From: a virus
Taxonomy: Duplodnaviria > Heunggongvirae > Uroviricota > Caudoviricetes
Virus record (IMG/VR): IMGVR_UViG_3300037471_001733
Span: 22,201 to 86,200 of that record
Reading direction: 5' to 3' (one strand)
DNA length: 64,000 nucleotides
Part shown: piece by piece, positions 1-64,000 of the stretch
Layout of the letters: every line of letters begins with the position of its first letter
Position numbering within the stretch: position 1 is the first letter of the stretch
Notes under the pieces: model-generated
Seen by the model: the letters and a program-made list of their open reading frames with translations, nothing else
What the model was told of the DNA's origin: nothing
Databases searched by the model: none
Translations under genes and position numbers: made by a program

Positions 1-110
1 ACGCCGCCGGCAGGAACTGCCCACGACATGACAGGGAAAAGCACCTGCGCGGGGGCATCGCCGGCACCCTCAATGGATACAGGGCCGACAACAACGGCTT
101 GAAGGGTCAT
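1..110 (-). CDS. hypothetical virion-module protein, N-terminal fragment (continues beyond left edge)
   Basis: ATG at 110, 7 nt after upstream stop (TGAgcagccATG); open to position 1 (MTLQAVVVGPVSIEGAGD...). Confidence 0.3.
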   Translation of the reverse strand, partial: MTLQAVVVGPVSIEGAGDAPAQVLFPVMSWAVPAGG

Positions 111-116
111 GGCTGC

Positions 117-650
117 TCAGCTAATTGATGCGACCGTGCCGTCGCTGTTGTAGGTCCACGTCTGCAGCGTCACGCTGCCGCTCGTGACGGTGGAGACTTT
201 CTTTTTGCCGTTAACGGTGGTGTAGTTGACCGTGTAGGTCACGCCGTTGACGGTGTACGTCGCAACGGATTTGTCCGAGTTGTACGTATAGGTTGCGCCG
301 CTATTGATGATCCCCAGCAGCTTCAAATCGGCGGCATTGGTCGTCACCGAGAACCGCTTGGTGCCAGCTGAGAAATTGACCGGCAGCGTGGCGCTGCTAC
401 CGGACTGAGGCGATGTGCGCTCAAACGTATCGCCGCCGAGATACGTTCCCTCGCCGGTCTCCCACTGTCCGGTCGGCTGGTAGTTGGCATCCACGGCCTC
501 ATAGCGGTACGGGATGCGCGCGTTTACCGCAGCAACCGATTGCAGCGTGCGACGGCCCGGGAAAGGCGTCGTGGGGGACAGCGTGACGTTGCCAGTGCCG
601 GTACTTGTGCTCGTCTGAGCCACCGCGTCATGGAATTCCTTGATCGGCAT
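117..650 (-). CDS. hypothetical virion protein, possible fibre/receptor-binding protein (177 aa)
   Basis: Follows head-closure gene. N-terminal GTGNVTL...WETGEGTY segment recalls conserved fibre N-termini (memory only). C-terminal YTYNSD/WTYNSDG YD-like beta repeats. Confidence 0.45.
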   Translation of the reverse strand: MPIKEFHDAVAQTSTSTGTGNVTLSPTTPFPGRRTLQSVAAVNARIPYRYEAVDANYQPTGQWETGEGTYLGGDTFERTSPQSGSSATLPVNFSAGTKRFSVTTNAADLKLLGIINSGATYTYNSDKSVATYTVNGVTYTVNYTTVNGKKKVSTVTSGSVTLQTWTYNSDGTVASIS

Positions 651-654
651 GTGT

Positions 655-981
655 TCAGCTCTTCAGGTTCGTGTTCTCACAAGCCAGGTCGATGAACGCC
701 CTGTCGGAAGTCGGCATGACGGCGCGGATGTCGTAAGGCCTGCCGTCAATGAGCAATCGCATCCCGGCGTCAATACCGGTGCGATGTCGGATGCGCACGG
801 ACGCGCGCACCGTGGAGAGATCTGCGCCGCCCTTCACAGCCTCAAGGCCGTTGACGTGACGCACGTCAGCCCAAAGCCGCGCGATCTCGGTCCAATCGCC
901 GACGACCTCCTGGCCGAAGTCGTCCTTTCCGCTGGGACGCTGTTGCAACGTCACCCGGAAGTTGAAGGCGCCGGCACCCAT
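655..981 (-). CDS. head-closure / head-tail adaptor protein (SPP1 gp16 / HK97 gp7-like), 108 aa
   Basis: ATG 981 overlaps upstream stop (TAATG). FNFRVTLQQR...DDFGQ...VRIRHRTGI..GMRL.IDGRPYDI pattern typical of phage head-tail joining family; position after gp6-like gene. Confidence 0.75.
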   Translation of the reverse strand: MGAGAFNFRVTLQQRPSGKDDFGQEVVGDWTEIARLWADVRHVNGLEAVKGGADLSTVRASVRIRHRTGIDAGMRLLIDGRPYDIRAVMPTSDRAFIDLACENTNLKS

Positions 982-1550
982 TAGCCGTAGACCTTGAATG
1001 GTTCCAGCAGTCCGCACAGATACGGCAGCGCCGTCATCTGCTTGCCTGCAACAGCCTCACGGTTCGCATAGAAGGCGCCGACGTGCAGCAAGATCCACTG
1101 TCGAATGGACTGCGGCACATCTGCGGGGCTGGACCCGAAACCGGCGACGTAGCGCACGCGCACCGTGTTGATTTCGGCGCGCGTCGTCGGCCATGCCTTC
1201 TCGAAGGCTGGCACTAGGTATGCCGGCGACACGTCGTTGCTGTTGTCTAGAACGTAGTCCGCAGGGTCCAGCGTGGCTAGCACGCCGTCCTCATCCACGT
1301 ACTGCAGCGACTCGACGCCCAGCACCCTGGGCCACTCCAGGCGCAGCGCCTCGCCGAATGCGTCCGTCGTCATCTGCCACGTTGTGCTGATGAGCGTGCG
1401 CTGCATCTGGCCTTCGGCAAGTTGCCGAGCGGCGGTTATGAGGCCGCCTATCAGCAAGTCCTCTTCGTCGTGATCGACTCGAAGGTGCAGCTTTGCCTCT
1501 GCGACGCTCACCGGTTCGGTGGTCGCATCCACGAGCTTTACGGTTGACAT
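981..1550 (-). CDS. gp6-like head-tail connector protein
   Basis: N-terminus VSVAEAKLHLRVDHDEEDLLIGGLITAARQLAEG is the classic Phage_connect_1 signature. Confidence 0.8.
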   Translation of the reverse strand: MSTVKLVDATTEPVSVAEAKLHLRVDHDEEDLLIGGLITAARQLAEGQMQRTLISTTWQMTTDAFGEALRLEWPRVLGVESLQYVDEDGVLATLDPADYVLDNSNDVSPAYLVPAFEKAWPTTRAEINTVRVRYVAGFGSSPADVPQSIRQWILLHVGAFYANREAVAGKQMTALPYLCGLLEPFKVYG

Positions 1551-1553
1551 GCG

Positions 1554-3239
1554 CTACCTTCTTGGACGCTTCGTGTCGTTCAGACGTGGCGCGAAGCCGC
1601 TGCCGCTCGGAGCGCGGCGATATACCTGCGTCGTGTAGACATAAGCCGACAGTGCCGACTGCTGCGTCGCAGCACGCACTACCACTGCACTCAGAGGCGC
1701 CGAGGCAGAGGCTGCATTGACCACGACGGCCGTGACCGGAACGCTGGCGTTCTGAGCAACCTGCACGATCGTGCTCAGGTCTATCGACGTGCTCACGGGG
1801 TGGCTGGCGTCGATGTAGGCGCTCAGGCCAGAAACAGCCTCTGGCTGGCTCAGAACCCCGACACTGAGACCCGCGCTGCGGGTCATGGTGTCAAGCACCG
1901 CAGCACTGACATCAGCAGCCGCCGTGACGCTGACGGCCTCCATGACCATCAGCGACAAGCCGGCCTGCGTCGACTGTGCCGCCGCGATCACGACGTCAAG
2001 CGCCGTCTCCACCGCCTGCTCAACACTCAGTGCCGCACTCAGCGCGGCCTCGACGGCTTGGGTGACCGATACAGGAACTGACAGCTCTGCCTGGAGCAGC
2101 ATCGGCACGTTGATGCAGACATCCAGCGCTGCCGACGTGACCGGCTGATCAAGAACCGCTACCGAGACCTCGGCAAAAGCTTCAACGGGCGTTTCAATCG
2201 CCGCCGACATCTCCACCGTCAACTCGGGGATGGAGTGGATCTGCAGCGACAGATCGGCCGCTAGGGTGTTGCTGAAGAGCACACCGACGCTGAAGGGGAA
2301 ACTTACCTCCGCGTTGGACACCCGGCTGAAAACCGGCATGCCAACCTGCTCGTGCGCGTAAGTCGCCGCCCAGCCGATGTCGGCCGACCAGGCCAGCGGC
2401 AGCCCTTCGTCATAGAACGGGGTGCCAGGCGTCTGCGGCGGCACCGCACCGAGGCCGCCGAGTTCCAGCACTGCGAGACTGCGGAAGCCGGCGTCCTGTC
2501 GGATGTAGACGCTCAGCCCAGTGTTGGCTGAACGCGCCTCCAGCACTGCTGCGGACAACAGCACCTCTGCCGAGCGCGGCTCGTACACGCTGACCGACAG
2601 CGCTGCATCCAGCGAGGCGCTGCGCTGGTTGAACGCCGGCTGCACACCAAGGGGCTGGTATGCATAGATCGCCGACCAGCCGATGTCCGAGGCCCACGCT
2701 TGCGGAAGGCCCTCATCGTTGGCCGGAACCCGCGGCGTCTGCGGCGGCGCTGCTGAGATGCCGCCGGCTTCAAGTAGCGCCAGGCCGCGGAAACCGCTGG
2801 CCGTGGTGACGATCTGCGCGCTCAGTTCGGCGCTGTTCGTGCGCGCGGCCTGCACCGGCGCCGACAGCGGCGCCGACACAGAGCCGGCCTGCTGGACCGC
2901 TACGGACAGCGCCGCATCAGCCTTGGAGACCGGGACGCTGATTGCGCTAAGGCCGCCAGCCTCCAGCAACGCCAGGCCACGGAAACCGCCTTGCCGAATG
3001 TAGACGCTCAGCGGCGCGCTGAGGGTCACGCCCGTGCGCGGCGCGCTGATGCCGCCCAGCTCCAACAGCGCAACACTGCGCCAGCCGCCGTCCAGACGTA
3101 CCAGCGCGCTCAGCGGCGCGCTGGCCGTGGGCTTTGTGCTGACGGCTACCGAGAGCCCAGCCGAGGTGGTGCGCCCGGGGCCGAGCGCACTGACGCCACC
3201 CAGCTCTGGTAGCGCCAGCGAGCGAAAACCGCCCGCCAC
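1554..3239 (-). CDS. 561-aa Ala/Ser/Val/Leu-rich internally repetitive protein of unknown function (virion module)
   Basis: GTG start. Five copies of GGFR(S/G)LALLE(L/A)GG(I/L/V)SA, two ~100-aa tandem units (PPQTP..DEGLP.AW..DIGW), basic C-terminal tail RLNDTKRPRR. Confidence 0.6.
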   Translation of the reverse strand: MAGGFRSLALPELGGVSALGPGRTTSAGLSVAVSTKPTASAPLSALVRLDGGWRSVALLELGGISAPRTGVTLSAPLSVYIRQGGFRGLALLEAGGLSAISVPVSKADAALSVAVQQAGSVSAPLSAPVQAARTNSAELSAQIVTTASGFRGLALLEAGGISAAPPQTPRVPANDEGLPQAWASDIGWSAIYAYQPLGVQPAFNQRSASLDAALSVSVYEPRSAEVLLSAAVLEARSANTGLSVYIRQDAGFRSLAVLELGGLGAVPPQTPGTPFYDEGLPLAWSADIGWAATYAHEQVGMPVFSRVSNAEVSFPFSVGVLFSNTLAADLSLQIHSIPELTVEMSAAIETPVEAFAEVSVAVLDQPVTSAALDVCINVPMLLQAELSVPVSVTQAVEAALSAALSVEQAVETALDVVIAAAQSTQAGLSLMVMEAVSVTAAADVSAAVLDTMTRSAGLSVGVLSQPEAVSGLSAYIDASHPVSTSIDLSTIVQVAQNASVPVTAVVVNAASASAPLSAVVVRAATQQSALSAYVYTTQVYRRAPSGSGFAPRLNDTKRPRR

Positions 3240-3250
3240 AGTGGGCTACC

Positions 3251-3727
3251 TCAGGCGGCGCCGACGATGGGCACGGCCGCCGCGTCGGTGGTCAACGTCT
3301 GGGTGTACTGAGTCGTGGAGCCATCGGTCTTCTTGACCGTCAGCGTCGCGCCGGAAATGCTGAAGTCAGCGCGCAGGCCGGTGGTCTCAAGCCACTCGGT
3401 GCCTCCCACCAAGCTCTCGTACACGTTCGACGGAACGACCATGTAGTCATGCCACACGGGCAGCGCACCGGTTTCGTTCACTGCCACGCGCAAGCGGCCG
3501 AGAGTACCGGTGTCGGTGGCATTGATGGCCACGCTGTAGTAGCCGTTCTCCATGTGCGTTGCGGTAGTCGTTTCCGACTTTTGCGCGAAGGCTGCGGCGT
3601 TCTTGGACAGGCGGATCTTTGCTTGAGTCAGCGACAGAGCAGTCTCGGCCGTGAAACCATCGGTGCTGTCAACAAACGGACCGAGCACCAGCGTGGCGGC
3701 CGTGGATTGCTTGAGAAGAGTGCTCAT
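3251..3727 (-). CDS. hypothetical protein (158 aa), virion module
   Basis: ORF with ATGA overlap to upstream gene (3724/3727); protein-like composition; no motif recognised. Confidence 0.6.
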   Translation of the reverse strand: MSTLLKQSTAATLVLGPFVDSTDGFTAETALSLTQAKIRLSKNAAAFAQKSETTTATHMENGYYSVAINATDTGTLGRLRVAVNETGALPVWHDYMVVPSNVYESLVGGTEWLETTGLRADFSISGATLTVKKTDGSTTQYTQTLTTDAAAVPIVGAA

Positions 3728-4455
3728 TGCGCGGACCTCAGTCGGAATTGATGCATGGAACGAGGGGCCTGTGACTGGCTGCTGCCGGAGCCGAGAACTT
3801 CGATGGCGGCCAGCGTCCAGGTCTGTGAAGCGGGGGCCGTCATGCCAATCGCGTAGGTGCCAGTGGCGCCTGAATCGGCGTGGTAGCCGTGGTACACGCA
3901 GTACTCGTTGGCCAGTGTGTCGTTGTTCTGCGCAACGGCAGCAGTGCGCTGCGTGAACGTCCCGGCATTGCTGCGGTATGTCTGCGATGTCAACGCAGTG
4001 GCCGCACGGTCGCCGATGAACATCACCGCCGCCGAGTTGGCCCCGGTGGTCGTCAAGTTGACGGACGGAGCCGTGCCGGTACCGGAGCCAGAGACAACGG
4101 CACCGACGCCGCCAGCACTGCGGAACTGGTACGCCGTCGCGCCGAACACGATGCCATCGTCTCCTTCAGTGCCAGCGCCGCGCGAGACCGAGATCGTCAC
4201 GGACGCTGCCGTGGACGCAGTGGCGGTCCAGATGTAGAGCTCAGCGTGCGACGAGTCGACCGCGACGTCCGCGCGTTGCGTGTACGTGTTCGTCGCGCTG
4301 TCGCTAACGACTAGGCCGTCAATGTGCGATTTCAGGGTGCCAATGACGACGATCAGGTCGCCAACCTGCGTCGTGAGCGACATGGTCAGCGCGCTGCCGA
4401 AGGCCTGGGCCCATGTGCTCGTGTTTACGCTGGTGACAAAGGTTGGTGCTGCCAT
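3724..4455 (-). CDS. hypothetical protein (243 aa), Thr/Ser/Ala/Gly-rich beta-type, virion module
   Basis: ORF packed 3 nt after the beta-helix gene; no motif recognised. Confidence 0.6.
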   Translation of the reverse strand: MAAPTFVTSVNTSTWAQAFGSALTMSLTTQVGDLIVVIGTLKSHIDGLVVSDSATNTYTQRADVAVDSSHAELYIWTATASTAASVTISVSRGAGTEGDDGIVFGATAYQFRSAGGVGAVVSGSGTGTAPSVNLTTTGANSAAVMFIGDRAATALTSQTYRSNAGTFTQRTAAVAQNNDTLANEYCVYHGYHADSGATGTYAIGMTAPASQTWTLAAIEVLGSGSSQSQAPRSMHQFRLRSAQ

Positions 4456-4457
4456 GG

Positions 4458-5933
4458 TCAGGTTCTCTGGTAAGCGCCGCGGGTCCAGTTGCCAGCCACG
4501 CGCGGGACGCCATCCATGTCGATGTCGTACGGCGCCGCCAAGTCGATGCCGGCCGCAAAGCTGGCGGTGCTGGCGATGTGGTAATCGGCGCCGGCGTAGT
4601 TCTTGAAGATGGACGTCGGCACGCTGAAAATTGCGTTCGTTCCGGAGCCGCTGTAACTCGTGTTCGAAAACGCGTTATGCGACACCACTGAACCGCTTCC
4701 GGCCGTGATGGAGCCGCCGCTACCGATCCAGAGGTTGTTGCGCACGGTGTTGCCGCTGCCGTCCGGGAACTGGATGCCGGCGTTTCCTTCGAGGCCGCGG
4801 ATGAACGTGTTGTTGACGATCACGCAGCCAGTGCCGTTGCCGCCGTTGGTCGGGTTGCCCAGGAAGCCGATGGCGGCATCGCCGACATAGAACGTGTCGA
4901 AGACATTGCCGTACACGAAGATCGCGGGCTTGCGGCTCTGCGAGCGGTTGACGGCCACGGCGATGAGCGCGGTGCCGCCGAGCCCAGACTGGTAGCTGTT
5001 GCGCCAGACGTTGTGCCGAATGACGGTGTCGAACACCGAGAAATACACGTTGACGATTTCGCCGTGGTGCGTGCCGTTGCTCCACGCGTTCTCGCAGGCG
5101 TTGTATTCGATCACGCAGCCATCGGTCTGACGGATGAAGAAGACGTTGCTGCTGCGGTTTATGTAGTTGCGACTGAAGACGATTCCCGTACCCTGAATGT
5201 CGTTCGAGTCTGTATCGAACGTGTACGGCCGGTAGTTGCTGTCGGTCTGCGGGCCAATGCCGTAGCAGTAGCAGCGCGTGATGGTGACGTTGTTGACGGC
5301 TGTGCCGCCGAAGCGGATGTTCTGGCCGCGGGCGTTGCCGCCGGGGCCGGTGGTCGTTCCGTTGCCGCCGGACGTCGAGTGGTCGATGCGGATGCCGTAG
5401 CTGTCGCCGTCGAACCAGTTCAACTCGTTGCGCGTGCCGCCGTCAATGATCCAGTTGCTCGTGTTGATGGTGATCGGTTCGAGCTGGCTGGTGAAGTACG
5501 CCTGGCCGGTGCCGAAGGAATCTGACCAGCCCTGGTTGGTGCCGTGATCCGAGATAGTGGCCTTCTTGATCGTGATGTAGAGCGATCCGTTCGTGGCCGT
5601 GCTCAGCGTGCGCGTGGTGTAGGTACCAGACTTCAGGTAGTACGTGAATCCGCGCTGAAAATTGACTGTGCTCCAGGGCGCCACGTTGTTCCAGTCATCC
5701 CCGGATTGGTCACCAGAGGGCAGCGGACCAACGTACTTGGCATTCGTCGGCGCCTGCGCCTGCTGATCGATCTGCATTGACAGGCCGGCAGATAGAAGCC
5801 GCTGGTACCGCAATGCGAGGGAAAGCGGGCCCGACGCAATGGCGGACGCCGGCTGCGCAAACGACTCCGATGGTCGCTTGCGCTGCGGTCGCCCCATGCC
5901 GGCGCGCACTGCAATGGGCCTGCTGTACGCCAT
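4458..5933 (-). CDS. right-handed parallel beta-helix repeat protein (pectate-lyase/tailspike-like fold), 491 aa
   Basis: Repeated PbH1-like turns: NNVTITRCYCYGIG, GIVFSRNYINRSSNVFFIR, CVIEYNACEN, TVIRHNVWRNS, CVIVNNTFIRG, NTVRNNLWIGSGG, SVVSHNAFSN. Confidence 0.65.
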   Translation of the reverse strand: MAYSRPIAVRAGMGRPQRKRPSESFAQPASAIASGPLSLALRYQRLLSAGLSMQIDQQAQAPTNAKYVGPLPSGDQSGDDWNNVAPWSTVNFQRGFTYYLKSGTYTTRTLSTATNGSLYITIKKATISDHGTNQGWSDSFGTGQAYFTSQLEPITINTSNWIIDGGTRNELNWFDGDSYGIRIDHSTSGGNGTTTGPGGNARGQNIRFGGTAVNNVTITRCYCYGIGPQTDSNYRPYTFDTDSNDIQGTGIVFSRNYINRSSNVFFIRQTDGCVIEYNACENAWSNGTHHGEIVNVYFSVFDTVIRHNVWRNSYQSGLGGTALIAVAVNRSQSRKPAIFVYGNVFDTFYVGDAAIGFLGNPTNGGNGTGCVIVNNTFIRGLEGNAGIQFPDGSGNTVRNNLWIGSGGSITAGSGSVVSHNAFSNTSYSGSGTNAIFSVPTSIFKNYAGADYHIASTASFAAGIDLAAPYDIDMDGVPRVAGNWTRGAYQRT

Positions 5934-5936
5934 GAC

Positions 5937-6380
5937 TCAGCCGTCGATCTCTTCGATCGCCAGGTTGATCGTCACGTTGCCCGTGCCGCTGGCACTGCGG
6001 ATGCTGACCTGGCCGCTGACAGGCACCGGGAACTCCCAGCCGGGCGCGGCGACGTACTTGTCGATGCCGCCGTTGGCGTTGGGGCCCATGCGCCACAGGA
6101 TTGCGCCGTCCAGCGTCGGGGCTGCGGCCCAGGTCGTATAGACGCTGAAGGACGCCGCTGCGCTGGACGGGTTCAGCTTGCTGGGCGTGATCGCGCCGCC
6201 GGGCGTCGTGCCTCCGGAACTGCGCTGCACCAGGATTTCGTTGACGGCCGATGCCGTGTCCATCCCTTTGATGTCGATGACGGTGATGCGCAACGGCTTG
6301 GTGGAACTGGCGACGATGGTGAGCAGGTCGGCCGTCGTGCTGAGCGTGGTGCGGGCACGCGAAACTGAGAAGAGAGGCAT
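5937..6380 (-). CDS. hypothetical protein (147 aa), virion module
   Basis: ORF, tight spacing to neighbours; no motif recognised. Confidence 0.55.
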   Translation of the reverse strand: MPLFSVSRARTTLSTTADLLTIVASSTKPLRITVIDIKGMDTASAVNEILVQRSSGGTTPGGAITPSKLNPSSAAASFSVYTTWAAAPTLDGAILWRMGPNANGGIDKYVAAPGWEFPVPVSGQVSIRSASGTGNVTINLAIEEIDG

Positions 6381-6398
6381 TGCAGGTTCTCCAGAAGA

Positions 6399-6650
6399 TC
6401 AGGGCTGCAGGTCCTGGCGAGACACCACGACCGCCCCGCTTGCGCTATCCACGTAGACACGCACGCCGGCCAGTTCGACCACGACCCACTCGACGTTCGA
6501 CTGAGCCTCCGTCCCGACATCCCTGATGCCGCGGCGGCGGAAGATCGCGCCTTCGGTGTCATGGAGCGCGACACGGACGGAGCCGTTGGACGCTGCGCGC
6601 ATGCCGCTCTGTGCGTCTGCGTCGATTTCGAAGGGGATGGGCTGGGTCAT
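6399..6650 (-). CDS. hypothetical protein (83 aa), virion module
   Basis: ORF starting 14 nt downstream of terminator 6664-6690; no motif recognised. Confidence 0.5.
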   Translation of the reverse strand: MTQPIPFEIDADAQSGMRAASNGSVRVALHDTEGAIFRRRGIRDVGTEAQSNVEWVVVELAGVRVYVDSASGAVVVSRQDLQP

Positions 6651-6663
6651 GAGGTGTTGGCGC

Positions 6664-6690
6664 GAAAAAGCCGCCTCGTGGGCGGCTTGT
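6664..6690 (-). terminator. rho-independent terminator after the 162-aa gene
   Basis: AAGCCGCC(6668-6675)/GGCGGCTT(6681-6688) stem, 5-nt loop, T-run on minus strand (complement of aaaaa 6665-6669). Confidence 0.7.
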
Positions 6691-6727
6691 TAGGTGATCC
6701 GTATCTGAGAGCGCTATTAGTTGCGCC

Positions 6728-7216
6728 TCAGACTTCATCCCAGGAAAAGTAGACGCTGTCACCTTGCGCGAGGCCGCCCGTCGCAGTCGACTGCACTTCG
6801 CACATCAGGACCAAGTGGTCGCCCTTTTCGCCAGTGCTCGTGTACGGGCCGGCGCCAAGACTCAGCGCGGAGCCGGACGTGTAGCCAAAGAAGTTGTTGT
6901 AGCCGGTGGTAGCCGTGGCCTCGGCCGGCGTGGCGTAGGTGGTCACGGCCTTTGCCCACAGCAGAACACCGGTGCCCAGGCTGTTGGTGCCGTCGGAGTA
7001 CGCCTTGATGCCGGTGATCTGCGAGTACGTGCCGCCGGTCACCTCCAGGCGCAACCACTTCTCATACGAGAAATCGCTGCCGCTGGTCGGCTTGACCATC
7101 GGGTTGTTCAGATCGACGGCGCTGTTGTCCGCATTTTTGAACCGGATGCCACTGGCCGCGTCCGTCGCGGTTGCACCGGCCCCATTTTTTTGCACGATGC
7201 GAGTCGTTGCGGCCAT
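6728..7216 (-). CDS. hypothetical protein (162 aa), candidate abundant capsid-accessory protein
   Basis: Strong RBS (GAGGAGGccacATG), own terminators on both sides, directly downstream of capsid region; no motif recognised. Confidence 0.55.
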   Translation of the reverse strand: MAATTRIVQKNGAGATATDAASGIRFKNADNSAVDLNNPMVKPTSGSDFSYEKWLRLEVTGGTYSQITGIKAYSDGTNSLGTGVLLWAKAVTTYATPAEATATTGYNNFFGYTSGSALSLGAGPYTSTGEKGDHLVLMCEVQSTATGGLAQGDSVYFSWDEV

Positions 7217-7227
7217 GTGGCCTCCTC

Positions 7228-7256
7228 AAAAAGAAAAGCCGCCCGAAGGCGGCTTG
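7228..7256 (-). terminator. rho-independent terminator after the 145-aa gene
   Basis: AGCCGCC(7237-7243)/GGCGGCT(7248-7254) stem, cgaa loop, T-rich tail on minus strand. Confidence 0.7.
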
Positions 7257-7276
7257 ATGGTTGCAAGTGAAGCGGC

Positions 7277-7714
7277 TTAGGCCGGCGTGCTAGCCGGGTG
7301 GCCCTTGATCACGTTCACGGCGATGGGCGTGCCAGCGCCGTGGGTGCCGCTGAAATCAGCGGTGACCTTCAGGTAACGGCGTTCGCCGATGTAGGCCACC
7401 TTGGCGACGGTGGCCGCAGCGTGAGCAGCGGTCAGCGAGCGCACGATGCCGCCGGTGCCCACGCTGGAGTCAGCGTTGGTCAGAAGGCGCACGTCATCAC
7501 TGGTCACGGCGGTGTACGTGGTGTCGTCCTTCGAGTGAGTCAGCAGGAACTCGATCTTGTTGGACGTGGTGAACGTGATGCCGCCGACGCCGACACCGAT
7601 GGAGACAACGGCGCTGTCGAAGCCCTTGAGATCAATGGCAGAGGAGGTCGTGTCGCTGGACAGCGTGGCGTTGAGCGCCGGCACGATGGAGATGTTGTTA
7701 GCGAGGTCTCGCAT
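7277..7714 (-). CDS. hypothetical protein (145 aa), candidate capsid decoration/cement protein
   Basis: First gene after major capsid gene, flanked by terminators; beta-rich sequence (AIDLKGFDSAVVSIGVGVGGITF...); function inferred from position only. Confidence 0.5.
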   Translation of the reverse strand: MRDLANNISIVPALNATLSSDTTSSAIDLKGFDSAVVSIGVGVGGITFTTSNKIEFLLTHSKDDTTYTAVTSDDVRLLTNADSSVGTGGIVRSLTAAHAAATVAKVAYIGERRYLKVTADFSGTHGAGTPIAVNVIKGHPASTPA

Positions 7715-7736
7715 GACAATTCCTTTGGAAGCCTGG

Positions 7737-7770
7737 GTGAAGAAAGGCCTGTCAGTGCAGGCCTTTTTCA
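7737..7770 (-). terminator. bidirectional stem-loop terminator after major capsid gene
   Basis: AAAGGCCTG(7743-7751)/CAGGCCTTT(7758-7766), 6-nt loop, T-rich runs on both strands. Confidence 0.7.
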
Positions 7771-7785
7771 GTGGTCAGTCGTGGA

Positions 7786-9033
7786 TCAGGACGCGGAAAT
7801 TTTGAGCTTCTTCATCGCGTCGCTCTGACGCACGCCGCCACCGACGCGCTTGCGGGCGCGGTACACCACGAGGCCGTTGTCGGCTTCGGTGATGTAATCG
7901 GCCTGGAAGCCCAGGCCGATGCGATCAACGATGGTGTATGCGCGCTTGAAGTCACCCCACAGCACCGGGTAGGCGCTGGCCGCGATGTCCGGAAGGTCAG
8001 GGAACTCAACGTACGGAGCGCCCAAGATCGTGTTCGCCACGGCGTTGGCGAAGCCAGGGGTCCAGAGGTAGTTGCCTTGGCCGTCCTTAAGCTTGCGGAT
8101 GTCACGGATGGTCTTGCGGTTCAGCGCGAACATCGCGTTGGCAGCGTAGGCCGTCTTCAGCTCGAACTGCAGGTTGATCAGGCCGTCAGACGTGATCTTG
8201 GTAGCGTCGCCGCTGACCACCTCACCGATGCCAGAGGCCACCAGCAGGCCCTCCATTTGCTGAGCGGCGGAGCCAACGCCGTTGATGGACTCGGCGCCTT
8301 CCTTCACGGCCATCTGCTCGGCGACTTCCATGCGCAGCTCGCCAAGGAGGTCGTAGTCCGAATCCTCCAACATCTGTTGCGACACGCGGTTGCGCGCGAA
8401 CATTTCCGGGGCCGTGATCTCGCCCATCCCATACTTGGGATCGGTCGTGTCCGTACGGGTCTCGATTTCACCGACGCGCTTGGCGCTGCCGGTGCCGACA
8501 CGCTTGGGCCACTTGTACGAGTGGCCGCCGATAATGCGCACGGTGGCGAGTCGACGGATGGGCGACTGCTCCACGATGTCCTTGAGGATCGCGCGCTCCA
8601 GATCCGGCGGGGCAAGCAGGTAGCCGGCGGACTGGTCGTCGCCCTTCACCAGAGACGCCATGTGCGTCTTGATGACCTGCATGTCCTCCAGCGAGCGGGC
8701 CTCATGGCGGGTGCGCATCACGCGGTTGAACGCGGCTTGCAGCTTGGCGTTCTCGGCGGCGGAGTCGGCAGCGGTGGAGCCGGGGCGCTGCAGCATGGTC
8801 TGGACTTGATCCAGTTGCTCCTGCATGGCCTTCGCAGCATTCTGCTGGGCCAGCAGTTGCTGGTTCATGTTCTCGTAGCGATCCAGCGTATCGCTGATCG
8901 CCTCGACCTTGGCAGTCAGGTCGCCAACGGCCTTGCCGTCAGCCTTGGCCGAGATGAGCTTGTCGTTGTGCTCACGCAGTTGCGTGACGGCTTCCATTAC
9001 TTCCTGGATGCCATCATTGGTGATGTTGGGCAT
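7786..9033 (-). CDS. major capsid protein, HK97 family (with N-terminal delta/scaffold-like coiled coil)
   Basis: 415 aa. N-terminal coiled coil then GGYLLAPPDLERAILKDIVEQSPIRRLATV... typical HK97-fold MCP; position after ClpP-like protease. Confidence 0.9.
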   Translation of the reverse strand: MPNITNDGIQEVMEAVTQLREHNDKLISAKADGKAVGDLTAKVEAISDTLDRYENMNQQLLAQQNAAKAMQEQLDQVQTMLQRPGSTAADSAAENAKLQAAFNRVMRTRHEARSLEDMQVIKTHMASLVKGDDQSAGYLLAPPDLERAILKDIVEQSPIRRLATVRIIGGHSYKWPKRVGTGSAKRVGEIETRTDTTDPKYGMGEITAPEMFARNRVSQQMLEDSDYDLLGELRMEVAEQMAVKEGAESINGVGSAAQQMEGLLVASGIGEVVSGDATKITSDGLINLQFELKTAYAANAMFALNRKTIRDIRKLKDGQGNYLWTPGFANAVANTILGAPYVEFPDLPDIAASAYPVLWGDFKRAYTIVDRIGLGFQADYITEADNGLVVYRARKRVGGGVRQSDAMKKLKISAS

Positions 9034-9050
9034 TTGGATTCCTACAGACG

Positions 9051-9078
9051 TAAAAAAGCCCGCTCGGGGCGGGCTTCG
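9051..9078 (-). terminator. rho-independent terminator/attenuator between protease and capsid genes
   Basis: AAGCCCGC(9056-9063)/GCGGGCTT(9069-9076) stem, T6 run on minus strand. Confidence 0.65.
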
Positions 9079-9099
9079 TTGGGCTTGGGGACGGTTTGG

Positions 9100-10182
9100 C
9101 TACTTGCTGATGAGGCTCAGGATGTGGGCCTTCAGGTTCGCCAGCTCGGTTGCGCTTTGCTCGTCACGAGCAGGCGCGGCCGGAGCCGCAGGTGCGGCAG
9201 CGGCGGGTTCCCGAGACTCGTCGCGAGGCCCGGTGTGCAGCGCGGCCTTGGCCAGTGCGATGACGCACTTGGCCTCGGCCGCAGAAAGGCCAACCGCATC
9301 ACGCAGTTGGCGCTCAAGGATGCGGACCTCAGGCGTGCCGTCGTCGTCGCCGGCAGGCACGAGGTCTTGCGGGGTGTTCTTGAAGAAGGGCAGCATGGCC
9401 GAGCGCGCATGCGTCAGCGCGGCCTTCTTCTCCTTCTTCTTGGCCGGCACCATCGTGTCGGCGAATCCTTTGTCCACGGCGTCCTGGCCGCGGAACCACG
9501 TTTCGGCGTCAACCCACGAGGCGATTTCGGCGCGGTCGCCACCGGTGCGCGCGACGTAGATGTCGATGAGGCCGGCTTCCAGCGTGTCCAGCACGTCGGC
9601 TTCCTTGCGCAGGGCCTTGGCGTTGCCGGCGAGAATCGTCCACGGCGCGTGGATCATGAAGTTCGCGCCTTCAGCGATGCGGATCTCGTCGCCGGCCATC
9701 GCAATTACGGAAGCGATGCTGGCGGCAATGCCATCGACGTGCACGATGATCTTGGCCTTGTGCGTGGCCAGCGCGTTGTAGATGCTGACGCCGTCGAACA
9801 CGGACCCGCCTGGCGAGTTGATGTGTACGTGCAGCTCATCAGCATCCAGCGCGGCGAGTTCGCGCACTGTGTCCTCGGCATTAACGCCGCCGTCCCAGTA
9901 GCCGCCGATGTCGCCGTATACAAACAGCTTCGGCGCTTCGCCTTCGTCGGCGGCCAAGCGCAGGTGGCCAGGGCCCAGCGCGCGCGGCGCCAGATTCATT
10001 GCCCGCTCGGGCAGGCCGGCGAGATTGATGACGGGTTTGGTCATTGCGGCCGTCCCTTCCTCATTGCTTTCTTGTTCCTCGCCCAACTCGGAGAGGACTG
10101 CGGCCAGCGACACCTGAGCGTCGCGGATGCGAGATTCGTTGCGGGCGCTCAGCACGCGCCCGGCGTTCAGACGTTGGCCCAT
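9100..10182 (-). CDS. prohead maturation protease, ClpP/S14-like, with C-terminal scaffold-like extension
   Basis: VYGDIGGYWDGGVNAEDT...HINSPGGSVFDGVSIYNAL...VDGIAASIASVIAMAGD ClpP-fold signature; between portal and MCP. Confidence 0.85.
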   Translation of the reverse strand: MGQRLNAGRVLSARNESRIRDAQVSLAAVLSELGEEQESNEEGTAAMTKPVINLAGLPERAMNLAPRALGPGHLRLAADEGEAPKLFVYGDIGGYWDGGVNAEDTVRELAALDADELHVHINSPGGSVFDGVSIYNALATHKAKIIVHVDGIAASIASVIAMAGDEIRIAEGANFMIHAPWTILAGNAKALRKEADVLDTLEAGLIDIYVARTGGDRAEIASWVDAETWFRGQDAVDKGFADTMVPAKKKEKKAALTHARSAMLPFFKNTPQDLVPAGDDDGTPEVRILERQLRDAVGLSAAEAKCVIALAKAALHTGPRDESREPAAAAPAAPAAPARDEQSATELANLKAHILSLISK

Positions 10183-10185
10183 GGG

Positions 10186-11481
10186 CTACCCTTGGTTGCG
10201 CGCTGAAAGCGCTTGACTGGATGCCGCCAAGTCGTTGTTGTCTTGCTGTGCCGGGGCCGCGCCAGCGGGGTTGCTTGGCATGCCTAATTCCGGATCAGAG
10301 GCGTCGCCCATGTTCACGGGCGCGCGGTAGATTTCGCCGCCCTCGTACGGGTTCTGCTCCTCGTAGGCGCGGATCTCGTTCGCGTTGAGCGCGCCCATCT
10401 GCCAGAGGCGGAAGTAGTACTCGGCGCGGTCACGCGCGGCGCCGCGCATCAAGGCATTGGCGTTGAACTTCGCGTAGATACCGTCGTCCAGGTCACGCTC
10501 GCTAAGCAGGTTGCAGTCGATGCTCTGCTCGATGCGTTCGTACCAAGGCGCCAGGCAGTGCACCACGTGCGCCAGGAACATCTGCTCCGCGCTGGCGTAA
10601 GTGGCCGTCTTGTCGCTGTAGCCGACCATCAGTGGCGCGCACCTAAAAATTCTGCACACCTCTTCGATCTGGTGACGTCTCGTTTCGAGATGCTGGCTAT
10701 CAACGCCCGTCATCGACGTCGGCACAAACTTGGCGCCGCGGTCAAGAATCATCGGGCGGAATCTCGCTTCGCCTGTCATGTTCTTCTCGACCCAGTTGCG
10801 CAGAGCAAGGAACTGGTCCGGAAGCAGCTTGTCGTCCACGCTGTAGATGCCAGTGGACTGCGCGCCATTGGCATGCATCAGCGCATGCGCCTCTTCGGTC
10901 GCCATCGCAAGGCCTATGGCCTCGCGAGCCAACTGCAACGGCTTTAGGCCGTCATAGCCGTTCCAACTCAGCCCTTTGACGTGCCAGATCGCCTCAGCCG
11001 GGAAGTCCTGCGACTGCCCAGTGATCTCGCTGCTTACGCGGTACACCGGCCGGCGGAACTGGTCCACATCCACGCACACCTCGTGCGGGAGAAACGGGAT
11101 CAACTCGCGGATCTTGCCGTTGACGACGTTCTTGAACGCCACGAAACGACCGGCCAAGCACACATGCGCGGCCAGCATCTCGCGGAACTCGAAGGACGTC
11201 TGCCAAGGGTTCGGCCGGCGGTACAGCACGCGATACAGCGGGTGGTCCTTCGCCGGATCGCTGCCGCCGTCGTCACGCTCCTTGTAGAGCTTCAAGGGCA
11301 CCTGCGCGATGCCCTCGGCAATCACGCGCACGCACGCCAGGACCGTCGTCACCTGCAGCGCGGTTTCCACCGTGACGTTCTGACCCGAACGCGACGCAGG
11401 AAACCAGCCGCTCCAGAAAGGCTCAGTGAACGCCTGCGCCCGGCGCTGCCGCGGCGCCATCATCTTCGACAGGAAACTCAC
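10186..11481 (-). CDS. portal protein, HK97 family
   Basis: 431 aa; ETALQVTTVLACVRVIAEGIAQVPLKLY and overall pattern of HK97-type portals; between TerL and protease. Confidence 0.9.
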   Translation of the reverse strand: MSFLSKMMAPRQRRAQAFTEPFWSGWFPASRSGQNVTVETALQVTTVLACVRVIAEGIAQVPLKLYKERDDGGSDPAKDHPLYRVLYRRPNPWQTSFEFREMLAAHVCLAGRFVAFKNVVNGKIRELIPFLPHEVCVDVDQFRRPVYRVSSEITGQSQDFPAEAIWHVKGLSWNGYDGLKPLQLAREAIGLAMATEEAHALMHANGAQSTGIYSVDDKLLPDQFLALRNWVEKNMTGEARFRPMILDRGAKFVPTSMTGVDSQHLETRRHQIEEVCRIFRCAPLMVGYSDKTATYASAEQMFLAHVVHCLAPWYERIEQSIDCNLLSERDLDDGIYAKFNANALMRGAARDRAEYYFRLWQMGALNANEIRAYEEQNPYEGGEIYRAPVNMGDASDPELGMPSNPAGAAPAQQDNNDLAASSQALSARNQG

Positions 11482-11756
11482 TCGGCAGCCTTCCCGTCAC
11501 CGGCACGCGCGCGGATGCCCATCAGGCCCAGGCCCAGCGCCAGCAAGCCGCCGACGATGAAGCCAGCCGGCAGGGAGTACAGGCCGGTGCCATAGGCAAC
11601 AGCCCCGGCGCCGCCCAGCGCCAGCATGTCCGGCATCAGAAAGGCCAACAGTTCGCCGCCGGCCGCAATCAGGCCCAGCATGGCGCGGCCAAGGGTCAAC
11701 ATTCGGCGGGCCAGAAATGTCCTGGCACCGGCGATCTTCGTTCGCAGGTTTTTCAC
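11478..11756 (-). CDS. small membrane protein (92 aa)
   Basis: ATGA overlaps at both ends; Gly/Ala/Leu-rich with at least 2 predicted TM helices. Confidence 0.5.
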   Translation of the reverse strand: MKNLRTKIAGARTFLARRMLTLGRAMLGLIAAGGELLAFLMPDMLALGGAGAVAYGTGLYSLPAGFIVGGLLALGLGLMGIRARAGDGKAAE

Positions 11757-13513
11757 GGCGTCAGGACTTCCCAGAATGACTTTCCAGTGGACTCGGTGGT
11801 TCTGGACATCAAGCCCACGGCCATCACAGCCGCCACGATGAGGTCGATGCGGCCCGTGGCCTTTTCCTTGCTGAGCTTGCGGTTCTCGGCGTCATCCATC
11901 ACCGTCACCGCGTTGCTCGCACACCAGTTGAAAACTGGGTGGTCGTTGTGCGCCAACTCGTTGTTGAGCAGCATTCGCTCGAACTCTTCAACGGCTGGCG
12001 AAGCCTCTTTGTAACCTTGCCCGAACGCGACCATGGGCGGTAGGCTGATGCCTTCGTCGTCGGCAAGCGCCAGCAAGTCTTCGATGCGCCAGCGGTCGTA
12101 TGCGACGCCCTGGATCTCGAATGCCTCGGACAGCGCGGACAGCCGCTGCAGCACGTTGCGCTTGCTGATCGCGCGCCCCGGCGTGGTGTCCAAGTGCCCG
12201 GCAGCTTTCCACTGCACGTAGGGCACTCGATCGGTTTCGGCCTTCTTCTGCAGCCCCTCATCAGGCAGCCAGGCGAACGGCACTAGGTGCCACGGCTCGC
12301 CTTCCTCTTGCGGCTCAACCAGCAGCACCAGCCCCGTAAGGTCGGTGGTGGACGACAGGTCCAGCCCGGCCCAGGCTCGCCGGCCGCGCAGGTCTTGCCA
12401 GTTGAAGGTGCGAATCGCACTCTTCCAAACGTCGGCCGACAGCCACGGCGAATCGGCATCCGTCCACTGGCAGAAATTCAGCCGGCGGACGATCGCCTCC
12501 TTAGACGGCATGCCGCGCGCTTCGGTCACCTGCTCGCGCAGGTACTTCATGCCCGGCAGATCGGCGTCCTGCAGCGAAGGGTTGGCCTTCACCCAGCACG
12601 ACTCGTCCGAGAAAGGATCCTCGCCTTCATCTAGGGCGCACACGAAACTGAAGAACGCATCGTCCTCCAGCGTCCCCGCTGCGACCTTTGCGCCGTACTC
12701 GTGGTACGCCCAGCACGGCCCCCGTTTGTCGGAGCCGCTGTTGGTGATCATGAAGATCAGCGCCTGCCGCCGGCTCTTGGTGCCGGCGCGCATCATCTCC
12801 ACGACCGTGTTGGTCTTGTGCTCGTGCAGCTCGTCGATGAGCGCAATGTGCGGCCGCGGGCCGGACTGCCCATCGTCCGAGCTGATCGGGCGGAAGAAGC
12901 TGCCGGCCTGCAGGTAGGCCAGGTTCCACACCCGCTCGCCCGTGCCGCTCTTGGTCAGCCGCTTAGCGAGTTCCGGCGACTGGTCCACCATGGCCACCGC
13001 GTCGCGGAAGAGGATCATGGCCTGATCCTTCTTCGTCGCCGCAGCGTAGACCTCTGCGCGCGCCTCGCTGTCGGCGGTCAGGCCAAGAAGCCCAATGCCC
13101 GCCGAAAGGGGCGACTTCCCGGAGCCCTTGGCCGTCTCGACGTAGGCAACACGGAACCGCCGCCAGCCGTCAGAACCCTTCCAGCCGAACAGACTGCCGA
13201 TGACGAATTTCTGCCACGGCAGAAGCTCGAAGGGCTTTCCCTCAAAGTCGCCGCCGTTGAGCTTCAGGACGTTGCGGTAGTACCGCAGCGCCTTCAGGGC
13301 GGTCTCCAGGTCCCAATTCAGGCCGCGTGCCGGGCCTTTCTCCAGGTCGCGCAGGTGGCGCGCGCATGCCGCGCGCACATGCGGGCCGGCGATGCGTTTG
13401 CCGTCAACGACGGATTGGGCGTACTCGGTGACCGGATCGTCACCAGTCGGGACGTCAGCCGAAGAATTCCTGTAAGTGGTCTTCCTTTTGGTCGTCGTCG
13501 GCGTTTTGGACAT
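11753..13513 (-). CDS. terminase large subunit (Terminase_1 type)
   Basis: 586 aa; Walker-A-like VETAKGSGKS, LIDELHEH Walker-B-like, C-terminal nuclease region; follows TerS. Confidence 0.9.
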   Translation of the reverse strand: MSKTPTTTKRKTTYRNSSADVPTGDDPVTEYAQSVVDGKRIAGPHVRAACARHLRDLEKGPARGLNWDLETALKALRYYRNVLKLNGGDFEGKPFELLPWQKFVIGSLFGWKGSDGWRRFRVAYVETAKGSGKSPLSAGIGLLGLTADSEARAEVYAAATKKDQAMILFRDAVAMVDQSPELAKRLTKSGTGERVWNLAYLQAGSFFRPISSDDGQSGPRPHIALIDELHEHKTNTVVEMMRAGTKSRRQALIFMITNSGSDKRGPCWAYHEYGAKVAAGTLEDDAFFSFVCALDEGEDPFSDESCWVKANPSLQDADLPGMKYLREQVTEARGMPSKEAIVRRLNFCQWTDADSPWLSADVWKSAIRTFNWQDLRGRRAWAGLDLSSTTDLTGLVLLVEPQEEGEPWHLVPFAWLPDEGLQKKAETDRVPYVQWKAAGHLDTTPGRAISKRNVLQRLSALSEAFEIQGVAYDRWRIEDLLALADDEGISLPPMVAFGQGYKEASPAVEEFERMLLNNELAHNDHPVFNWCASNAVTVMDDAENRKLSKEKATGRIDLIVAAVMAVGLMSRTTESTGKSFWEVLTP

Positions 13514-13928
13514 GAACCTTGGACCTCGCGGCCGGCGTCAGCCCGAACTCGACCAGCCACGCCTTGAAGCGCCGGTCGGCATCGGCCAGCATGGCCACCG
13601 CCGGGTTCGCTTTGATGCTGCGGTCGCCCTGCGTGTTCGTTGTTTCGTAGGTAGGGCCGTCCTGGTTCACCAGTTCCTGATACCGCAGGATCTCGGCGTA
13701 CACGGCGCAGCCTCTCTCAAGGGCGTAGGCATCGGCCTCGGTTAGCACGCCCATCCGATCCAGCAGCACAGACATGCGGCCCCAGGCAACCTTGGCCTCG
13801 TCGGACAAGTGGCTGGGGCAACTAGGTATCTCGCGGCGTGGTTTGGGCTCGCTCTTGTTGAGCGCGCGCCTTCCCGGGTTGCCTGTAACTATTTTTAAGT
13901 GGCTCGGTTTTGGCCTGCGCCCCGCCAT
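13455..13928 (-). CDS. terminase small subunit, P27 family
   Basis: MAGRRPKPSHLKIVTGNPGRRALNKSEP...CPSHLSDEAKVAW matches P27-family TerS pattern. ATG 13928 chosen (AAGGA RBS, 4 nt after HNH stop); alternative ATG 13955. Confidence 0.8.
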   Translation of the reverse strand: MAGRRPKPSHLKIVTGNPGRRALNKSEPKPRREIPSCPSHLSDEAKVAWGRMSVLLDRMGVLTEADAYALERGCAVYAEILRYQELVNQDGPTYETTNTQGDRSIKANPAVAMLADADRRFKAWLVEFGLTPAARSKVHVQNADDDQKEDHLQEFFG

Positions 13929-13932
13929 ATCT

Positions 13933-14214
13933 CTATTCCTTGACTGGCCAGCCATCCACCCCGATCACCGGCCGAACTCGATGACCTAGATCTCGCGCCG
14001 TTTTGTCACGGTGACAGGGGGTACATAGCCCCTGAGCCTGGCCCGGGTCTTCGTGGAAGTCCTTGCCGCCGTTGACTAGCGCGACTTTGTGGTCCAACTG
14101 AGTTGCGGCAGCAAGTCGGCCATGGCGTGAGCACTCAGCACAAAGCGGGTTCAGCCGCAAGTAGTAGTCGCGGAACCGCTGCAGCGGGCGGCCACGCAAG
14201 CGATCAGTGGCCAT
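13933..14214 (-). CDS. HNH endonuclease (terminase-associated, HK97 gp74-like position)
   Basis: 93 aa; CAECSRHGR...LDHKVALVNGG...CTPCHRDKT HNH motif; immediately upstream of TerS. Confidence 0.85.
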   Translation of the reverse strand: MATDRLRGRPLQRFRDYYLRLNPLCAECSRHGRLAAATQLDHKVALVNGGKDFHEDPGQAQGLCTPCHRDKTARDLGHRVRPVIGVDGWPVKE

Positions 14215-14223
14215 GCGCGCCTC

Positions 14224-14263
14224 GGGAAAGAAAAGGCCCGCCTGCCGGAGAGCCGGGGCGAGC
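14224..14263 (-). terminator. rho-independent terminator downstream of the tRNA-like gene
   Basis: Extended imperfect hairpin centred on CCGG-AGAG-CCGG (14245-14256) followed on minus strand by CCTTTTCTTTCCC. Confidence 0.55.
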
Positions 14264-14272
14264 AGAAACCTG

Positions 14273-14359
14273 TGGCGCGGACGGCTGGGCTCGAACCAGC
14301 GACCTGCAGCGCTGGTCTTTGCGAACCCGCTGCTTCTCTACCGGCTGAGATACGCCCGC
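14273..14359 (-). tRNA. tRNA-like gene (87 nt) with non-canonical 28-nt anticodon arm; anticodon not assignable; possible pseudo-tRNA
   Basis: Hand fold: acceptor GCGGGCG/CGTCCGC + G + CCA, D arm TCTC-AGCCGGTA-GAGA, T arm GCTGG-TTCGAGC-CCAGC. The anticodon region GCAGCGGGTTCGCAAAGACCAGCGCTGC is 11 nt too long. Confidence 0.55.
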
Positions 14360-14363
14360 GTCG

Positions 14364-14394
14364 GAAACGAAAAAGCCCGCGCGAGGCGGGCTTT
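14364..14394 (-). terminator. rho-independent terminator after the zinc-ribbon/HNH gene
   Basis: AAGCCCGC(14373-14380)/GCGGGCTT(14386-14393), then TTTTTCGTTT on minus strand, ending 5 nt before the tRNA-like 5' end. Confidence 0.65.
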
Positions 14395-14552
14395 GAGAAA
14401 TCTGCAGAGACACCTATCCCACGGACCTGTCGGAATTGGGATAGATTCACCGGGAGGCCGTAAGCGTAGCCGGCGTGGGCCAATTGTACGGCTTGTTGTC
14501 TTGCACACGCAACAGGGGCTGTCAAGGGCTCGCGAGCGACGCCCACATATCT

Positions 14553-15449
14553 CTATAACCCCAACTGCAGTTGACCAAGAGACTTGCTTCCCTTGGACCG
14601 GTTGCACCCAAAGCACTCGCACTGCGTGTTGCTATAGCTGTGTGGACCTCCATCGCGCAGGCTGACAACGTGACCAAGCTCCGGTGCGCCCTCAATCCTC
14701 TTGCCCATCTTCGACCTCGGCGTCTTAATGCCGCAAATCTTGCAGCGCCAGCCGTCGCGCTCAAAGACAGACAGCTTGTCCACCTTCTCGTACTCGCAGC
14801 CGAACTTTCTGGCGCGACGCCGATGCGTGGTGCCGCTAGTGGCTCTGTAACGGTAGCTCAGCTGACAGGCTATCGAGCAGTACTTTTGGCGCAGGTCGCC
14901 ATAGTCCGGCGTGAACGCAACTTCGCAGAAGCCGCACTTGCGAGGCGACCGGTCGCGGCTACGCTCTTGCTTCTTCCGATTGTAAACCTTGCTCCTGCAT
15001 TTGCTGCTACAGAAGTTCGCATCCGGCATCTTGGCCATGAAGTCGCGCCCGCAGGACGGGCTGGCGCAGACCCTGGCATAGCGCAGCTTATTCTGGCCGC
15101 GCTCCTTTTTCTCCGGCGCTGGAACGCACTCATAGCAGAACTTGCGCGGCTTGCCGTTCTTAAATAGTGGCTTTGGGTGGCGGCAGCCGTTTTCATTCCG
15201 GGTCCTGCACTCGTCGGAGCAATGACTGCGGCGCAGCTTCGTCGGCTTGAAGGGCATTCCACAGTAGGCGCATAACCGCGGCGGTTTCGGAGGCACGGGC
15301 GGATTCTTCCGTGGTCGTCCAGCGCCAGGACGGCGGCCGCCAGAGTTTGGACGCGGGCCACCGCGCTTTGAACGCGACGCCTCGACCAGTGCGCATAGCG
15401 CGCCTTTGCAGCCGCCAACAGACAGCCGCCTATACTCGCCTTCAACCAT
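14553..15449 (-). CDS. multi-zinc-ribbon protein with C-terminal HNH endonuclease domain (298 aa)
   Basis: Four CxxC...(F/Y)CSxxC repeats, Lys/Arg-rich, then WRCKICG...ELGHVVSLRDGGPHSYSNTQCECFGCNRSKG HNH motif. Confidence 0.75.
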   Translation of the reverse strand: MVEGEYRRLSVGGCKGALCALVEASRSKRGGPRPNSGGRRPGAGRPRKNPPVPPKPPRLCAYCGMPFKPTKLRRSHCSDECRTRNENGCRHPKPLFKNGKPRKFCYECVPAPEKKERGQNKLRYARVCASPSCGRDFMAKMPDANFCSSKCRSKVYNRKKQERSRDRSPRKCGFCEVAFTPDYGDLRQKYCSIACQLSYRYRATSGTTHRRRARKFGCEYEKVDKLSVFERDGWRCKICGIKTPRSKMGKRIEGAPELGHVVSLRDGGPHSYSNTQCECFGCNRSKGSKSLGQLQLGL

Positions 15450-15649
15450 GCTGACTTCCTATACAAGTTGGTATGGCCAGAGACCCGGTCGTGTTGCAAG
15501 CGCGACTGGGTTTCGCCATTTTGGCCTAGAACCAACAAATCTGCTGGACAAAACCACAGTTCCCAGGGCGCCAAGAATTTCCTCTCAAAACGCGCCTCTG
15601 AACAGCAAGGTCAACCGATGGTTTACAAGCCGAGGGCTGGGAAGAACTG

Positions 15650-16200
15650 ATTGGGGTATTGGGGGGTGCGCCTCGACTCTCCCCACGCCCAGCCGCGCCA
15701 GCTGTCAGCGCACGAGCTGCCGCTCAGCACGAGCTGCGCCGCTCGATCCCTGCTGGTGCTGGTGCTGCGCGTTGTCACGAGGGGTGCGGCGCCGCCTGGC
15801 TGTCGAGTGCCTGCGGTTATGTGGCGAGGGTCTGCCGCTGCGCCAGTGCACCCGGGCCGCTGCGCGGCCGTGCTCCTGGTGGTGGCGTGCTGGAGCTCCG
15901 ACCGATCGGCGCAGGCAAGCGCCATGGTGCGAACGGTGCACGAGGGAATGCGGCGCAGTGCTGGTGCCTGCGGCTTAGTGGAGTGCTGCGGCTTTGTGGA
16001 GTGGCGCAACTAGTGGAGTGCGCCGTGCTGCAGGGCATGGCGCCATGGACAGGGGTGCAGCGCTGCTGCGCCGCTGGTGCTGTCTCACCCGTGCCGATCG
16101 GCTTCCGCTGCAGGGGCGCTGGTGCTGGAATGCAGGCACCAAAGCAAAAGGGCCGCACGAGGCGGCCCATGGCGTGGAGTGCTTTGGTCTAGGTGCTGGC
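15650..16200 (+). repeat. non-coding, strand-asymmetric GTGC(T/G)G-rich array (array L)
   Basis: About 20 GTGC vs about 5 GCAC by hand count; local tandem units (GCACGAGCTGC x2 at 15709-15745; T(A/T)GTGGAGTG x3 at 15976-16022); no credible ORF. Confidence 0.6.
16141..16169 (-). terminator. rho-independent terminator ending the leftward small-gene operon
   Basis: GGGCCGC(16150-16156)/GCGGCCC(16162-16168), then CTTTTGCTTT on minus strand, 20 nt after stop at 16189. Confidence 0.7.
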
Positions 16201-16440
16201 GGCTTTCCGCTCCCGTCCTATACGGATGGCATGGGCAAGCGCGGCCATCTCCCGACCGTTGTCGTAAGGGCCGCGCGCCACCGGCTTTTTGCTGATGCCT
16301 GCGGCTGGCAGCAGGCCAACGAAGCCGGCTTCGTCCACGAAGTCTAGATATGTCATGGCGCCGATGGTCTTGACTGCGATGACACAAGCAACGCTGCCGC
16401 CGCCGATGGTGGGGCGCATGAAAAGGTCCCCGGCTTGCAT
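16189..16440 (-). CDS. hypothetical protein (83 aa)
   Basis: ORF, last gene of leftward operon; no motif recognised. Confidence 0.5.
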   Translation of the reverse strand: MQAGDLFMRPTIGGGSVACVIAVKTIGAMTYLDFVDEAGFVGLLPAAGISKKPVARGPYDNGREMAALAHAIRIGRERKAAST

Positions 16441-16452
16441 GGCGTCCCCTCC

Positions 16453-16746
16453 TCAGTGGGCCAGCAGATGCCGCACGCTGGCGCCATCCGGTATCCGCAG
16501 CATTGCCGCCACTGCATCCACGTATTCCGGTGCAGGCCGGCGCAATTTGTACTGCTGGTCTCCATACGAGTTGGGAATGGTGCGCGATTCAATCAAGCCG
16601 CGTTCCCTAAGCGCGCGGAATGCCCGGGTGTCATCTTCTGGCGCCACCTCAGCAGCGGCGGCAATGTCATGCCATGAGGGGAGACGGATAGTCCCGTCTG
16701 CATTGGTACGGGAAGCGAGCAGGGCATACAGACGATTGAGGTTCAT
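16453..16746 (-). CDS. hypothetical protein (97 aa), possible winged-helix DNA-binding protein
   Basis: Internal ATG 16746 chosen (upstream part of ORF is Arg-rich junk overlapping previous gene); FRALRERGLIESR... wHTH-like segment. Confidence 0.45.
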   Translation of the reverse strand: MNLNRLYALLASRTNADGTIRLPSWHDIAAAAEVAPEDDTRAFRALRERGLIESRTIPNSYGDQQYKLRRPAPEYVDAVAAMLRIPDGASVRHLLAH

Positions 16747-16757
16747 GGCGCGGCCCC

Positions 16758-17132
16758 TCAGATGTCCCAGACGCCATCCACGGTCGCGCCGTGCGCCGCC
16801 TCGTGGGCGTGCGCCGCGATGGCCGCCACGAGGCGCCCGCCGGGCGTTGCTTCCAACGTATCGCCCTCGCTGCACTGGTACTGCAGGCACCGCGCCAGCG
16901 AATGGAACCATGCGGCGGTCTGATTTGGCATGGGGCGCGCCAGCAGTGCACGCAGGCCCTGCAGCGGCTGCCGATCCTCCGGGTAACGCCCCTCATAGCG
17001 GGTTGCGTGGGCGTAGTTGTTGGCTGCACGCAGCGAGATAGCCGCCTGCGCCGCATCGTCGGCGATGCCCTGGGAAACGGCCCATTGCGCCACGGTGGCC
17101 ACGTGCAGATCAGAGCAGATAAAGCAAGACAT
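16758..17132 (-). CDS. hypothetical protein (124 aa)
   Basis: ORF with GGAGATCACACCATG RBS context; no motif recognised. Confidence 0.55.
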   Translation of the reverse strand: MSCFICSDLHVATVAQWAVSQGIADDAAQAAISLRAANNYAHATRYEGRYPEDRQPLQGLRALLARPMPNQTAAWFHSLARCLQYQCSEGDTLEATPGGRLVAAIAAHAHEAAHGATVDGVWDI

Positions 17133-17182
17133 GGTGTGATCTCCTATTGCCGCTCATGCTGGCGGCGCAGCGGGTTGAAGGG

Positions 17183-17452
17183 TTAGTCCTCGCGCGGTGT
17201 CTCAATTTGATGCGGCAGGGGTCGCCCCATGCCGTCGGCGCAGTAAAGGGACGTAGAAGCACCGCACGGCAGGTATGCCGGCGCGTCAATTGGCCCGCCT
17301 GCCGTCACATCCATACATGCCCCGTACCGAAATTGCCGCCGGTCTTGATGCAGATGGATCAATTCGACCGTCTGCCGTTGGACTTGCCCGCCGGTCACAT
17401 TGTGGAAAGCGCCAGCAGCAGCGCGGCGGATGGTTTCTGATTGCATGGACAT
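17183..17452 (-). CDS. hypothetical protein (89 aa)
   Basis: Starts at conserved junction TGAGGAGCGAACCATG (17450-17465). Confidence 0.5.
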   Translation of the reverse strand: MSMQSETIRRAAAGAFHNVTGGQVQRQTVELIHLHQDRRQFRYGACMDVTAGGPIDAPAYLPCGASTSLYCADGMGRPLPHQIETPRED

Positions 17453-17462
17453 GGTTCGCTCC

Positions 17463-17681
17463 TCAGTTGAAGCCCTTGTCCGCCTCGATCTGGCGCAGGA
17501 TCTCGACTGCCTCAGCGATCGGCACGAAGTCAGACAGGGGGTCAACAATCGTTTTCTTGCCCACGGTCACCAGCACGACGCGAAACTTTCCGCGCGCCGC
17601 CTCAGTGCTGATTCCGGGCATGCCGGTGGCGGCGCGCGCGGCAAGGGTGGCGGCTCGCAATTGCTTGAGTTGCTCAAACAT
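17463..17681 (-). CDS. hypothetical protein (72 aa)
   Basis: Starts at conserved junction TGAGGAGCGAACCATG (17679-17694). Confidence 0.5.
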   Translation of the reverse strand: MFEQLKQLRAATLAARAATGMPGISTEAARGKFRVVLVTVGKKTIVDPLSDFVPIAEAVEILRQIEADKGFN

Positions 17682-17691
17682 GGTTCGCTCC

Positions 17692-17931
17692 TCAGATACC
17701 GAAAACTTGATTGATCGCAGCGCGGCGCAGTGCCTCGCAGTGCATCTGCGCCACGGGTTGATTGATCTCGTCCACCACGTCAAGTGCATCGTTAACGGCA
17801 TCCATGAGATGCGCCATGGCGATATCTTCCGGGTTTGCTTCTACGTGATTGCGCAACTGCAGGCGGGCGCTCAGCAGGTTTTCGACGATCACGTCGAATT
17901 GCTTGACATGCATGGTCACAGGGGTGGGCAT
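17692..17931 (-). CDS. hypothetical protein (79 aa)
   Basis: Starts at related junction TGAAAGGTCGAGCCATG; helical sequence. Confidence 0.5.
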   Translation of the reverse strand: MPTPVTMHVKQFDVIVENLLSARLQLRNHVEANPEDIAMAHLMDAVNDALDVVDEINQPVAQMHCEALRRAAINQVFGI

Positions 17932-17942
17932 GGCTCGACCTT

Positions 17943-18176
17943 TCAGCGCATGTTGATGTAACCCGGCATGCCGAGTGCGCGCGCCAGCACGTTTGCCGCG
18001 TGGCGGTCTGCAAGGTTGCATATCAGGTACTTGGCCTGCGCGACCGCTTCGAAGTGCGCGCTCTGCGCCTCTTCGTATTCCTGATGGGTTCGATTGCTGT
18101 CGCCGATCATGTGCACGTGGCCACCGATGGCGGGCCGCAATTCCTTGGCGATGCTGATGGCAGTTCGGATATTCAT
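17943..18176 (-). CDS. hypothetical protein (77 aa)
   Basis: Starts at conserved junction TGAGGAGCGAACCATG (18174-18189). Confidence 0.5.
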   Translation of the reverse strand: MNIRTAISIAKELRPAIGGHVHMIGDSNRTHQEYEEAQSAHFEAVAQAKYLICNLADRHAANVLARALGMPGYINMR

Positions 18177-18186
18177 GGTTCGCTCC

Positions 18187-18318
18187 TCAGTGCGCCGCAC
18201 GAATGGCGGCAATGTCTGCATGGATCAGCGCGCGGACTTGCAGGCGGCGCACGAGGGATTGATCGTTGCGCATGGGTAGCAGAACCCGCAGCGCATACAT
18301 AAGAGAGAAACGAGACAT
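18187..18318 (-). CDS. hypothetical small protein (43 aa), first gene of leftward operon
   Basis: Below ORF-track cutoff. ATG 18318, stop inside the conserved junction; MSRFSLMYALRVLLPMRNDQSLVRRLQVRALIHADIAAIRAAH. Confidence 0.4.
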   Translation of the reverse strand: MSRFSLMYALRVLLPMRNDQSLVRRLQVRALIHADIAAIRAAH

Positions 18319-18366
18319 CTCAACCCCTTGCCACTGATTACGCGCGGCGCCGTTTGGTATGTCTCT

Positions 18367-18395
18367 AATGTAGGCGATACGACTACATGATGCAA
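18367..18395 (-). promoter_or_regulatory. candidate sigma70-type promoter with embedded operator (copy A, leftward)
   Basis: Minus strand reads TTGCAT-catgtagtcgtatcgcc-TACATT (17-nt spacer); spacer carries TGTAG-N9-CTACA inverted repeat. Confidence 0.55.
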
Positions 18396-18419
18396 GCCCT
18401 TGCGCAAACTTTTTTCATG

Positions 18420-18660
18420 CGCCATGGCGGCGCGGCTGCACGTATATTGATAGTGCTGCGCCGCATAGGTGCGGCTTTGCTTTGCCTGCTCGCTTTTGCC
18501 TGCTGGTGCTGCAGCATGGGCACGAGTGCCTGCGCCATGGATGCGCCGCACTGGTCTGCGCGCCGTGCGCCGCCTCGTGCTGATCAGCTGCGCCGCCGGT
18601 CGAGCTGGTGCGCGACGTTGAGCGGCTGCCTCGTGCTGGCAATCGAGCGAGTGCGCGACC
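18420..18660 (+). repeat. non-coding GTGC(T/G)G-rich array (array R), related to array L
   Basis: About 9 GTGC on plus strand; shares exact words cctgctggtgctg (13 nt) and cgagtgcctgcg (12 nt) with 15.65-16.2 kb, same orientation. Confidence 0.55.
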
Positions 18661-18667
18661 TGGCGCA

Positions 18668-18764
18668 CCCCCTCTGATGGAAACACAGGCAACCCCCTGG
18701 AGTGGAAACACAGGCCAGGCGCACCCTCTCCACGGGAATTACGGAACCCCCTGAGATGGAAACA
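18668..18764 (+). repeat. four tandem iteron-like units CCCCCT-N4-TGGAAACA(CAGG)
   Basis: Copies at 18668-18685, 18693-18710, 18747-18764 plus degenerate 18723-18739 (CCCTCT-N4-GGGAATTA); 24-30 bp spacing; array ends 20 bp upstream of promoter copy B. Confidence 0.65.
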
Positions 18765-18784
18765 GGAATTCACAAATAAACTAC

Positions 18785-18813
18785 TTGCGTTCTGTAGTCG
18801 TTGCGCCTACATT
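18785..18813 (+). promoter_or_regulatory. candidate promoter with embedded operator (copy B, rightward)
   Basis: TTGCGT-tctgtagtcgttgcgcc-TACATT (17-nt spacer); nearly identical to copy A in inverted orientation. Confidence 0.55.
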
Positions 18814-18872
18814 GGACACATCGCAGCACTGCTGCAGCGGCGCCACCCGCGACGAGTGGCACTGGAGTTGAT

Positions 18873-19547
18873 ATGTTTGGAAAATACGGCAAGCGGATTA
18901 CCGATCCTGCGGAACTGCGCGAGTATCGTTTGAGCTATGTCCCGGCCGCGCTGCGCGACCAGTGCCAGCACGTGAAGTGCAAAACCGGCGATGCTGAGGC
19001 GTGGATCTGGAGCGACAAGGGCCGCGCCTACGCGGTGGGTTTCTCCGGTCGCGGCAAACACCCGTGGTCGCGCAATGGTGGCCAGGGAGCGGCCTACTAC
19101 TTCAAAACCCCGGAAGCGCGCCGCTCCTGGGTTGCGGAACTGTTTGCAGACGCCATGGCCGACGCAAAGCGCGCCGAGGAGCGCAAGGCGCAAAAGGCCG
19201 CAGCGCGTGCAAAGCCGCACGCCTTGCAGGTGGGAGATGTGTTGCGCTCCTCCTGGGGGTACGACCAAACCAATATCGACTATTACGAGGTCACGAAGCT
19301 TGTCGGCTCACAGATGGTCGAGGTTCGGCGCATTGCCTGCCAGTCTGAGGAAACCGCGCACATGCAAGGCGTGAGCGTTCCCGCCCCTGGCCACTACATC
19401 GGCGAGCCGAAGCGTTGCAAGGTCTCCGACTACGGCAACCGCGACTCGGTCAAGGTGTCCGAGGTGGCGCACGCCTACAAGATGACCCCGCGCATCGTCG
19501 GCGGCGTCAAGGTTTTCAACTCGTCTAGCTGGACGGCCTACGCCTGA
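18873..19547 (+). CDS. hypothetical protein (224 aa), type I associate with plasmid/ICE accessory regions (memory only)
   Basis: ATG 18873 with GGAG RBS; basic/Ala-rich linker then VGDVLRSSWGYDQTNIDYYEVTKLVG... beta domain. Confidence 0.55.
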   Translation: MFGKYGKRITDPAELREYRLSYVPAALRDQCQHVKCKTGDAEAWIWSDKGRAYAVGFSGRGKHPWSRNGGQGAAYYFKTPEARRSWVAELFADAMADAKRAEERKAQKAAARAKPHALQVGDVLRSSWGYDQTNIDYYEVTKLVGSQMVEVRRIACQSEETAHMQGVSVPAPGHYIGEPKRCKVSDYGNRDSVKVSEVAHAYKMTPRIVGGVKVFNSSSWTAYA

Positions 19548-19554
19548 TCAACCA

Positions 19555-19575
19555 GGGCCGCTCATGCGGCGGCCC
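19555..19575 (+). other. GC-rich stem-loop after the 224-aa gene (weak terminator/attenuator candidate)
   Basis: GGGCCGC(19555-19561)/GCGGCCC(19569-19575), no clear U-tract. Confidence 0.3.
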
Positions 19576-19605
19576 CCTTACGTGAATTTCACAGGAGCAC
19601 CGACC

Positions 19606-19908
19606 ATGGGCACCACGACCGGCCGACTCTTCCGCACGATCCGCAGCACGGGACGTGGAAGCGACTACTTCGGCACCTGCGACCAGTGCGGCAAGCACAT
19701 GAGCGAATGCCACGTGAGCCAAGTTCAGCGCGAATATCGGCGCGACGATGGCACCACGTACACCGGGCCCGTGACCGGCGGCGCCTATGGGCATCGTGAG
19801 TGCTTGGTCAAGCACTTCGGCGAACCCGTCCCAGCGGTGACGCGCGAATCCGTGCGAGTTTCGCCCTTTACTGATCCGGCGCGCTTCCCCAAAACGCTGC
19901 GCGCCTGA
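19606..19908 (+). CDS. hypothetical Cys/His-containing protein (100 aa)
   Basis: RBS cAGGAGcaccgaccATG; CDQCGKH...ECH...HREC possible zinc site. Confidence 0.5.
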   Translation: MGTTTGRLFRTIRSTGRGSDYFGTCDQCGKHMSECHVSQVQREYRRDDGTTYTGPVTGGAYGHRECLVKHFGEPVPAVTRESVRVSPFTDPARFPKTLRA

Positions 19909-19944
19909 CCCCTTCCGTAGATTGCACAGCAGGAGCACCACACC

Positions 19945-20340
19945 ATGGGAGCAGCAGCAGAACACCGGGGCAATGCCCTGATCCGCAGGCAGGCCGGCGC
20001 AGCGCATGCCGCGCGCCAAGCCATCGAGGACGCAGCGCGCGCCGCGCAGGTGGCCGAGGACTGCAACGAGTTTGCCCGCCAAGCGTGGGCGTATCTGCTC
20101 GACCCTTCCGGCCTGCGGCAACCCGCAGTGGAGCGCGCAAAGACTCGGCGCGGCTGGGCTAAGCGCCATGCGGAACTCAGTGCCGCGCATTGCGCATGGG
20201 TTGATGCGGACCATCGCAACGCCATGGCCTACCTTAGCGCCTGCATCCGCCGCGCGAAAGCCGCGCATGCGCTACTCACATTTGCGCTGGGCGGCTGGAC
20301 GATCCCGGATCACATTGAAGTGCCGCGCGCTGCGGCTTGA
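19945..20340 (+). CDS. hypothetical helical protein (131 aa)
   Basis: RBS cAGGAGcaccacaccATG; stop embedded in TGACCCCTTCC motif. Confidence 0.5.
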   Translation: MGAAAEHRGNALIRRQAGAAHAARQAIEDAARAAQVAEDCNEFARQAWAYLLDPSGLRQPAVERAKTRRGWAKRHAELSAAHCAWVDADHRNAMAYLSACIRRAKAAHALLTFALGGWTIPDHIEVPRAAA

Positions 20341-20349
20341 CCCCTTCCG

Positions 20350-20405
20350 GCGCACTCGCAAGGGTGCGCATTGCGATGCAGCCACGCGGAAGCATCGCAA
20401 TGCGC
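20350..20405 (+). promoter_or_regulatory. two mutually exclusive RNA hairpins (attenuator-like)
   Basis: GCGCAC(20350-55)/GTGCGC(20364-69) overlaps left arm of perfect 14-bp stem GCGCATTGCGATGC(20366-79)/GCATCGCAATGCGC(20392-405). Confidence 0.4.
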
Positions 20406-20453
20406 CAGCGCGCATAACGGCGCCGTCCCGGCTTGAGGCGGCAGGAGATTCAG

Positions 20454-22262
20454 ATGTCAGCACAAGACTTGATTGTTAGGATCAACGCAGCCGCCCAGGT
20501 GGCCCCGGAGCAACTGCCCAAAGGGGCGCAGCCGCGCGACCACATGATTGCCTTTGAGTACACCGACGCCCACGGCACGCGCGGCTGCATGCGCATCCTG
20601 AACACCCGGGCGCGGCTGCTGGCCTTCGCTGAGCAGGTGCGGAAGAACGCGGCAGCATTCGACGGCAAGCCGCGCAGCAAGCCCGCCGGGCCGCGCAAGA
20701 TTGCCGGCGCATCCCCGCTTTCCACGGCGCGCGCACTGCTCAAGGATGGCGCGCGGGTTGAAGCCCTCGCAGCGCTTGAGGCGCGCGGCGGGGAGGTGTT
20801 TTTCGGCGCCGCTGGCGTGCCTGTGCTGCATCAGGTTGCACAGCGCGTGGAGCACGAGGGCCGCCGCTGGGTTGTCACGCGCTGCGCCGTTGATGGTCTC
20901 ATCTACCTCATTCACGAGGCGTCCGGGCTGTCAGCAGGCGGCAAGGGCTTGCCTGAGATGCGCAGCATTGCGGATGCCCTGGCGCGGCTTGAGCTCGTGC
21001 ACCGGGACGAGGCGGAAAACGGCTACCGGCAGCGAATGATTGCTGCGATCGAGCAAGCGGCGGATTACGACCAGCAGGCGGCGCGCGCGGCTTTCGAGGC
21101 GTGCGATGGTCTCAAGAGCAAGGATGCCGCGCCGGTGGCTCAGGAAGCGTACCAGCAGGCGCGCGCGCTGTCGGCGGCGCAGGTGGCGCCCGATGTCGAG
21201 CCGGCAGTAGATGCAGACCCCTCCCCGGTGGAAAGCGAAGCCGAGGCGGCACCCCCTGTAGCGGAAACGCCTGCGGCAGCTGACACCCCTGCAGCGGAAA
21301 TCGAGTCCAGCGCGCCGGCGGTTGCGCCAGCATCCCCTCCGGCGGATTCACAGGCAGGCGCTGCACCCCCTGCGATGGAAAGCGCGCAGCCTGCGCCGCT
21401 TGCCACCGCGCCAGGCCGATCGGATGCGCTCATCGCGCGGGCCATCGCTTGGGTTGCCGTAGTCTGGGGAACCGCCAGCGTGCCGAGCGTTGCGGACTAC
21501 CGCGCCGGCCGGTGCGATGACACATTCCCGTGGGCGGGCGGCAGCCGCGCCGCCGGCTATCTGACATGGGCCGACCTCATTGGCGAGTGCATGGCCGCGC
21601 TGGAGCGCGACGACAGCGCCGACCAGGCGGCACGAGACGCCGCACTGCAACCACCGACCCCCATCCGTAGGAAAGGCCCGCGACAACATGAGCAGCACAC
21701 CCCATCCCGTGCAACCCGCAGTGCCAACCGGCCGCGAGTGGTGGACCCGCGGGCTGCTCGACTGGCACGCCGAGGCGCTGCACGCCGCCCAGGAGATCGC
21801 CGCGCTGCGCGAATCACTGGCTGCGGAGCGCGCAATGGTCCGCGAGCTGCAGGAGGCGCTCGCTGCCCGCCGGCAGGCCGCTTGACCCCTTCCCGGGGAA
21901 TCACGGCGCCACAAGCTTGCCGCCCCTGGCGCGACGCCAGCGAAACCCGAGACTGCACCCATAAAAACCTGGAGCACAGCATGACCTACACCGAAGCCAT
22001 CCAAGCCCTGCGCGACGCTATTGCGCAGGCCCCGAAGGGTGAAAAGCTGCAAGCCTTCCAAGCCAAGCGGGAGAAGATAATAGGGGCAATGCCCAAGGTG
22101 GAAATCTGTGGCGGCGAGCAGTGCATCCGCTATCCCAAGGGCTACCGCTTTGACTGCGGTCGCGAGGTCCACACGGACTGGATGTGGCAACCGTTTGCCA
22201 GCGAGGAAATCGCCATGCGGCCTGGCAACCTGCCGTACATCCTGCGCATGCCGGCTGCCTGA
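20454..22262 (+). CDS. long open frame; N-terminal ~400 codons look like a real two-domain protein with Pro/Ala/Glu repeat linker; 3' end probably composite
   Basis: AGGAG RBS before ATG 20454. No in-frame stop for 1.8 kb; frame turns Arg-rich (junk-like) from about 21660 to 21980, then is in frame with the 93-aa ORF. Confidence 0.4.
   Translation: MSAQDLIVRINAAAQVAPEQLPKGAQPRDHMIAFEYTDAHGTRGCMRILNTRARLLAFAEQVRKNAAAFDGKPRSKPAGPRKIAGASPLSTARALLKDGARVEALAALEARGGEVFFGAAGVPVLHQVAQRVEHEGRRWVVTRCAVDGLIYLIHEASGLSAGGKGLPEMRSIADALARLELVHRDEAENGYRQRMIAAIEQAADYDQQAARAAFEACDGLKSKDAAPVAQEAYQQARALSAAQVAPDVEPAVDADPSPVESEAEAAPPVAETPAAADTPAAEIESSAPAVAPASPPADSQAGAAPPAMESAQPAPLATAPGRSDALIARAIAWVAVVWGTASVPSVADYRAGRCDDTFPWAGGSRAAGYLTWADLIGECMAALERDDSADQAARDAALQPPTPIRRKGPRQHEQHTPSRATRSANRPRVVDPRAARLARRGAARRPGDRRAARITGCGARNGPRAAGGARCPPAGRLTPSRGITAPQACRPWRDASETRDCTHKNLEHSMTYTEAIQALRDAIAQAPKGEKLQAFQAKREKIIGAMPKVEICGGEQCIRYPKGYRFDCGREVHTDWMWQPFASEEIAMRPGNLPYILRMPAA
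21218..21382 (+). repeat. five copies of CCCC(C)T-N4-6-(T/C)GGA(A/T)(A/T) motif inside the linker-coding region
   Basis: Copies starting 21218, 21252, 21286, 21334 (degenerate), 21366; 32-48 bp spacing; encode PSPVESE/PPVAET/TPAAEIE/SPPADSQ/PPAMESA. Confidence 0.55.
21688..21885 (+). CDS. hypothetical coiled-coil protein (65 aa), nested in another frame of the long ORF
   Basis: AGGAAAGG RBS; protein-like sequence (REWWTRGLLDWHAEALHAAQEIAALRESLAAERAMVRELQEAL); stop in TGACCCCTTCC motif. Confidence 0.5.
   Translation: MSSTPHPVQPAVPTGREWWTRGLLDWHAEALHAAQEIAALRESLAAERAMVRELQEALAARRQAA
21981..22262 (+). CDS. hypothetical protein (93 aa)
   Basis: RBS ctGGAGcacagcATG; protein-like composition. 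Confidence 0.5.
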   Translation: MTYTEAIQALRDAIAQAPKGEKLQAFQAKREKIIGAMPKVEICGGEQCIRYPKGYRFDCGREVHTDWMWQPFASEEIAMRPGNLPYILRMPAA

Positions 22263-22404
22263 CGCATTGTCCGGTGGCGCAGCCTTTGGCGTTCAGCGCT
22301 ATTTGAACAAGGTGCGCGGTTTAGTTCAGGCGTACTTGAATAGCGCCCCCCCATGTAGTGAAAACAGGGCATCAACCCCATCCAGCGGATACAGGAGTCA
22401 AACC

Positions 22405-22695
22405 ATGGGAAGTATCAACCTCGGCCGCCACCACGTCGCCATCAGCGATCAATGGACGATCTACACCCCTGGCCTACCTGGCTGGCAGATGCTGGGCGTG
22501 ATCACCCGCAGCAAGGGTGGCGAGCAGATCACGAAGGCGCTGGCCCGCAGCCCGAAGGGCGAGCTCTGCGCGGTGCGTGGGCTGTCAGCCGAGCCGCTTG
22601 TCCAGCGAAAGGCTGAAGCGGCGCTGGCGGCTGCGATGCGCGAGGCCCATCCGGTGGAAACAGATGGCACCCATTCCGAGGGAAACAGGGCTTGA
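22405..22695 (+). CDS. hypothetical protein (96 aa)
   Basis: RBS acAGGAGtcaaaccATG. Confidence 0.5.
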   Translation: MGSINLGRHHVAISDQWTIYTPGLPGWQMLGVITRSKGGEQITKALARSPKGELCAVRGLSAEPLVQRKAEAALAAAMREAHPVETDGTHSEGNRA

Positions 22696-22719
22696 ATATG
22701 TAGGTTAAGCGCCTACACT
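22692..22719 (+). promoter_or_regulatory. candidate promoter with embedded operator (copy C), apparently leaderless for the 76-aa HTH gene
   Basis: TTGAAT-atgtaggttaagcgcc-TACACT (16-nt spacer), TGTAGG-N7-CCTACA palindrome in spacer; ATG 22726 lies 6 nt after the -10. Confidence 0.55.
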
Positions 22720-22725
22720 GGCATC

Positions 22726-22956
22726 ATGAGCACCTTACCGCCGCGCACGCCAGAGAACATCAAAGCCTTCCGCCAGCGTGCCGGCTGGACGCAGGAGAAG
22801 GCATGCGAGATGGCGTGCATCCACGACCGCCAAACCTGGCGTAAGTACGAAAACGGCACGCTCAAGATGAGCGAAGAGCGCTGGCGGCTGGCGCACTTTA
22901 TGGCCAACCTGCACCCCGACTTCGACGTTCGGCCGCGTACCAAGGCTGCGGCCTAG
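22726..22956 (+). CDS. XRE-family helix-turn-helix regulator (76 aa)
   Basis: IKAFRQRAGWTQEKACEMACIHDRQTWRKYENG...RWRLAHFMANLHPDF typical XRE/MqsA-like HTH pattern. Confidence 0.65.
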   Translation: MSTLPPRTPENIKAFRQRAGWTQEKACEMACIHDRQTWRKYENGTLKMSEERWRLAHFMANLHPDFDVRPRTKAAA

Positions 22957-22989
22957 CCTTCGCCCTCTGAGTACCGCCGGGAGGCGGCG

Positions 22990-23334
22990 TCAACCGTTTG
23001 GGTTCTGTGCCAGCCAAGCCCGGATCATCGCCTTGACCGCGGCGTGCAGGCCGTGTGGCGCGTAGACGCCACGCACTTCCTCGATACCTCTTTCCTTGAG
23101 CAGGGCCCTTCTTGCTCGATTCCTCTCTGTCGAGCTCTTCCCCGAAGGGGCTTTCGCGGTGGCGTTCATGAGCAGTTCCGTGCCATCGATTTTCTTCTCA
23201 GGCAAGGAGCAGGGGGCCAGTTCGCACTCTGCGGGAGCATTTGAGGGGGGCGGTTTGTTCTCGACCATTTGGCATTGACCCGTCGCGCGCGACGGTCCAT
23301 CATTCTTCGCTTTTCGACGATCAGAAGCCGCCAT
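22990..23334 (-). CDS. small basic DNA-binding-type regulator (start uncertain; 55-114 aa)
   Basis: C-terminus STERNRARRALLKERGIEEVRGVYAPHGLHAAVKAMIRAWL resembles small plasmid/phage basic-region regulators; alternative ATG at 23169. Confidence 0.45.
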   Translation of the reverse strand: MAASDRRKAKNDGPSRATGQCQMVENKPPPSNAPAECELAPCSLPEKKIDGTELLMNATAKAPSGKSSTERNRARRALLKERGIEEVRGVYAPHGLHAAVKAMIRAWLAQNPNG

Positions 23335-23568
23335 AAGTTGTGATGCGGCCGGAGTGCGCTAGTTGCAAGAACTATCAATTGGCATTCTCAAGGCGCAAGC
23401 GTGTCTTGCCAAGACTTTGTTGCACAGAGAGCGGCATGGATGCCGCTTTTGCGTTTGTGCAATCACCTCGAAAGGTTCCTGCCAGAGGATGCCGCCGATT
23501 GCCCACTATGGGGCAGGAACCAGTTCCACAATCGAAGCGCCACGCACTACGAAGAGTGGAGTTGCGCC

Positions 23569-24279
23569 ATGGACTGCGGCAAGAGAAGAACATGGGAGTG
23601 TGGCGTGACAACGAACTCTAAGAGGCTTTCTGGTAGACCATCTTTTAATTGGTCTATACCTGAGCCAGAAGAAGTTAAAGAAGTTAGATTGAAAGCCAAT
23701 TTGTCTCAGAGAGAAGCTTGTAATCTTTCTGGGATTAAAGAAGTAATGACTTGGAGTAATTGCGAAACTAGGAGAGCCGATGGCACTCCTAAGGCCCGCA
23801 TGGACCCAATTAGATGGGAATATTTCCTTCTAATAGTTGGACAACATTCCAAATTCGTTATTCTTCCGAGACTCGGGGTTGAACAGCCAAGAGAGGCGGC
23901 AGCTTTAACTAGGAAAGGTCCGTCTCTGCCTGGGGAGAACATTACTTTCGCAGTCGAGAGCCGAACTAGTGAAGACGAGTGGCGCTTGGTAGAAGGCGGA
24001 CAGTTCACAGCTCTGACTGCGGCATGTGTGGCCATAGACACGATGGTTGCCTGCAGGAACCTAAATGAACTAAGGGTGTCGCGTTACTCAGGTGGCGACT
24101 TCGTGATGGCAGTGCATGGGCCTGGTGTCTCTATGGACGAAGGCCCGAAGCGTTTTACCCATGCAAAGGCTGCGCCATCTCGAAGGACTGGGACTGACAG
24201 GAACGGAGCAGACCCAGGAGACCCAGATAATGATGGAAATGGAAGCAGAAATTCCAATGGTTTCGACCCTCAGGATTGA
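23569..24279 (+). CDS. low-GC HTH-fusion protein (236 aa): N-terminal XRE-type HTH, C-terminal ~130-aa unknown domain, acidic/Gly/Asn tail
   Basis: VKEVRLKANLSQREACNLSGIKEVMTWSNCE...PIRWEYFLLIVGQH HTH pattern; AT-rich codons (AGA, TTA, AAA) unlike rest of window. Confidence 0.6.
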   Translation: MDCGKRRTWECGVTTNSKRLSGRPSFNWSIPEPEEVKEVRLKANLSQREACNLSGIKEVMTWSNCETRRADGTPKARMDPIRWEYFLLIVGQHSKFVILPRLGVEQPREAAALTRKGPSLPGENITFAVESRTSEDEWRLVEGGQFTALTAACVAIDTMVACRNLNELRVSRYSGGDFVMAVHGPGVSMDEGPKRFTHAKAAPSRRTGTDRNGADPGDPDNDGNGSRNSNGFDPQD

Positions 24280-24306
24280 CATTCCCCGAAATAGGGAAGC
24301 CCAGGA

Positions 24307-25227
24307 TCAGCCACCTTGGGCATGCAGGAACCTTCGCATTTCTCGCTCCACCTCGCCGAGCATCTCGCTCATGCGGTCAAGCATGTGGCCCGCAAAGCGG
24401 CGCTGGACATCGGTCTCGCCAAGCGACTCACGAACCAGGCCGGTGCCTCGGCAGAAGCGGCACTTCATCTGCAGCGCAGAGCCGTAGGCACCCTGGGTAT
24501 CCTTCCCTCCTTTCTTGCCGACGCGCGGCTGCGATTGAAGTACCGATCCGACGCCGCAGCACGGACCACAACGGGGATTGAGCCAACTGCGCAGCACGCG
24601 GCCTGTGATCGCCGCCACAGCCTTGTCGGACAGGCTGCTTTGCTGGGCTGCCTTGGTGACCCGTCGATGCCATTCTTGATGCCGAGCTCGCAACTGCTCG
24701 TCGGTCTCGCCCTGCCGCCGTCTCGGTTCGGCCGGCAGCCGGAGTCCCTGCAGCGGGAACTTTGAGGCTTCGATGGTTGCCCAGCGGAACAGCGCGTCGC
24801 GCGCCGACTCCAGCGTCCTCAGCTTCGACAACATCAGCGCTTGCTCGGAGATCGCCTCGCGCTTAGCTTGGTCGCGCAGCGCTTCAAGGTCGGCGATCTT
24901 CTGCTCAAGCACCTCCTTGTCCTGCGCCGCCTGGCTCAGCATCAGCCGCGAAACCTCCTTCGCTGCCGACTTGATCGCCTCCTCCAGTTGGATCTGACGC
25001 CTCAAGGCCAGCGCGTGATCGCCTTTCACGCCGTCCCACTCGACGTGCAGTCTGAGCAGCAGTGGCGCAAGCGCACGCTCGGCATTGCCGCGATACCGGC
25101 TCTCGACGCAGCCGGCGGCGATGAGCAAGTCGACGTCCGTGATGCGTAGTCTGTTGACTTTCAAGCGCTTGGCAGTGATGGCCTGGCCGTACCGCTCTTC
25201 AATGGTGATAGGGGCGTCGGAAGTCAC
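24307..25227 (-). CDS. coiled-coil protein with two DnaJ-type CxxCxGxG zinc knuckles; possible Q-like antiterminator
   Basis: RCGPCCGVGS...KCRFCRGTG resembles lambda Q CRDCHGTG...CGRCKGVG (memory); last gene of the early operon. Confidence 0.35.
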   Translation of the reverse strand: MTSDAPITIEERYGQAITAKRLKVNRLRITDVDLLIAAGCVESRYRGNAERALAPLLLRLHVEWDGVKGDHALALRRQIQLEEAIKSAAKEVSRLMLSQAAQDKEVLEQKIADLEALRDQAKREAISEQALMLSKLRTLESARDALFRWATIEASKFPLQGLRLPAEPRRRQGETDEQLRARHQEWHRRVTKAAQQSSLSDKAVAAITGRVLRSWLNPRCGPCCGVGSVLQSQPRVGKKGGKDTQGAYGSALQMKCRFCRGTGLVRESLGETDVQRRFAGHMLDRMSEMLGEVEREMRRFLHAQGG

Positions 25228-25278
25228 AGCGAATCCTCTCGGTCCTGCTTCAAATTTCCAGATTGACGGAGACGCCGG

Positions 25279-25749
25279 TCACGGCTTTTTGGCGGATTGC
25301 ACGGCTTCTTGGTAGATGGACTCGTAGATGCCGCGCAGCCAGGTGGTCACGATGGTCTTGGCCAGGAGCAGCACGTCACCAATGACGTTGCTGGCCATGC
25401 TGATGGGCCACACGATCATCCAGTGCACGATACGGCCAGCTTGGCGCGCGGGAGACAGGTGGGCGTAGCTTTCCCGTCCGGGGTTGTTGTCCACAGCATC
25501 GCGCACGAAGCGGCGGTAGCGCCAGATGCTCCAAACCACGCCGATCAGCACATAGCCTATGGCCCCGTAGAGCACGTGTTGCGGCGGCACCTGGAAGAAC
25601 AGATAGGCCACGAAGCCGGCGATCACCGCGAAGAAAAGCGCAAAGCCGGTGGACTCCATGGCCTCGCAGAAGATGGCCACGAGGACCAGCGCAGAGAGGG
25701 CGATCCAGTTGAGCAGGTAGCCTGTGACCAGGCCCATCACAAATTCCAT
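25279..25749 (-). CDS. integral membrane protein (156 aa, about 4 TM)
   Basis: Hydrophobic helices LVTGYLLNWIALSALVLVAIF, FALFFAVIAGFVAYLFF, YGAIGYVLIGVVWSIW, IVHWMIVWPISMA. Confidence 0.6.
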   Translation of the reverse strand: MEFVMGLVTGYLLNWIALSALVLVAIFCEAMESTGFALFFAVIAGFVAYLFFQVPPQHVLYGAIGYVLIGVVWSIWRYRRFVRDAVDNNPGRESYAHLSPARQAGRIVHWMIVWPISMASNVIGDVLLLAKTIVTTWLRGIYESIYQEAVQSAKKP

Positions 25750-25805
25750 GTCGATTCCTTCCAGAGTTTTCGATCAGGGCATGGCCCTGCTGATATTCGG
25801 CACGA

Positions 25806-26099
25806 TCAGGCGTATTCGCTTCCGATTTGGCCCGGAGCGTCCGAGGCTGAACATTGATTTTTGTGATTGCTAGCCGAGGGACATCTAGCGAACCCGCAGT
25901 GTCCGCAAAGGTTCCTGCGCAGCACCGTGATGCCAGGCGGCAGCCACGAGATCGGTCCCGGGCCGGCAAGCCTAGCTTTGAGCCGCCGCGCCTCGTCGAC
26001 ATCGCATTGGCGGCACCAGCACGCCCCGAACTGCTTGCGCATGGGGCTGCCTCGGCCTGAATTCGGGCGCTTACCGCGGGGCATCAGCCCTCCCTGCAT
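25806..26099 (-). CDS. Cys-rich small protein (start uncertain)
   Basis: CWCRQCD...CGHCGFARC zinc-ribbon-like; alternative ATGs at 26084 and 26042. Confidence 0.4.
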   Translation of the reverse strand: MQGGLMPRGKRPNSGRGSPMRKQFGACWCRQCDVDEARRLKARLAGPGPISWLPPGITVLRRNLCGHCGFARCPSASNHKNQCSASDAPGQIGSEYA

Positions 26100-26421
26100 C
26101 GAGGCGCAGCAGGTGATGGGCGCCGCGCGGCTCGCTTGATCTGGGCACGTCGTCTTGCCGCTGGAGATGGCGCACGATGCGCTCGGCCCAGGGCTCCATC
26201 AGGATGACGACCGTGCCGTAGAGCGTCTCGCGCAGCGGCTCCCGCGTCTTGAGGTCGACAACAAATCTGCCGGCGCTGTCAGCGACATAGCGCACCAACT
26301 CACGCCGCTCCTCGTCGGCCGTCAACACGTAGCTGCGTTCTATGCCGTCAAGCAGCACCCTCACCTTTCCTGGGCAGCCGCCGATGTATGCAGGGTCCGT
26401 GGGGTCTAGGCTCAGTCGCAC
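26071..26421 (-). CDS. hypothetical protein (116 aa)
   Basis: ORF overlapping upstream gene by 10 nt; no motif recognised. Confidence 0.5.
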   Translation of the reverse strand: MRLSLDPTDPAYIGGCPGKVRVLLDGIERSYVLTADEERRELVRYVADSAGRFVVDLKTREPLRETLYGTVVILMEPWAERIVRHLQRQDDVPRSSEPRGAHHLLRLDAGRADAPR

Positions 26422-27008
26422 GCGTCACCCTCTCCGTCGCTGTCCAGATTGCGCTGCCACTTGGCCAGCCGTGCTTCGAGCTCCAGCGTTCCGGACAGGT
26501 TGCTCCAGCCTGGGTGTGACAGCTCCAACTCGGGCCCGCCCTCACCCACTAGGCGCCAGCCTCCCTCGTGAACGCCTCCTCGCTCCCAAAGTGCCACGCT
26601 GGTTATGTCGTCTCCGCCTGCGCCGTCGATGCCGACCTTGTACGGGTACGGCTCGCCCAGGTGATGCCGCTGAAACGCCTTCATGTGGCCCACCTCGCCG
26701 GGCGCACCGGTGATAGCGGCGATGTAGGCATCCACCAGCTCCTGCACTCGCAGCGGTTCGCCCACCTTCAGCGTGCCTGCTGGGACCGTGCCCAGCACCA
26801 TCGTGCATGGCCCATCGGGCACCGGCACCCACTTCTTGACCACCTCCACAGGCTCGCCGTTGACCCGTACCGAGAAGATGGTCCGCTTGGCCGGCGCGCG
26901 TTCGGGTTCTGACTCAGGCGCCAGCATCGGCGCCGGGGGCAGCGGGTGGCGCAGCACGGTGGCCCTGAGGGTGTGCTGCCACAGCAGGCGCTTGATGGTC
27001 TTGCTCAT
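26412..27008 (-). CDS. hypothetical protein (198 aa)
   Basis: ATGA overlap with upstream gene; no motif recognised. Confidence 0.55.
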   Translation of the reverse strand: MSKTIKRLLWQHTLRATVLRHPLPPAPMLAPESEPERAPAKRTIFSVRVNGEPVEVVKKWVPVPDGPCTMVLGTVPAGTLKVGEPLRVQELVDAYIAAITGAPGEVGHMKAFQRHHLGEPYPYKVGIDGAGGDDITSVALWERGGVHEGGWRLVGEGGPELELSHPGWSNLSGTLELEARLAKWQRNLDSDGEGDACD

Positions 27009-27271
27009 GCTGCGACACCTTTCTGGACAAAAGGCTTCTGAGCCTGGACTTCCTCCACGTAGAAGCGTCTGAATTCCGTCTCATCCGGGGAGAGATAGCG
27101 GACTCGGACCGTCGCCGCAGCGTCTTGCTTGGCGATGTTCTCCCGATAGCGGTCCCACTCTTTGGCGATGGCAATGTTTTCGAGGAACTGCTTGTCAAAG
27201 CTCCAACTGAGCACATCAAAGGTGCCCCAGTTCTCGCCCACCTCGCACAACAGGTAAATCGTTTCCATCAC
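27005..27271 (-). CDS. hypothetical protein (88 aa)
   Basis: ATGA overlap; acidic/aromatic globular-looking sequence. Confidence 0.55.
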   Translation of the reverse strand: MMETIYLLCEVGENWGTFDVLSWSFDKQFLENIAIAKEWDRYRENIAKQDAAATVRVRYLSPDETEFRRFYVEEVQAQKPFVQKGVAA

Positions 27272-27564
27272 CAGTTTCCTTCCTCGCTGCCTCGCGCGTC
27301 CGCCTGGATCACCTGCAGCGACTCCCTATTGCTGAGAATCAGTGTGCGGATACCCGGCGGCAGGTGCTCTGCGAGCCACTTCTTTGCGCCGTTGTGCATG
27401 TCGGCGGACAGGGTGGGCGTGTTGATGCGCAGCACAAGCACGTCACCAGGCTTCAGCGTGAGCTTTGCTGCCTCGGTGATGAGTGGGAACGTCGGCTCTG
27501 GCTCGATACGGCGCCGCTCCCACAAAACTTCCGGGTTCTGGTTCAGGGTGGCCGGCATGGTCAA
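27268..27564 (-). CDS. hypothetical protein (98 aa)
   Basis: ATGA overlap; no motif recognised. Confidence 0.55.
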   Translation of the reverse strand: MTMPATLNQNPEVLWERRRIEPEPTFPLITEAAKLTLKPGDVLVLRINTPTLSADMHNGAKKWLAEHLPPGIRTLILSNRESLQVIQADARGSEEGNW

Positions 27565-28172
27565 GCCTCCACAGGACGGCGCTGCAGGCTTGGCAAAGCC
27601 AGCGCGCCACGGTTGCGCTTGATGATCCAGTACGTCAGCAGCACACCACCCAGCACGGACGCCAGTACCAGGCCGATGGCCAGCAAAGCAAGCGCCGCCT
27701 TCGGGTCGTCAATATCGAGGTCCAAGTCCTTGAACAAGCTGCCGGCGCCATCGAGCGCGCCGCCCATGTTCTGGAATGCGTCGTATGTGTTCTTGAGGTT
27801 GGCGAACGTGTTCCAAGACGTGATGGCGAGATTGGTCAAGGACCGCTCGCGCCACAACTCAATCCACGAATGGATCATGATCACCCAACCGCTCATGAGC
27901 GCCGGGATGATGACGAGGACGTACCAAAGCCCCGACATCTGCTTTGCGTACTCCTTGGGCAGACAGCCGGCGGCTATTGCTATGCCGGACAGCATCAGCA
28001 TGAGTACGGCCGAGAAGCCCACTGCAGACTGCACTGCGCCGCTCCAGACAACGAGGCGCATCCAGCCGCCGAGGGCTTTTACCTCATCCCAGACTTTGCC
28101 GCAGACGCGAGCGTTCCAGTACGAGATGCCTATGGTCAGCAGGATCAGGCCGACAAGAAGAAGTGTGTTCAA
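27561..28172 (-). CDS. integral membrane protein (203 aa, about 5 TM)
   Basis: Multiple hydrophobic helices (LLLVGLILLTIGISYW, VGFSAVLMLMLSGIAIAAG, LWYVLVIIPALMSGWVIMI, ALALLAIGLVLASVLGGVLLTYWI). Confidence 0.6.
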   Translation of the reverse strand: MNTLLLVGLILLTIGISYWNARVCGKVWDEVKALGGWMRLVVWSGAVQSAVGFSAVLMLMLSGIAIAAGCLPKEYAKQMSGLWYVLVIIPALMSGWVIMIHSWIELWRERSLTNLAITSWNTFANLKNTYDAFQNMGGALDGAGSLFKDLDLDIDDPKAALALLAIGLVLASVLGGVLLTYWIIKRNRGALALPSLQRRPVEA

Positions 28173-28414
28173 GCAAAGACTCCGAAAGTGAGACGAGACA
28201 GAAGGGACGCTTTGGGGCGGGCCGGCGGCGTCACCGCTTCCTTGATGAGCCGCGCAATCTCTTCAGGTGACTCGCGCACATGCACATACTTGCCATGCGT
28301 CAGGTAGACGGCGGTCAATGTGCTAGAGCTGCGATGGACGTGCGTTATGTGCTCGGCGATGAGCCATTCATCTAGGCCGCAGTCACTGGTGAACTTTATG
28401 GGGTGCATGTTCAA
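28169..28414 (-). CDS. hypothetical protein (81 aa)
   Basis: ATGA overlap downstream; no motif recognised. Confidence 0.5.
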   Translation of the reverse strand: MNMHPIKFTSDCGLDEWLIAEHITHVHRSSSTLTAVYLTHGKYVHVRESPEEIARLIKEAVTPPARPKASLLSRLTFGVFA

Positions 28415-28461
28415 ACTCCTATTTGAGAAGGTCTACTCGGCCGGTGAGCACAAATTGCGCT

Positions 28462-28731
28462 TCATCCATACAGCTTCCTGATGGTTTCGTTGAGCACCGA
28501 CAGTTCGGTGGCCTTGTAGACGGCCCACATGCGCTTCTCCCCATGCCAGCCATTCCGACTACCTTGATGGCAGTCTTTGCACAGCGGCAGAACCAAAAAA
28601 TGTCGGCCTTGCTCGATGTGATGGGCGTCACTTGGGCCGGGATGACCGCACACGCCGCAGGACAACTCCTTCACGCGCGCGATGTGATCAGACTCAGAAG
28701 CCGTGATCGCCTTGGCGTTCTTGGTCCTCAC
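28462..28731 (-). CDS. HNH-type nuclease-like small protein (Ref/DUF968-like), 89 aa
   Basis: GTGA start-stop overlap at 28731; CGVCGHPGPSDAHHI...LPLCKDCHQGSRNGWH motif. Confidence 0.5.
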   Translation of the reverse strand: MRTKNAKAITASESDHIARVKELSCGVCGHPGPSDAHHIEQGRHFLVLPLCKDCHQGSRNGWHGEKRMWAVYKATELSVLNETIRKLYG

Positions 28732-29372
28732 CTCTGCTTTTCCTTCCACGCCATAAAGGGCTGCCGAAAGCGCTTGTTGAAGCACTCCCAAGCGGTGGAG
28801 TCGACGTCAAGGTGCGATCTAGATTCGACCCCGCAGATTTCACGCACCACCATGGCGGACAGTTCCGCCCGACTCTTGGAACCCGGTCCGGATTGGTCTA
28901 ACGCCCAGAGCCAAACGGTCTCCGTGGTTGGCTCGCGTTGGAGCCACTGCTGGAACTGCTCGTCGTTGCACCACTGCGCCGCGAGCGCTGCCTTGCTGCC
29001 GCCGCGGGCCTCCATGCGCTGCTTGGCTTCGCGCTCGCGCATCGGCATGGTCTTGAGCGCAGCCAAGGCCAGTGCTGCGCCAGGTGTGCCGAACTGCTTG
29101 AAAGCCGCTCGGGCGAAGCGCGGGTCGATGTCGACACTGAGCCTCAACGCGCCTTTGGCCATGGTCTGCACCGGGCCGCTTGCGCCTTCGATGGCCTCGG
29201 CTTCGTCCTTGCTGCGGAGTGCGATCAACGCCATGGGCGTGCCCCTACTGCCGAACAGATCGAAGGCCGCCTGTGCGAGCTCTGCCGCGATATTCACGGG
29301 CAGTCGCAGAGTTCCGTCGCCCATCGTGCGCCCTGCTCCGCTGGTGGCCTCGATGATCCCTTCTTCGCTCAC
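28728..29372 (-). CDS. hypothetical protein (214 aa) with internal duplication
   Basis: GTGA overlap at 29372; two ~45-aa repeats (LRLPVNIAAELAQAAFDLFGSRGTPMALIAL / LRLSVDIDPRFARAAFKQFGTPGAALALAAL). Confidence 0.55.
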   Translation of the reverse strand: MSEEGIIEATSGAGRTMGDGTLRLPVNIAAELAQAAFDLFGSRGTPMALIALRSKDEAEAIEGASGPVQTMAKGALRLSVDIDPRFARAAFKQFGTPGAALALAALKTMPMREREAKQRMEARGGSKAALAAQWCNDEQFQQWLQREPTTETVWLWALDQSGPGSKSRAELSAMVVREICGVESRSHLDVDSTAWECFNKRFRQPFMAWKEKQR

Positions 29373-29554
29373 AGCACCTCCCCGAATGCGCCAGCCAGCG
29401 CCCAGCCCAGGCCGGCGCCGGACGCCGCCGCAAAGTCGCGCGTCAGTTGGCTCCACGCGGACGGGTCCAACTGCCAAGCGGAGAACGCTGCCACGAGATA
29501 GCTGATGCCGGCGCCAATAGCGAACCCGGCTGTGGCCTTGATCGCGGTTTTCAT
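29369..29554 (-). CDS. small membrane protein (61 aa)
   Basis: Internal ATG 29554; MKTAIKATAGFAIGAGISYLVAAF... two hydrophobic segments. Confidence 0.5.
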   Translation of the reverse strand: MKTAIKATAGFAIGAGISYLVAAFSAWQLDPSAWSQLTRDFAAASGAGLGWALAGAFGEVL

Positions 29555-29796
29555 GCGGCACCCCTCGTCGCGCAGCTGCGCCCGGCATAGACCTGCTCCA
29601 GCGCGTCGTTGGGCTTGGCGTCGCGCCACTCGGTGCTCGTGCTGATCACGCGCGGCTCCCGGTCGGGCAGCAGCGAGACAAGGTCCATGCGCTCGCACAG
29701 CACTTCGACCTGGAGCACCACACGCCCGTACCAAGTGCGGCGCGGGCGGACGCGGCCGGTCAGCGAGCGGTGGTATATGGGAGGCAGCGCGGCCAT
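29551..29796 (-). CDS. hypothetical protein (81 aa)
   Basis: ATGA overlap downstream; no motif recognised. Confidence 0.45.
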   Translation of the reverse strand: MAALPPIYHRSLTGRVRPRRTWYGRVVLQVEVLCERMDLVSLLPDREPRVISTSTEWRDAKPNDALEQVYAGRSCATRGAA

Positions 29797-29798
29797 GG

Positions 29799-30161
29799 TC
29801 AGGCGCCCTCCTGCACGCCGTAGAAGGCTGCCAAGATCAGTCGATGGATGTAGGCGTCTGCTACCCCGATATCGACCTCCTCAACGCCACCATCCGCGTA
29901 CAACGTCCCGGGGATGAAGCCGGCCGCGATCAGTGGCTGGTAGAGGTCGTAGCACCAGTCGCTGTTGCCGAACGGGCGCTTGCCGCTGAACCCATCCTGC
30001 TCGTCCCACAGCGTCTGCAGCAACTTGCACAGGTAGTCGCGCACGCGCAAGTTTGCGCCCGCGTCAGAGTCGAAGCGCAGATCCAGCGCGGCCAACAGCC
30101 CCTTGTCGGCCTGCTGCTCCGGCATTGGCACGTACTGCACACCGTCGATCACAACCGTCAT
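29799..30161 (-). CDS. hypothetical protein (120 aa)
   Basis: ATGA overlap upstream; globular-looking sequence. Confidence 0.55.
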   Translation of the reverse strand: MTVVIDGVQYVPMPEQQADKGLLAALDLRFDSDAGANLRVRDYLCKLLQTLWDEQDGFSGKRPFGNSDWCYDLYQPLIAAGFIPGTLYADGGVEEVDIGVADAYIHRLILAAFYGVQEGA

Positions 30162-30361
30162 ACCTCCTCCACCTCATGCAGGAAAGACAGCGAATGGACA
30201 GCCACGTCCGCCACCCCGTACTGCTTCGCAATCTGCTGCTTCAGGTCGTCGAAGTGCTGCTGCGAGTCGATGCGCAGCCGGGCGACGAAGATGCCGTCCA
30301 GATCTATCGTGCGGCTGCGGCCCATGTCGGCCACGGCGTGGTAGTGATACGCATACGCCAT
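30158..30361 (-). CDS. hypothetical protein (67 aa)
   Basis: Internal ATG 30361 (TGATG junction with upstream stop). Confidence 0.45.
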   Translation of the reverse strand: MAYAYHYHAVADMGRSRTIDLDGIFVARLRIDSQQHFDDLKQQIAKQYGVADVAVHSLSFLHEVEEV

Positions 30362-30579
30362 CACTCGGCTCCCTTGTCGGCCTGCTTCGACTTGTCCAAG
30401 TAATCGGCCCACTGGATGAGTTGCAGGCCCAAGAATCTGGCGCATTCCGTGGTCATGAACACAGCGCTTTGGGATGTGCCGCCAGTACTCAGCAGCACCT
30501 TCTCGTCCTTGCCCTCGCAGACGCCAATGCCGACAGAGACGGCTCCCTTGTTTTGCGGCGGGTGGAAACCGTGGCTCAT
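30361..30579 (-). CDS. hypothetical protein (72 aa)
   Basis: ATGA overlap upstream; no motif recognised. Confidence 0.5.
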   Translation of the reverse strand: MSHGFHPPQNKGAVSVGIGVCEGKDEKVLLSTGGTSQSAVFMTTECARFLGLQLIQWADYLDKSKQADKGAE

Positions 30580-30761
30580 TCGTTAGCTCCTTTGTTGGCC
30601 TTCTGCGCCTCGTACTCCGCCCGCGTCACCGGCTCGGGCAGCCGCTTGCACACAGGCGCACCGCGCACGCGCTCGTGGGTGAGCTCGACGCCGTAGCGGA
30701 TGACCAGCTTGCCGCCGCAGTGACGGCAGACCTGGCCGTTGTTGTCGGGGCCGCTGCTCAC
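30576..30761 (-). CDS. zinc-ribbon protein (61 aa)
   Basis: CRHCGGKL...C motif; ATGA overlaps both sides. Confidence 0.5.
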   Translation of the reverse strand: MSSGPDNNGQVCRHCGGKLVIRYGVELTHERVRGAPVCKRLPEPVTRAEYEAQKANKGANE

Positions 30762-31447
30762 TGGTTGGGCCCTTTGATGCTTGCCGGTAGGCTGTAGAGC
30801 TGCAGTTCCTGCGCGTTCTCAACCATGAGATCCAGTGCGGCCGACTGCGCTGGCGTCGGGCCGGGCGCCTCACCGTTGAGGATTTGGTCGATGGCCTCGC
30901 CGTAGTACGAGCCCTTGTATGGCTGGTTATCGCGCTGGCGCTGCGGGTTGCGCCGCGGCGGCACTTGGCCGCTGCGCCTTTGAGACAGCGCCTCGCGCAA
31001 CTGCGTCGGCGTCATCATGCTGGCGCTGAGCACAGGTTTGTCGCCGCACCGGCTGCCGTCGCACTCCCCGCAGCACTCGCCATTTGCATCGGCCGCCTCC
31101 TTGGCCCTCCGCTCCTGCAGCGCCTTGAACGCAGCCTCGCCCGCAATGACATATGGCGTGAACACTCCGTACCCATGACGCTCTTCGGCTGGCGGCACCT
31201 GCGCGGTATGCAGCGGTCGCTGCACTGGGTTGGACGATGCCGGCCACTGGCGAGGCGGGACCATGCCTTGCGGCCTTGGGATCGGATGCGGCGGCACATG
31301 GCCGCGGTAGTCCATCAAGGCCATTGAGTCCTGCAGATCGAGCCACGCGCGAAGCGCCAGGACGATGGCCGCGAAGGCCAGAGCAACCACCGCGACAAGG
31401 ATGTACGGCGCGGCCGGCGATGTAGCGAAGTCGATGAACCAGCCCAT
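30758..31447 (-). CDS. N-terminally membrane-anchored protein (229 aa) with Pro-rich linker and CCGECDGSRCG cluster
   Basis: TM helix PYILVAVVALAFAAIVLAL; no family recognised. Confidence 0.55.
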   Translation of the reverse strand: MGWFIDFATSPAAPYILVAVVALAFAAIVLALRAWLDLQDSMALMDYRGHVPPHPIPRPQGMVPPRQWPASSNPVQRPLHTAQVPPAEERHGYGVFTPYVIAGEAAFKALQERRAKEAADANGECCGECDGSRCGDKPVLSASMMTPTQLREALSQRRSGQVPPRRNPQRQRDNQPYKGSYYGEAIDQILNGEAPGPTPAQSAALDLMVENAQELQLYSLPASIKGPNQ

Positions 31448-31456
31448 GGCGCACCC

Positions 31457-32305
31457 TTACCTGACGGACACCAGAGGCTGCGCGCCGTACGGGACCATGA
31501 TCGTGGTGTTGCCGTCCTTCGCGGCAATCGCGCGCTGGGCCTCGATCTCACGCATCTTCAGCACCTGCGGCGTGATGCTGGCAGCAAGGATCTCGTTGGC
31601 TTTGGCAGTGGCCTGCGCGCGCAATACATCAGCCTTGGCGATGCGCTCCACTACCTCCATCTGCCGTGCCGTCTCAGCCTTCTCCAGCGCCAGTTCCTTC
31701 TGCTTGGCCTCGATTTCCTTGTCCTTGGCTGCGGCGTTGCGGATGGCCTGCTCAATGGCAGGGTCCGTCACCATGTTGCGCACGTTGATGTTGGTGATGA
31801 CGAAGGCCTCCTTGTCGGTGTCGTCCAGCGCCTTTTGCAGTGCCTTCTGGATCGCTTGGCCGACCTCGTTGCGCTTGGTGTGCATCGTGGTGGCATCGAA
31901 GTCCGCAAACGCCTTGTAGATGGCTTCGCGCCCCTCGCGGCTCACGCGGTTGAATCCGACGACCGAATCTCCGTTGTCAAGCTTGCGGACATCGCCCTGG
32001 TACTTGATGAACAGGGCCGCGACCTTGGCCGGGTTGACGCGGAAGTAGATGTCGAGGTCCACGTCCTGCATGGAGAGGTTGTCCTTCGACTTCGGCGCCA
32101 TGTTGTCGAACGACACGGCGATTTCCTTGGTCGTGAACTCGTCCACCGTCTTGAACATCGTGAAGTACACGCCCTGAGGAAGTGTCTCGGGGCTGACCTT
32201 GCCGATGGTCCGCTCGACGCCCACGTTGCCGGTGTCGATCTGCGTGCAGGCGCCCAGCAGCATGACGATGCCCATCAGGGCCAGGGAGAACAGTCGCTTG
32301 ATCAC
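31457..32305 (-). CDS. SPFH/band-7 (prohibitin/HflC-like) lipoprotein, 282 aa
   Basis: GTG 32305 gives signal peptide IKRLFSLALMGIVMLLGAC (lipobox LGAC). IDTGNVGVERTIGKV...KDNLSMQDVDLDIYFRVNP SPFH core, C-terminal coiled coil. Confidence 0.75.
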   Translation of the reverse strand: MIKRLFSLALMGIVMLLGACTQIDTGNVGVERTIGKVSPETLPQGVYFTMFKTVDEFTTKEIAVSFDNMAPKSKDNLSMQDVDLDIYFRVNPAKVAALFIKYQGDVRKLDNGDSVVGFNRVSREGREAIYKAFADFDATTMHTKRNEVGQAIQKALQKALDDTDKEAFVITNINVRNMVTDPAIEQAIRNAAAKDKEIEAKQKELALEKAETARQMEVVERIAKADVLRAQATAKANEILAASITPQVLKMREIEAQRAIAAKDGNTTIMVPYGAQPLVSVR

Positions 32306-32316
32306 AGGTTCTTCTT

Positions 32317-32508
32317 TCAAAGCAGGTTGGTGGACGGGAGGTAATAGGCCGACGCAACGAGCGCCAGCAGGACGAGCACGAGCGCGCCGAGACGCAGACC
32401 GTGCCGGGTGACAAGGCGCGCGGCTTGGCTGCGCTCCTTGTGGTCGAAGAACTGCCAGGCGCCGTAGCCGAGCACCAGCAGCACGATGAGCAGGAGCAGG
32501 TGTTTCAC
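32317..32508 (-). CDS. small membrane protein (63 aa, 2 TM)
   Basis: MKHLLLLIVLLVLGYGAW...LGALVLVLLALVASAYY; ATGA overlap upstream. Confidence 0.55.
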   Translation of the reverse strand: MKHLLLLIVLLVLGYGAWQFFDHKERSQAARLVTRHGLRLGALVLVLLALVASAYYLPSTNLL

Positions 32509-32696
32509 TGGACCATCTCCGGTGCAAGGTGAAGGTTTGCGGTCAGTGCGGGCCGCATCTCGACCTCGTGTTCTGACTCAGTGGCGCATGCAGTGGCGCC
32601 GCCCACCGCGCGCAGCACGAGGCACGCGCCGACAGCGCCGCTGGCCACGCCGACAAGGGCGAACAGGCTGACAGCGAACAAGACGGGATGCTTCAT
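32505..32696 (-). CDS. small secreted/membrane protein (63 aa)
   Basis: Internal ATG 32696 (ATGA overlap); MKHPVLFAVSLFALVGVASGAVGACLVL. Confidence 0.5.
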   Translation of the reverse strand: MKHPVLFAVSLFALVGVASGAVGACLVLRAVGGATACATESEHEVEMRPALTANLHLAPEMVQ

Positions 32697-32899
32697 TGCT
32701 GCACCTGCACAAAGACCGAACAAACGGCCCGCAGTTGGTCCGAAACCACCCCCGCCGGATCTAGCTTTTCCTCCTGCCCAGCCGGCTGTTCCTTGGCTTG
32801 GACCCCCTTGCAAAACCTGTCACGCGCAGGCCGGCGGTCCAGTTGAATGAGGTCGCGGGGAAGGACGTAGAAGGGAGGGACGATTGGGAACTTCAACAT
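32693..32899 (-). CDS. hypothetical protein (68 aa)
   Basis: Internal ATG 32899 with AAGAGG RBS. Confidence 0.45.
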   Translation of the reverse strand: MLKFPIVPPFYVLPRDLIQLDRRPARDRFCKGVQAKEQPAGQEEKLDPAGVVSDQLRAVCSVFVQVQQ

Positions 32900-32931
32900 C
32901 GGGGGGCCTCTTGGGAACGAATCGGACGCAG

Positions 32932-33255
32932 TTACTTCAGTTTCGAAGCGCCGGACAGATGCCGGAACTTGGCCGCGATCAGCAGGCACTGCTGCTCAAC
33001 CCAGCCCATGAATCGCCACATGCGCGACGGCGCGAAAAGCTTTGCCTCTGGACCGCAAGGTCCGTCGGATGCACGCATCTCGCCCACCCGCATGGCCCAC
33101 GCATTGCCCTGCTGGTACTTGCTGCGCGACTTCAGATGGAAAGTGCCTGTGTACTGGTCCATGACATGGTCAAAGCCGTCCCAGTGCTCCTGGCAGTACG
33201 CGGCGCCATTGCGGCGACTGATGTGCAGGTGCTTGCAGCCGGTGCAGGGCTTCAT
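32932..33255 (-). CDS. hypothetical Cys/His/Trp-rich protein (107 aa)
   Basis: ORF; TGATG-type junction with upstream gene. Confidence 0.5.
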   Translation of the reverse strand: MKPCTGCKHLHISRRNGAAYCQEHWDGFDHVMDQYTGTFHLKSRSKYQQGNAWAMRVGEMRASDGPCGPEAKLFAPSRMWRFMGWVEQQCLLIAAKFRHLSGASKLK

Positions 33256-33728
33256 CAGACGTCCTCCTCAATCCAGCCGCCACCATCCTTCTTGGGGCGC
33301 GGGAAGATCACCTTGAACACAAGCGGATAGGCGTCAGCCGCAACACGCATCTTCACTTTCGCGTCGTCCTGATAGACAGCCTTGGCGCCCTTCACGTCGC
33401 GGAGCTCAAGCCTCCCATCGGCAGCCAACACCGCGAAGTCGGGCGTGAGGAATGTGTTGTCCGCGAGACGCAGCTTCACACCCTCAAAGCGGAACCACAG
33501 CACGCGGCCGGCGACGCGCTCAGCCTCAAGGTACTTGGCGTACTTGGCCTCAAGCGGGTTCATCTCGCCGGTCTTGAGCCTGCCAAGCGCGTACAGCCCG
33601 GCCTTTGTGCTGGCCGGCTTGGCTGGCGCTGGCGGCGCCTTAGCGGCCGGCGTCGACACGGGCTTGCCCTGCTTGGCCTTGTGCTCAGCCAACTGCTCCT
33701 CTGACCAGCGAAGCATCGTGCCCATCAC
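33255..33728 (-). CDS. PD-(D/E)XK-type nuclease-like protein (DUF1064-like), 157 aa
   Basis: MNPLEAKYAKYLEAERVAGRVLWFRFEGVKLRL..NTFLTPDFAVLAADGRLELRDVKG matches the DUF1064 pattern (EA.Y..L...G.I..f.l..YTPDF....G..EVKG). Confidence 0.6.
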   Translation of the reverse strand: MMGTMLRWSEEQLAEHKAKQGKPVSTPAAKAPPAPAKPASTKAGLYALGRLKTGEMNPLEAKYAKYLEAERVAGRVLWFRFEGVKLRLADNTFLTPDFAVLAADGRLELRDVKGAKAVYQDDAKVKMRVAADAYPLVFKVIFPRPKKDGGGWIEEDV

Positions 33729-33955
33729 GCACCGCCTTTCGGATCAGCGGCGAGACCACGCCAAGGGGCGTTCTGCCAGCCGCTGAGGGCCCGGCGGAAC
33801 TCGACGGCCTCGGCTTTGTCGGGCCCGGAGAAATTCCATTGGCGGCCGTCCCACCATCCCCAATACAAATCGCCCTCGATGTCGCGCTGGTACAGGCCAG
33901 GGCGCACCGGCTGGACGTCTGCCGAATACCACGGCGTGAGCTTCTGATTACTCAA
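33725..33955 (-). CDS. hypothetical Trp-rich protein (76 aa)
   Basis: ATGA overlaps; LYWGWWDGRQWNF. Confidence 0.5.
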   Translation of the reverse strand: MSNQKLTPWYSADVQPVRPGLYQRDIEGDLYWGWWDGRQWNFSGPDKAEAVEFRRALSGWQNAPWRGLAADPKGGA

Positions 33956-34149
33956 TCGCCCTCTCCTTCGCTTTCGTCGTCCGGTTCAAAACCAAGCGGC
34001 ATCACGCCCGCCTCAAGGCACATCACGACATCGCATTCGTCGCACCTGGCCGTGCCGTCAAACTCGTCGTTCGTATGCATCTCGATCAGCGTCAGAGGGC
34101 GACCGCATGACTTGCAGTTCGGCTCCATGTGCAGGGCTTCGGCGGTCAT
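33952..34149 (-). CDS. zinc-ribbon protein (65 aa)
   Basis: CKSCGRPL...CDECDVVMC; acidic tail. Confidence 0.5.
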   Translation of the reverse strand: MTAEALHMEPNCKSCGRPLTLIEMHTNDEFDGTARCDECDVVMCLEAGVMPLGFEPDDESEGEGD

Positions 34150-34373
34150 GCGTGACCGCCTTCCTTGTCGAGTTCCACGACCGCCGCGGCCACGTCATAG
34201 GCCCCGCCGTCCTGGTTCATTGCGCGCCGGCCGGTGGCCACATCAATCAGCGTCCAACCGCGCATGGTCGATGTGACCCGCAGCAGGCGCCCGTCGCGCA
34301 GCTTCACGCGCACGCCGTCTGCGATGTGGCCGCGCATCGGGTGGAATGCCGCGGACTCCACAAAGTCGCTCAT
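34146..34373 (-). CDS. hypothetical protein (75 aa)
   Basis: Internal ATG 34373 (ATGA overlap). Confidence 0.45.
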   Translation of the reverse strand: MSDFVESAAFHPMRGHIADGVRVKLRDGRLLRVTSTMRGWTLIDVATGRRAMNQDGGAYDVAAAVVELDKEGGHA

Positions 34374-34606
34374 GCCGGCGCCCTCCATTGCACCCAGGCA
34401 CCCCGGGCGTAGACCACCGAGTACGCCGTGGCCAACGGGATCAGGCCCCATGCCTCAACCTGCCATGCGAAAACCATCCAGAAGGGCTGGCCTGCCAAGC
34501 CGATCAGCGGCGCCCACTTCCGGCCGCGTGCGCTGTGCCCCATCGAGAGCCACATCGCCGTAAGGCCGAACAGAGCCAGTGCGGACTGGATCAGCGCACT
34601 GCTCAC
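34370..34606 (-). CDS. small membrane protein (78 aa)
   Basis: GTGA overlap at 34606; SALIQSALALFGLTAMWLSMG...GQPFWMVFAWQVEAWGLIPLATAYSVVY. Confidence 0.5.
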   Translation of the reverse strand: MSSALIQSALALFGLTAMWLSMGHSARGRKWAPLIGLAGQPFWMVFAWQVEAWGLIPLATAYSVVYARGAWVQWRAPA

Positions 34607-34815
34607 GTCGCCGACCTCGCCGCCTGCAGGGCAACCATCAGCGCGTCCAGTTCTTCCCACCGCGCCGACACCGCGAAGCGCAAGGCCAGATCCTTGCCGG
34701 TCGCGATGACGTTGGCGCCTTCGAGGTTGCTCCACTGCATCACCGACACCGTGAAGCCGTCGCGGCCCTCAAGGAATACCTCGGTGGTCGGGTTCTTGAG
34801 CGTCTCCAGCTTCAT
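34603..34815 (-). CDS. hypothetical protein (70 aa)
   Basis: ATGA overlap upstream. Confidence 0.5.
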   Translation of the reverse strand: MKLETLKNPTTEVFLEGRDGFTVSVMQWSNLEGANVIATGKDLALRFAVSARWEELDALMVALQAARSAT

Positions 34816-35015
34816 GCGGCGGTCCTCACAGGCTCAGGCGCCAGGTCAGCTTCCGGGATGAGCCCTTCGCAGACCGTGCCGCCGATCACCACGACCCACC
34901 AAAAGCGCTGGGCGCCGTCCAATAGGTCGATGAGCCGGCAGCGCTTGCCGGCGTTGCCGAGCTCGCTGCGCAGAATGATTGCGGTGTCGCCCGGTTTCAC
35001 GCCGTCACCTCGCAA
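34812..35015 (-). CDS. hypothetical protein (67 aa), paralog-like of next gene
   Basis: KPGDTAIILRSELGNAGKRC resembles KPNDIAIIVRTDPGMTALLGK of 34997-35323. Confidence 0.45.
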   Translation of the reverse strand: MRGDGVKPGDTAIILRSELGNAGKRCRLIDLLDGAQRFWWVVVIGGTVCEGLIPEADLAPEPVRTAA

Positions 35016-35323
35016 GGTTTGCTGGTGTCGCGCAGCACCTCGTCCTGGCCATCCGAGTCGCGCAGCGGGCGCAGCCAGTCATCTGGCACGGCGCCGATCT
35101 TCACTGTCCGCCCAGCCTCGTAGAGCTTGCCGTTCTGCTGAGCCGTCACCGGCAGCACGACCGGGATGTGTTCCTTGAGCCACCAGCAGGTCTTGCTGCG
35201 GTACTCCATGGTCCGGTCCACTTGGACGACCTTGCCGAGAAGCGCCGTCATGCCCGGGTCCGTCCGCACGATGATGGCAATGTCATTGGGCTTGCAGTTG
35301 AGCGCCACAGCTTCGCTCCTCAC
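34997..35323 (-). CDS. hypothetical protein (108 aa)
   Basis: GTG start in TGAGGAGCGAAGCTGTG context (GTGA overlap with 45-aa ORF). Confidence 0.5.
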   Translation of the reverse strand: MRSEAVALNCKPNDIAIIVRTDPGMTALLGKVVQVDRTMEYRSKTCWWLKEHIPVVLPVTAQQNGKLYEAGRTVKIGAVPDDWLRPLRDSDGQDEVLRDTSKPCEVTA

Positions 35324-35457
35324 GCACGCGCCAGCGCAGCCTTGCGCGCGTCAGCCCACTGTGTGGCGTCCCGGTGCATACCGAGACCCCAGCAGGTCAG
35401 CGACACCAATGCCCGCTCGATCAGGCCCCACAAGAAATCGAACAGCGGCCAGCGCAT
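35320..35457 (-). CDS. hypothetical small hydrophobic protein (45 aa)
   Basis: Below ORF-track cutoff; TGATG junction upstream and GTGA junction downstream; MRWPLFDFLWGLIERALVSLTCWGLG... Confidence 0.4.
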   Translation of the reverse strand: MRWPLFDFLWGLIERALVSLTCWGLGMHRDATQWADARKAALARA

Positions 35458-36125
35458 CACGCGCCTCTCGTGGCGTCGATGCCGTGGGGCGGCGGGGCGC
35501 CTACACCGTCGCGTATCGCCGCATCAACAGCCGCATCGAACGCTGCACCCTCTGGGACATGCTGGCCGGGCCAGTACGCCGCCTCCATCTCGTCCAGATC
35601 AGCATGGCGCAGCCAGCGATACCGGGCTGCATCCAGGGCATCCTGTTGCGCCGGCTGCGCGGCGCTCAGAAGCAGCGGCTGCAGGCTGGCGAACTGATCC
35701 TCGTCCAGCAGTGCCGCCAGGCGCGCGCCCAGCTTGCGCAGCGGCTCCGGACTACTGGCGATCATGTGCTGAACCACGCACTCCGCCTGCTCGATCACCT
35801 GCGGTGAAGGCTCGCCGTCGTCGTTGGGCTCGCTGCGCTTTGCGGGCTGCCACGCCTGCGCGCCTGCTTGATCCGGCGCGACGCACACCAGCACAACCCG
35901 GGCAGCGCCGCCGCAGTGCGCGGCTTGGGCCTCTGCCTCCTCGTGCGTCAGCAGGTGCTGGCCGTAGGTATCTGGGCCGTAGGCCACGACATAGCCGATG
36001 GGCTTGCCCCACAGGCTGCGCCGCGGCGGGGCCGCAGGCACAGGCGGCCTCTGGCTGGGGGCGTCAGGATTCACGTTGGAGAACTTGCGGTGGTCCATAG
36101 CTATTAATCCAGGTTCGGTACTCAT
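35457..36125 (-). CDS. hypothetical protein (222 aa)
   Basis: ORF; no motif recognised. Confidence 0.55.
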   Translation of the reverse strand: MSTEPGLIAMDHRKFSNVNPDAPSQRPPVPAAPPRRSLWGKPIGYVVAYGPDTYGQHLLTHEEAEAQAAHCGGAARVVLVCVAPDQAGAQAWQPAKRSEPNDDGEPSPQVIEQAECVVQHMIASSPEPLRKLGARLAALLDEDQFASLQPLLLSAAQPAQQDALDAARYRWLRHADLDEMEAAYWPGQHVPEGAAFDAAVDAAIRDGVGAPPPHGIDATRGA

Positions 36126-36194
36126 TGCGTCAGCCCAATCTCGGCACGCGGATAGCGCAAGTTGTGCTTCTTGGCCGCATGAATCTCAGGTTCA

Positions 36195-36299
36195 TCACAG
36201 CCCTCCCAGTACAGGCACGCCCAGCGTGACGAGCGTTATGGCCGCCAGCAGCGCAGAAGCGGCGACAACGGCCACGGCGTGGATTGCTGCGCGTGTCAT
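36195..36299 (-). CDS. hypothetical single-TM peptide (34 aa)
   Basis: ATGA overlap with upstream stop; MTRAAIHAVAVVAASALLAAITLVTLGVPVLGGL. Confidence 0.3.
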   Translation of the reverse strand: MTRAAIHAVAVVAASALLAAITLVTLGVPVLGGL

Positions 36300-36583
36300 T
36301 GATCGCTCCACGCAGCCGCCCGCAGATCGCGTATCGCAGCGTCCTTGGCTTTGTCCAGGCCGACGTAGCAGCGGTCGGTGGAGTCCACCACGTATAAGTC
36401 CGCATCGACGCCGGGCTCCCTCGCGTAGCCCTTGAAGCGCAGCGACAGCAGCACCAGCACCTCTCCGTCATCTGTGGCCACCAACGCATAGGAGCCAAAG
36501 CCGTAGTCGTGCCATGCGGCGTCATCTATGCGCGCCAGGCGCTCCTGCGTGGCGCAGGATTGATCCAGAACCGGGGTGTTCAA
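36296..36583 (-). CDS. hypothetical protein (95 aa)
   Basis: ATGA overlap upstream. Confidence 0.5.
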   Translation of the reverse strand: MNTPVLDQSCATQERLARIDDAAWHDYGFGSYALVATDDGEVLVLLSLRFKGYAREPGVDADLYVVDSTDRCYVGLDKAKDAAIRDLRAAAWSDQ

Positions 36584-37467
36584 GCAGGGACTCCTTCCGC
36601 TTCCGCCGCAGCCTTCGCGGCCTCGTTAGCAACCATCTCCGCGCACTCGCGCACGAGCTGCGCGGGGCTCTGCGACAAGACGGCTTCGGCAACAGAGCAG
36701 TACGTCTCCAGCGTCGCCACCACCAGATCCAGTTCGCTGTTGTCGTCGGGCTTGGTCAGGTCGCGCAGCCGGCGCAAAGTGGCGGCCACCATGCGGCCGA
36801 CGCCATGCATCTGCGCCTTGAGCACCGTCTTGCCACTCGCGTCCTTCACGCCATCCGGCTTCGGGCTCGCCGCAGTGACGACGTTCTTGTCCATGTAGAC
36901 CCGGCGCAGCACCTCCTGCTCTGCGCGCACCAGCACGCCGCGGGTGCAGTTCGGGTGCTCGCGCTGCGCGTCGTGCACGAGCAGTAGCCCGGCCACAGCT
37001 TCCAGGCCCAGGCGGTCCAGCGGGCACACACCGGGCTTGCCCAGCGGCGCCAGCGGATCAACCTGCTTGCCGGGCTTGGGCTTCGGGCAGAACCGCTTCA
37101 GTTCTTCGAGCACGCGCTGCGCGGTGACGACGGCGAATTCGTGTTCGGCGCCCAGCCCCCAGTTGCAGAGCACGACAGCGATGTTCGCGGCGCCAGCAAG
37201 GATCTGGGCATGGCGCACTTGGCCGTTGCCGGCAGCAATGGCAGACAGAGCACCGTGCTGGCGCAGCGACACCTCAACGAGCTTGCGCTGCTGCAGCGGC
37301 CAGTTCCCCATCTGCAGTCGGACGATGGGCTCGCGGCGCAGGCATCGGGCCCGCAGCGCCAGCGGCTGGCGCCACAGCACAGGCCGCGGCTTGGGCACGA
37401 GATGCAGTTGCGGAACAGGCCGGGCCTTCGGCTGCTCGGTGCGCTTGTTCATTGCGGCAGACCTCAT
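36580..37467 (-). CDS. hypothetical protein (295 aa)
   Basis: ATG 37467 chosen (ATGA overlap); alternative ATG 37452; no motif recognised. Confidence 0.55.
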   Translation of the reverse strand: MRSAAMNKRTEQPKARPVPQLHLVPKPRPVLWRQPLALRARCLRREPIVRLQMGNWPLQQRKLVEVSLRQHGALSAIAAGNGQVRHAQILAGAANIAVVLCNWGLGAEHEFAVVTAQRVLEELKRFCPKPKPGKQVDPLAPLGKPGVCPLDRLGLEAVAGLLLVHDAQREHPNCTRGVLVRAEQEVLRRVYMDKNVVTAASPKPDGVKDASGKTVLKAQMHGVGRMVAATLRRLRDLTKPDDNSELDLVVATLETYCSVAEAVLSQSPAQLVRECAEMVANEAAKAAAEAEGVPA

Positions 37468-37940
37468 TCCCCGCCCTCCACTCGGAACATCCAGCGCGAC
37501 GCATCGACACAGGCCATGTCGCCACACGTCCCATCCGACTGGCGCGCGCAGTTGCTGCACGACTTCTCATCCGCCGGCACATCCTCGGCGCGCATTTCCT
37601 GCCAGCGCTGCAGGGTGTCGATGGCCTCGGCTACGTCCTTGGCCTGATCCTTGGCGCCGCGTAGGCCAGCGCACAGCAGCTTCTTAATGCTGTGCTGCAG
37701 GCAAGGCGACGTGACGCCGAACAACTCCAAGACCCGGTACACATCGACCGTCTGGAGCTTCGAAACGTCCTTGAAGTAGTGCGGGTGCTTCCGCAGCGAG
37801 ATCGGCGCTCCTGCGGGCTCCTGAGCGGCCGCAGGGGTATCGGCGCGTGGCTCATGATCGTCGCACCACCAGATTTCAGGCCCGCGCATTTGGCAATTGG
37901 CCTTCTGGCACGTCGCGCAGTTGCGTTGCGTCGCGCTCAT
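37464..37940 (-). CDS. DUF3310-like protein (158 aa) with Cys clusters at both ends
   Basis: ATG 37940 (ATGA overlap); HPHYFKDVSKLQTVDVYRVLELFG...IKKLLCAGLRGAKDQAKDVAEAIDTLQRW matches DUF3310 pattern. Confidence 0.5.
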   Translation of the reverse strand: MSATQRNCATCQKANCQMRGPEIWWCDDHEPRADTPAAAQEPAGAPISLRKHPHYFKDVSKLQTVDVYRVLELFGVTSPCLQHSIKKLLCAGLRGAKDQAKDVAEAIDTLQRWQEMRAEDVPADEKSCSNCARQSDGTCGDMACVDASRWMFRVEGGE

Positions 37941-38482
37941 GCGGCGATACCTCCCCAGGAAAACACGGACGCGCCGTTCATGGCTTCTGCCCAGTTGTGC
38001 CCGCGGCAAATTTGCGTCACCGACGAATACGGCATGCCGGTCCGCTCAGCGATGCTCTTCAACGACATTCCGGCGCTCCTCAGTTCGCGCAGCTCTCGCG
38101 CCTTCTCCATGGAGTACCGCTTGGCTTTCGCGCGCACTCCTGCCGTCTTGGCAGCCCTTACGGCGGGAGTTCTGTACACACCGCGCTTCGCGTGCTCGGC
38201 GTTGCACTCGGCGCGCGTCGCCAGCTTCAGATGACACAGGCACCGCTGGTGGAAACAGCCCGGCATTACCAGAAAGCCATCAGGGATCGGTCCTTTGGTT
38301 TTCTGCCAGAGCCACCTGCGGACGTTCGTGCCACGCAAGCCCTGCACCGACGCTTGAGGGACCCCCATGCGCATTGATCCCTTCCAGAGGCGGCACTCAC
38401 CCTCTTCGACCGTGCGCGCGTCCAGCCACGCGCCAATCCACGCCTGAACGTGCGCGTCATGAGGTTTCTTTGGCTTGGTCAT
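37937..38482 (-). CDS. HNH_3-like (degenerate) endonuclease domain + C-terminal HTH, 181 aa
   Basis: ATG 38482 (ATGA overlap); CRLWKGS...GPIPDGFLVMPGCFHQRCLCHLKLATRAECN; C-terminal LRSAGMSLKSIAERTGMPYSSVTQICRG HTH. Confidence 0.55.
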   Translation of the reverse strand: MTKPKKPHDAHVQAWIGAWLDARTVEEGECRLWKGSMRMGVPQASVQGLRGTNVRRWLWQKTKGPIPDGFLVMPGCFHQRCLCHLKLATRAECNAEHAKRGVYRTPAVRAAKTAGVRAKAKRYSMEKARELRELRSAGMSLKSIAERTGMPYSSVTQICRGHNWAEAMNGASVFSWGGIAA

Positions 38483-38727
38483 GCCGCGACCACCGCGCGC
38501 ACCAGCGCCTTGAAATGCTTCACGTGCGCGTCGTGCTTGACCACCTTGGCGGCAGCAGTGCACTCCGGGCAGTGCAGGAGCACCCTGCGGTAGCGGCTGC
38601 AGCCTTCGATGCTGCTGAGCTGCTTGTGGCAGCCGTCGCAGCGCGCCGTGACAGCGTGACCGGGGCCGGCGGGCTTGTAGCGGACGTCCTGCGCGCCGCG
38701 CACGGACTCATAGCGGGTGGCGGTCAT
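38479..38727 (-). CDS. zinc-ribbon protein (82 aa)
   Basis: CDGCHK...CPEC. Confidence 0.5.
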   Translation of the reverse strand: MTATRYESVRGAQDVRYKPAGPGHAVTARCDGCHKQLSSIEGCSRYRRVLLHCPECTAAAKVVKHDAHVKHFKALVRAVVAA

Positions 38728-39125
38728 GCGGCACCCCCAGTCGCCTTGGCAATGACGGCTCGGGCGTTCGCCTCAGCCTTGGAAGCCGCCAGCATGGCGC
38801 GCTCGTGTGCAACACGTTCCCGGCCAGCGTCGCCGAAGTTCTCGTGCGCCACCGTGTACGCCATGGCGGCCTTCGCCTCGGCGTTGCGCGTCGTCAGCAC
38901 GTCTTGGAGCGCCGCCAGCAACTCAGGCGCGGCAGCGAACAAGTCCGGCCCGTAGCTGCCGAAGTAGCCGGAGAAGTTGACGTAGAAGTCATTCCACGAC
39001 TGGCTGCCATCGGTGTTGGAGAAGCTGCTGGCGTTCTCGATTCGGAACTGGTCGCGGGTCTCGCCCTCTGGCGCGCAGGAGGTGACACGCAATGGCCCTG
39101 GCGTGAGTTTTGGTTTTGCGGTCAT
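38724..39125 (-). CDS. Ead/Ea22-like C-terminal-domain protein (133 aa)
   Basis: ATG 39125 (ATGA overlap); APELLAALQDVL...ANARAVIAKATGGAA; paralogous ending to 46401-46769. Confidence 0.5.
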   Translation of the reverse strand: MTAKPKLTPGPLRVTSCAPEGETRDQFRIENASSFSNTDGSQSWNDFYVNFSGYFGSYGPDLFAAAPELLAALQDVLTTRNAEAKAAMAYTVAHENFGDAGRERVAHERAMLAASKAEANARAVIAKATGGAA

Positions 39126-39967
39126 GCAGAGGCTCCCTTGGCACCGGCCGCGCTCATGGCGGCGTCGATGGCCTCGCGCGAGAGTCCGTTGCCGGCAACG
39201 ATCCCCTCGCGCCGCAGCCCGGCCCAGTCGCCAACCCGACGGATCAGCCAGTCCAGGCGCGTGGCGTCGGGATGGGGCTGCACCAGCGGAGGTGCGAACT
39301 GCCGCTCCGCATAGAGGCGGATCACCTCGTTCTGCTGGTCGATCTCGTTGCGCAGGCGCTTGTTCTCGGCGATCACCTGAGCCAGCAGCCGCTGCTGGCA
39401 CTCCTCGACTCCGCTGCTGTCGCAGGTGTCGCAGTCATCGCACGGCTTGGCCGGCTCGGGCTGCGCCACCGAGGCGCCAGCCGGCTTCAGCAGCGCGTCA
39501 TCAAGCAGCACGAGGGCGTCGCCAATGGCCGGAACGTACTCCGCCGCAGGCACGACGAGCGTTTGCCGCGTGCGACGCAGAGCGACACGCAGCCGCTCAA
39601 GATCCGCCTCACGCTGATTCAGCGCAGCCCACAGCGCCCGCACCTCAGCGTTGTTGTGGTCCCGCTCGCAGTTGAGGCAGGCATCGCCAGGGATGCGCGT
39701 TTTCCAGCCGCAGACCTCGCATGCCTCCAGCGCCTGTTGGTCGTAGGTCTCAGCCTGCTGACCATCGTCAGCCGCACCGCGTGCCCGGATGGCAGCCTCA
39801 AGATCAACCGGCCCACCGTACATCGCCACCAGATCAATGCACGCCTCGCGCTCGGCTTCCGTCACCAGCGCAGCGAAGCGCTCCAGAACCGGCACGACAT
39901 CGGGACTAGGCTCCAGGCGCTCGGGATGAGCCTCGCGGGCCAGCTTCACAACCTCCTCGCGCGTCAT
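39122..39967 (-). CDS. Ead/Ea22-like coiled-coil protein (281 aa)
   Basis: N-terminus MTREEVVKLAREAHPE...LERFAALVTEAEREACIDLV typical of Ead/Ea22-like family (memory); Cys cluster CEVCGW..CLNC. Confidence 0.45.
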   Translation of the reverse strand: MTREEVVKLAREAHPERLEPSPDVVPVLERFAALVTEAEREACIDLVAMYGGPVDLEAAIRARGAADDGQQAETYDQQALEACEVCGWKTRIPGDACLNCERDHNNAEVRALWAALNQREADLERLRVALRRTRQTLVVPAAEYVPAIGDALVLLDDALLKPAGASVAQPEPAKPCDDCDTCDSSGVEECQQRLLAQVIAENKRLRNEIDQQNEVIRLYAERQFAPPLVQPHPDATRLDWLIRRVGDWAGLRREGIVAGNGLSREAIDAAMSAAGAKGASA

Positions 39968-40302
39968 GCCTTCGCTCCTTCGTCATCGCCACACATGCGC
40001 AGCCAGTCAGCCATGGCAATGAACCGCGGCCCCCAATCGTCAGCCGGCAGGTCAGGCTCATGCTCGTCGTCGTGCCAGTAGATCCAGCCGCCGATGGCCG
40101 CCGACAGTTCACGCAGCCGCTGCAGCGACTCCTCAGGCACCACGTCTTGGCCGTAGCTGCGATCCGGCGCGGTCTCCGTCGCCATGGCCCACAGCGAGAA
40201 CTCGTTGCCCATGATCCATCCAGCGCAATAGCAGTCCTCGCTGATGTCGCTCATCAGCTCGTAGAGCTCGTTCTGCTGAGGGGTCAGGTTTTGCTCGCTC
40301 AT
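39964..40302 (-). CDS. hypothetical acidic protein (112 aa)
   Basis: ATGA overlaps both sides. Confidence 0.5.
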   Translation of the reverse strand: MSEQNLTPQQNELYELMSDISEDCYCAGWIMGNEFSLWAMATETAPDRSYGQDVVPEESLQRLRELSAAIGGWIYWHDDEHEPDLPADDWGPRFIAMADWLRMCGDDEGAKA

Positions 40303-40820
40303 GCCTTGGCTCCTTCAGCGGGCTCGTCTTTTCGGCGTTGGTCAGCTTCGCCAGCCAAGTGCAGGCCATGAATCGCTAGCGCCTCACGAATCCTGGCGAT
40401 GGATGTGGGTCCAATGCCGCCGAACCGGCGCCGAGTCAGGTCCGCAGGAGTGAGCCTCGTCAGGGCGCCAATCGTTCGCACGCCATTGCGGTCCAAGGAG
40501 CCGGTCACCCTGGGCGTGAGGCCATCAAGCGCGGCGGGCGAGAAGGCCAGGAAGCCGACGTCATCAGGGTGCGGGCCCTGCTCGTGGCGCGGCTCGATGA
40601 GCGGCGGACGGGCCGGAGACGGCGCAGGAGCGGGCTCGGGCGCCGGCACAGGGATCGTGAAGCTCACCGGCTTCAGGCGCACCTTCAGCATCTCGTCGGC
40701 CACCATGTACGACACGATGGCAACCTGCTCCGGGCTGATGTCGCCGCCGTAGGCGCCCAGCAGGGACTGCATGGCACCCTCAGCGAGCTTGTCGCGCAGC
40801 TTGGTCAATTGCTTGCTCAT
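40299..40820 (-). CDS. protein with C-terminal RNA polymerase alpha-CTD-like helix-hairpin-helix domain (173 aa)
   Basis: LTPRVTGSLDRNGVRTIGALTRLTPADLTRRRFGGIGPTSIARIREALAIHGLHL parallels RpoA CTD (LSVRSANCLK..I.YIGDL....E.LL...N.G.KSL.EI...L...GL.L). Confidence 0.55.
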   Translation of the reverse strand: MSKQLTKLRDKLAEGAMQSLLGAYGGDISPEQVAIVSYMVADEMLKVRLKPVSFTIPVPAPEPAPAPSPARPPLIEPRHEQGPHPDDVGFLAFSPAALDGLTPRVTGSLDRNGVRTIGALTRLTPADLTRRRFGGIGPTSIARIREALAIHGLHLAGEADQRRKDEPAEGAKA

Positions 40821-41599
40821 GCTCCAGCCCTCCGCGCAGTCGGCCGGTAACTCTCCCAAGGAAACGGCACCCAGCGACACGTCTCGGCCAGTCGATCAAA
40901 GGTGCGCTCACCAACGAACTGCTTGAAGCCCGCCGAGTTCTGGTTCGTGAGCAGGATGGTCGGCTTGACATCGCGGTAACGGCCGTCCAGCACGTCGAAG
41001 ACGATGTTCTGCTCGCTATCGGTGCCGTACTGCACGCCAACCTCGTCGATGACCAGCAGGTCCAGGTCCGTCAGGTAGCGCAGCACCTGCGTCTCGCTCT
41101 TCTCGCTGTCGCGCCGCCACGTCTCGCGGATCATGCGGATCAGGTCCATGCAGGTCACGTAGCGCACATCCGGCGAAAGCAGCGACTGCAGGACAGCGCC
41201 AGCGAGGTGGCTTTTGCCGGTGCCCGGCTTGCCGGCCAAGATCAGCCCGGAGCCCTTGCGCGAGTGCTCGGCAAAGTTCTCCGCGAAATCGCGCGTCACC
41301 GTCAGCGCATGGCGCTTCTCGTCGGTGTCGGCCACGAAGTTGTCGAACGTGCGGCCGATGAAGCGCGTCGGGATCATGGCGCTGGCCAGCATCCGGCTAT
41401 GGCGCTCTTCAGCGTCGCGGCGCTTTTGCTCAGCCTCGGCCGCGCGGTCCTCCTTGGCCTTGGCCTCTTCGCAGGCAGGACAGCGCGACCAGATGCGGCC
41501 GAAGATGTTGCGGCTCGTGTAGTCCCCGTGCTCGAGGCAAGAGGCTGCGCGCTCTTCCACCTGGCGCCTCACGGTGTCAGACAAGCGATCCATCGTCAT
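40817..41599 (-). CDS. DnaC/IstB-like AAA+ helicase-loader (260 aa)
   Basis: GLILAGKPGTGKSHLAGAV Walker A, DLLVIDEVG Walker B; follows replication initiator. Confidence 0.8.
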   Translation of the reverse strand: MTMDRLSDTVRRQVEERAASCLEHGDYTSRNIFGRIWSRCPACEEAKAKEDRAAEAEQKRRDAEERHSRMLASAMIPTRFIGRTFDNFVADTDEKRHALTVTRDFAENFAEHSRKGSGLILAGKPGTGKSHLAGAVLQSLLSPDVRYVTCMDLIRMIRETWRRDSEKSETQVLRYLTDLDLLVIDEVGVQYGTDSEQNIVFDVLDGRYRDVKPTILLTNQNSAGFKQFVGERTFDRLAETCRWVPFPWESYRPTARRAGA

Positions 41600-42632
41600 C
41601 CACGCCTTCGCGGTAGTCCTTGGAGTCAAAACCAGCGTGCTTGCTGGCACCTTGGCTGCCGGCGACCGGCAGTTCGTCCATCCAGCGCCCCTGGTTCAAC
41701 CAAGTAGACGGATGCGGGATGTACTTGCCGCCATCGCGCGTCCAGTCAGTGGACTGCTTCTGCACCTTGATGGCATTCAGCATCGTGGCCAGCAGCTCAA
41801 CTCCAACTTGGCGCTTTTCAAAGGCGCGACGTGCCGCGTCAATGCCGACCTTCCTCGGGTATGCGCTCCAGAAATCCTCGAATCGACCGTCACCCCCAGG
41901 GGGGTTAGGGGGGTATTGGTTCCCTTGACGGTTAATTGACGGTTCTCCGTACCGTTTTTGGGACTGCTTCTCGGGAAAAACGGTACCGCTTCCACGGAAA
42001 AACGGTACTGCTTCACCATCCTCCGAAGCTGTACCGTTTTTGGCATAGCTTCCCAGACGTCGAGTCCGCTCCGCGATTGTTGCCGCGCGCAACTTGCTGG
42101 GAGTGCCTTCGTTCTTGCACAGCGGGTCCAAGTCGTACTGGCGGAACAGCCTCATTTCTGCCGCGCTGGCCTCCTCCGGCGTTTCAAACACCTCCAACAC
42201 CTCGCGCACCAGCAGGCGGCCGGCAGCGATCTGCTCGCGCGGCCACTTGCCGCTTCCACGATAGGCGTCTGCCTCGGGGTCTCCGCAAAAAGAGCGCTTA
42301 CCCAGGTAGAAATTGCCCGTCTCCGGGTCTGTCACTCGGTACGTGTAGTGCGTGGCTGACGCCGTAGGCAGGCCAAGCAGCCGATAGACCGGGATGGAGC
42401 CGGTCACACCAACGCGCTTGCCCGTGTCCATAAGCAGACCGGCGTCTTGCAAGTTCTTGATGTTCTTGATGAGAGTCTTGCGGTCGCAGCAGGTGTCCTG
42501 CTCCAGCCGCAGGATGCTCGGGTAACAGAACCCGAACTCGTCGGCGTAGTTGGCAAGGCAGACCATCAAGAACTTTTCGCTGGACTTCGGCATGTCCAGC
42601 TTGAAGGCGTAGGCGAGGGCTGGGATGCTCAC
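41577..42632 (-). CDS. replication initiator/replisome organiser (wHTH N-domain, DnaD-like C-domain) with embedded GIY-YIG-like module
   Basis: GTGA overlap at 42632. KFLMVCLANYADEFGFCYPSILRL wHTH; YTYRVTDPETGNFYLGKRS...YRGSGK...EEASAAEMRLFRQY GIY-YIG-like; FEDFWSAYPRKVG...PSTWLNQGRWMDE C-domain. Confidence 0.7.
   Translation of the reverse strand: MSIPALAYAFKLDMPKSSEKFLMVCLANYADEFGFCYPSILRLEQDTCCDRKTLIKNIKNLQDAGLLMDTGKRVGVTGSIPVYRLLGLPTASATHYTYRVTDPETGNFYLGKRSFCGDPEADAYRGSGKWPREQIAAGRLLVREVLEVFETPEEASAAEMRLFRQYDLDPLCKNEGTPSKLRAATIAERTRRLGSYAKNGTASEDGEAVPFFRGSGTVFPEKQSQKRYGEPSINRQGNQYPPNPPGGDGRFEDFWSAYPRKVGIDAARRAFEKRQVGVELLATMLNAIKVQKQSTDWTRDGGKYIPHPSTWLNQGRWMDELPVAGSQGASKHAGFDSKDYREGVDDDGSLV
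41926..42045. repeat. iteron cluster inside the replication gene (candidate origin of replication)
   Basis: AAAAACGGTAC at 41976-86 and 41998-42008; inverted GTACCGTTTTT at 41949-59 and 42031-41; TTGACGGTT x2 at 41926-45; G-tracts at 41899-41913. Confidence 0.6.
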
Positions 42633-42895
42633 AGCGGACCTCCCCGCACGTTCCATTGCCGCGCAGCCTCTACTGCAGCCTCCATGGCGTCTTCCAGCAC
42701 CACATCGGGCCCGTGCGACTCGCACTGCCAGCACTCGACCTTGGCGTTGAATGCCAGGTCGCCGTTGTTGTCCGTGGTCGGGCTGACCTCAGCGCATGCG
42801 TTGCCGTCGTTGCAGAACGGGCACGGCTTCAGGCCGGCGTTGATTTTTTCCAGCTCAGCGTTGAACCGTTTGCTGTTGAAACGGGGGTTGCTCAT
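42629..42895 (-). CDS. lar: Lar-family restriction-alleviation protein (88 aa)
   Basis: LKPCPFCNDGN...VECWQCESHGP...EAAVEAARQWNVRG matches Lar-family pattern (CPFCG...C..C...eAi.aWNrR). Confidence 0.65.
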   Translation of the reverse strand: MSNPRFNSKRFNAELEKINAGLKPCPFCNDGNACAEVSPTTDNNGDLAFNAKVECWQCESHGPDVVLEDAMEAAVEAARQWNVRGGPL

Positions 42896-43083
42896 GCGCG
42901 CCCCCTTTGCTCTACACTTCTCTCCACAGCTTCCTCTGCGTGATAGAGGTTGCGAAATGAGGCCTCGGCTGTTGGCGCAGTCGAGGCCTCGCCACTTGCA
43001 GCGCTGCTTTTGATGCAGCCGCCATCGGCACGGCGAGCGAAGTCGCCATGTCCGAGGTCAGCGTGAGCAGCGCGCAAAAACAT
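42892..43083 (-). CDS. hypothetical protein (63 aa)
   Basis: ATGA overlap downstream with lar; weak composition. Confidence 0.35.
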   Translation of the reverse strand: MFLRAAHADLGHGDFARRADGGCIKSSAASGEASTAPTAEASFRNLYHAEEAVERSVEQRGRA

Positions 43084-43092
43084 GGAATTCCT

Positions 43093-43368
43093 TCAGCCGG
43101 CGCGGCGCCATCCAAGCGCCACAGCCAACTCGCGGAAGAAGGACGGGCGCTCAGGCTTGGCGCGGGGCGTTTGGGGCTCTTGCGGGGCCTGGCGCTTGGC
43201 TTCGCGGGCCTTCCTCTCGGCGTCTTGCTCGGCCCACTGCTTGCGCAGGTACTCGGCCTGCCAGTTGGCAAAAGCAACGTGTGCCTGCGCCGCGCGGAAC
43301 TCTTCGAGACGCTCCGCGCGCTGCGCGAGCCGGGCCTTGTAGGCGGGGACGGGGCGGCTGGGCTTCAT
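43093..43368 (-). CDS. hypothetical basic coiled-coil protein (91 aa)
   Basis: ATGA overlap upstream with HNH stop. Confidence 0.5.
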   Translation of the reverse strand: MKPSRPVPAYKARLAQRAERLEEFRAAQAHVAFANWQAEYLRKQWAEQDAERKAREAKRQAPQEPQTPRAKPERPSFFRELAVALGWRRAG

Positions 43369-43970
43369 AGGAGGGGCTGACCAAAGTGACGGGCGAGGTA
43401 GTCATTCAGGGCCGCACTCCAGTAGTGCGCGTCCTTTACCTTGTCCTTTTCCTGCTCACACAACTCGCAGGGCACCGGCGGCGGCGCACCGTAGGCTTCA
43501 AACGGGTGCGGGAAGACTCCCGGGCCGCGCCGGAGATTGCAGGCACGGCAGACGGGCTGGACGAAGAGCAGATGGTTGTAGTCGCGGTGCTCGTAGTCCT
43601 GGGCCTGCTCACCACAGTCGACACACTTCAGGGTATGGACCCTCGGGAGCAGGCCCTTCCTCACCGCGCAGCTCACCGTGGCGTGGGCCCTGGTCAAGAT
43701 GGCTTGCTTGATGTTGAAGCGCAGGCTGCGGCACTTGTCACATCGCTGCGGTCGCAGCCAACCGCCCATGCCCTTCAGATAGCCGGGCGCAGCAACATCG
43801 GTCGACTGAAACGTTGCCAAGCAGTCTCTGCAGCACTGATGCTTGGGCTCGCTCGCGGCCACTCGCCTCTTCGGCGGCGGGCAGTTCCCGCAGAACTTGG
43901 CCGAGTAGTGCCGGTTGATGATCTTTCCGGAGCAGCGCGGACACAGGCGGTCGTTGGGGTCGAGCCTCAT
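43365..43970 (-). CDS. HNH endonuclease with N-terminal zinc ribbons (201 aa)
   Basis: CPRCSGK..C, C..C repeats; C-terminal CVDCGEQAQDYEHRDYNHLLFVQPVCRACNLRRG HNH motif. Confidence 0.75.
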   Translation of the reverse strand: MRLDPNDRLCPRCSGKIINRHYSAKFCGNCPPPKRRVAASEPKHQCCRDCLATFQSTDVAAPGYLKGMGGWLRPQRCDKCRSLRFNIKQAILTRAHATVSCAVRKGLLPRVHTLKCVDCGEQAQDYEHRDYNHLLFVQPVCRACNLRRGPGVFPHPFEAYGAPPPVPCELCEQEKDKVKDAHYWSAALNDYLARHFGQPLL

Positions 43971-44286
43971 GACTGCCCCCTTTTGGTGGTGTTACCGCAG
44001 TGTTCAAAGACCTGAACGCGGCCTTCTACGGGGTGTGCTTTGCAAGAAACTGTTGCGGTGCAGCACGGTGCTGCTGGAGCGAAATGCTCCGTGCTTCGGT
44101 TGGTGCGGTGCGAGGGGAAATGCGCCCTCTGGATGACAGGCCCGGCGATCTTCGACCATTCGGTCGAGTCGTTGCAGATTTGTACACTTAATGGTTTAAG
44201 GACATTGGCCCATGTACATGACGCGGTGTACCTTTGCCCCATGGAAACGCAGCAATTCGTGACGCGCATCACAGGGAGCGGGTTCA

Positions 44287-44652
44287 TTACACCGGCTCCG
44301 TTGCATCTGCGGGCACAGCAGATGCGCCTTGGCCATCAGTCCAAATCTCTTTCCCGTCGTCAGGATGCAAATGGAATCGCGTGACCTTGCCGCCGGTATT
44401 CCGCTCAATCAGTACAGACAATTTCGGGTTGCTGGGACTCAGCCCGTACATGACGTTGCGGAGGCGACCGAGGGAGACACCACAGCTGGCAGCGAACTCT
44501 TTCCTAGCTTTCGCGTTGGGCAAAGCTTTGACGAAGTCGTACAGCGGGGTGATGTACAGACTGCGGTCGCGTCCATTGACCTTCGTAGCGGTGTAGGTTC
44601 CGGTGCACATAACACCGAATCCTACACTGATGAATGCATACCTAGCAAACAC
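44287..44652 (-). CDS. Cro/YdaS-like HTH regulator (start uncertain: ATG 44652 or 44610)
   Basis: ARKEFAASCGVSLGRLRNVMYG...LSVLIERNTGGKVTRFHLHPDD matches YdaS/Cro-type pattern; first gene of the leftward early operon. Confidence 0.7.
   Translation of the reverse strand: MFARYAFISVGFGVMCTGTYTATKVNGRDRSLYITPLYDFVKALPNAKARKEFAASCGVSLGRLRNVMYGLSPSNPKLSVLIERNTGGKVTRFHLHPDDGKEIWTDGQGASAVPADATEPV
44593..44626. promoter_or_regulatory. 34-bp imperfect palindrome in the cro-like/cI-like divergent region (operator candidate)
   Basis: TGTAGGTTCCGGTG-cacataa-CACCGAATCCTACA; outer TGTAGG/CCTACA, inner CGGTG/CACCG; -10-like TACACT at 44623-28 (plus) and TAGGAT (minus). Confidence 0.55.
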
Positions 44653-44685
44653 CGTTCGTGGCCTGCCGCGCAGTCCACTACTGGT

Positions 44686-45180
44686 GTGAGTGACGACCGC
44701 TTAATCCGTATCAGCAATCTGCGCAGGGTGTGCGCCGAGCGCAGGCTCAAGACCGCCGATCTACACCGGCTCCTGCCCTATGCCCGCTACACCTACTGGC
44801 GTGACGTACTGGAGGGCGACAAGCCCTTTGGAGAGAAGGCAGCGCGCAAGGTAGAAGCCAAGCTCGGCCTGCCCGACCGGTGGCTGGACACGCCGCGGGA
44901 CCCTGTTGAGTTCCGCGAGGTGTTACCCAGCGTGCCCGACGACGACGAAGACGAGCACCCAGATGAAGGGGGCCATGAATCGCACTGGCGCCACATCGCG
45001 GAGCTGTTTGCCGATATCTGCACGGAGCAGGACATCAAGATGCTGCCGTCCACCTTCTTGCTGATCGTTGATGCCGGCGTCCAGCGCGTGAATGAAGCGG
45101 CCGACAAGCGCAAGGCTTCCGAGGTTTTCAGCAAGCTTCTTCGCGTACTACAGCACGGCAAAGACCAAAATAGGGGCTAA
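44686..45180 (+). CDS. CI-type repressor-like HTH protein without recognisable S24 peptidase domain (164 aa)
   Basis: GTG 44686. RISNLRRVCAERRLKTADLHRLL HTH and FGEKAARKVEAKLGLPDRWLD signature of phage CI/C2 N-domains; divergent from cro-like gene. Confidence 0.6.
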   Translation: MSDDRLIRISNLRRVCAERRLKTADLHRLLPYARYTYWRDVLEGDKPFGEKAARKVEAKLGLPDRWLDTPRDPVEFREVLPSVPDDDEDEHPDEGGHESHWRHIAELFADICTEQDIKMLPSTFLLIVDAGVQRVNEAADKRKASEVFSKLLRVLQHGKDQNRG

Positions 45181-45281
45181 TACCTCTTTTCGTAAAACCG
45201 CACCCCCGGGCTTTGCCTTGGCGTAACGAATTACGGAACCTGTAGTTCTTGCAGTAGTCTTCACCACTATGAACCGCACGG

Positions 45282-45596
45282 GTGTTGCGGTTTGGAGCAG
45301 TGGTGGGATCGGTCTGGAACGAAGAAAAGCACGGCAGCCGCCTTCTCGTGGCCGCTAACGAGGGACATGCCCCGGCGCCGACGGAACCCCCGTCGATCAC
45401 GGCGGGGCTGCTGCAGCAGAGATTGCGCAGCAACGCTCCAATCAAGGCCATGAGCAACGCCGCGGCTGATGCCCTGGTCGGGCTGCTCGCTGGCGACACC
45501 GACGCCGCTACGGTGCGCGCGTGGATCGCTGATCTTGACGCCATGGTGCGCAAGGAGATCGTCTTGCCCTCCCAGGGGCCCGTCGGGCTCGCCTAA
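45282..45596 (+). CDS. hypothetical protein (about 104 aa) in rex-like position downstream of the repressor
   Basis: GTG-start ORF between cI-like gene and terminator 45617-45643; start uncertain. Confidence 0.4.
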   Translation: MLRFGAVVGSVWNEEKHGSRLLVAANEGHAPAPTEPPSITAGLLQQRLRSNAPIKAMSNAAADALVGLLAGDTDAATVRAWIADLDAMVRKEIVLPSQGPVGLA

Positions 45597-45616
45597 CCAA
45601 CCCCTTTAAGCAAGCA

Positions 45617-45643
45617 AGAAGCCGCCTTCGGGCGGTTTTCTTG
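45617..45643 (+). terminator. rho-independent terminator ending the repressor transcription unit
   Basis: AAGCCGCC-ttcg-GGCGGTTT stem (45619-45638) followed by TTTTCTT. Confidence 0.75.
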
Positions 45644-45645
45644 GC

Positions 45646-45711
45646 ACACCGTACTGTGTATTTTATCAGTACGTATTTACTTAGGTAATCGAAAAGCACA
45701 CCGTTTTGTGT
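45646..45711. promoter_or_regulatory. operator-like palindromes upstream of the rightward early promoter
   Basis: ACACCGTACTGTGT (45646-59) and ACACCGTTTTGTGT (45698-45711, touching the -35); GTACTG-N10-CAGTAC (45651-72); lower-GC tract. Confidence 0.5.
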
Positions 45712-45740
45712 TGACCGTCGCCGGGCTGCGGTGTTGTAAT
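45711..45740 (+). promoter_or_regulatory. candidate early promoter (PL-equivalent)
   Basis: TTGACC (45711-16), 18-nt spacer, TGTAAT (45735-40). Confidence 0.5.
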
Positions 45741-45781
45741 GACTCCAACGCGCTACACCAAAAAGCGCAATGGAGACGGCA

Positions 45782-46111
45782 ATGAACACCAGTGGCAGCG
45801 GCTACTCCTTCCAGAGTTTTCTGGGGGCGATCCCGGTAACTGTCTTCTATTGGGTAGAAGACGGTTTCGTGACGCCGATGACCTGCGATGTCGGCGGGAA
45901 GGTTGCATCGCTGCTGGATGACGGAGACCACTTCTCTCCGGTGCAGCTTCGCGTTTGGCAGCGCGCCGCCGAAGCCGACTACAGCCGCCGCACTGGCGCC
46001 GACTTCGAGCCCGATCCCACCGACTTCTTCAGCGACCCCGCAGGATGCGCCACGCGCTCGCTGGCCAGCTACTTCGACCGCGTTGATGCGGCTGCTCGGT
46101 GGGGTGCGTGA
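45782..46111 (+). CDS. hypothetical protein (109 aa)
   Basis: GGAG RBS 8 nt before ATG 45782. Confidence 0.5.
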   Translation: MNTSGSGYSFQSFLGAIPVTVFYWVEDGFVTPMTCDVGGKVASLLDDGDHFSPVQLRVWQRAAEADYSRRTGADFEPDPTDFFSDPAGCATRSLASYFDRVDAAARWGA

Positions 46112-46404
46112 TGACCACCCTCTACGCCGAATTCTCTGCCTTCGCCGCAGAGTTCAAAGCCGCCCGCCCCGAGCGCTTCGGCCGCCGTTCTGAACGCGCT
46201 AAACGCTCTGAAGCACCGTTCCGTGGCGTTCCTGCGCGCCTGGACGTTGATGCTGCGCGCGCTGAGCTGAGGGAACTGGTTGCGCGTCACGACGCGCGCT
46301 ATGAGTACAGCGACGACTACTCCGTCTGGGCTCGCGGTCAGGCTGAAGCCCAGCGGATCGCGGATCTGCGGTCGGCGATCGCCAAGGCTGGGGCAGCGGC
46401 ATGA
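46111..46404 (+). CDS. hypothetical protein (97 aa)
   Basis: TGATG junction. Confidence 0.5.
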   Translation: MTTLYAEFSAFAAEFKAARPERFGRRSERAKRSEAPFRGVPARLDVDAARAELRELVARHDARYEYSDDYSVWARGQAEAQRIADLRSAIAKAGAAA

Positions 46405-46769
46405 ACGGCGCACATCTGACTAGCCAGCGGGCCATCAATGGGCCGTCGAAGCCGACAGCCGATGCTCCTGAAGGCGGCGACTACGCCATCGTTGTTGACG
46501 GACAGATCATCGCTGAGGTGTTCTACCGGTCATCGCCCACGCACACGCATGACGCGTGCGCCACTGCCCGCCTGTTCTCTGCCGCGCAGGACCTTCTGGA
46601 CGCCCTGCAAGACCTCCTGCGCGCCAACACCGAGGCGGCGAACTTCTCGATGAGCATGGTCACCGACCGCGAGGAGTTCGATGGCTTCCTGCGCGAGTGC
46701 GAGGCCAAGGTGGATGCGGCTGAGACGAAGGCTCGGGCTGCGATTGCAAAAGCGACTGGAGGCGTGTGA
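46401..46769 (+). CDS. Ead/Ea22-like C-terminal-domain protein (122 aa)
   Basis: AAQDLLDALQDLL...KARAAIAKATGGV; paralogous ending to 38724-39125. Confidence 0.5.
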   Translation: MNGAHLTSQRAINGPSKPTADAPEGGDYAIVVDGQIIAEVFYRSSPTHTHDACATARLFSAAQDLLDALQDLLRANTEAANFSMSMVTDREEFDGFLRECEAKVDAAETKARAAIAKATGGV

Positions 46770-47251
46770 TGCGCGGCGTGTTTGCCGACCTGCGTGACCG
46801 AGTGTTTGGCCGCCTGGTAGTTGTGGACATGCATGACAAGCTGCCCACCGGCCAAGTGCTGTGGCTGTGCCTGTGCGAGTGCGGTGAAACGAAGGCTGTT
46901 CAGAGCGGCCACTTGACAAGCGGCCGCATCAGTTCCTGCGGCTGCCTGAAGCGCGAGAGTCAGCCTGCGCACCTGTGGACCGCCGAGAACATCGCCAAGT
47001 CCAGTGCTGCCCGCCTGACCAAGCGCGCAGCACGCTTTGAGCAGGCCCGCCGCCGTGTATGGGGGCTTCTCACTCCTGTTGAGAGCATCGACCGCCAAGG
47101 TGAGGAGTTCTGGCGTTGCGCGTGTGTGTGTGGTGGAGAAAGAACTGCCTGGGCAGCCGACATACGCCGCGGCAAGACCATCTCTTGCGGCTGCAGTCGG
47201 CGTGGCTTGTCCTACGGCAAGGCTCATGACGGAGTCGCGACATGCGCGTGA
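46769..47251 (+). CDS. Cys-repeat protein (160 aa)
   Basis: Two repeats of W.C.C.CG....V....(L/I)..G...SCGC. Confidence 0.5.
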   Translation: MRGVFADLRDRVFGRLVVVDMHDKLPTGQVLWLCLCECGETKAVQSGHLTSGRISSCGCLKRESQPAHLWTAENIAKSSAARLTKRAARFEQARRRVWGLLTPVESIDRQGEEFWRCACVCGGERTAWAADIRRGKTISCGCSRRGLSYGKAHDGVATCA

Positions 47252-47649
47252 TGCTCATCGCCTGCTCGAAGGCCAAGCGCCCGCACGAAGCGGTTGCGGC
47301 CGAGCTCTACCAGGGCGACCTGTTCAAGAAGGCTCGCGCACTGGCCGAGAATCGCGGGGCCCGCTGGTTTGTGCTTTCGGCCAAGCATGGAGTGGTTTCG
47401 CCCGACCGCGTGCTGCACCCCTACGACGACACACTGGCGCATGCCACGCGGGACCGCCTCGCCGCCTGGAATGCGCTGGTGCTGTCTCAACTGGTCGAGG
47501 CCAAGCTGCTGGCTGAGCCGCTGGAGATCCTGGCTGGCCGCTGCTACCGCGGCTGGGCTTCATGCCTGGATGCGACTGTTCCGATGCGCGGTATGGGCAT
47601 CGGCAAGCAGAAGGCGTGGCTTGCCGAGCAACTGCGGAGGGCTGCGTGA
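47242..47649 (+). CDS. DUF6884-like protein (135 aa)
   Basis: VMLIACSKAKR...ELYQGDLFKKARALAE..GARWFVLSAKHGVVSPDRVLHPYDDTL matches DUF6884 pattern (memory). Confidence 0.5.
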   Translation: MRVMLIACSKAKRPHEAVAAELYQGDLFKKARALAENRGARWFVLSAKHGVVSPDRVLHPYDDTLAHATRDRLAAWNALVLSQLVEAKLLAEPLEILAGRCYRGWASCLDATVPMRGMGIGKQKAWLAEQLRRAA

Positions 47650-47822
47650 TGGCCCGCCGAGACGGTTTAGCACGCGGCTCCAAGTGGCTACTGCCCAGCG
47701 GCCGCGTGGCAACGGTGGATGTCCTGAAGGGCTACCACGTCACGCTGCGGTACGCGGACGACACGGACGAGTCTGTGGAACTGCTGCTGTCGTTCCTGAC
47801 GCAACACGGCATCGAAGTATGA
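47649..47822 (+). CDS. hypothetical protein (57 aa)
   Basis: TGATG junction. Confidence 0.45.
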   Translation: MARRDGLARGSKWLLPSGRVATVDVLKGYHVTLRYADDTDESVELLLSFLTQHGIEV

Positions 47823-48043
47823 GCAGCCTCACCGAAGCCACGCTGGCCGAAGGCGACTTCACTGCCCGCGAGCGCGCACTGTTGCAGGCGCTCCAGCCGT
47901 TCGCTTACTACGGAAGCCTCGACGGCACCGTGCATCACTTTGCCGCGCTGTTCCCTGTGCACGAGCGCGAGCGGATCAAGGAAGAGTTTGCGCGGGCAAC
48001 CCGCGTGTACCGGAAGGCGACTTCCGCCAAGGAGGAATCGTGA
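47819..48043 (+). CDS. hypothetical protein (74 aa)
   Basis: ATGA overlap. Confidence 0.45.
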   Translation: MSSLTEATLAEGDFTARERALLQALQPFAYYGSLDGTVHHFAALFPVHERERIKEEFARATRVYRKATSAKEES

Positions 48044-48456
48044 ATGCTGTCATCGAATCTTGGTTCCCATCGAGGGCGAAGAAGCCCGCGAAGCCACAGC
48101 AAACCCGCCTAGGCCGTCGCCGGATGCTAGACCTCAACACCATCGCGCCGGCTGCGGTCCCCGGCCCGTACATCAAGCGCGCTGGCGACCGCTGCCTGTA
48201 CGCCGAAGTCGGCGGTGAGATGGTGCTGCTGGGCATGGCGTTCCAAGGTCTGCACCCGACGATCACCCCGGCGATGAGCGAAGCGACTGCGCAGCAGTTC
48301 AAGGCGGCCCCGGACCTGTTTGCGGTGACGCTGGAGCTGGCGCGGCTGGCCGACCAGGCGCACGAGCTTGATGAGCAGGCGCTGCGCCAGCGCGTTGCTG
48401 CGCTGTTCGACCCGGCTGAGGTTGCGCTGGCCCGTGCGACTGGCCTGCTGGGGTGA
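48040..48456 (+). CDS. hypothetical protein (138 aa)
   Basis: GTGA overlap; APDLFAVTLELARLA Ead-like segment. Confidence 0.5.
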   Translation: MNAVIESWFPSRAKKPAKPQQTRLGRRRMLDLNTIAPAAVPGPYIKRAGDRCLYAEVGGEMVLLGMAFQGLHPTITPAMSEATAQQFKAAPDLFAVTLELARLADQAHELDEQALRQRVAALFDPAEVALARATGLLG

Positions 48457-48459
48457 GTC

Positions 48460-48675
48460 ATGAGCGCGCAACTCCACCAATCTGCGATCCGCATCCTGTT
48501 TGCGGCCCGACAAGCTGACCCGCTGCAGGTTGATGCGCTGATCGCTCGGCACGAGCGTGAGTGCGTCGCCGAGATGGCCGAAGAGGCAGCGGCTGGCCAA
48601 CTGACGTGCCCGCCGTGCACGAGAAATTGCAGCCAGGGCCTCACCTGTCCTGCCCGTCAACAGAAAAATGGTTAA
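48460..48675 (+). CDS. hypothetical protein (71 aa) with C-terminal Cys cluster
   Basis: ORF; CPPCTRNCSQGLTCP. Confidence 0.45.
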   Translation: MSAQLHQSAIRILFAARQADPLQVDALIARHERECVAEMAEEAAAGQLTCPPCTRNCSQGLTCPARQQKNG

Positions 48676-48685
48676 GGAGCCGACC

Positions 48686-48943
48686 ATGGACCAGAACAGC
48701 GCCATCCTTTATCGCCGCGCCCGCGAAGAAGACTTTGTGGACACGGAGCCGGCAGCGTTCGACGGCCACATCCCGCTGTCCGAGTGCAGCGAGGAAACGC
48801 AGTCCCTCTGGGCCGAGCACCAGATAGCGGCCTGCGCGCGCTGCCGGTATGGCTGCAACCCGCCGCTGCCGAGTTGTACTGGCGGCATCGGCATCAAGGA
48901 GATCTTGGGATTTCTGTTCTATCCCCTGGCGCGGAGGGCTTGA
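48686..48943 (+). CDS. hypothetical Cys-containing protein (85 aa)
   Basis: AAGGAG RBS 7 nt before ATG 48686. Confidence 0.5.
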   Translation: MDQNSAILYRRAREEDFVDTEPAAFDGHIPLSECSEETQSLWAEHQIAACARCRYGCNPPLPSCTGGIGIKEILGFLFYPLARRA

Positions 48944-48944
48944 A

Positions 48945-49103
48945 ATGCTGGATCACTACTTCCTGGCCGGCGACGGCCCCAAGGAACTGATCGACCGTGA
49001 GTTTGTGCGCACGCGCAACGACCGGGCACGGTCGCTGGTGTGGGACGTGCTCGCCTTTGTCGGCGGCATCGGCCTGTTCGTGCTGTCTTACCTCAGCCGC
49101 TGA
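48945..49103 (+). CDS. small C-terminally membrane-anchored protein (52 aa)
   Basis: LVWDVLAFVGGIGLFVLSYL TM helix. Confidence 0.4.
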   Translation: MLDHYFLAGDGPKELIDREFVRTRNDRARSLVWDVLAFVGGIGLFVLSYLSR

Positions 49104-49112
49104 AAGCAAACC

Positions 49113-49604
49113 ATGACCGAAAAACAAACAATCACCGAAGAGTCCGGTATCCACAATGAGTGGTACGAAGAGGCCAAGAAAGTCACGCTGGAAACTCTGC
49201 CGGCCTTCGTCACCAAGCTGTGCAACGACTACTCGCACGACTACGGGACCATCTGCCACGCCATGGCTGCCGCGATGACGGCGGCCATGAACGCAGTGGA
49301 CAGTTCGCCTACCGGTGGCATCACCGGATTCCAGGCCGGCTGCGTCATGTGGATGGTGCTGAAGCACGCATTCCACAAGGATGGGCCGATGTCTCTCGTG
49401 GACTGGACGAACCTGCTTTATCCGCAGTACGCCGATCGCTTCACCACGATTCCCAAGCAATCCTGGGAACGAGTTCGCGAGATAGCGCAGAAGAAACTCA
49501 GTGAAGACGACAAGCGTTACTGGTCGCTAGGCGTGCTGTCTCACATGCAGTCCATCGCTGAACACGGTATCCCGCCCTTCGGGCTGAAGGTTGCCGCCAA
49601 CTGA
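49113..49604 (+). CDS. hypothetical protein (163 aa)
   Basis: ORF; lower-GC codon choice at N-terminus; no motif recognised. Confidence 0.55.
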   Translation: MTEKQTITEESGIHNEWYEEAKKVTLETLPAFVTKLCNDYSHDYGTICHAMAAAMTAAMNAVDSSPTGGITGFQAGCVMWMVLKHAFHKDGPMSLVDWTNLLYPQYADRFTTIPKQSWERVREIAQKKLSEDDKRYWSLGVLSHMQSIAEHGIPPFGLKVAAN

Positions 49605-49658
49605 GCTACGGGCGCACCGGCTGCCCTGACGCCGGCATCCAACCTCTCGGAGACCGCC

Positions 49659-50366
49659 ATGACGTATCGTGCAGTTGACCCTTTGACCGGCAAGTCCATA
49701 GGCCTCGGCAACTACAAGCCGCGGCCTGAACTGGAGAAGCGCTTGGCCGAGCAGGTGCAGCGCAAGACCAGCGAAGGCACGTTCAAGACCGGCGCCGATG
49801 GGCGCACAACGTTCGTGCCCAAGTTCATTGAGGAGGCAGCTGCGCATGCGGTCACCGCCGCACCGTTGACGCAGTTCAAGCCGGGCGACCGCGCGCGAGT
49901 CATCGCCTCTGCTGCTGAGCTGCACGAGGCCGGCTTCAGCGCGGGCTTCTCCGCATTTCTTGCTGGGCGCGAAGTTGTGATTGAGGAAGAGGCCCGGTGC
50001 GGGTTTGGTCAGGCCCGTCACCTCGTGAGCTTTACCTACACAGATAGTTGGGGCGACTCGGCCAGCGTCAGGGCGGTGTTCCTGAGTCGCATCCATGAAG
50101 CCGAGGGCGACGACGAGCGAGAAGCCATGGGCCTGACCTCGGCTGAGGCTGGCGTGCTGTCGCCTAGCGAGGCCGCTCGGGAATTTGATCCGTTCGCGGA
50201 GCCGTTGGGCATTGGCGACTACGTGGAATGCGTACGCGAAGACAGCATGCTCTTTGGCTGTCGCGGAGAGGTTGACCAAATCGACGGCACATGGGTGCAC
50301 GTGCTTGGGCTTGGCGGGTGGGATGCCGACCATCGCCACTTCCTGAAGCTCATCGCCAAGGCCTGA
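49659..50366 (+). CDS. hypothetical protein (235 aa)
   Basis: ORF; no motif recognised. Confidence 0.55.
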   Translation: MTYRAVDPLTGKSIGLGNYKPRPELEKRLAEQVQRKTSEGTFKTGADGRTTFVPKFIEEAAAHAVTAAPLTQFKPGDRARVIASAAELHEAGFSAGFSAFLAGREVVIEEEARCGFGQARHLVSFTYTDSWGDSASVRAVFLSRIHEAEGDDEREAMGLTSAEAGVLSPSEAAREFDPFAEPLGIGDYVECVREDSMLFGCRGEVDQIDGTWVHVLGLGGWDADHRHFLKLIAKA

Positions 50367-50432
50367 CCATCTAACTGATCCATGCCCGGCGCGGGCTGCG
50401 CGCCAATTCCACAGAAGACGGAGACGGAAACC

Positions 50433-51374
50433 ATGACTACTGCACTCGCTCTCATGAGCAACCGCCTGGCGCAACGCTTCGGCATGGTCGAAGACGCCGA
50501 GTTGATTCCTGTGCTCAAGGCAACTGCGTTCAAAGGTCAGGTCAGTGACGCGCAGATGACGGCGCTGCTGATCGTTGCCGATCAATACGGCCTGAATCCG
50601 TGGACCAAGGAAATCTACGCTTTCCCAGACCCGCAGAACGGCATCGTGCCGGTGGTCAGCGTTGACGGCTGGAGCCGCATCATCAATGAGCACCCCGCCT
50701 TCGACGGCATTGAGTTCGAGTTGTCCGGCAAGGGCGATGACATGGAGATGCTGTGCCGCATCTTCCGCAAGGACCGCAGCCGCCCGATCGCAGTGACGGA
50801 GTACTTGACCGAGTGCAAGCGTGAAACGAAGCCTTGGAAGTCTCACCCGCGACGCATGCTGCGTCACAAGGCTGAGATCCAATGCGCCCGATTGGCCTTC
50901 GGCTTCGCTGGGCTCCACGACCACGACGAGGCGGAGCGCATTGTGGAAGCATCGTCTGGCGCACCGAAGAACATGGGGGCAGCCCAGGTGGTCGAGGCCG
51001 CCGCAGCTGCGGAAATGCCGCTCGGCCTGCTGGAGTCAGCCGAGAGCGCTGCGACCGAAGGGGTGGCCATCTATCAGGAATTCTGGAAGTCAACCGGCCC
51101 GGAAAACCGCAAGGCGCTGGCTGGCCACCATGCGCGGCTGAAGCAAGCAGCCATTGACGCCGACGCGGCGCGCACGGTGGAGATGCCCACGACCGGCGGC
51201 CAAGCCGAGCAGCCCACGCTGGACCTGGTGGCGCTGGAGCGGCGCATCGGCAGCTGCAACGACGCTCAGGTGTTGCTGCTCATTGCCGACGACGTGGCCA
51301 CGCTGCCCGAGGGTGAGGATCGCGCGCGGCTGGAGAAGTTGATCGCGGTGCGCGGCGAAGCGCTGGAGGGCTGA
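50433..51374 (+). CDS. bet: single-strand annealing protein, lambda Bet (Red-beta) homolog
   Basis: Long near-identical blocks to lambda Bet from memory: LLIVADQYGLNPWTKEIYAFPD.QNGIVPVV.VDGWSRIINE, HP.RMLRHKA.IQCARLAFGFAG..D.DEAERI. Confidence 0.9.
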   Translation: MTTALALMSNRLAQRFGMVEDAELIPVLKATAFKGQVSDAQMTALLIVADQYGLNPWTKEIYAFPDPQNGIVPVVSVDGWSRIINEHPAFDGIEFELSGKGDDMEMLCRIFRKDRSRPIAVTEYLTECKRETKPWKSHPRRMLRHKAEIQCARLAFGFAGLHDHDEAERIVEASSGAPKNMGAAQVVEAAAAAEMPLGLLESAESAATEGVAIYQEFWKSTGPENRKALAGHHARLKQAAIDADAARTVEMPTTGGQAEQPTLDLVALERRIGSCNDAQVLLLIADDVATLPEGEDRARLEKLIAVRGEALEG

Positions 51375-51377
51375 TCT

Positions 51378-52064
51378 ATGGCGCTAATCGTCCACACCGA
51401 CCCGCAGGGTAGTGAGGCGTGGCTCGCGGCACGCCGCGGCATCCCGACCGGCAGCCGTTTCAAGGATTGCCGTGACTACCTAAAGCCCACGGCAGCCGAG
51501 GTCAAGGCCGGCGCCACGCGCGGCAAGCCCTCCGCGAAGCTGCTGGGCTATGCGATGGATCTGGCGCGCGAGCGGGTCGGTGGCCATGTGCCTCCCGTGT
51601 TCCAGACCGCCGCGATGCGTACCGGCCATATCGAGGAGCCAAAAGCACGACTCGCCTACGAGGAAGAGACCGGCAACATCGTGATCGAAGCCGGCTTCAT
51701 CACGACGGAAGACCGGCGCTGGGGCGTGTCGGTGGACGGCCTCGTGAAGCCCAAGGGTGGAATCGAGGTGAAGACTATGGTGAGCAGCGCCACGCTGTTC
51801 AAGGCCGTGGTCGAAGGCGACATCAGTGAGTACATCGACCAGATCAACGGCGCGATCCTGCTGCTTGAACTGGACTGGCTCGACCTTGTGCTCTGGGCGC
51901 CCGACCTGGCGCACCTGGGGCGCGGGCTCACCATCCGCCGCATCTGGCGTGACGAAGCTGCGATCCGAGCACTGGAAGCGGACCTGCTGACCTTCGTGGC
52001 GCTGGTCAATGACTTCGAGGCCGCGCTGCGTGCGCCGGCAGTGGAAACCGAAGGAGCCTTCTGA
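51378..52064 (+). CDS. YqaJ-type (lambda-Exo-fold) recombination exonuclease
   Basis: QGSEAWLAARRGIPTGSRF N-terminus, ...SVDGL....GIEVKT PD-(D/E)XK core; directly downstream of bet as in lambda. Confidence 0.75.
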   Translation: MALIVHTDPQGSEAWLAARRGIPTGSRFKDCRDYLKPTAAEVKAGATRGKPSAKLLGYAMDLARERVGGHVPPVFQTAAMRTGHIEEPKARLAYEEETGNIVIEAGFITTEDRRWGVSVDGLVKPKGGIEVKTMVSSATLFKAVVEGDISEYIDQINGAILLLELDWLDLVLWAPDLAHLGRGLTIRRIWRDEAAIRALEADLLTFVALVNDFEAALRAPAVETEGAF

Positions 52065-52321
52065 TGGCAATCGACAAGTCCCTGCGCGGCGGCCAGTTCG
52101 AGACCGTCTACAGGAAGGACACGATTTCGCTCGAATGGGTGCAGCCGGGTCCAGACAGGAAGTCGCTAGTGCTCGCAACCGTCGATACGCAATTGTGCGA
52201 CGAAGATTTTGCGCTTGAGCAGGCGTTTGCGGAGTTTCAGCGGCACCTGATGTCTTCGTTCCTCAAGCACAGGCTGGGCTTTGTCTCGGTTAGGCCGGGA
52301 GACGGGCCGGACACGCACTAG
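52064..52321 (+). CDS. hypothetical protein (85 aa)
   Basis: TGATG junction with exonuclease gene. Confidence 0.5.
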   Translation: MAIDKSLRGGQFETVYRKDTISLEWVQPGPDRKSLVLATVDTQLCDEDFALEQAFAEFQRHLMSSFLKHRLGFVSVRPGDGPDTH

Positions 52322-52341
52322 ACACTTTTCGGGCGATCCCA

Positions 52342-52397
52342 GCGTGATGAGCTTTTTCCAATCTTCGTCTCCTCCCTAGCGGGCTTGCTCATCACGC
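52342..52397 (+). promoter_or_regulatory. perfect 11-bp inverted repeat with 34-nt pyrimidine-rich loop in the leader of the deazaguanine cassette
   Basis: GCGTGATGAGC (52342-52) / GCTCATCACGC (52387-97); loop contains TCTCCTCCC. Confidence 0.45.
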
Positions 52398-52484
52398 GCA
52401 GCTTCGGCTGCCGCCTTTCTTCTTTCTGCGGCGAACAACAGCACGACGGGGTCTGCTTCCTCCCTGTACTCCTCCTTACCCGTC

Positions 52485-53357
52485 GTGCGGCGGCGTGTGC
52501 TGCCAGCCGCTCTTTCTTTTGATGGCAACTGCGAAAACCCCGGGGCTACGAGCGCGGCCAGCAGAGCCGCGCCGCCAGCCCCACCAACCAACTACAGCGA
52601 GATTCACGTGATCCACTACCACGGACTGCCGATTACGCCGGACACGGCAGCAGAGCGTGCTATTGCTGGCGGCCATGCGTTTGTGTCATTCGCGCACCCT
52701 GAGCAATTGGGTCTCGCTGCGGCTGTGGCGCAATCATTCGCCATTGATAACGGCGCGTTCTCGGCTTGGCGGGCCGGCCGTCCGGTAACGGACTGGACGC
52801 CTTTCTACGAATGGGCTGCCGCAGCCAAGCGCATCCCTGGCTGCGACTTCGCCGTCATACCTGATGTCATTGACGGCACTGAGGCTGACAACGATGCGTT
52901 GCTTGCCGAGTGGCCGCTGCCCAACTGGTTCGGGGCGCCCGTGTGGCACATGAACGAGGGCCTGGATCGCCTGGAGCGCTTGGCCACCGTCTTCCCTCGC
53001 GTGTGCATCGGCAGTTCTGGCGAGTTCGCAATGGTGGGAACGCCGACGTGGTGGGGCCAGATCGCCCGCGCCATGCGTGTTGTGTGCGACGACGATGGGC
53101 GCCCGATGTGCAGGCTCCATGGCCTGCGCATGCTGGACCCGGAAGTGTTCAAGCATCTCCCGTTTTCCAGCGCAGACAGCACGAATATCGGCCGCAACAT
53201 TGGCATCGATCAAGCTTGGCGCGGCACCTATACGCCGCCGACGAAAGAGGCGCGGGCAGCTGTCATGCGCTCGCGCATTGAGGCTGAGAACGCGCCAGCA
53301 CGCTGGGCGTTTCGCATCCCCGAGTTCCATCCTGAAGACCAAGGGAGCCTGCTGTGA
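52485..53357 (+). CDS. dpdA: DpdA-like DNA-guanine transglycosylase candidate (TGT superfamily); start uncertain (GTG 52485 or GTG 52608)
   Basis: IDNGAFSAW resembles the TGT DSGGFQ loop; ATGA-type coupling into queC; assignment rests mainly on context with queC/E/D. Confidence 0.55.
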   Translation: MRRRVLPAALSFDGNCENPGATSAASRAAPPAPPTNYSEIHVIHYHGLPITPDTAAERAIAGGHAFVSFAHPEQLGLAAAVAQSFAIDNGAFSAWRAGRPVTDWTPFYEWAAAAKRIPGCDFAVIPDVIDGTEADNDALLAEWPLPNWFGAPVWHMNEGLDRLERLATVFPRVCIGSSGEFAMVGTPTWWGQIARAMRVVCDDDGRPMCRLHGLRMLDPEVFKHLPFSSADSTNIGRNIGIDQAWRGTYTPPTKEARAAVMRSRIEAENAPARWAFRIPEFHPEDQGSLL

Positions 53358-53890
53358 GCAAAGTTATCCTGTTGTCCGGCGGCCTGGATTCCGCCCTGTG
53401 CTTGGCTCGCTACGGCGCCGACTTGGCCATTGGCTTCAATTACGGACAGCCGCATGCGATTGAGTTGGCCCATGCCGAGCGCATTGCAAGGCAGCACGGC
53501 GTGCCTTTCGAGATCCATGCGCTGCCGACCATGCCGCGCGTCAACGACGTCGTCTTCGCCGGCCGCAATGCGGTGATGCTGACGGCAGCCGCAGCCATTG
53601 CTCAGGCGCGCGGCCACGACGCGGTGTTGATCGGCTGCAACTTCTCGGATGCCACCCGGTTTCCTGACTGCCGGCCGGAATTCATTCGCAACATCAGCAA
53701 GGCGCTTGAGTCGGCATATGGCGTAAGCGTCTGCGCGCCGCTGCTGTTGTCCACCAAGACGCAGATAGTGGCAGAGGCCAAGCAACGCGGCATCACGGAC
53801 ACCTGGACCTGTTACGCGCCCACAACTGATGGTCAGCAGTGCGGCCAGTGCTACTCCTGCCAGGGCATCGCCTCAGCGAGCGCGTCATGA
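53354..53890 (+). CDS. queC: 7-cyano-7-deazaguanine (preQ0) synthase QueC, compact form (178 aa)
   Basis: MSKVILLSGGLDSALC PP-loop, FAGRNAVMLTAAA, C-terminal C..(10)..CGQCYSC zinc motif. Confidence 0.8.
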   Translation: MSKVILLSGGLDSALCLARYGADLAIGFNYGQPHAIELAHAERIARQHGVPFEIHALPTMPRVNDVVFAGRNAVMLTAAAAIAQARGHDAVLIGCNFSDATRFPDCRPEFIRNISKALESAYGVSVCAPLLLSTKTQIVAEAKQRGITDTWTCYAPTTDGQQCGQCYSCQGIASASAS

Positions 53891-54507
53891 CCTATACCGT
53901 CAAGGAGATCTTCTACACGCTGCAGGGCGAGGGCTTGCACGCCGGGCGCCCAGCGGTGTTCTGCCGCTTCGCCGGGTGCAACCTGTGGAGCGGGCGTGAG
54001 CAGGACAGGAGCAAGGCGGCATGCCGTTTCTGCGACACCGAGTTCCGCGGCGGCACGAAGTACCGCACGCCCGAGGATTTGGCTGATGCCATTGAGCAGG
54101 CGTGGGCGCCGCAGGTGGTGGCCCGACGCATGGTGGTGCTCACCGGCGGCGAGCCGGCGCTGCAGGTGGATCAGGCGCTTGTGCACTTGCTGCAGGCCCG
54201 CGGGTTCTATGTCGCCATCGAGACGAACGGCACCAAGGAACTGCCGCAGGGTCTGGATTGGGTGTGCGTGAGCCCCAAGGGCGATGAGCCGCTGCGTGTG
54301 GTGCATGGCAACGAGCTGAAGCTGGTGTACCCGCAGATGCTGGCACTGCCGCAGCGGTTTGAGGAGTTGGCCTTCGACCACTTCCTTCTGCAGCCCATGG
54401 ACGGCCCGTTCCTTGAGGCCAACACCCAGGCTGCCATCGAGTTCTGCATGGGCAACCCAAAGTGGCGGCTCTCGGTGCAGACCCACAAGTACATCGGAGT
54501 GCGCTGA
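53887..54507 (+). CDS. queE: 7-carboxy-7-deazaguanine synthase QueE (radical SAM)
   Basis: ATGA overlap; EIFYTLQGEGLHAGRPAVFCRFAGCNLWSG...CRFCDT, VLTGGEP, IETNGT, LLQPMDG...W.LS.QTHK. Confidence 0.85.
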   Translation: MTYTVKEIFYTLQGEGLHAGRPAVFCRFAGCNLWSGREQDRSKAACRFCDTEFRGGTKYRTPEDLADAIEQAWAPQVVARRMVVLTGGEPALQVDQALVHLLQARGFYVAIETNGTKELPQGLDWVCVSPKGDEPLRVVHGNELKLVYPQMLALPQRFEELAFDHFLLQPMDGPFLEANTQAAIEFCMGNPKWRLSVQTHKYIGVR

Positions 54508-54509
54508 CC

Positions 54510-54965
54510 ATGCCCACCACCATCATGAAACGCCTGGAGTTCGACGCCGGGCACCGCATCCCCAACCACGCCAGCAAGTGCCGCAACCTGCACGGCCACA
54601 GGTACGCGCTGGAAATCACGCTGGTGGGCGAGCCCATCGACGCCCCCGGCACCAGCAGCCACGGGATGCTGGAGGACTTCAGCGACGTGAAGCGCTTGGC
54701 GATGGAGCACCTCGTGGAGCCCTGGGACCACGCTTTCCTGGTGTACGAGGGCGACACGCAGGTGCTGGCGCTGCTGGCCGCGCTGCCCGGCCACAAGACC
54801 GTGGTGCTGCCGCGCGTGCCCACGGCCGAGAACCTCGTGGCGCTGGCCTTTGAAACGCTGGCGCCGATCTACACCGACCGCTTCGGCAACGGGCTGCGCC
54901 TGGAGCGCGTGCGCCTGTGGGAAACGCCGACGTGCTGGGCGGACTTCAGTTCCACAACCAACTGA
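54510..54965 (+). CDS. queD: 6-carboxy-5,6,7,8-tetrahydropterin synthase QueD
   Basis: LEFDAGHRIPNHASKCRNLHGHRY...WDHAFL...ENL pattern of PTPS/QueD. Confidence 0.8.
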   Translation: MPTTIMKRLEFDAGHRIPNHASKCRNLHGHRYALEITLVGEPIDAPGTSSHGMLEDFSDVKRLAMEHLVEPWDHAFLVYEGDTQVLALLAALPGHKTVVLPRVPTAENLVALAFETLAPIYTDRFGNGLRLERVRLWETPTCWADFSSTTN

Positions 54966-54973
54966 CGAGCACC

Positions 54974-56038
54974 ATGTTCAAAAACTTGACCTTGTTGCGC
55001 ATCAGCAGCGACTGGCTGCCCGATGCCATCGCTGCCGAGGACCAGCTGGCGCGCGAGCCCTTCACCGCCTGCGGTGCGACACAACCCGCGAGTGCTGGCT
55101 GGGTGCCGCCGCGAGGTGTGCCGCATGCGCCGCTGCTGGAGGTCATCGGCGGCCATTGGATTCTGTCGTTGATGTCAGAGCGCCGGCTGCTGCCCGGATC
55201 TGTCATCAAGGACCGCGTTGCCGAGATGACTGCCGAGTTCGAGAAGGCCAACGGCTACAAGGTCGGCAAGCGCCAGCGCAAGGAACTGGTGGCGCAGGCC
55301 GAGCAGGAGTTGCTGCCGAAGGCATTCACGAAACGCTCGCTGACCAAGGTGTGGCTCGACCCCCGCGCCCGCCTCCTAGCGGTCGACACCGGCAGCGCCA
55401 GCGCGGCCGAGTCTGTGGTTTCGATGCTGGTCAAGAGCCTGGACGGCTTTGGTGTGCAGCCTGTGACGACTTGGCTGGCGCCGGCCGGCGCGATGGCGGC
55501 TTGGATCAGCGAAGGCTGCGCGCCAAGCGGCTTCAGCCTGGACCGCGAGTGCGAGCTCAAGTCCACGGACGAGATGAAGAGCGTCGTCCGCTACGCCCGC
55601 CACTCGCTGGACAACGATGACGTGCGCCGCCACATCGCATCCGGCAAGCGCCCGACGCGCCTGGCGCTGTCCTGGGGCGACCGCGTGGCGTTCACCTTGA
55701 CCGATGGGCTTGTGCTCAAGCGCATCGAGTTTCTTGACGTCGCCATGGAAGGCCGCTCCGAAGTGGACGCGGCAGAGGCCTTTGACGCTGATGCTGCTAT
55801 CGCCTGCGGCGAGCTCAGCCGCCTGATACCGGATCTGCTGGCGGCGCTTGGTAACGAGGCTGAGCAGTCGCGCATCCACGAGGAAGAATCCAGCCCCAAG
55901 GCTGCGCTACAGGACCCCGCAGTGCCGAATTTGGACCACATCAGTACATCAGCGCTCTACTTGGCAGCGCAGGTGGAGCAGCAGATGGCTCCGATACGCG
56001 CGGCCCTGTCCGAGACTGCAGGAGCCGCCAAGGCATGA
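54974..56038 (+). CDS. rdgC: recombination-associated protein RdgC homolog (354 aa)
   Basis: MFKNLTLLRISSDWLP...AREPFTACGATQPASAGWVPP...ERRLLPGSVIKD typical RdgC N-terminus. Confidence 0.75.
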   Translation: MFKNLTLLRISSDWLPDAIAAEDQLAREPFTACGATQPASAGWVPPRGVPHAPLLEVIGGHWILSLMSERRLLPGSVIKDRVAEMTAEFEKANGYKVGKRQRKELVAQAEQELLPKAFTKRSLTKVWLDPRARLLAVDTGSASAAESVVSMLVKSLDGFGVQPVTTWLAPAGAMAAWISEGCAPSGFSLDRECELKSTDEMKSVVRYARHSLDNDDVRRHIASGKRPTRLALSWGDRVAFTLTDGLVLKRIEFLDVAMEGRSEVDAAEAFDADAAIACGELSRLIPDLLAALGNEAEQSRIHEEESSPKAALQDPAVPNLDHISTSALYLAAQVEQQMAPIRAALSETAGAAKA

Positions 56039-56616
56039 GCCTGCACATCGTCCCGATCACGCTTGAGCAGGCCAAGAGGTTCGTGCGCCGGCACCACCGC
56101 CACAACAAGCCGCCCACGGGCTGGAAGTTCGGCGTGGGCCTGTGCCACAGCGCCGGGCCGCTAGTGGGAGTGGCGACCGCTGGGCGCCCGGTGTCGCGCG
56201 AGATCCAGGAGCGCGAGCCGCTGACGCTGGAGGTCAACCGCACGTGCACGGACGGCACGCGCAACGCCAACTCGATGCTCTACGGCGCGATCTGGCGCGC
56301 GGCCAAGGCCCTGGGCTACACGCGCGCCATCACCTACATCCAAGGCAACGAGACGGGCGCCTCGCTCAAGGCTGCGGGCTGGGTGAAGGTGCGCGACCTA
56401 GATGCGCGCGGCTCCTGGAAGGAGTCGAGCAAGAAGTTGGCGCACCTGCGCGACGACGAGGGCACGGGCGGCGTGGCGCGGCAGCTGTGGGAAATCCGCG
56501 CTGCGACCGCCGGCCCAGTGGTGCTGCCCGACCTGGGCGCCGACGACGATCTGACAGACGACACAGAAGACCCCACGGGCGACTTGTTCGCCGAAGCTGA
56601 AGGAGAGCCCGCATGA
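56035..56616 (+). CDS. XF1762-family / GNAT-fold-like protein (193 aa) with acidic tail
   Basis: ATGA overlap; ITLEQAKRFVRRHHRHNKPP.GWKFGVG...LVGVATAGRPVSR...LEVNRTC...NANSMLYGA..RAAKALGY...TY....E.GASLKAAGW. Confidence 0.55.
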   Translation: MSLHIVPITLEQAKRFVRRHHRHNKPPTGWKFGVGLCHSAGPLVGVATAGRPVSREIQEREPLTLEVNRTCTDGTRNANSMLYGAIWRAAKALGYTRAITYIQGNETGASLKAAGWVKVRDLDARGSWKESSKKLAHLRDDEGTGGVARQLWEIRAATAGPVVLPDLGADDDLTDDTEDPTGDLFAEAEGEPA

Positions 56617-56774
56617 CCATCGTCGCCCGCCAACCCATCCGCCAAGCCTTCAAGGCCGCCCTCAAGATCGACCCGCACAAGACGCTGGAGCAGTGCATCG
56701 AGGACGCCATCCAGACCGTCGCCAAGGAGCGACGCCTGCCGGCCGAGTTGGTGCGGCAGGCCATTGAGGACTGA
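56613..56774 (+). CDS. hypothetical small protein (53 aa)
   Basis: Below ORF-track cutoff; ATGA overlap; MTIVARQPIRQAFKAALKIDPHKTLEQCIEDAIQTVAKERRLPAELVRQAIED. Confidence 0.4.
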   Translation: MTIVARQPIRQAFKAALKIDPHKTLEQCIEDAIQTVAKERRLPAELVRQAIED

Positions 56775-56778
56775 CACC

Positions 56779-57249
56779 ATGAGCACGAATCCCATTGCCT
56801 CCATCACCGAGTGGATGGATGGAGCAGGCCACGGACCCGAGAGCCTGCCGCTGTACTTCGCTCTGACGCTGGAAGAAGGCGGGCAGGAGATGCTGGACCC
56901 GGTGTCGCTGCTGCACCCCAACGACAGGGTTGAGCCCACCGAAAGGCTTGGACTGATGCTGAAGAACCTGAGCCGAATGATCCGCAACGGCGATGTGCGC
57001 TTGGATGTGGCCAACCGCGCGGAGCTACTGGATGCAGCGCTGGACACCGCCTGGGTTGCCCTGTGCCTGGCGCGCACGCTCACCGGCGACAGGCTGGGAG
57101 AGGCTTGGGCGGAACTGCATCGCAGCAACGTGACGGACAAGCAGCAGGACGGCGTGTTCGTCAAGGACGCATCAGGCAAGGTCTGCAAGCCGAATGGCTA
57201 CAGAGGCCCGAACTTCGCGCAGTTCCTATTAGCGGCAAAGACTAGTTGA
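56779..57249 (+). CDS. all-alpha MazG/HisE-like nucleoside-triphosphate pyrophosphohydrolase (156 aa)
   Basis: LTLEEGGQEMLD, LLDAALDTAWVALCLA, AWAELHRSNVTDK...KDASGKVCKPNGYRGPNFAQFL match the phage MazG-like NTP-PPase pattern. Confidence 0.6.
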   Translation: MSTNPIASITEWMDGAGHGPESLPLYFALTLEEGGQEMLDPVSLLHPNDRVEPTERLGLMLKNLSRMIRNGDVRLDVANRAELLDAALDTAWVALCLARTLTGDRLGEAWAELHRSNVTDKQQDGVFVKDASGKVCKPNGYRGPNFAQFLLAAKTS

Positions 57250-57335
57250 TTTGTGTGACTATGCGTCGAGAAATGCCTTATCCACAGGCTTTTTAATACA
57301 CTCAGTCAGTGCCGCGTTGACCCAGGAGCCTGCCC

Positions 57336-57665
57336 TTGAACCAAGACGACAAGCCAATCCGAGAAGCCCGTGCGGCGCTTCTGGAACTGCGCGGCCTCGG
57401 CATCGAAAAGCCTGCGCGTGCACAGCAACTGTTCGCGCGCATCGGGCTGGCGCTGGATGCCGTTGCTGCGGACCAGCACATGAGCCTGTTCCTCGCCGCC
57501 TATGCCGTGCTTCAGCAGCGCCAGCACGGAGGCGTCACGCCGCACGGATGGGAGCAGTTGTGGAATGCGGCTGACGCGCTGCTGGGGCACTACGGGATCA
57601 CCGGACCGGCAGACGTGGATGCGCTGCAGGAGCAACTTGACGAACGAATGGAGCAGCCGGCTTGA
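57336..57665 (+). CDS. hypothetical protein (109 aa), TTG start
   Basis: AGGAG 7 nt upstream of TTG 57336; follows an AT-richer intergenic gap. Confidence 0.45.
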   Translation: MNQDDKPIREARAALLELRGLGIEKPARAQQLFARIGLALDAVAADQHMSLFLAAYAVLQQRQHGGVTPHGWEQLWNAADALLGHYGITGPADVDALQEQLDERMEQPA

Positions 57666-58108
57666 ACTACATGATCGACCAGCCCTCTTGGGCGGATGCG
57701 CCAGCGTGGGCCACGCATCTGCTGCGCCATGACACCAATTTTCCGCACGAGGTCTACGCCTGGGCATGCGATGGCGGTGACAGACGCCTTTATGCCGGCC
57801 CGGCTGGGCATGTCAATGCGCGACTGCAGCTTGTTGTTGGCGAGCACGACGACCTGTGGAAGATGATCGAAACGCGGCCGGCAGCGCCAGCCGCCGACAT
57901 AGGGCACTGCGGCCAGTGCCACTTCGCCGGCCCCGTGGAGATGAGGATGTGCCTATGCCGGCGCCACGCCCCAACAGGCGTGCGCAATCCGCCGCATGTA
58001 GTTGACATTCGGAGCGGCTGCCTGTCGTCGGCGGCGCCAGCGTTTCCGCTCATGGCCGCAGAGCGCGACTGGTGCGGCGACTTTCGGCGCCGGGAGGCTG
58101 GAGCATGA
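57662..58108 (+). CDS. hypothetical Cys/His-rich protein (148 aa)
   Basis: TTGA overlap (alternative ATG 57671); HCGQCHF...CLCRRH. Confidence 0.5.
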   Translation: MNYMIDQPSWADAPAWATHLLRHDTNFPHEVYAWACDGGDRRLYAGPAGHVNARLQLVVGEHDDLWKMIETRPAAPAADIGHCGQCHFAGPVEMRMCLCRRHAPTGVRNPPHVVDIRSGCLSSAAPAFPLMAAERDWCGDFRRREAGA

Positions 58109-58461
58109 GCAACGACACCTATCTGACCATCGTGTACCGCGGCATCCAGGCCGGCGACGAAGCCCGCGCACTGACCGAGCACCCGAAAGCCTCGGTGCTC
58201 GCATGGGGGCATCAACTGCTCAAGCGCGACATCCTGCAGGAGACGGTGGACTGCCAAGCCGCCGAGATCGCGTCGCTCAAAGCCGCGCTGGAGCACTCGC
58301 AGCGTGCCGGCGGAACGCAGCAGCAACCTGGCGATCAGATGGCAAGGCTGCGCGAACTGTCAGCACTGGATGATCGGATCAACGCGCTGCGCGACAAGCG
58401 CGACACGCTGCTGCGCTTGATTGCGGAAAGCCACGCGGGCACCACCGGGAGCGCGGCATGA
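58105..58461 (+). CDS. hypothetical coiled-coil protein (118 aa)
   Basis: ATGA overlap. Confidence 0.5.
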   Translation: MSNDTYLTIVYRGIQAGDEARALTEHPKASVLAWGHQLLKRDILQETVDCQAAEIASLKAALEHSQRAGGTQQQPGDQMARLRELSALDDRINALRDKRDTLLRLIAESHAGTTGSAA

Positions 58462-59000
58462 GAAACGAGAACGCTAATCCCGCGCCGGCCATCCAAGTCG
58501 CCGAAATCGTGGAGATACTGCCCACACGCATCTGGATCGAGTCCGATTTTTTGGGCGGGCGCCATGTCGTGCTGCAGCACCAGGACTGCGAGCAGTTCAC
58601 CTACGCGAGCTTTGGCTACGACTGGCGCTACACCAGCAACGCCGGCACGTATGAAGCCGCGCGGCAGATTGCGCTGGCGCTCGGAGCGCAAGAACCGATT
58701 GAGGAGCGCACGCGCGGCCTGGAGCCGCCTGACTCGACGGCGATGCAGTACCTGGCGCTCACGGACGCCATGCACTACGAGGCCGGCCCGCAACTGCTGT
58801 CGCCGGAGGAATACGCCGCCGCGCTGTACGCCGATGCCGCACGCTACCGCTGGCTCATGGGCGACTGCGACGGCGACGCGCAGGACGACGTGATTCAGTG
58901 GCTCGCCAAGACGGTAGCCAGCAAGGGCTGCATTGATGCGCTCATCGACAACGCCAGGATGGACCCGGCCACAGGCGCCATTGAGGGAGCGCAGCCATGA
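58458..59000 (+). CDS. hypothetical protein (180 aa)
   Basis: ATGA overlap. Confidence 0.55.
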   Translation: MRNENANPAPAIQVAEIVEILPTRIWIESDFLGGRHVVLQHQDCEQFTYASFGYDWRYTSNAGTYEAARQIALALGAQEPIEERTRGLEPPDSTAMQYLALTDAMHYEAGPQLLSPEEYAAALYADAARYRWLMGDCDGDAQDDVIQWLAKTVASKGCIDALIDNARMDPATGAIEGAQP

Positions 59001-59668
59001 GCACCGTCACCATCAGCCGCGCCACGCTAGAGCGCTGGGAGGGTTTGCTGTTCGCTGCCCACCAAGGCATTGCGCACAAGTCGGTAGTGCGTGATGTGCG
59101 CGGCGAGATGCAGACCACGTTGGCGGACGCGGACACCATCGCACACAGCGAGTGGAAGTGCGGCAACGAGTTCCTGCCATACCACCCGCAGGCATCACAC
59201 GCACCGCCCGACTACAGGGATGGCTGGAATGCCTGCTTTAAGGCGGCAATGGCGCTGCGCCAGCCCATCCCCGAATCCATGCTCACCGGTCCAGCGCTTG
59301 GCGAGGCCATCGAGGCAGCGCGCGCCAAGAAAGGCGTCACCAAGAAGGCCATGGCCGACCACTTCGGCGTTGAGCCGCCGTCGATTCAGGGCTGGGTCAA
59401 CTGCGGCACCATCAGCAAGGAAAAGCTGCCGAAGCTTTGGGCGTACTTCAGCGACGTGGTCGGCCCGGAGCATTGGGGGCTTAGCGCCTACGCGGCGCCG
59501 GTCTCGCGATTCAGCGACGCGGATGTCAAGCAAATCATGGCGCTGGTCCACGACGCCAAGAACGCCTCCGTGATGATTGGCAAGGGCTGCGACTACGCCG
59601 CCTGGTATCGCAAGGCAGAGAAAGCTACCGATGAAATTGAGGCGCTGCTGCGCGCTGCTGGAGGTTGA
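58997..59668 (+). CDS. HTH (XRE/Cro-type) domain protein (223 aa)
   Basis: GVTKKAMADHFGVEPPSIQGWVNCGTISKEKLPKLWAYF central HTH. Confidence 0.55.
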   Translation: MSTVTISRATLERWEGLLFAAHQGIAHKSVVRDVRGEMQTTLADADTIAHSEWKCGNEFLPYHPQASHAPPDYRDGWNACFKAAMALRQPIPESMLTGPALGEAIEAARAKKGVTKKAMADHFGVEPPSIQGWVNCGTISKEKLPKLWAYFSDVVGPEHWGLSAYAAPVSRFSDADVKQIMALVHDAKNASVMIGKGCDYAAWYRKAEKATDEIEALLRAAGG

Positions 59669-59669
59669 C

Positions 59670-59780
59670 ATGGACGAGACCCTGCACACCGGCCTGACGC
59701 TCGCTGCCCTCATCGGAGCCATCCTGTTTCTGGCGTGGGCCTGGACCCGCGAGGACCGGCGCGACGAGCGCGGGGACTGA
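59670..59780 (+). CDS. single-TM peptide (36 aa)
   Basis: MDETLHTGLTLAALIGAILFLAWAWTREDRRDERGD. Confidence 0.4.
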   Translation: MDETLHTGLTLAALIGAILFLAWAWTREDRRDERGD

Positions 59781-59782
59781 CG

Positions 59783-60076
59783 ATGCCCGATGCCCTGCTT
59801 TTCCTCGCAGACGTGCTCCTGCTGGCGCTGGTGATCGTCGGCATGTGCCTACTGCACAGCCAGCAGAAGAACCGCGAGAAGGTCGATGCTGCCGTGCGCG
59901 AACTCAACACAGCCGTGCAACGGGTGTTGGACGCGCGCGACAAGATCATTGAACTCGGCTACGAGCAGGACCGCAAGGCCGCCGAGCTGCGCCAGTACCT
60001 CAACGGCTTCGCGGGCTGGCTGTCGCTGCAGCGGGCCATTCACGATGCGGCCGAAGCCGCCACCAAGAAGGACTGA
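59783..60076 (+). CDS. N-terminally membrane-anchored coiled-coil protein (97 aa)
   Basis: ALLFLADVLLLALVIVGMCLL TM helix. Confidence 0.5.
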   Translation: MPDALLFLADVLLLALVIVGMCLLHSQQKNREKVDAAVRELNTAVQRVLDARDKIIELGYEQDRKAAELRQYLNGFAGWLSLQRAIHDAAEAATKKD

Positions 60077-60078
60077 GC

Positions 60079-60519
60079 ATGGCCGTATCCGCGATTCAAC
60101 CGAAGCGCCCCAAAACCTCTGGCTGGGTTCCGGTGCCAGCATGGCAACAGCAGAAGCGGCACATTGAGCTGGTGTGCGACTTCCCTTCTGAGGCGTGGCT
60201 GCACCGCAGCAGCGGCATCTACGTGATCAGTTCTGTGGAAGTGGCTCACGACCCAGGGCAGCCCGACCTTGGGCCGGAATACCACCTGAGTATGAGCCGC
60301 AATGGTGGGCGCTGCACCAGCGGCGATGCGCTGTGGGTGCTGTCCTGCTTCGACGTGTCCGACGCGAAGGAAGACAACCATGTGCCCAACGGCATCGCCA
60401 GGAATTGGTGGCGCCCGGTGGCCGACAACCTCAGCGGCTACGAGTGCCCGTGCCAGGATGAAGAGCCGGCGATGCGAGAGGACAAGGGCGACTATGTTTG
60501 GCGCGGAGTGACGCGGTGA
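60079..60519 (+). CDS. hypothetical protein (146 aa)
   Basis: ORF; no motif recognised. Confidence 0.55.
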   Translation: MAVSAIQPKRPKTSGWVPVPAWQQQKRHIELVCDFPSEAWLHRSSGIYVISSVEVAHDPGQPDLGPEYHLSMSRNGGRCTSGDALWVLSCFDVSDAKEDNHVPNGIARNWWRPVADNLSGYECPCQDEEPAMREDKGDYVWRGVTR

Positions 60520-60758
60520 GCCTGTTCACCGTTCTGACGCCCGCTGAGGCTGAGTTGATGCAGACCGAAATCCGCCTGCTGCGCGAAACCGTGAAAGGCC
60601 TATCCACCGTGCTCAACATCGCCCGCACGCATAAATGCGGCAGCGTGGGCGACTACATCCCGACAAATGCAGGCAGCCAAGTACGGTGTGCAGATGCGCT
60701 GGCCATGGCGCATACAGCGCTGCTACTTGGGACCAGGAAACCGCTGGAGAAAAACTGA
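60516..60758 (+). CDS. hypothetical protein (80 aa)
   Basis: GTGA overlap. Confidence 0.45.
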   Translation: MSLFTVLTPAEAELMQTEIRLLRETVKGLSTVLNIARTHKCGSVGDYIPTNAGSQVRCADALAMAHTALLLGTRKPLEKN

Positions 60759-61036
60759 TGACCACCACCCAGACACCCGAGATGCTGGACGAGCTGCTGC
60801 GCGTCACGACCCCGGCGCAACCTCGGATCGACTACGACACGCTGCGTGCGCGGTACGAGTGGCTGTGCAGCAACCTGGGCAAGCTCTACAGGGTTGAAGC
60901 CCTTCGACGCGCTGGTGCCGCAGACGGCGACCCCGTGGACGCCACGAGATTCGAGTTCAGGAAGTGGGATGGCTGCGTGTTTGACCCGGCCAGCGTGGAT
61001 GCATTGGTGGCGAAGGCTATGAAGGGGGAAGGCTGA
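60758..61036 (+). CDS. hypothetical protein (92 aa)
   Basis: TGATG junction. Confidence 0.5.
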   Translation: MTTTQTPEMLDELLRVTTPAQPRIDYDTLRARYEWLCSNLGKLYRVEALRRAGAADGDPVDATRFEFRKWDGCVFDPASVDALVAKAMKGEG

Positions 61037-61227
61037 TGGCGAGCCCATACGCCAGATGCACCTGCCCCCTGGGAAGCACCTGCTCCTGTGGTGCCCTGAC
61101 CTACGGCGACCTACAGAACCACGAGGTCAAGATGCTGCGCGAGGCCGTGACGAAGCTGCGCAATAAGGCAAAGGCCGCGGCGCCGGCAGACACGCAGGCG
61201 GCGCTGGGGCTGGAGGGCAAGCCTTGA
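61036..61227 (+). CDS. hypothetical Cys-containing protein (63 aa)
   Basis: TGATG junction; CTCPLGSTCSCG. Confidence 0.45.
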   Translation: MASPYARCTCPLGSTCSCGALTYGDLQNHEVKMLREAVTKLRNKAKAAAPADTQAALGLEGKP

Positions 61228-61424
61228 ACAGCCGCAGCACCCGCTGGCACGCTCGCGTCGGCATGGCATGGCTTGCCGCCTCATTCCTCTGCGACTTCGG
61301 CCGCTTGGCCGTTGACAGGCTCAGCACTGTGGACAGCGTGCTCTTTGGCGCGCAATTGGTCTGCATCGCGGTATCGGCCGCTCATGCCGTCGCGTCGATC
61401 GCTACATGGAGGTCGCAACCTTGA
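61224..61424 (+). CDS. small membrane protein (66 aa), TTG start
   Basis: TTGA overlap; two hydrophobic segments. Confidence 0.4.
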   Translation: MNSRSTRWHARVGMAWLAASFLCDFGRLAVDRLSTVDSVLFGAQLVCIAVSAAHAVASIATWRSQP

Positions 61425-61738
61425 AGCTGCGTCAACTCAAGCGGAAGCACGTCGGGCGCCTGCGCCTGCGCATCGTCATGGCGCGCATGGCCGCGCTGAG
61501 GATCGAGTGGGACCGCGCCTTAGACGACATGGCCGGCGCGATGGCAAAGGCCATCCTTGGCTATGGCGAGGCGATCAAGCAGCGCCTGCTACTGGTCTTC
61601 AACAAGACCGGCGATCTCGTGGCCCACAGCGATACCGCTTGCCAACCGGACACGCCGATGACCATGGGCCTGATCCCCGCCAACACGCAAATCAAAGGCC
61701 ACATCGCCAGTGCGCCGCTGGAAATGCATGACCGATAG
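61406..61738 (+). CDS. hypothetical protein (about 105-110 aa; start ATG 61406 or TTG 61421)
   Basis: TTGA overlap option at 61421. Confidence 0.45.
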   Translation: MEVATLKLRQLKRKHVGRLRLRIVMARMAALRIEWDRALDDMAGAMAKAILGYGEAIKQRLLLVFNKTGDLVAHSDTACQPDTPMTMGLIPANTQIKGHIASAPLEMHDR

Positions 61739-62237
61739 CAACTTCCCCGACACCCCTACCCTGCGCGACGAGTTCGCTCTGCACGCCCCCATTGATTTCA
61801 ACGCGGCGCTGCGCCTATGGGGCGATGCGGACGCTGACTTGGTCAACGACGCGAACCGGGTCACGTTCATGATGCTCTGGGCGATGCACCGGTACGACTA
61901 CGCCGACGCCATGCTGGCTCAGCGCGACGAGCCACAGCGTGAGCCCGGGCAGCCGTTGCCATCCGGTGAGGACCGGCGCCTGGACCGCAAGCTGGTGACG
62001 CTCGACTTCTGGGACTACCGCGTCACGAAGCCTCTGGCCACCGCCGGCATCGAGACCCTGCGACAGCTGCTGGCGCTGGACATCTACCAGCTCGACGCCA
62101 TCAAGGGCATCGGGCCGGACGGGCTGCGCGACATCATCGACCGGCTCAACCGCGAGGGGCTGCGCCTGGCGCCAAAGGCAGCGCCAGCATTCGTGGACGA
62201 TGCGCCTGGGATCGGCGAAGAGACGATTGGGGGCTGA
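61728..62237 (+). CDS. protein with C-terminal RNA polymerase alpha-CTD-like helix-hairpin-helix domain (169 aa)
   Basis: YRVTKPLATAGIETLRQLLALDIYQLDAIKGIGPDGLRDIIDRLNREGLRL parallels the RpoA CTD pattern. Confidence 0.55.
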   Translation: MTDSNFPDTPTLRDEFALHAPIDFNAALRLWGDADADLVNDANRVTFMMLWAMHRYDYADAMLAQRDEPQREPGQPLPSGEDRRLDRKLVTLDFWDYRVTKPLATAGIETLRQLLALDIYQLDAIKGIGPDGLRDIIDRLNREGLRLAPKAAPAFVDDAPGIGEETIGG

Positions 62238-62239
62238 TC

Positions 62240-62425
62240 ATGTTCTGGAATGCACTTCTGCTAGTAGTGTTCTGCGTCGCGCTGCCGATTTTCGCTGGCA
62301 TGCTGAGAGAGGGAGCATCCCCGAAAGAGCTTGGCCAATTCGTGACCTCGCAATGGGGCATGACCATCTTCTTCCCGATTGGGATGGTCCTGTTCGTGAT
62401 TTGGCTGCTTGAGTACAGGCCTTGA
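62240..62425 (+). CDS. small membrane protein (61 aa, 2 TM)
   Basis: FWNALLLVVFCVALPIFAGML...MTIFFPIGMVLFVIWLL. Confidence 0.5.
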   Translation: MFWNALLLVVFCVALPIFAGMLREGASPKELGQFVTSQWGMTIFFPIGMVLFVIWLLEYRP

Positions 62426-62555
62426 GTGCACCGACCACCGGCTGGCCGCCGCCCGCGCTGGCGCAGGACGACTGCTTTGAGCTTTTCCGGTGGTTCGCGT
62501 CCAAGCCTGACGCGCGGCGGCTGGTGCGCGAGCACTGCGCGCGCATCGCTGCGAA

Positions 62556-62957
62556 TCAGGGGCGCGCCTTGCGCTCAATGTCCTCAGCCGTTTCCGGCCG
62601 GCGCGCGATCCAGCCCTGCGGCTCGTCGTGCTCGCTGACAGTGGGTTTCGCGGGCAGGGATTCGCCCGGGGCGGTTGGGGCCGGCATCCAGTGCGTGACG
62701 TTGAACATTTCATAGCCGCAGCTCATCCACTGGCCGTCGATGTAGAGGCCCAGCAGCTTGCGCGTCGGGTTGCGCAGGTCGGGCGAATAGAAGATCACGT
62801 CCTCGCGGTCCACCGGCAGCCGCTCGCTGACCGGAATCCAAGGTTCCGGCTGCGTCTGCGGGGCGGCGGCCAGCACGCTTTCCGCCCAATCCAGCAGCTT
62901 CAGTTCGTCCGCGTAGAACAGTTCGACGGACAGCTTCGGAAGCGTCGGTGTAGTCAT
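62556..62957 (-). CDS. DUF551-domain protein (133 aa)
   Basis: WIPVSERLPVDREDVIFY...GLYIDGQWMS....FNVTHWMPAP is the DUF551 pattern. Confidence 0.65.
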   Translation of the reverse strand: MTTPTLPKLSVELFYADELKLLDWAESVLAAAPQTQPEPWIPVSERLPVDREDVIFYSPDLRNPTRKLLGLYIDGQWMSCGYEMFNVTHWMPAPTAPGESLPAKPTVSEHDEPQGWIARRPETAEDIERKARP

Positions 62958-62986
62958 TGGTACTCCAGAAAATCAGATTCGTGGGC

Positions 62987-63484
62987 TTATCTGATGGTTA
63001 TTTCCGCGCTTTTCAGCATGGCGCGCAGTTCTTCAACCTCGATCCGGCAGGTTTGCTCCGGCGGTCGGCCTTGCCCGGTTTCTCTGAAGTGAATGGCGCT
63101 CTCCATAGCGGTGAGGCACCGTTGAGCAAGGTCGTGCCAGCCTTGCGGCTCCGGCTGCGCCTGCGGGGCGGCGGCCAGGATTGCGATGGCGGCCTCCACC
63201 CGGTCGTCGGGGTACTGGGTGGTGTCACGCAGCTTGGCCTCCGCTTCCAGCGCACGGCGCTTCCAGTCCAGCAAATCCTCCCGGGCGCCTTCGTAGGCGT
63301 CGCGGAAGTCGTTGGGCTGCGCCTGCGGGGCGGCGTCCTCCAGTTCCCGTAGCGCCGAAATCATCGCGGCGCGGGCCTCGTTGGTGGCGGCGTCGGACCA
63401 CGCGCCGGCATTGCCTGCCCGCCACTTGGCTTCAGCGTAGGTGTCCAGCAGGGCAATCAGCTTGTTGGTGGTGGGTCGGTTCAT
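62987..63484 (-). CDS. hypothetical coiled-coil protein (165 aa), Ead/Ea22-like organisation
   Basis: Contains AAPQAQP linkers shared with the DUF551 gene; RBS context GGATTACGAACCATG. Confidence 0.5.
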   Translation of the reverse strand: MNRPTTNKLIALLDTYAEAKWRAGNAGAWSDAATNEARAAMISALRELEDAAPQAQPNDFRDAYEGAREDLLDWKRRALEAEAKLRDTTQYPDDRVEAAIAILAAAPQAQPEPQGWHDLAQRCLTAMESAIHFRETGQGRPPEQTCRIEVEELRAMLKSAEITIR

Positions 63485-63559
63485 GGTTCGTAATCCAGAT
63501 AATTTGACGTAGGGCTAGGGTAGTTAAGGACCTCTTATCTCAAATAAGAAAAATCGTGT

Positions 63560-64000
63560 TCAAGTCGGGAAGGCGGTGTGCTCCACGCCATCCAGCAGGC
63601 GGCCGGCGGCCTTCTTGCCAACGTGGATTGCCGTGTCGCCGTCAGGCAGCGAGCGGCAGCGCACGGTCGGCCCGTAGACCTGGGCCAGCCGCTGCACTTC
63701 GCTCGCATCGCTGCCAGCACCCAGCCATTCTCCCCACTGCTTGAACAGGAACGGCACGCCGGCAGCTGCGCATTGGTCGCGCAGATCTCGGGCCCACTGC
63801 AGGTGCATCGGCCGCGCCTTCGGGCCGCTCTCGCCGCCGACGATGACCCAGCTGATGAGCGACAGCATCGCGGCGCTGGCACCGCTCTCCCCCCAGGGGC
63901 GCACTGTCCGCCGCAGGTCTACCGGTCCCAGCAGAGGCTCCATGGACAGGAACCGCACGCGCGCTGGCGTGGCCAGCAGCTTCGGCGCGTCGCGGTCGGC
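63560..64000 (-). CDS. phage Gp37/Gp68 family protein (DUF5131), C-terminal part; N-terminus beyond right edge
   Basis: VRFLSMEPLLGPVDL...WVIVGGESGPKARPMHLQWARDLRDQCAAAGVPFLFKQWGEW matches the DUF5131 signature; frame open to 64000. Confidence 0.7.
   Translation of the reverse strand, partial: ADRDAPKLLATPARVRFLSMEPLLGPVDLRRTVRPWGESGASAAMLSLISWVIVGGESGPKARPMHLQWARDLRDQCAAAGVPFLFKQWGEWLGAGSDASEVQRLAQVYGPTVRCRSLPDGDTAIHVGKKAAGRLLDGVEHTAFPT

What the first reader, a model, noticed from the sequence alone, without database searches (positions are those of the whole stretch)
16141..24290. Self-contained bidirectional accessory module wedged between the early operon end and the late/packaging genes
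An ~8-kb block interrupts the otherwise collinear minus-strand flow from the Q-like gene at 24307 down to the HNH/terminase genes. It is organised as two divergent operons.
- The leftward operon (18318 down to 16189) has 8 small genes and its own terminator at 16141-16169.
- The rightward operon (18873 to 24279) has about 10 genes and converges head-on with the early operon, leaving a 27-bp gap.

The block carries private regulatory DNA: three copies of one promoter-operator design, iteron-like arrays, and stereotyped GGAGC(A/G) ribosome-binding junctions. It also encodes two XRE-type HTH proteins and a small basic regulator.

I can assign none of its roughly 18 proteins to a phage core function. 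It looks like an autonomous cassette (moron island, satellite-like or plasmid-derived unit) with its own switch, and is a plausible place for an undescribed exclusion, defence or counter-defence function.
Basis: partly seen in the sequence, partly recalled or inferred. Interest (0 to 1): 0.7.

Follow-up and report, generated by a model that had tools for sequence, protein, structure and literature searches.

The report
Hypervariable self-regulated phage accessory-gene island
An 8-kb two-armed block of about 18 unknown small genes, with its own repressor-controlled promoters, sits between the early genes and the DNA-packaging genes of a temperate phage; the same slot in sister phages holds mostly different genes, one of them a known anti-CRISPR, so it is probably a swap-in arsenal against host immunity, not a foreign autonomous element.

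Summary
The described features are real. Window 16141-24290 holds a leftward operon of 8 small genes with a terminator. A rightward gene set converges on the early operon across a 27-bp gap. Three homologous promoter-operator copies, repeated C-rich/GGAAACA units and stereotyped gene junctions are all present.

It is not an autonomous cassette. The same bidirectional frame lies at the same place in two sister phages: an Azohydromonas aeria prophage and IMG/VR UViG_3300037423_002669. In both it sits between a conserved 306-aa early-operon-end gene and the packaging or early genes. Promoters are homologous and share the operator half-site TAGGCG/CGCCTA. Cassette junctions share the motif TGA-CCCCTTCC...CAGGAGC...ATG.

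Gene content is almost entirely different: 18, 30 and 33 genes, with one gene common to all three. Cassettes change order and even arm.

The sister islands carry an AcrVA2 homolog, an LPD29/LPD30 protein and DUF932. The window's first rightward gene belongs to a family found in 2,501 plasmids (92% conjugative), lying in the leading region of one pOXA-48-like plasmid examined.

Best reading: a hypervariable accessory island, probably counter-defence, under an Aca-like XRE autorepressor. Function is inferred, not shown.

The parts
16150..16168 (-). Intrinsic-terminator-like hairpin (7 G-C pairs) followed by TTTTGCTTTG; it ends the leftward operon.
   Evidence: sequence. Sister island L252 has the same GGGCC..TTTTGCTTTT type of terminators.
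16189..16440 (-). Leftward gene 8 (83 aa), unknown.
   Evidence: no family hit.
16453..16746 (-). Leftward gene 7 (97 aa), possible winged-helix DNA binder.
   Evidence: HTH_Crp_2 E 1.8e-5, 25 bits, below the cutoff of 27; no PDB sequence match.
16758..17132 (-). Leftward gene 6 (124 aa), unknown.
17183..17452 (-). Leftward gene 5 (89 aa), unknown; preceded by the junction CTGAGGAGCGAACCATG.
17463..17681 (-). Leftward gene 4 (72 aa), unknown; same junction.
17692..17931 (-). Leftward gene 3 (79 aa, acidic, pI 4.9), unknown.
17943..18176 (-). Leftward gene 2 (77 aa). A 67%-identical homolog sits in the RIGHTWARD operon of sister island L338, so this cassette has changed arm.
18187..18318 (-). 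Leftward gene 1 (43 aa, pI 11.9); the only island gene shared by all three islands.
   Evidence: 47% to the L252 49-aa gene and 42% to L338 513-641.
18359..18396 (-). Leftward promoter-operator: TTGCAT - N17 (holding TGTAGTCGTATCGCCTACA) - TACATT.
   Evidence: (I1).
18397..18663 (.). GC-rich non-coding tract between the divergent promoters; function unknown. It holds a terminator-like hairpin at 18455-18475(+).
   Evidence: (no gene called); no Rfam family.
18664..18766 (+).
   Evidence: Analogous + strand unit clusters lie upstream of the rightward promoter in L338 (2185-2296) and inside L252 (7115-7230).
18784..18821 (+). Rightward promoter-operator: TTGCGT - N17 (holding TGTAGTCGTTGCGCCTACA) - TACATT.
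18873..19547 (+). p1 (224 aa), PHROG 37844, unknown function. It has two beta-rich domains joined by a long helix. The family is widespread in phages and in conjugative plasmids.
19606..19908 (+). p2 (100 aa, 4 Cys/His-rich), unknown; its stop is followed by TGACCCCTTCC.
19945..20340 (+). p3 (131 aa). It has a 76%-identical homolog in the L252 island at a different position in the operon, carried with its upstream junction. Its stop is followed by TGACCCCTTCC.
20454..22262 (+). p4, one uninterrupted 602-aa ORF.
- N-domain (20454-21176): 65% identical to L252; family of 37 cluster representatives, many 600-1584 aa, Ala-rich, with no Pfam hit in the nine scanned.
- Ala/Pro linker.
- Small C-domain (about 21420-21650).
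- About 110 codons of out-of-frame-like composition.
- Then the nested p6 region.
21688..21885 (+). p5 (65 aa), in the +1 frame and overlapping the p4 ORF. It has coding-like GC1/GC3 and ends with TGACCCCTTCC.
21981..22262 (+). p6 (93 aa), an in-frame internal start with its own CTGGAGCACAGC ribosome site. It may be made alone and/or as the C-terminus of p4.
22346..22395 (+). Cluster 2 of two junction-type units, directly upstream of p7.
22405..22695 (+). p7 (96 aa). A 45% homolog precedes the XRE gene in L338 as well. Its 3' end holds unit cluster 3 (22641-22689).
22692..22719 (+). Third promoter-operator: TTGAAT - N16 (holding TGTAGGTTAAGCGCCTACA) - TACACT, ending 7 nt before the ATG of the XRE gene. 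The transcript is probably leaderless.
22726..22956 (+). p8 (76 aa), XRE-type HTH; the proposed repressor of the three operators (Aca-like).
   Evidence: HTH_31 29.3 bits; PHROG 3 repressor. Homologs lie near the 3' end of the L338 operon and in the L165 mini-module, where a TCTAG-N9-CTAGA palindrome is present.
22990..23169 (-). Small basic protein (59 aa, pI 11.3; 92 aa if started at 23268), opposite strand, in a low-GC segment.
   Evidence: (DUF7696 E 0.013, below cutoff).
23569..24279 (+). p9 (236 aa): an N-terminal XRE-like HTH paralogous to p8, plus an unknown C-domain. GC is 0.53. A 72% homolog converges on the 306-aa gene homolog in L255.
24307..25227 (-). Conserved right flank: a 306-aa last gene of the early-right operon with two CxxC motifs. 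Its 'Q-like' status is unproven.
   Evidence: 46% in L252, 63% in L255, 32% in L338, always converging on the island; no family or PDB hit.
14553..15449 (-). Conserved left flank: HNH endonuclease (298 aa), then HNH (13933-14214), TerS (13455-13955) and TerL (11753-13513).

Best explanation
Window 16141-24290 is the local version of a lineage-resident, hypervariable accessory-gene island in a small clade of HK97-like (HNH / P27-type TerS / TerL) temperate phages of Burkholderiales.

Shown:
- The island has a fixed frame: a divergent pair of sigma-70-type promoters, one arm reading toward the packaging genes, and a longer arm reading back to collide with the end of the early-right operon.
- Extra promoter copies lie inside the long arm.
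- An XRE-type HTH gene sits near the 3' end of the long arm.
- Every promoter copy carries an inverted repeat overlapping the spacer and -10 element: TGTAGGCG...CGCCTACA here, and the related TAGGCG-N3-CGCCTA in a sister phage.
- Genes are packed as cassettes separated by stereotyped junctions (stop codon - CCCCTTCC - short spacer - CAGGAGC - ACC - ATG). Cassette content, order and even arm differ between sister phages.

Inferred mechanism:
- The promoters are strong host-RNA-polymerase promoters that fire when the DNA enters a cell.
- The XRE protein (22726-22956), made from the operon and from its own, probably leaderless, promoter, then binds the three operators and shuts the island down. 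This is the logic of anti-CRISPR operons with Aca repressors.
- The cargo mostly neutralises host immunity or competing elements.
- The island lies within about 2 kb of the likely cos region upstream of HNH/TerS. In cos phages the terminase-distal end is packaged last and ejected first. So the island would be among the first DNA to enter the cell, a functional parallel to plasmid leading regions. This step is inference only; cos was not mapped.
For: Structure
- Gene calls and the terminator are confirmed.
- There are three exact operator copies against about 0.4 expected.
- The seven promoter copies of the two phages align with an invariant CGCCTA at the -10 element.
- The third island uses TAGGCG-N3-CGCCTA at three promoter-like sites.

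Conserved frame, variable cargo
- L252 (Azohydromonas aeria prophage) has TerL 84%, TerS 83%, both HNH genes and the 306-aa gene (46%) flanking a 16.5-kb island with the same two arms. Only p3 (76%), p4 (65%) and the first leftward gene (47%) are shared with the window.
- L338 (IMG/VR contig) has a 33-gene rightward arm ending in p7 and XRE homologs. It converges on a 306-aa-gene homolog and on early genes homologous to window 28728-30761.
- In the all-against-all comparison, only one gene of 18, 30 and 33 is common to all three islands.
- A 67% homolog of window 17943-18176 lies on the other arm in L338.
- p3 moved together with its upstream junction.

Junction motif
- TGACCCCTTCC occurs three times exactly, each at a stop codon in the window.
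- CCCCTTCC occurs 19 times on the + strand and never on the - strand of L252, against 0.54 expected.
- It occurs 15 times versus 1 in L338.

Counter-defence flavour
- The L252 436-aa protein matches AcrVA2 (PDB 7ci1) at E 8e-18.
- The L252 275-aa protein holds LPD29 (83 bits) and LPD30 (33 bits). Iyer et al. 2017 (PMC5512222) tie these domains to conflict proteins of phages and conjugative elements.
- L338 carries DUF932 (151 bits).
- The p1 family occurs in 2,501 plasmids, 2,298 of them conjugative. In a pOXA-48-type plasmid it lies between DUF4942 and the antirestriction/ssb genes next to mobA.
- Leading regions are enriched in anti-defence genes (PMC11541004).
- In other phages p1 again sits next to the packaging genes: in small opposite-strand units just upstream of them (L165, L167), and with a DUF4942 gene, on the packaging strand, in L166.

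Regulator logic
- The HTH gene lies at the operon's 3' end and inverted repeats lie in the promoters, as described for Aca proteins (abstract of PMC13551039, seen).
Against: - No window protein matches a known anti-defence or defence family.
- The functional call therefore rests on guilt by association with two sister islands and with plasmid leading regions.
- p8 is not a member of a known Aca family (Aca2_YdiL E 0.086; no PDB match).
- Operator binding, promoter activity and timing of expression are untested.
- cos is not located, so the first-injected-end idea is unproven.
- Genes on the strand opposite to lytic transcription are also typical of prophage-expressed morons that protect the lysogen.
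Confidence: 0.55

Rival explanations
1. A prophage-expressed defence or superinfection-exclusion moron island. The genes are expressed from the lysogen, independently of lytic transcription, to protect the host against other phages or plasmids. The XRE proteins keep expression at a set level.
For: - The long arm is antisense to lytic transcription and has its own promoters and an autoregulated XRE gene. This is the classical moron layout.
- p9 (HTH plus an unknown C-domain) and the divergent small basic gene look like a separate regulatory pair.
- Hypervariable slots in prophages often hold defence genes.
Against: - PADLOC finds nothing in the 10 larger proteins.
- The only recognisable cargo in the sister islands is offensive or establishment-type: AcrVA2, LPD29/30, DUF932.
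- The p1 family is concentrated in conjugative plasmids and lies in the leading region of the one pOXA-48-type plasmid examined.
- Most products are below 130 aa, typical of inhibitors and not of defence enzymes.
Confidence: 0.2
2. A core regulatory or late-function region. The leftward promoter would be the phage late promoter. The leftward genes would be the first late genes (lysis or packaging accessory), with the 306-aa protein acting as a Q-like antiterminator.
For: - The leftward arm points toward HNH/TerS/TerL and ends in a terminator that an antiterminator could override.
- No lysis cassette is recognisable elsewhere between the early and packaging genes.
- The 306-aa gene and the first leftward gene are conserved in all relatives.
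Against: - Apart from the 43-aa first gene, the leftward genes are not conserved between sister phages.
- None has a holin, endolysin or spanin family match or size. No protein in the island is clearly membrane-spanning (highest GRAVY 0.30). No function was found in Pfam or PHROGs.
- The 306-aa protein matches no Q family.
- One leftward cassette lies on the other arm in L338.
Confidence: 0.08
3. An autonomous or once-autonomous element (satellite, plasmid-derived replicon) inserted into the phage, with the repeated units acting as iterons of an origin or a partition site.
For: - Direct repeats at about 25-bp spacing lie next to an AT-richer stretch between divergent promoters.
- The p1 family is abundant on plasmids.
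Against: - There is no integrase, Rep, primase, ParA/B, relaxase or capsid-hijack gene.
- No flanking direct repeats were found.
- The units are all on one strand. They recur inside transcribed intergenic junctions and directly before start codons in the sister islands.
- The slot and frame are conserved with the phage backbone in three phages.
- GC content matches the phage except at 23.0-24.3 kb.
Confidence: 0.04

Closest known systems
Anti-CRISPR (acr) operons with an Aca repressor, and anti-defence gene clusters of phages and other mobile elements
   Same: - A strong promoter carries inverted-repeat operators.
- A run of small, fast-evolving genes ends with a small HTH regulator gene.
- Cargo differs between close relatives.
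- A sister island holds a true AcrVA2 homolog.
   Different: - It is much larger (8-16 kb, 18-33 genes) and two-armed, with 3-4 copies of one promoter-operator design.
- The regulator is not in a known Aca family.
- No window gene is a known Acr.
- The stereotyped CCCCTTCC junctions have no counterpart in acr loci that I know of (own knowledge, not searched).
Leading-region anti-defence islands of conjugative plasmids (Samuel et al. 2024, PMC11541004)
   Same: - Dense arrays of small uncharacterised genes are mixed with anti-restriction, anti-CRISPR and similar genes.
- They lie on the DNA that (by inference here) enters the new cell first.
- The p1 family, and its DUF4942 neighbour, are shared between such regions and these phage slots.
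   Different: - This is double-stranded phage DNA, not a transferred single strand.
- There is no oriT and there are no Frpo-type single-strand promoters.
- The genes are on both strands.
- Entry order is not demonstrated.
Phage 'accessory regions' and morons: hypervariable slots between conserved core genes (Silas et al. 2023 preprint, 10.1101/2023.04.06.535777; the moron concept of Hendrix and colleagues, from my own knowledge)
   Same: - The flanks are conserved and the content is variable.
- It has its own promoter and terminator.
- It sits at the early/late junction.
   Different: The slot itself has a conserved internal architecture: divergent homologous promoters, a shared operator half-site, a conserved first gene and a shared junction motif. 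It is not a simple insertion point.
Integron gene-cassette arrays
   Same: - It is a unidirectional array of short cassettes behind one promoter.
- Cassettes are reshuffled between relatives.
- A conserved short element sits at each cassette boundary.
   Different: - There is no IntI-type integrase in or next to the island.
- The junctions are 30-45 nt and lack attC-like imperfect palindromes; predicted folds are weak.
- Each cassette brings its own ribosome-binding site, in a fixed format.
Polyvalent proteins of phages and conjugative elements (Iyer et al. 2017, PMC5512222)
   Same: - p4-family members are long (up to 1584 aa) multi-domain proteins with low-complexity linkers.
- They occur in phage and mobile-element contexts, next to DUF932 in L254.
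- p4 shares a 44-aa segment with the tail of an LPD29/LPD30 protein.
   Different: - Neither p4 nor the nine relatives scanned contains a Pfam LPD or enzymatic domain.
- There is no evidence of virion packaging.

Membership tests
acr-aca type anti-defence operon | Contains a gene homologous to a validated anti-defence protein | tested here: not met
   No window protein hits any such family. It is met only in the sister island L252 (AcrVA2, E 8e-18).
acr-aca type anti-defence operon | A small HTH regulator gene is encoded in the operon, usually at its 3' end | tested here: met
   22726-22956 is HTH_31 at 29.3 bits and is the last gene of the co-directional run. The same position is occupied in L338.
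acr-aca type anti-defence operon | Inverted-repeat operator within or overlapping the operon promoter | tested here: met
   TGTAG-N9-CTACA overlaps the spacer and -10 of three promoters.
acr-aca type anti-defence operon | The regulator belongs to a described Aca family | tested here: not met
   Aca2_YdiL gives only E 0.086, 13.5 bits against a cutoff of 23.8. No PDB sequence match is below E 0.19.
acr-aca type anti-defence operon | The regulator binds the operator and represses the promoter | not testable with these tools
   This needs EMSA or reporter assays.
Moron / phage accessory region | Own promoter and terminator, separate from the phage operons | tested here: met
   The terminator is at 16150-16168. 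The strand is opposite to lytic flow for the long arm.
Moron / phage accessory region | Variable content between conserved flanking core genes in related phages | tested here: met
   Flanks are conserved at 46-84%, while only 3 of 18 window genes are shared with L252 and 4 of 18 with L338.
Phage satellite or integrative element | Own integrase, att repeats, replication or capsid-redirecting genes | tested here: not met
   None was found in four profile libraries. No flanking direct repeats were found.
Integron cassette array | IntI tyrosine recombinase next to the array | tested here: not met
   No recombinase lies in 13.4-25.8 kb or in the islands of L252 and L338.
Integron cassette array | attC sites (imperfect inverted repeats of 57 nt or more) at cassette ends | tested here: not met
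   The short junctions are 36-47 nt and essentially unstructured, with MFE between -1.4 and -5.9 kcal/mol.
Iteron-type replication origin | Tandem direct repeats next to a cognate Rep gene, with an AT-rich unwinding region | tested here: not met
   Repeats are present, but there is no Rep-like protein. The same units occur in transcribed junctions of the sister islands.
Lambda-type Q antiterminator (for 24307-25227) | Match to a Q protein family | tested here: not met
   No Pfam or PHROG Q family matched and there is no PDB sequence match. Only the position at the operon end and two CxxC motifs are suggestive.
Polyvalent proteins (for p4) | At least two recognised conflict-related domains (LPD, enzymatic) in one polypeptide | tested here: not met
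   Neither p4 nor nine relatives gave a Pfam hit. p4 shares only a 44-aa similarity with the tail of an LPD29/30 protein.

The most novel reading that the evidence does not exclude
The island is a phage-borne, integrase-free gene-cassette exchange platform. A short strand-specific boundary element (stop codon - CCCCTTCC - spacer - CAGGAGC - ACC - ATG), shared by different phages, would serve two roles. It would be a portable expression signal. It would also be the micro-homology at which the phage's own Red-like recombinase (Bet/Exo at 50433-52064) swaps, reorders and flips counter-defence cassettes between co-infecting phages. The tandem 'empty' units upstream of the rightward promoter would be scars or landing pads of that process.
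Probability: 0.2. Interest if true: 0.8.

Novelty: new variant of a known kind. Interest (0 to 1): 0.6.

Why it matters
If the reading holds, three sister phages together offer about 80 small, almost entirely unannotated genes. These sit in a compartment that in one case demonstrably holds an anti-CRISPR, so the set is a compact, testable library of candidate immune inhibitors from Burkholderiales phages.

The conserved frame gives a sequence signature for finding more such islands. It consists of divergent homologous promoters with a shared operator half-site, a 3'-proximal XRE gene and a strand-specific CCCCTTCC junction after stop codons. A junction-pattern search already found one new island.

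The signature also poses a concrete question about how phage accessory cassettes are exchanged.

Finally, the p1 and DUF4942 link between phage packaging-proximal slots and plasmid leading regions supports the idea that different mobile elements place the same establishment genes on the DNA that enters first.

Tried and rejected
- Nucleotide searches. Megablast of 16.0-24.4 kb and of 1-25 kb against 50,697 phage records found nothing.
- Protein searches that found nothing. p4 by tblastn against phages and plasmids. Close-relative scans of IMG/VR with the 306-aa gene, p4 and p9.
- Hijacked search. The word-index homolog search with full p4 was taken over by its Ala/Pro linker and returned only itself. 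The N-domain alone in the exhaustive HMMER search worked.
- Profile libraries. Pfam, PHROGs, PADLOC and NCBIfam gave no function for 16 of 18 proteins.
- Fold searches. The two good models gave only generic small beta-barrel matches.
- AcrVA2 check. My Pfam copy did not reproduce the precomputed 'AcrVA2-like' tag. I confirmed it instead against the PDB sequence.
- Occlusion hairpin idea, rejected. I tested whether CCCCTTCC pairs with the downstream Shine-Dalgarno sequence to form an occluding hairpin. Predicted folds of 12 junctions are weak and inconsistent.
- Pattern-scan noise. The junction scan of IMG/VR gave 82 single hits, mostly chance. Only strand-biased multi-copy loci (L320, which is A. 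aeria, and L310) were real.
- Context of p1. More distant p1 homologs sit in varied early-region contexts, so the rule 'p1 is always next to terminase' was dropped.
- RNA families. Rfam gave no family for the non-coding tracts.
- Source contig. A look-up of the window's own 120-kb source contig failed.

Full report
**Context**

The 64-kb window is one large lambdoid/HK97-like temperate phage genome from a GC-rich (about 64%) betaproteobacterium.
- On the minus strand, from 13955 down, lie a P27-type small terminase, the large terminase (11753-13513), the portal and head and tail genes.
- Two HNH endonuclease genes lie just upstream (13933-14214 and 14553-15449).
- A minus-strand early-right operon runs from about 43970 down to 24307. 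It holds an O-like initiator at 41577-42632 and a DnaC-like loader at 40817-41599.
- A plus-strand early-left operon runs from 44371. It holds a cI-like gene, Bet at 50433, Exo at 51378 and a DpdA-like transglycosylase at 52497.
- The closest genome is an Azohydromonas aeria prophage, with TerL 84% identical.
- No cultured phage is similar at the DNA level.

Yes. My codon-usage gene calls agree gene for gene with the calls on an identical 13.9-kb Logan contig.
- The leftward operon has eight genes of 43-124 aa (18318 down to 16189). It ends at a seven-G-C-pair hairpin plus T-run at 16150-16168.
- The rightward set starts at 18873, and its last plus-strand gene stops at 24279. That is 27 bp from the stop of the converging 306-aa gene.
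- The rightward side is not a single operon. An internal promoter precedes the XRE gene. A small basic gene lies on the minus strand at 22990-23169. The last gene (23569-24279) sits in a GC 0.53 segment.

The three promoter-operator copies are exact.
- TGTAG-N9-CTACA occurs only at 18369-18387, 18793-18811 and 22699-22717 in the whole window. With up to one mismatch there are 4 matches against 0.39 expected, and 0 of 100 shuffles reach that.
- Each copy is embedded in a TTGCRT/TTGAAT - 16 or 17 nt - TACAYT promoter.
- The third copy ends 7 nt before the ATG of the XRE gene, so that mRNA is probably leaderless (inference from spacing).

The junction CTGAGGAGCGAACCATG occurs three times exactly in the left arm. 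CAGGAGCACC..ACCATG occurs in the right arm.

One XRE protein passes the Pfam threshold (HTH_31). The N-terminus of the 236-aa protein is its paralog.

**What the genes are**

Sixteen of the eighteen products have no hit in Pfam, PHROGs, PADLOC or NCBIfam.

p1 (18873-19547) is the exception in being widespread.
- It matches PHROG 37844.
- It has 520 relatives in IMG/VR and 285 clusters in the protein collection, all unnamed.
- Its family occurs in 2,501 plasmids, of which 2,298 are conjugative.
- In a pOXA-48-type IncL/M plasmid the homolog lies directly after a DUF4942 gene. It is a few genes from an antirestriction gene, ssb and mobA, which is the leading region.
- In phage L166 a p1 homolog is followed by a DUF4942 gene immediately upstream of HNH-TerS-TerL.
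- In L165 and L167 it forms a small opposite-strand unit just upstream of the packaging genes.
- More distant homologs sit in other early-region contexts.

The N-domain of p4 (20454-21176) defines a family of 37 cluster representatives.
- Many are 600-1584-aa Ala-rich multi-domain proteins; none of the nine scanned has a Pfam domain.
- One of them follows a DUF932 gene in another phage-like locus.
- Its model (pLDDT 90) again matches only generic barrels.

**The decisive comparison**

*Azohydromonas aeria prophage (L252).* Retrieved around its p4 homolog, it shows the same anatomy in the same place.
- The order is TerL, TerS, HNH, HNH, then a leftward arm, a divergent control region and a 12-kb rightward arm of 20 genes.
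- The rightward arm collides with a 321-aa gene that is 46% identical to window 24307-25227.
- Between these conserved flanks only three genes are shared with the window: p3 (76%, at a different position), p4 (65%) and the 43-49-aa first leftward gene (47%).
- The arm's penultimate gene is a homolog of the anti-CRISPR AcrVA2 (PDB 7ci1, E 8e-18).
- Its left arm encodes an LPD29+LPD30 protein (83 and 33 bits). Iyer et al. describe these domains as associated with conflict proteins of phages and conjugative elements (PMC5512222).

*IMG/VR UViG_3300037423_002669 (L338).* I found this third island by searching IMG/VR for the junction motif.
- It has a 33-gene rightward arm including DUF932 and DUF6011.
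- The arm ends with homologs of p7 and the XRE protein.
- It converges on a homolog of the 306-aa gene and on early genes homologous to window 28728-30761.
- It holds a 67% homolog of the window's leftward gene 17943-18176, but on the rightward arm.

*Short JGI contig (L255).* It shows the 306-aa gene (63%) converging on a p9 homolog (72%).

*Miniature version (L165).* A more distant phage has a p1 homolog facing a three-gene unit that ends in a p8-like XRE gene. A TCTAG-N9-CTAGA palindrome lies between them, and an HNH gene is next.

*Other TerL relatives.* Among about 55 of them with enough upstream sequence, the early-to-packaging flow is otherwise collinear, with at most a few opposite-strand genes.

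**Shared regulatory and junction DNA**

The seven promoter copies of the window and L252 align with an invariant CGCCTA at the -10 element.

L338 uses TAGGCG-N3-CGCCTA at three promoter-like sites. One is in the divergent region, one precedes the first rightward gene and one precedes the p7-XRE pair. The window operator TGTAGGCG...CGCCTACA contains the same half-site.

In the rightward arms nearly every gene is followed by the same design: stop codon, CCCCTTCC, a short spacer, (TTTGA)CAGGAGC, ACC, ATG.
- TGACCCCTTCC occurs exactly three times in the window, each at a stop codon: 19906, 20338 and 21883.
- CCCCTTCC occurs 19 times on the plus strand and never on the minus strand of L252, against 0.54 expected.
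- It occurs 15 times versus 1 in L338.

- Near-identical units (CCCCTTGCAGTGGAAACACGA-ATG) directly precede a start codon in L252.
- Unit clusters lie upstream of the rightward promoter in L338.
- Because they are strictly one-stranded and mostly in transcribed spacers, a DNA iteron or origin role is unlikely.
- What they do is unexplained. Simple hairpin or SD-occlusion models are not supported by folding.

**Interpretation**

*Shown.* The block is a lineage-resident compartment with a conserved frame and rapidly turning-over cargo. It is not a foreign autonomous element and not a set of conserved nin, late or lysis genes.

*Inferred.*
- The XRE protein represses the three operators, so the island gives a burst of expression on entry or induction followed by shut-off, as in acr-aca operons (abstract of PMC13551039).
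- The cargo is mainly counter-defence or establishment functions. This rests on AcrVA2, LPD29/30 and DUF932 in the sister islands. It also rests on the p1 and DUF4942 link to plasmid leading regions, which are enriched in anti-defence genes (PMC11541004).
- Fast-evolving phage accessory genes are thought mostly to antagonise host defences or other viruses (preprint 10.1101/2023.04.06.535777, abstract seen).
- The island adjoins the probable cos region upstream of HNH/TerS. The terminase-distal end of cos phages is packaged last and ejected first (established for lambda; my own knowledge). So it may be among the first DNA to enter. cos was not mapped, so this stays a hypothesis.

*Main rival.* The genes serve the lysogen as defence or exclusion morons. 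The opposite-strand orientation fits that rival. The recognisable cargo does not.

**Open points**

- The p4 ORF has no stop for 602 codons. Its codons from about 21650 to 21980 have out-of-frame-like composition.
- That stretch overlaps a coding-like +1-frame ORF (21688-21885), which ends in the canonical junction. A further domain follows in frame with its own ribosome site.
- The A. aeria ortholog behaves the same way (773-aa ORF).
- Three options remain undecided: a long polyvalent-style fusion, a recoding event, or three separate products.
- The GC-rich repeat-like non-coding tracts are also unexplained: window 15650-16140 and 18397-18663, and L338 about 1740-2090.

**Verdict**

The feature is a new variant of a known kind: a phage accessory or anti-defence island with an Aca-like circuit. 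It is made more interesting by its conserved two-armed frame and its strand-specific cassette junction. Interest 0.6.

Noticed in passing
window 14276-14359 (-): A tRNA-like gene lies between the two HNH genes. It scores 48.7 bits with Rfam tRNA (gathering score 29) and has a complete acceptor, D and T arm. Its anticodon-loop region is 18 nt, not 7. ARAGORN and the first Rfam gathering run both missed it. It could be a tRNA with an insertion or intron, or a decayed tRNA.
   Followed up: partly
window 20454-22262: The p4 ORF runs 602 codons with no stop. It passes through about 110 codons of non-coding-like composition that overlap a coding-like +1-frame ORF (21688-21885). It then continues in frame into another domain. 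The A. aeria ortholog (773-aa ORF) does the same. Possible readings are a fusion, a recoding event, or nested genes.
   Followed up: partly
window 15650-16140 and 18397-18663; L338 about 1740-2090; L252 about 6640-7280: GC-rich non-coding tracts full of short CAGCTG / GCACC / GGTGC-type repeats lie next to the island arms in all three phages. No Rfam family matches and there is no conservation at the sequence level.
   Followed up: no
window 52497-53357 (+): A DpdA-like queuine tRNA-ribosyltransferase homolog (PHROG 887, E 1e-68) lies in the early-left operon. It suggests 7-deazaguanine modification of the phage DNA, which would be a second anti-restriction device.
   Followed up: no
window 50433-52064 (+): A Bet-like annealing protein and an Exo-like exonuclease form a Red-type recombination pair. 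They are a candidate engine for exchange of cassettes at the short conserved junctions.
   Followed up: no
window 15406-15436 (+): A fourth match to the island's promoter template (TTGCAG - N - CGCCTATACT) lies inside the start of the HNH gene and points toward the island. Its spacer is 19 nt and it has no palindrome, so it is probably not functional.
   Followed up: no
window 23000-24300: This segment has GC 0.53 against about 0.64 elsewhere. It holds the small basic gene and p9. Even so, the p9 / 306-aa-gene convergent pair is conserved (72% and 63%) on JGI contig L255, where a hairpin lies between the two genes.
   Followed up: partly
L253 4861-9500 and L254: Another phage-like locus has a 1531-aa p4-family protein downstream of DUF932. 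It is followed by 13 small genes that converge on a RusA-containing early operon. It uses its own stereotyped junction, TGACCCCC..ACGCATTCACAGA..GGAGAAAC-ATG. Repeated cassette junctions may therefore be a general feature of such arms.
   Followed up: partly
window 25279-25749 (-): A 156-aa multi-pass membrane protein (GRAVY 0.66) lies just upstream of the 306-aa gene. It has no family hit. No lysis cassette was recognised anywhere between the early and packaging genes.
   Followed up: no
window 15444-15517 (+): A weak, below-threshold Rfam match to the SymR antitoxin RNA (31 bits against a gathering score of 61, E 0.004) overlaps the first few codons of the HNH gene (start at 15449) and extends upstream of it. 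It is probably chance.
   Followed up: no

What the first reader, a model, noticed from the sequence alone, without database searches (positions are those of the whole stretch)
15650..16200. Strand-asymmetric GTGC(T/G)G-rich non-coding arrays flanking the leftward small-gene operon
About 550 bp (15650-16200) and about 240 bp (18420-18660) have no credible ORF and are packed with GTGC words on the plus strand. By hand I count roughly 20 and 9 GTGC, versus about 5 GCAC in the first array, several-fold above what this base composition should give.

The two arrays share exact 12-13-nt words (cctgctggtgctg, cgagtgcctgcg) in the same orientation and contain local tandem units. They bracket the 16.19-18.32 kb operon as degenerate direct repeats.

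I considered four explanations:
- Chi-like recombination-hotspot clusters (GCTGGTGC resembles E. coli Chi GCTGGTGG).
- C-rich rut-type Rho entry regions on the minus-strand transcript, insulating early from late genes.
- Protein-binding arrays.
- Recombination scars delimiting a cassette.

I cannot discriminate between these from sequence alone.
Basis: seen in the sequence. Interest (0 to 1): 0.55.

Follow-up and report, generated by a model that had tools for sequence, protein, structure and literature searches.

The report
Hypervariable GC-rich spacers in a phage
Two gene-free, GC-rich, repetitive stretches really do bracket a small early operon of a temperate phage, and the few related phages carry equally odd but unalignable stretches at the same places, so they look like position-conserved spacers (probably transcriptional insulators next to the packaging site) and not recombination-hotspot (Chi) clusters.

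Summary
Array 1 (15650-16200) has 21 GTGC against 6 GCAC, where about 3.5 are expected. It is the most word-redundant stretch of the window. Array 2 (18420-18660) has 9 against 3. Neither array codes for protein or matches a known or structured RNA.

The window is an HK97-like temperate phage of a Burkholderiales-type host. Array 1 lies between the intrinsic terminator of an eight-gene minus-strand operon and a conserved 200-nt leader. That leader holds a covarying hairpin and a weak cos-like motif, and it precedes the HNH/terminase late operon. Array 2 lies just upstream of the operon's promoter.

An Azohydromonas prophage has arrays in both slots. Two metagenomic relatives have array 1. The sequences do not align and the cargo genes are unrelated. 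The scaffold, high GC and sense-strand T-poverty (7-11%) are kept.

The signature word GCTGGTGC lies on the strand that would be inactive for RecBCD entering at the inferred right end. It shows no genome-wide strand bias. The Chi-like octamer of this phage is GCTGGCGC, and the arrays hold only one copy.

My best reading (about 0.35) is slippage-built insulator spacers. Neutral spacer, protein-binding array and Chi-type gate remain open.

The parts
15650..16139 (.). Array 1: ORF-free, 70% GC degenerate-repeat spacer. The plus strand is rich in (T)GCTGGTGCTG / GTGC. The minus (operon-sense) strand is C 40%, G 31%, A 19%, T 11%.
   Evidence: Counts. Redundancy. Word enrichment of 175- to 290-fold for 8-mers. 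T-poverty at the 0.14th percentile. No coding or RNA signal.
16140..16168 (-). Intrinsic terminator of the small-gene operon (GGGCCGCCTCGTGCGGCCC + TTTTGCTTTG).
   Evidence: Similar hairpin-plus-TTTTGCTTTT terminators sit in L002 at 6784-6807 and 4681-4701.
16189..18318 (-). Operon of eight small genes (43-124 aa) of unknown function. Three gene junctions read TGAGGAGCGAACCATG.
   Evidence: None has a homologue in any fetched relative.
18359..18396 (-). Promoter-like element for the operon (TTGCAT-17 nt-TACATT) with an embedded palindrome TGTAG-N9-CTACA. It is the left arm of a 38-nt inverted repeat.
   Evidence: Inverted repeat I1. Hexamers read from the sequence. A similar block sits in L002 at about 5193-5234.
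18420..18660 (.). Array 2: ORF-free, 68% GC spacer with the same vocabulary as array 1. It contains a plus-strand terminator-like hairpin at 18455-18485.
18667..18769 (.). Three 24-nt direct repeats (ACCCCCTNNNNTGGAAACACAGGC), probably regulator sites upstream of the rightward promoter.
   Evidence: Family D1. A partly alignable block sits in L002 at 4716-4830.
18784..18821 (+). Second copy of the promoter/operator (TTGCGT-17 nt-TACATT), facing right toward the 224-aa gene at 18873-19547.
   Evidence: (I1, 82% complementary to 18359-18396).
15450..15649 (-). Conserved AT-richer leader of the late operon. It holds a covarying stem-loop at 15481-15513 (loop GCTTGCAACAC) and a weak cos-like block at about 15573-15613.
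   Evidence: Alignments. Hairpin covariation across five phages. Contigs of two other phages start 194-199 nt upstream of the start codon, which corresponds to window position ~15645.
14553..15449 (-). Zn-ribbon/HNH protein (298 aa), the first gene after the leader. It is followed by a 131-aa gene, HNH (93 aa), TerS and TerL.

Best explanation
The two arrays are non-coding, fast-evolving spacers that fill two fixed slots of a conserved regulatory scaffold. They are GC-rich and T-poor on the operon-sense strand.

**Slot 1** lies between the intrinsic terminator of the early small-gene operon and the leader of the HNH/terminase late operon. That leader carries a weak cos-like motif. **Slot 2** lies immediately upstream of the operon's promoter.

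**How they are built.** Duplication and replication slippage of short units build and turn them over. This explains why words such as GCTGGTGCTG pile up on one strand.

**What selection appears to keep.** Presence, length and composition are kept. Sequence is not.

**Most likely role: insulation.** This step is inferred, not shown.
- A transcript that reads through the terminator becomes about 500 nt of untranslated, U-poor, C>G RNA. Rho can load on such RNA and stop it before it reaches the packaging site and the late genes.
- The GC-rich DNA is free of promoters and keeps the AT-rich control regions apart.

**Shown here:** anatomy, lack of coding, conserved position with unconserved sequence, and composition.

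**Inferred:** Rho action, and the position of cos.
For: **Anatomy**
- Array 1 starts right after a strong intrinsic terminator and ends at the conserved leader.
- In L002 (Azohydromonas aeria prophage, TerL 84% identical) both slots are filled, at 6820-7640 and 4830-5170. Each follows an intrinsic terminator and precedes the next transcription unit.
- L163 has a 550-nt array of 86% GC with C at 53% in slot 1.
- The L162 contig starts inside such an array.

**Sequence against composition**
- The sequences do not align between phages.
- Sense-strand T is 7-11% in all six arrays. In the window this is the 0.1-0.5th percentile.
- C exceeds G by 7-19 per 100 nt across the window's array 1 and by 10-31 in L163.
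- Array composition (C 0.40, G 0.31) matches third-codon positions of the same operon (C 0.40, G 0.32).

**Origin by slippage**
- Micro- and minisatellite seeds are present in every array.

**Alternatives excluded**
- No ORF, Pfam, Rfam or RNA-structure signal.

**Persistence**
- The arrays persist across relatives whose adjacent protein is only 41-68% identical. This argues for selection on their presence.
Against: - Array 1 of L002 is G-rich on the sense strand (G 43%, C 34%). That makes it a poor Rho substrate.
- In the window, array 2 sits between divergent promoters, where no read-through transcript is expected.
- The GC skew of array 1 is only in the top ~5% of windows. Many coding stretches match it.
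- Its RNA is no less structured than shuffled controls (z = -0.39).
- An intrinsic terminator already precedes it.
- Dispersed exact copies of one 8-10-mer with varying flanks hint at a sequence-specific role. A pure composition model does not need this.
- Only four phages carry the feature, so the synteny statistics are thin.
- Relatives with a different upstream module (L083, L193, L197) have tRNA genes or other sequence in the slot instead.
Confidence: 0.35

Rival explanations
1. The arrays are neutral spacer DNA. They are slippage-generated low-complexity sequence that accumulates at a module junction, or next to the packaging site, where nothing is selected. They could at most offer microhomology for recombination. 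The shared vocabulary reflects common descent and within-genome gene conversion.
For: - No conserved sequence between phages.
- Composition equals that of synonymous sites of the same operon.
- Microsatellite seeds are present.
- Word sharing is higher within a genome than between genomes and occurs in both orientations.
- Cargo genes between the arrays are completely replaced in L002.
- Three assemblies of two phages break at the array/leader boundary. Strain-level hypervariability would produce this.
Against: - Phage genomes lose useless DNA quickly. Yet 240-820-nt arrays occupy the same slots in phages whose neighbouring protein is only 41-68% identical.
- The L163 array (86% GC, 53% C) exceeds the GC3 of its own genes (74%).
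- Sense-strand T-poverty is extreme and uniform.
- Homology between phages resumes at the promoter and terminator, so the arrays are not the recombination joints.
Confidence: 0.25
2. The arrays are Chi-type clusters. GCTGGTGC, or GCTGGYGC, would be recognised by the host RecBCD. The arrays, placed at the right end of the packaged genome and around the early cassette, would attenuate degradation and focus RecA-dependent recombination there. This is the model proposed for phages LLS and MD8.
For: - GCTGGTGC differs by one base from both the E. coli Chi (GCTGGTGG) and the Pseudomonas Chi (GCTGGCGC) (PMC5959072).
- Right-end clustering of Chi is documented in lambdoid phages (PMC12315714).
- The word is 175-fold enriched in the arrays and its flanks vary.
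- It is the most common 8-mer shared by arrays of the window and L002, and one copy sits in the L162 fragment.
- The distal part of L002 array 1 has 5 GCTGGTGC and 4 GCTGGCGC on the active (top) strand within 500 nt of the leader; a fifth top-strand GCTGGCGC lies in the proximal part.
- GCTGGCGC is the most frequent octamer of the window (53 observed, 23-29 expected). It is biased 35:18 toward the terminase-sense strand.
Against: - In the window all 7 array copies, and the L162 copy, lie on the inactive strand for entry at the inferred right end.
- L002 carries both orientations, and L163 has none.
- GCTGGTGC shows no genome-wide polarity (10 against 11).
- The arrays hold only 1 of the 53 GCTGGCGC copies.
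- The phage has its own RecT and RdgC genes, unlike the Chi-rich class that lacks a Rec module.
- No Chi is established for Betaproteobacteria (PMC8022716).
Confidence: 0.15
3. The arrays are multi-site binding platforms for a phage or host DNA-binding protein. Candidates include the adjacent Zn-ribbon/HNH protein, TerS during cos recognition, and a regulator or nucleoid protein. The protein would read short words (GCTGGTGCTG, GCGCCATGGCGC-like palindromes) scattered through the arrays.
For: - Several dispersed word families occur, including palindromic CGCCATGG(CG) (4-5 copies, about 30-fold enriched).
- Array 1 abuts the cos-like leader and the packaging genes.
- The Zn-ribbon/HNH gene co-occurs with array 1 in the window, L002, L162 and L163.
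Against: - No word is conserved in all four phages. L163 shares almost none.
- Copies show no regular spacing or helical phasing (gaps of 6, 202, 113 and 45 nt).
- Homologues of the HNH protein occur without arrays (L193, L197).
- There is no binding evidence of any kind.
Confidence: 0.15
4. The arrays are a hidden gene or a structured non-coding RNA.
For: - Plus-strand ORFs of 120-177 aa exist.
- 8 of the first 10 GTGC lie in one codon phase, and that ORF has GC3 of 0.79.
Against: - No Pfam hit.
- No gene was called on the identical contig.
- No conserved translation in relatives.
- The overall phase distribution, 11/6/4, is not significant.
- The ORFs are explained by A-poverty.
- No Rfam match.
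- Folding z-scores are -0.39 and +0.14.
Confidence: 0.03

Closest known systems
Right-end clusters of Chi sites in lambdoid phages LLS (E. coli) and MD8 (P. aeruginosa), Genome Res 2025 (PMC12315714)
   Same: A G-rich, Chi-related octamer is concentrated near the genome end opposite the terminase genes. In L002 the distal array carries 9 GCTGGYGC on the active strand. GCTGGCGC is the most frequent octamer of the window, as Chi is in MD8.
   Different: - There the sites are the host's proven Chi, spread over many kb inside genes, and almost all on one strand genome-wide (20:3 and 32:0). Those phages lack a Rec module.
- Here the word is a one-base variant packed into 0.2-0.5 kb of non-coding DNA.
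- In the window it lies on the inactive strand and has no genome-wide polarity.
- This phage encodes RecT and RdgC.
Rho-dependent terminators / rut regions, such as lambda tR1 (from general knowledge; Rho loads on untranslated, C-rich, G-poor RNA of about 80 nt or more)
   Same: A long untranslated stretch lies between two operons, with C>G and few U on the transcript in the window, L162 and L163. It sits where early transcription must be kept out of the late genes.
   Different: The arrays are 3-10 times longer than a rut site and still hold 31-33% G. They are no less structured than shuffles, they follow an intrinsic terminator, one relative is G-rich, and array 2 is not downstream of a co-directional operon in the window.
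Morons and exchangeable accessory cassettes of HK97-like phages (promoter-gene-terminator units; from general knowledge, Juhala et al. 2000)
   Same: The small-gene operon has its own promoter and terminator. Its cargo is wholly replaced in the closest relative while the scaffold is kept.
   Different: Morons are not described as being flanked by long GC-rich repeat arrays. The arrays lie outside the conserved promoter and terminator boundaries.
Bacterial micro- and minisatellite (slipped-strand) repeat tracts
   Same: (GCTGGT)n, an 18-nt x3 unit and many 6-24-nt seeds are present. Turnover is rapid, and strand asymmetry arises from direct duplication.
   Different: Only small parts score as tandem repeats. 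Most of each array is a mosaic of dispersed words, and its position is conserved between distant relatives.

Membership tests
Phage Chi-site cluster (LLS/MD8 type) | The repeated word is the Chi sequence recognised by the host RecBCD. | not testable with these tools
   The host is unknown and no host genome is available here. No Chi is established for Betaproteobacteria (PMC8022716). GCTGGTGC is one base from both the E. coli Chi and the Pseudomonas Chi (PMC5959072).
Phage Chi-site cluster (LLS/MD8 type) | Sites lie on the strand whose 3' end is at the right genome end (the top strand when terminase genes are at the left). | tested here: not met
   The window has 0 on top and 7 on the bottom strand in the arrays. 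The single L162 copy is on the bottom strand. L002 is mixed: in array 1, GCTGGYGC is 10 on top and 4 on the bottom. This test rests on cos being in the leader, which is itself inferred.
Phage Chi-site cluster (LLS/MD8 type) | The same word shows genome-wide excess and strand polarity. | tested here: not met
   GCTGGTGC is 10 on plus and 11 on minus. Outside the arrays it is 3 and 11. GCTGGCGC does show excess and a 35:18 polarity, but only 1 copy lies in the arrays.
Phage Chi-site cluster (LLS/MD8 type) | The phage lacks its own recombination module. | tested here: not met
   RecT (50382-51374) and RdgC (54917-56038) are present.
Rho-dependent terminator / rut region | At least about 80 nt of untranslated RNA downstream of a coding region. 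| tested here: met
   There are 490 nt with no credible ORF between the operon's terminator and the leader.
Rho-dependent terminator / rut region | The transcript is C-rich and G-poor. | tested here: inconclusive
   The window has C 40%, G 31% and U 11%, with C-G of +7 to +19 per 100 nt. L163 and L162 also have C>G. L002 array 1 has G>C. This skew is not unusual for the window.
Rho-dependent terminator / rut region | The RNA has little secondary structure. | tested here: not met
   MFE is -221.5 kcal/mol against a shuffle mean of -219 (z = -0.39).
Rho-dependent terminator / rut region | Termination depends on Rho (is sensitive to bicyclomycin). | not testable with these tools
   This needs term-seq or RNA-seq of an infected or induced host.
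Direct repeats delimiting a mobile or recombining cassette | The two flanks align with each other as repeats in one orientation. | tested here: not met
   The longest shared word is 13 nt. There are 25 direct and 19 inverted shared nine-mers and no extended alignment.
Direct repeats delimiting a mobile or recombining cassette | Homology between relatives breaks at the repeats. | tested here: not met
   The cargo differs completely, but similarity resumes at the promoter block and the terminator, not in the arrays.
Protein-coding gene | An ORF with family membership, coding composition or conserved translation. | tested here: not met
Known or structured non-coding RNA | An Rfam match or folding beyond shuffled controls. 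| tested here: not met
   There is no Rfam hit at gathering score in the window. Folding z-scores are -0.39 and +0.14.

The most novel reading that the evidence does not exclude
The arrays are polar recombination gates. They would be clusters of a Chi-type or recombinase-directing word set on both sides of the first-injected early accessory cassette, at the right end of the chromosome. Host RecBCD/RecA or the phage RecT would then be steered to exchange that cassette between related phages while the scaffold stays intact. This would explain the complete cargo replacement between the window and the Azohydromonas prophage, and the sharp array/leader boundary at which independent assemblies break.
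Probability: 0.08. Interest if true: 0.7.

Novelty: new variant of a known kind. Interest (0 to 1): 0.35.

Why it matters
Suppose the arrays are selected for composition and length only. They would then be a clear phage example of non-coding DNA conserved in position but not in sequence, acting as an insulator between an early accessory operon and the packaging/late region. That is useful for annotating and engineering temperate phages of high-GC hosts. It also explains why assemblies break there.

If the Chi-type reading were right, it would extend the recently described right-end Chi strategy to Betaproteobacterial phages and point to their host's Chi sequence.

As things stand, this is a real but modest oddity in a poorly sampled phage group.

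Tried and rejected
**Searches that found nothing useful**
- DNA searches of the phage collection with the region found nothing in either near or distant mode.
- A viral-contig scan with the 298-aa protein found nothing.
- A look-up of the protein by exact sequence returned only an identical contig.
- TerL-based loci (160 from genomes and viral contigs) gave one syntenic relative, L002. The next closest (L083, TerL 86%) has a different upstream module and a tRNA in the slot.
- Scans for the leader hairpin pattern gave only L191, whose hairpin region reads the same as L002's, in viral contigs. They gave one 1.6-kb contig with no upstream sequence in metagenomes. The other 27 viral hits were coding-sequence matches.
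- Homologues P0006, P0007, P0008, P0010, P0012, P0013 and P0014 sit in other architectures without arrays.

**Readings rejected**
- Coding: frame composition, the phase of GTGC, Pfam, and six-frame comparison with relatives.
- Structured RNA.
- A simple base-skew explanation. The skews are only in the top 1-5% of windows, whereas the word excess is unique.
- Helical phasing of the GCTGGTGC copies. None is seen.

**Left unresolved**
- I considered that the shared contig starts of L198, L199 and L205 mark the physical cos end. I did not adopt this, because the motif resembling the cos of relatives lies about 60 nt further in.

Full report
**1. What the window is**

The window is phage DNA of about 64% GC. 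On the minus strand, positions 1-15449 carry a late operon, listed here in order of transcription, from high to low coordinates:
- a 298-aa Zn-ribbon/HNH protein (14553-15449)
- a 131-aa gene
- a 93-aa HNH endonuclease (13933-14214)
- a P27-type small terminase
- the large terminase (11753-13513)
- portal, protease and major capsid protein

The closest large terminases belong to prophages and viral contigs of Burkholderiales: Azohydromonas aeria at 84%, and two IMG/VR contigs at 86%. RecT and RdgC genes lie further right. No tRNA and no Rfam family are found in the window.

**2.

Counts and enrichment:
- Array 1 (15650-16200) has 21 GTGC against 6 GCAC, 9 GTGCTG against 1 CAGCAC, and 5 GCTGGTGC against 0.
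- Array 2 (18420-18660) has 9 GTGC against 3 GCAC, and 2 GCTGGTGC against 0.
- The window-wide rate predicts 3.5 and 1.5 GTGC.
- Array 1 is the top-ranked 550-nt window for all three word pairs. It is also the most 6-mer-redundant stretch of the window, at 115 against a mean of 13.8.
- Roughly half of the excess is local dinucleotide composition. The remainder is higher-order: a Markov-1 model expects 11.2, P = 0.002.
- The truly enriched words are pieces of (T)GCTGGTGCTG, at 175- to 290-fold for 8-mers.

Relation between the two arrays:
- The arrays share 25 nine-mers in direct orientation, against about 5-7 expected. They also share 19 in inverted orientation. They share a vocabulary but they are not alignable repeats.

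Coding status:
- No Pfam hit.
- No gene called on an identical public contig.
- No conserved translation in relatives.
- The long plus-strand ORFs follow from the lack of A, and therefore of stop codons, on that strand.

**3. Anatomy around the arrays**

The operon between the arrays has eight small minus-strand genes (18318 to 16189). Three of the gene junctions are near-identical, reading TGAGGAGCGAACCATG. None of the genes matches a PHROG of known function.

The operon ends with a strong intrinsic terminator at 16168-16140.

Array 1 proper runs from 16139 to 15650. It abuts a 200-nt AT-richer leader that precedes the 298-aa gene.

To the right of the operon sits a promoter-like element (TTGCAT-17 nt-TACATT) with an embedded palindrome. 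It recurs as a 38-nt inverted copy at 18784-18821, facing the other way. Between the two copies lie array 2 and three 24-nt direct repeats.

**4. Relatives**

Only a handful of relatives share this module.

*L002, the A. aeria prophage.* L191 is a viral-collection contig whose leader hairpin region reads the same as L002's.
- It has homologues of the 609-aa gene, the 298-aa gene, HNH, TerS and TerL. It has none of the eight small genes.
- It has the same scaffold: terminator, short repeats, GC-rich array (4830-5170), a similar promoter block, a small-gene operon, a similar terminator (6784-6807), an 820-nt GC-rich array (6820-7640), the leader, and the HNH gene.

*Two metagenomic relatives found through the 298-aa protein.*
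- L163 has a 550-nt array in slot 1 with 86% GC and 53% C.
- The L162 contig begins inside such an array.

*The leader* is conserved in all of these. It contains a stem-loop with covarying stems and a conserved loop GCT(T/G)G(C/T)AACAC.

*The arrays* do not align between phages. The arrays of the window and L002, and the L162 fragment, share more 8-mers than controls do. The most common shared 8-mer of the window and L002 arrays is GCACCAGC on the operon-sense strand, and L162 carries one copy. L163 shares almost nothing.

*Composition* is the constant feature:
- GC lies well above the genome mean.
- Sense-strand T is 7-11% in all six arrays. In the window this is the 0.1-0.5th percentile.
- C exceeds G in the window, L162 and L163. 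The order is reversed in L002 array 1.

Every array contains micro- and minisatellite seeds.

**5. Where the packaging site probably is**

- Many independent contigs of related phages start at one homologous position, about 55 nt upstream of TerS. The motif there is CCTCTTTGCGCACACCCGCGAAATGGG...TTTTT. This is what a physical cos end would produce.
- In the window and in L002, the HNH and TerS genes abut, leaving no room for such a site. A weakly similar block lies in the leader at about 15573-15613.
- Separately, contigs of two further phages start within one nucleotide of the same homologous position, 194-199 nt upstream of the start codon. These are L198 and L199, which are identical and come from two samples, and L205, which is 68% identical to them. 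That position corresponds to window ~15645, exactly at the array/leader boundary.
- This boundary could be a physical end. It could also be an assembly break where strains diverge, or where extreme GC defeats sequencing. I cannot tell which.
- In either case array 1 most likely lies within about 100 nt of cos, at the right end of the packaged chromosome. This is an inference.

**6. The Chi idea**

A 2025 paper shows that lambdoid phages lacking recombination genes concentrate the host Chi near the right genome end, on the strand read by RecBCD entering there. P. aeruginosa phage MD8 does this with the Pseudomonas Chi GCTGGCGC (PMC12315714, PMC5959072).

Evidence against it in the window:
- All seven array copies are on the opposite, inactive strand. 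GCTGGTGC has no genome-wide polarity (10 against 11).
- The octamer that does behave like Chi here is GCTGGCGC. Its complement is the single most frequent octamer of the window (53 observed, 23-29 expected). It is biased 35:18 toward the terminase-sense strand. Five copies lie on that strand in the right-terminal 2.4 kb, mostly inside the small genes. Only one copy is in the arrays.
- The phage has RecT and RdgC.

Evidence that keeps it alive:
- The distal half of L002 array 1 fits the Chi model well, with 5 GCTGGTGC and 4 GCTGGCGC on the active strand.
- However, L002 also carries inverse copies, and L163 has none.

The Chi cluster therefore fails the membership tests for the window's arrays. 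It stays alive as a minority reading.

**7. Weighing the explanations**

- Coding and structured-RNA readings are excluded as far as sequence analysis can exclude them.
- The reading of direct repeats delimiting a cassette is half right. The cargo is swapped, but similarity between phages resumes at the promoter and terminator, not in the arrays.
- A protein-binding platform cannot be tested here. No word is conserved across all four phages, and there is no regular spacing.
- What remains is DNA kept for its presence, length and composition, and generated by slippage.

I judge an insulator role most likely, at about 0.35. Untranslated, U-poor and mostly C>G RNA lies downstream of an intrinsic terminator, just before the packaging site and late operon. 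Promoter-free GC-rich DNA also separates the AT-rich control regions.

The main weaknesses of this reading are:
- the G-rich array in L002
- the position of array 2 between divergent promoters in the window
- the ordinary folding energy of the transcript

Purely neutral spacer DNA is the next most likely reading, at about 0.25. It is disfavoured mainly because the arrays persist across distant relatives.

**8. Verdict**

The feature is real, statistically strong and conserved in position. It occurs in a poorly sampled phage clade, and its mechanism is not resolved by sequence alone. It is a moderate curiosity, and I did not find a new kind of system. The most useful follow-ups are end mapping, term-seq with Rho inhibition, and octamer statistics of the host genome.

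Noticed in passing
window 18359-18396 and 18784-18821: A 38-nt inverted repeat (82% complementary) places two near-identical promoter-like elements back to back, 387 nt apart. Each reads TTGCAT or TTGCGT, 17 nt, then TACATT, and each holds the palindrome TGTAG-N9-CTACA between the hexamers. This looks like one repressor controlling two divergent early promoters.
   Followed up: partly
window 18667-18769; L002 4716-4830: Three 24-nt direct repeats (ACCCCCTNNNNTGGAAACACAGGC) lie between array 2 and the rightward promoter. A partly alignable repeat block occupies the same place in the Azohydromonas prophage.
   Followed up: partly
window 15481-15513 (minus strand); L002 7774-7808; L162, L163, L198, L205, L201: A conserved stem-loop lies about 35-45 nt upstream of the Zn-ribbon/HNH gene. 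Its stems covary and its loop GCT(T/G)G(C/T)AACAC is conserved. No U-tract follows it, so it is not an intrinsic terminator. Its function is unknown.
   Followed up: partly
whole window: The most frequent octamer is GCGCCAGC, the complement of the Pseudomonas Chi GCTGGCGC. There are 53 copies against 23-29 expected, biased 35:18 toward the terminase-sense strand. Five copies on that strand lie in 15650-18050. In plus-strand gene regions the bias does not follow gene orientation (9 against 10).
   Followed up: partly
L198, L199, L205 position 1; corresponds to window ~15645: Contigs of two different phages from three samples start within 1 nt of the same homologous position, at the array/leader boundary. 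This is either a physical DNA end or a reproducible assembly break at a hypervariable, GC-extreme array.
   Followed up: partly
starts of L085, L098, L139, L143, L145, L153 and other contigs; L083 9530-9585: Many independent contigs of related phages begin at one motif, CCTCTTTGCGCACACCCGCGAAATGGG..TTTTT, about 55 nt upstream of TerS. This is the probable cos of this terminase family. In the window and in L002, HNH and TerS abut and this intergenic site is missing.
   Followed up: partly
window 17449-17466, 17678-17695, 18173-18190: Three gene junctions in the small-gene operon are near-identical on the minus strand: stop codon, Shine-Dalgarno and start read CTGAGGAGCGAACCATGT. This suggests translational coupling or recent duplication of the junction.
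   Followed up: no
window 18455-18485 (plus strand): A terminator-like hairpin with tail TTTGCTTTGC lies inside array 2 on the plus strand. Its tail resembles the TTTTGCTTT tails of the operon terminators. No plus-strand transcript that it would terminate is evident.
   Followed up: no
L083 9110-9198; L193 2299-2376: Relatives without arrays carry a tRNA gene in the slot just upstream of the HNH/terminase cluster. ARAGORN calls the one in L083 tRNA-SeC (anticodon tca) and the one in L193 tRNA-Met. L193 and L197 also share a conserved, apparently structured leader there.
   Followed up: no
L163 1310-1850: The divergent control region of this relative holds four copies of a promoter-like module (GTTGTATATATAGCCC..GTAGGCTATA), two in each orientation, separated by GC-rich spacers. 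This echoes the twin-promoter layout of the window.
   Followed up: no
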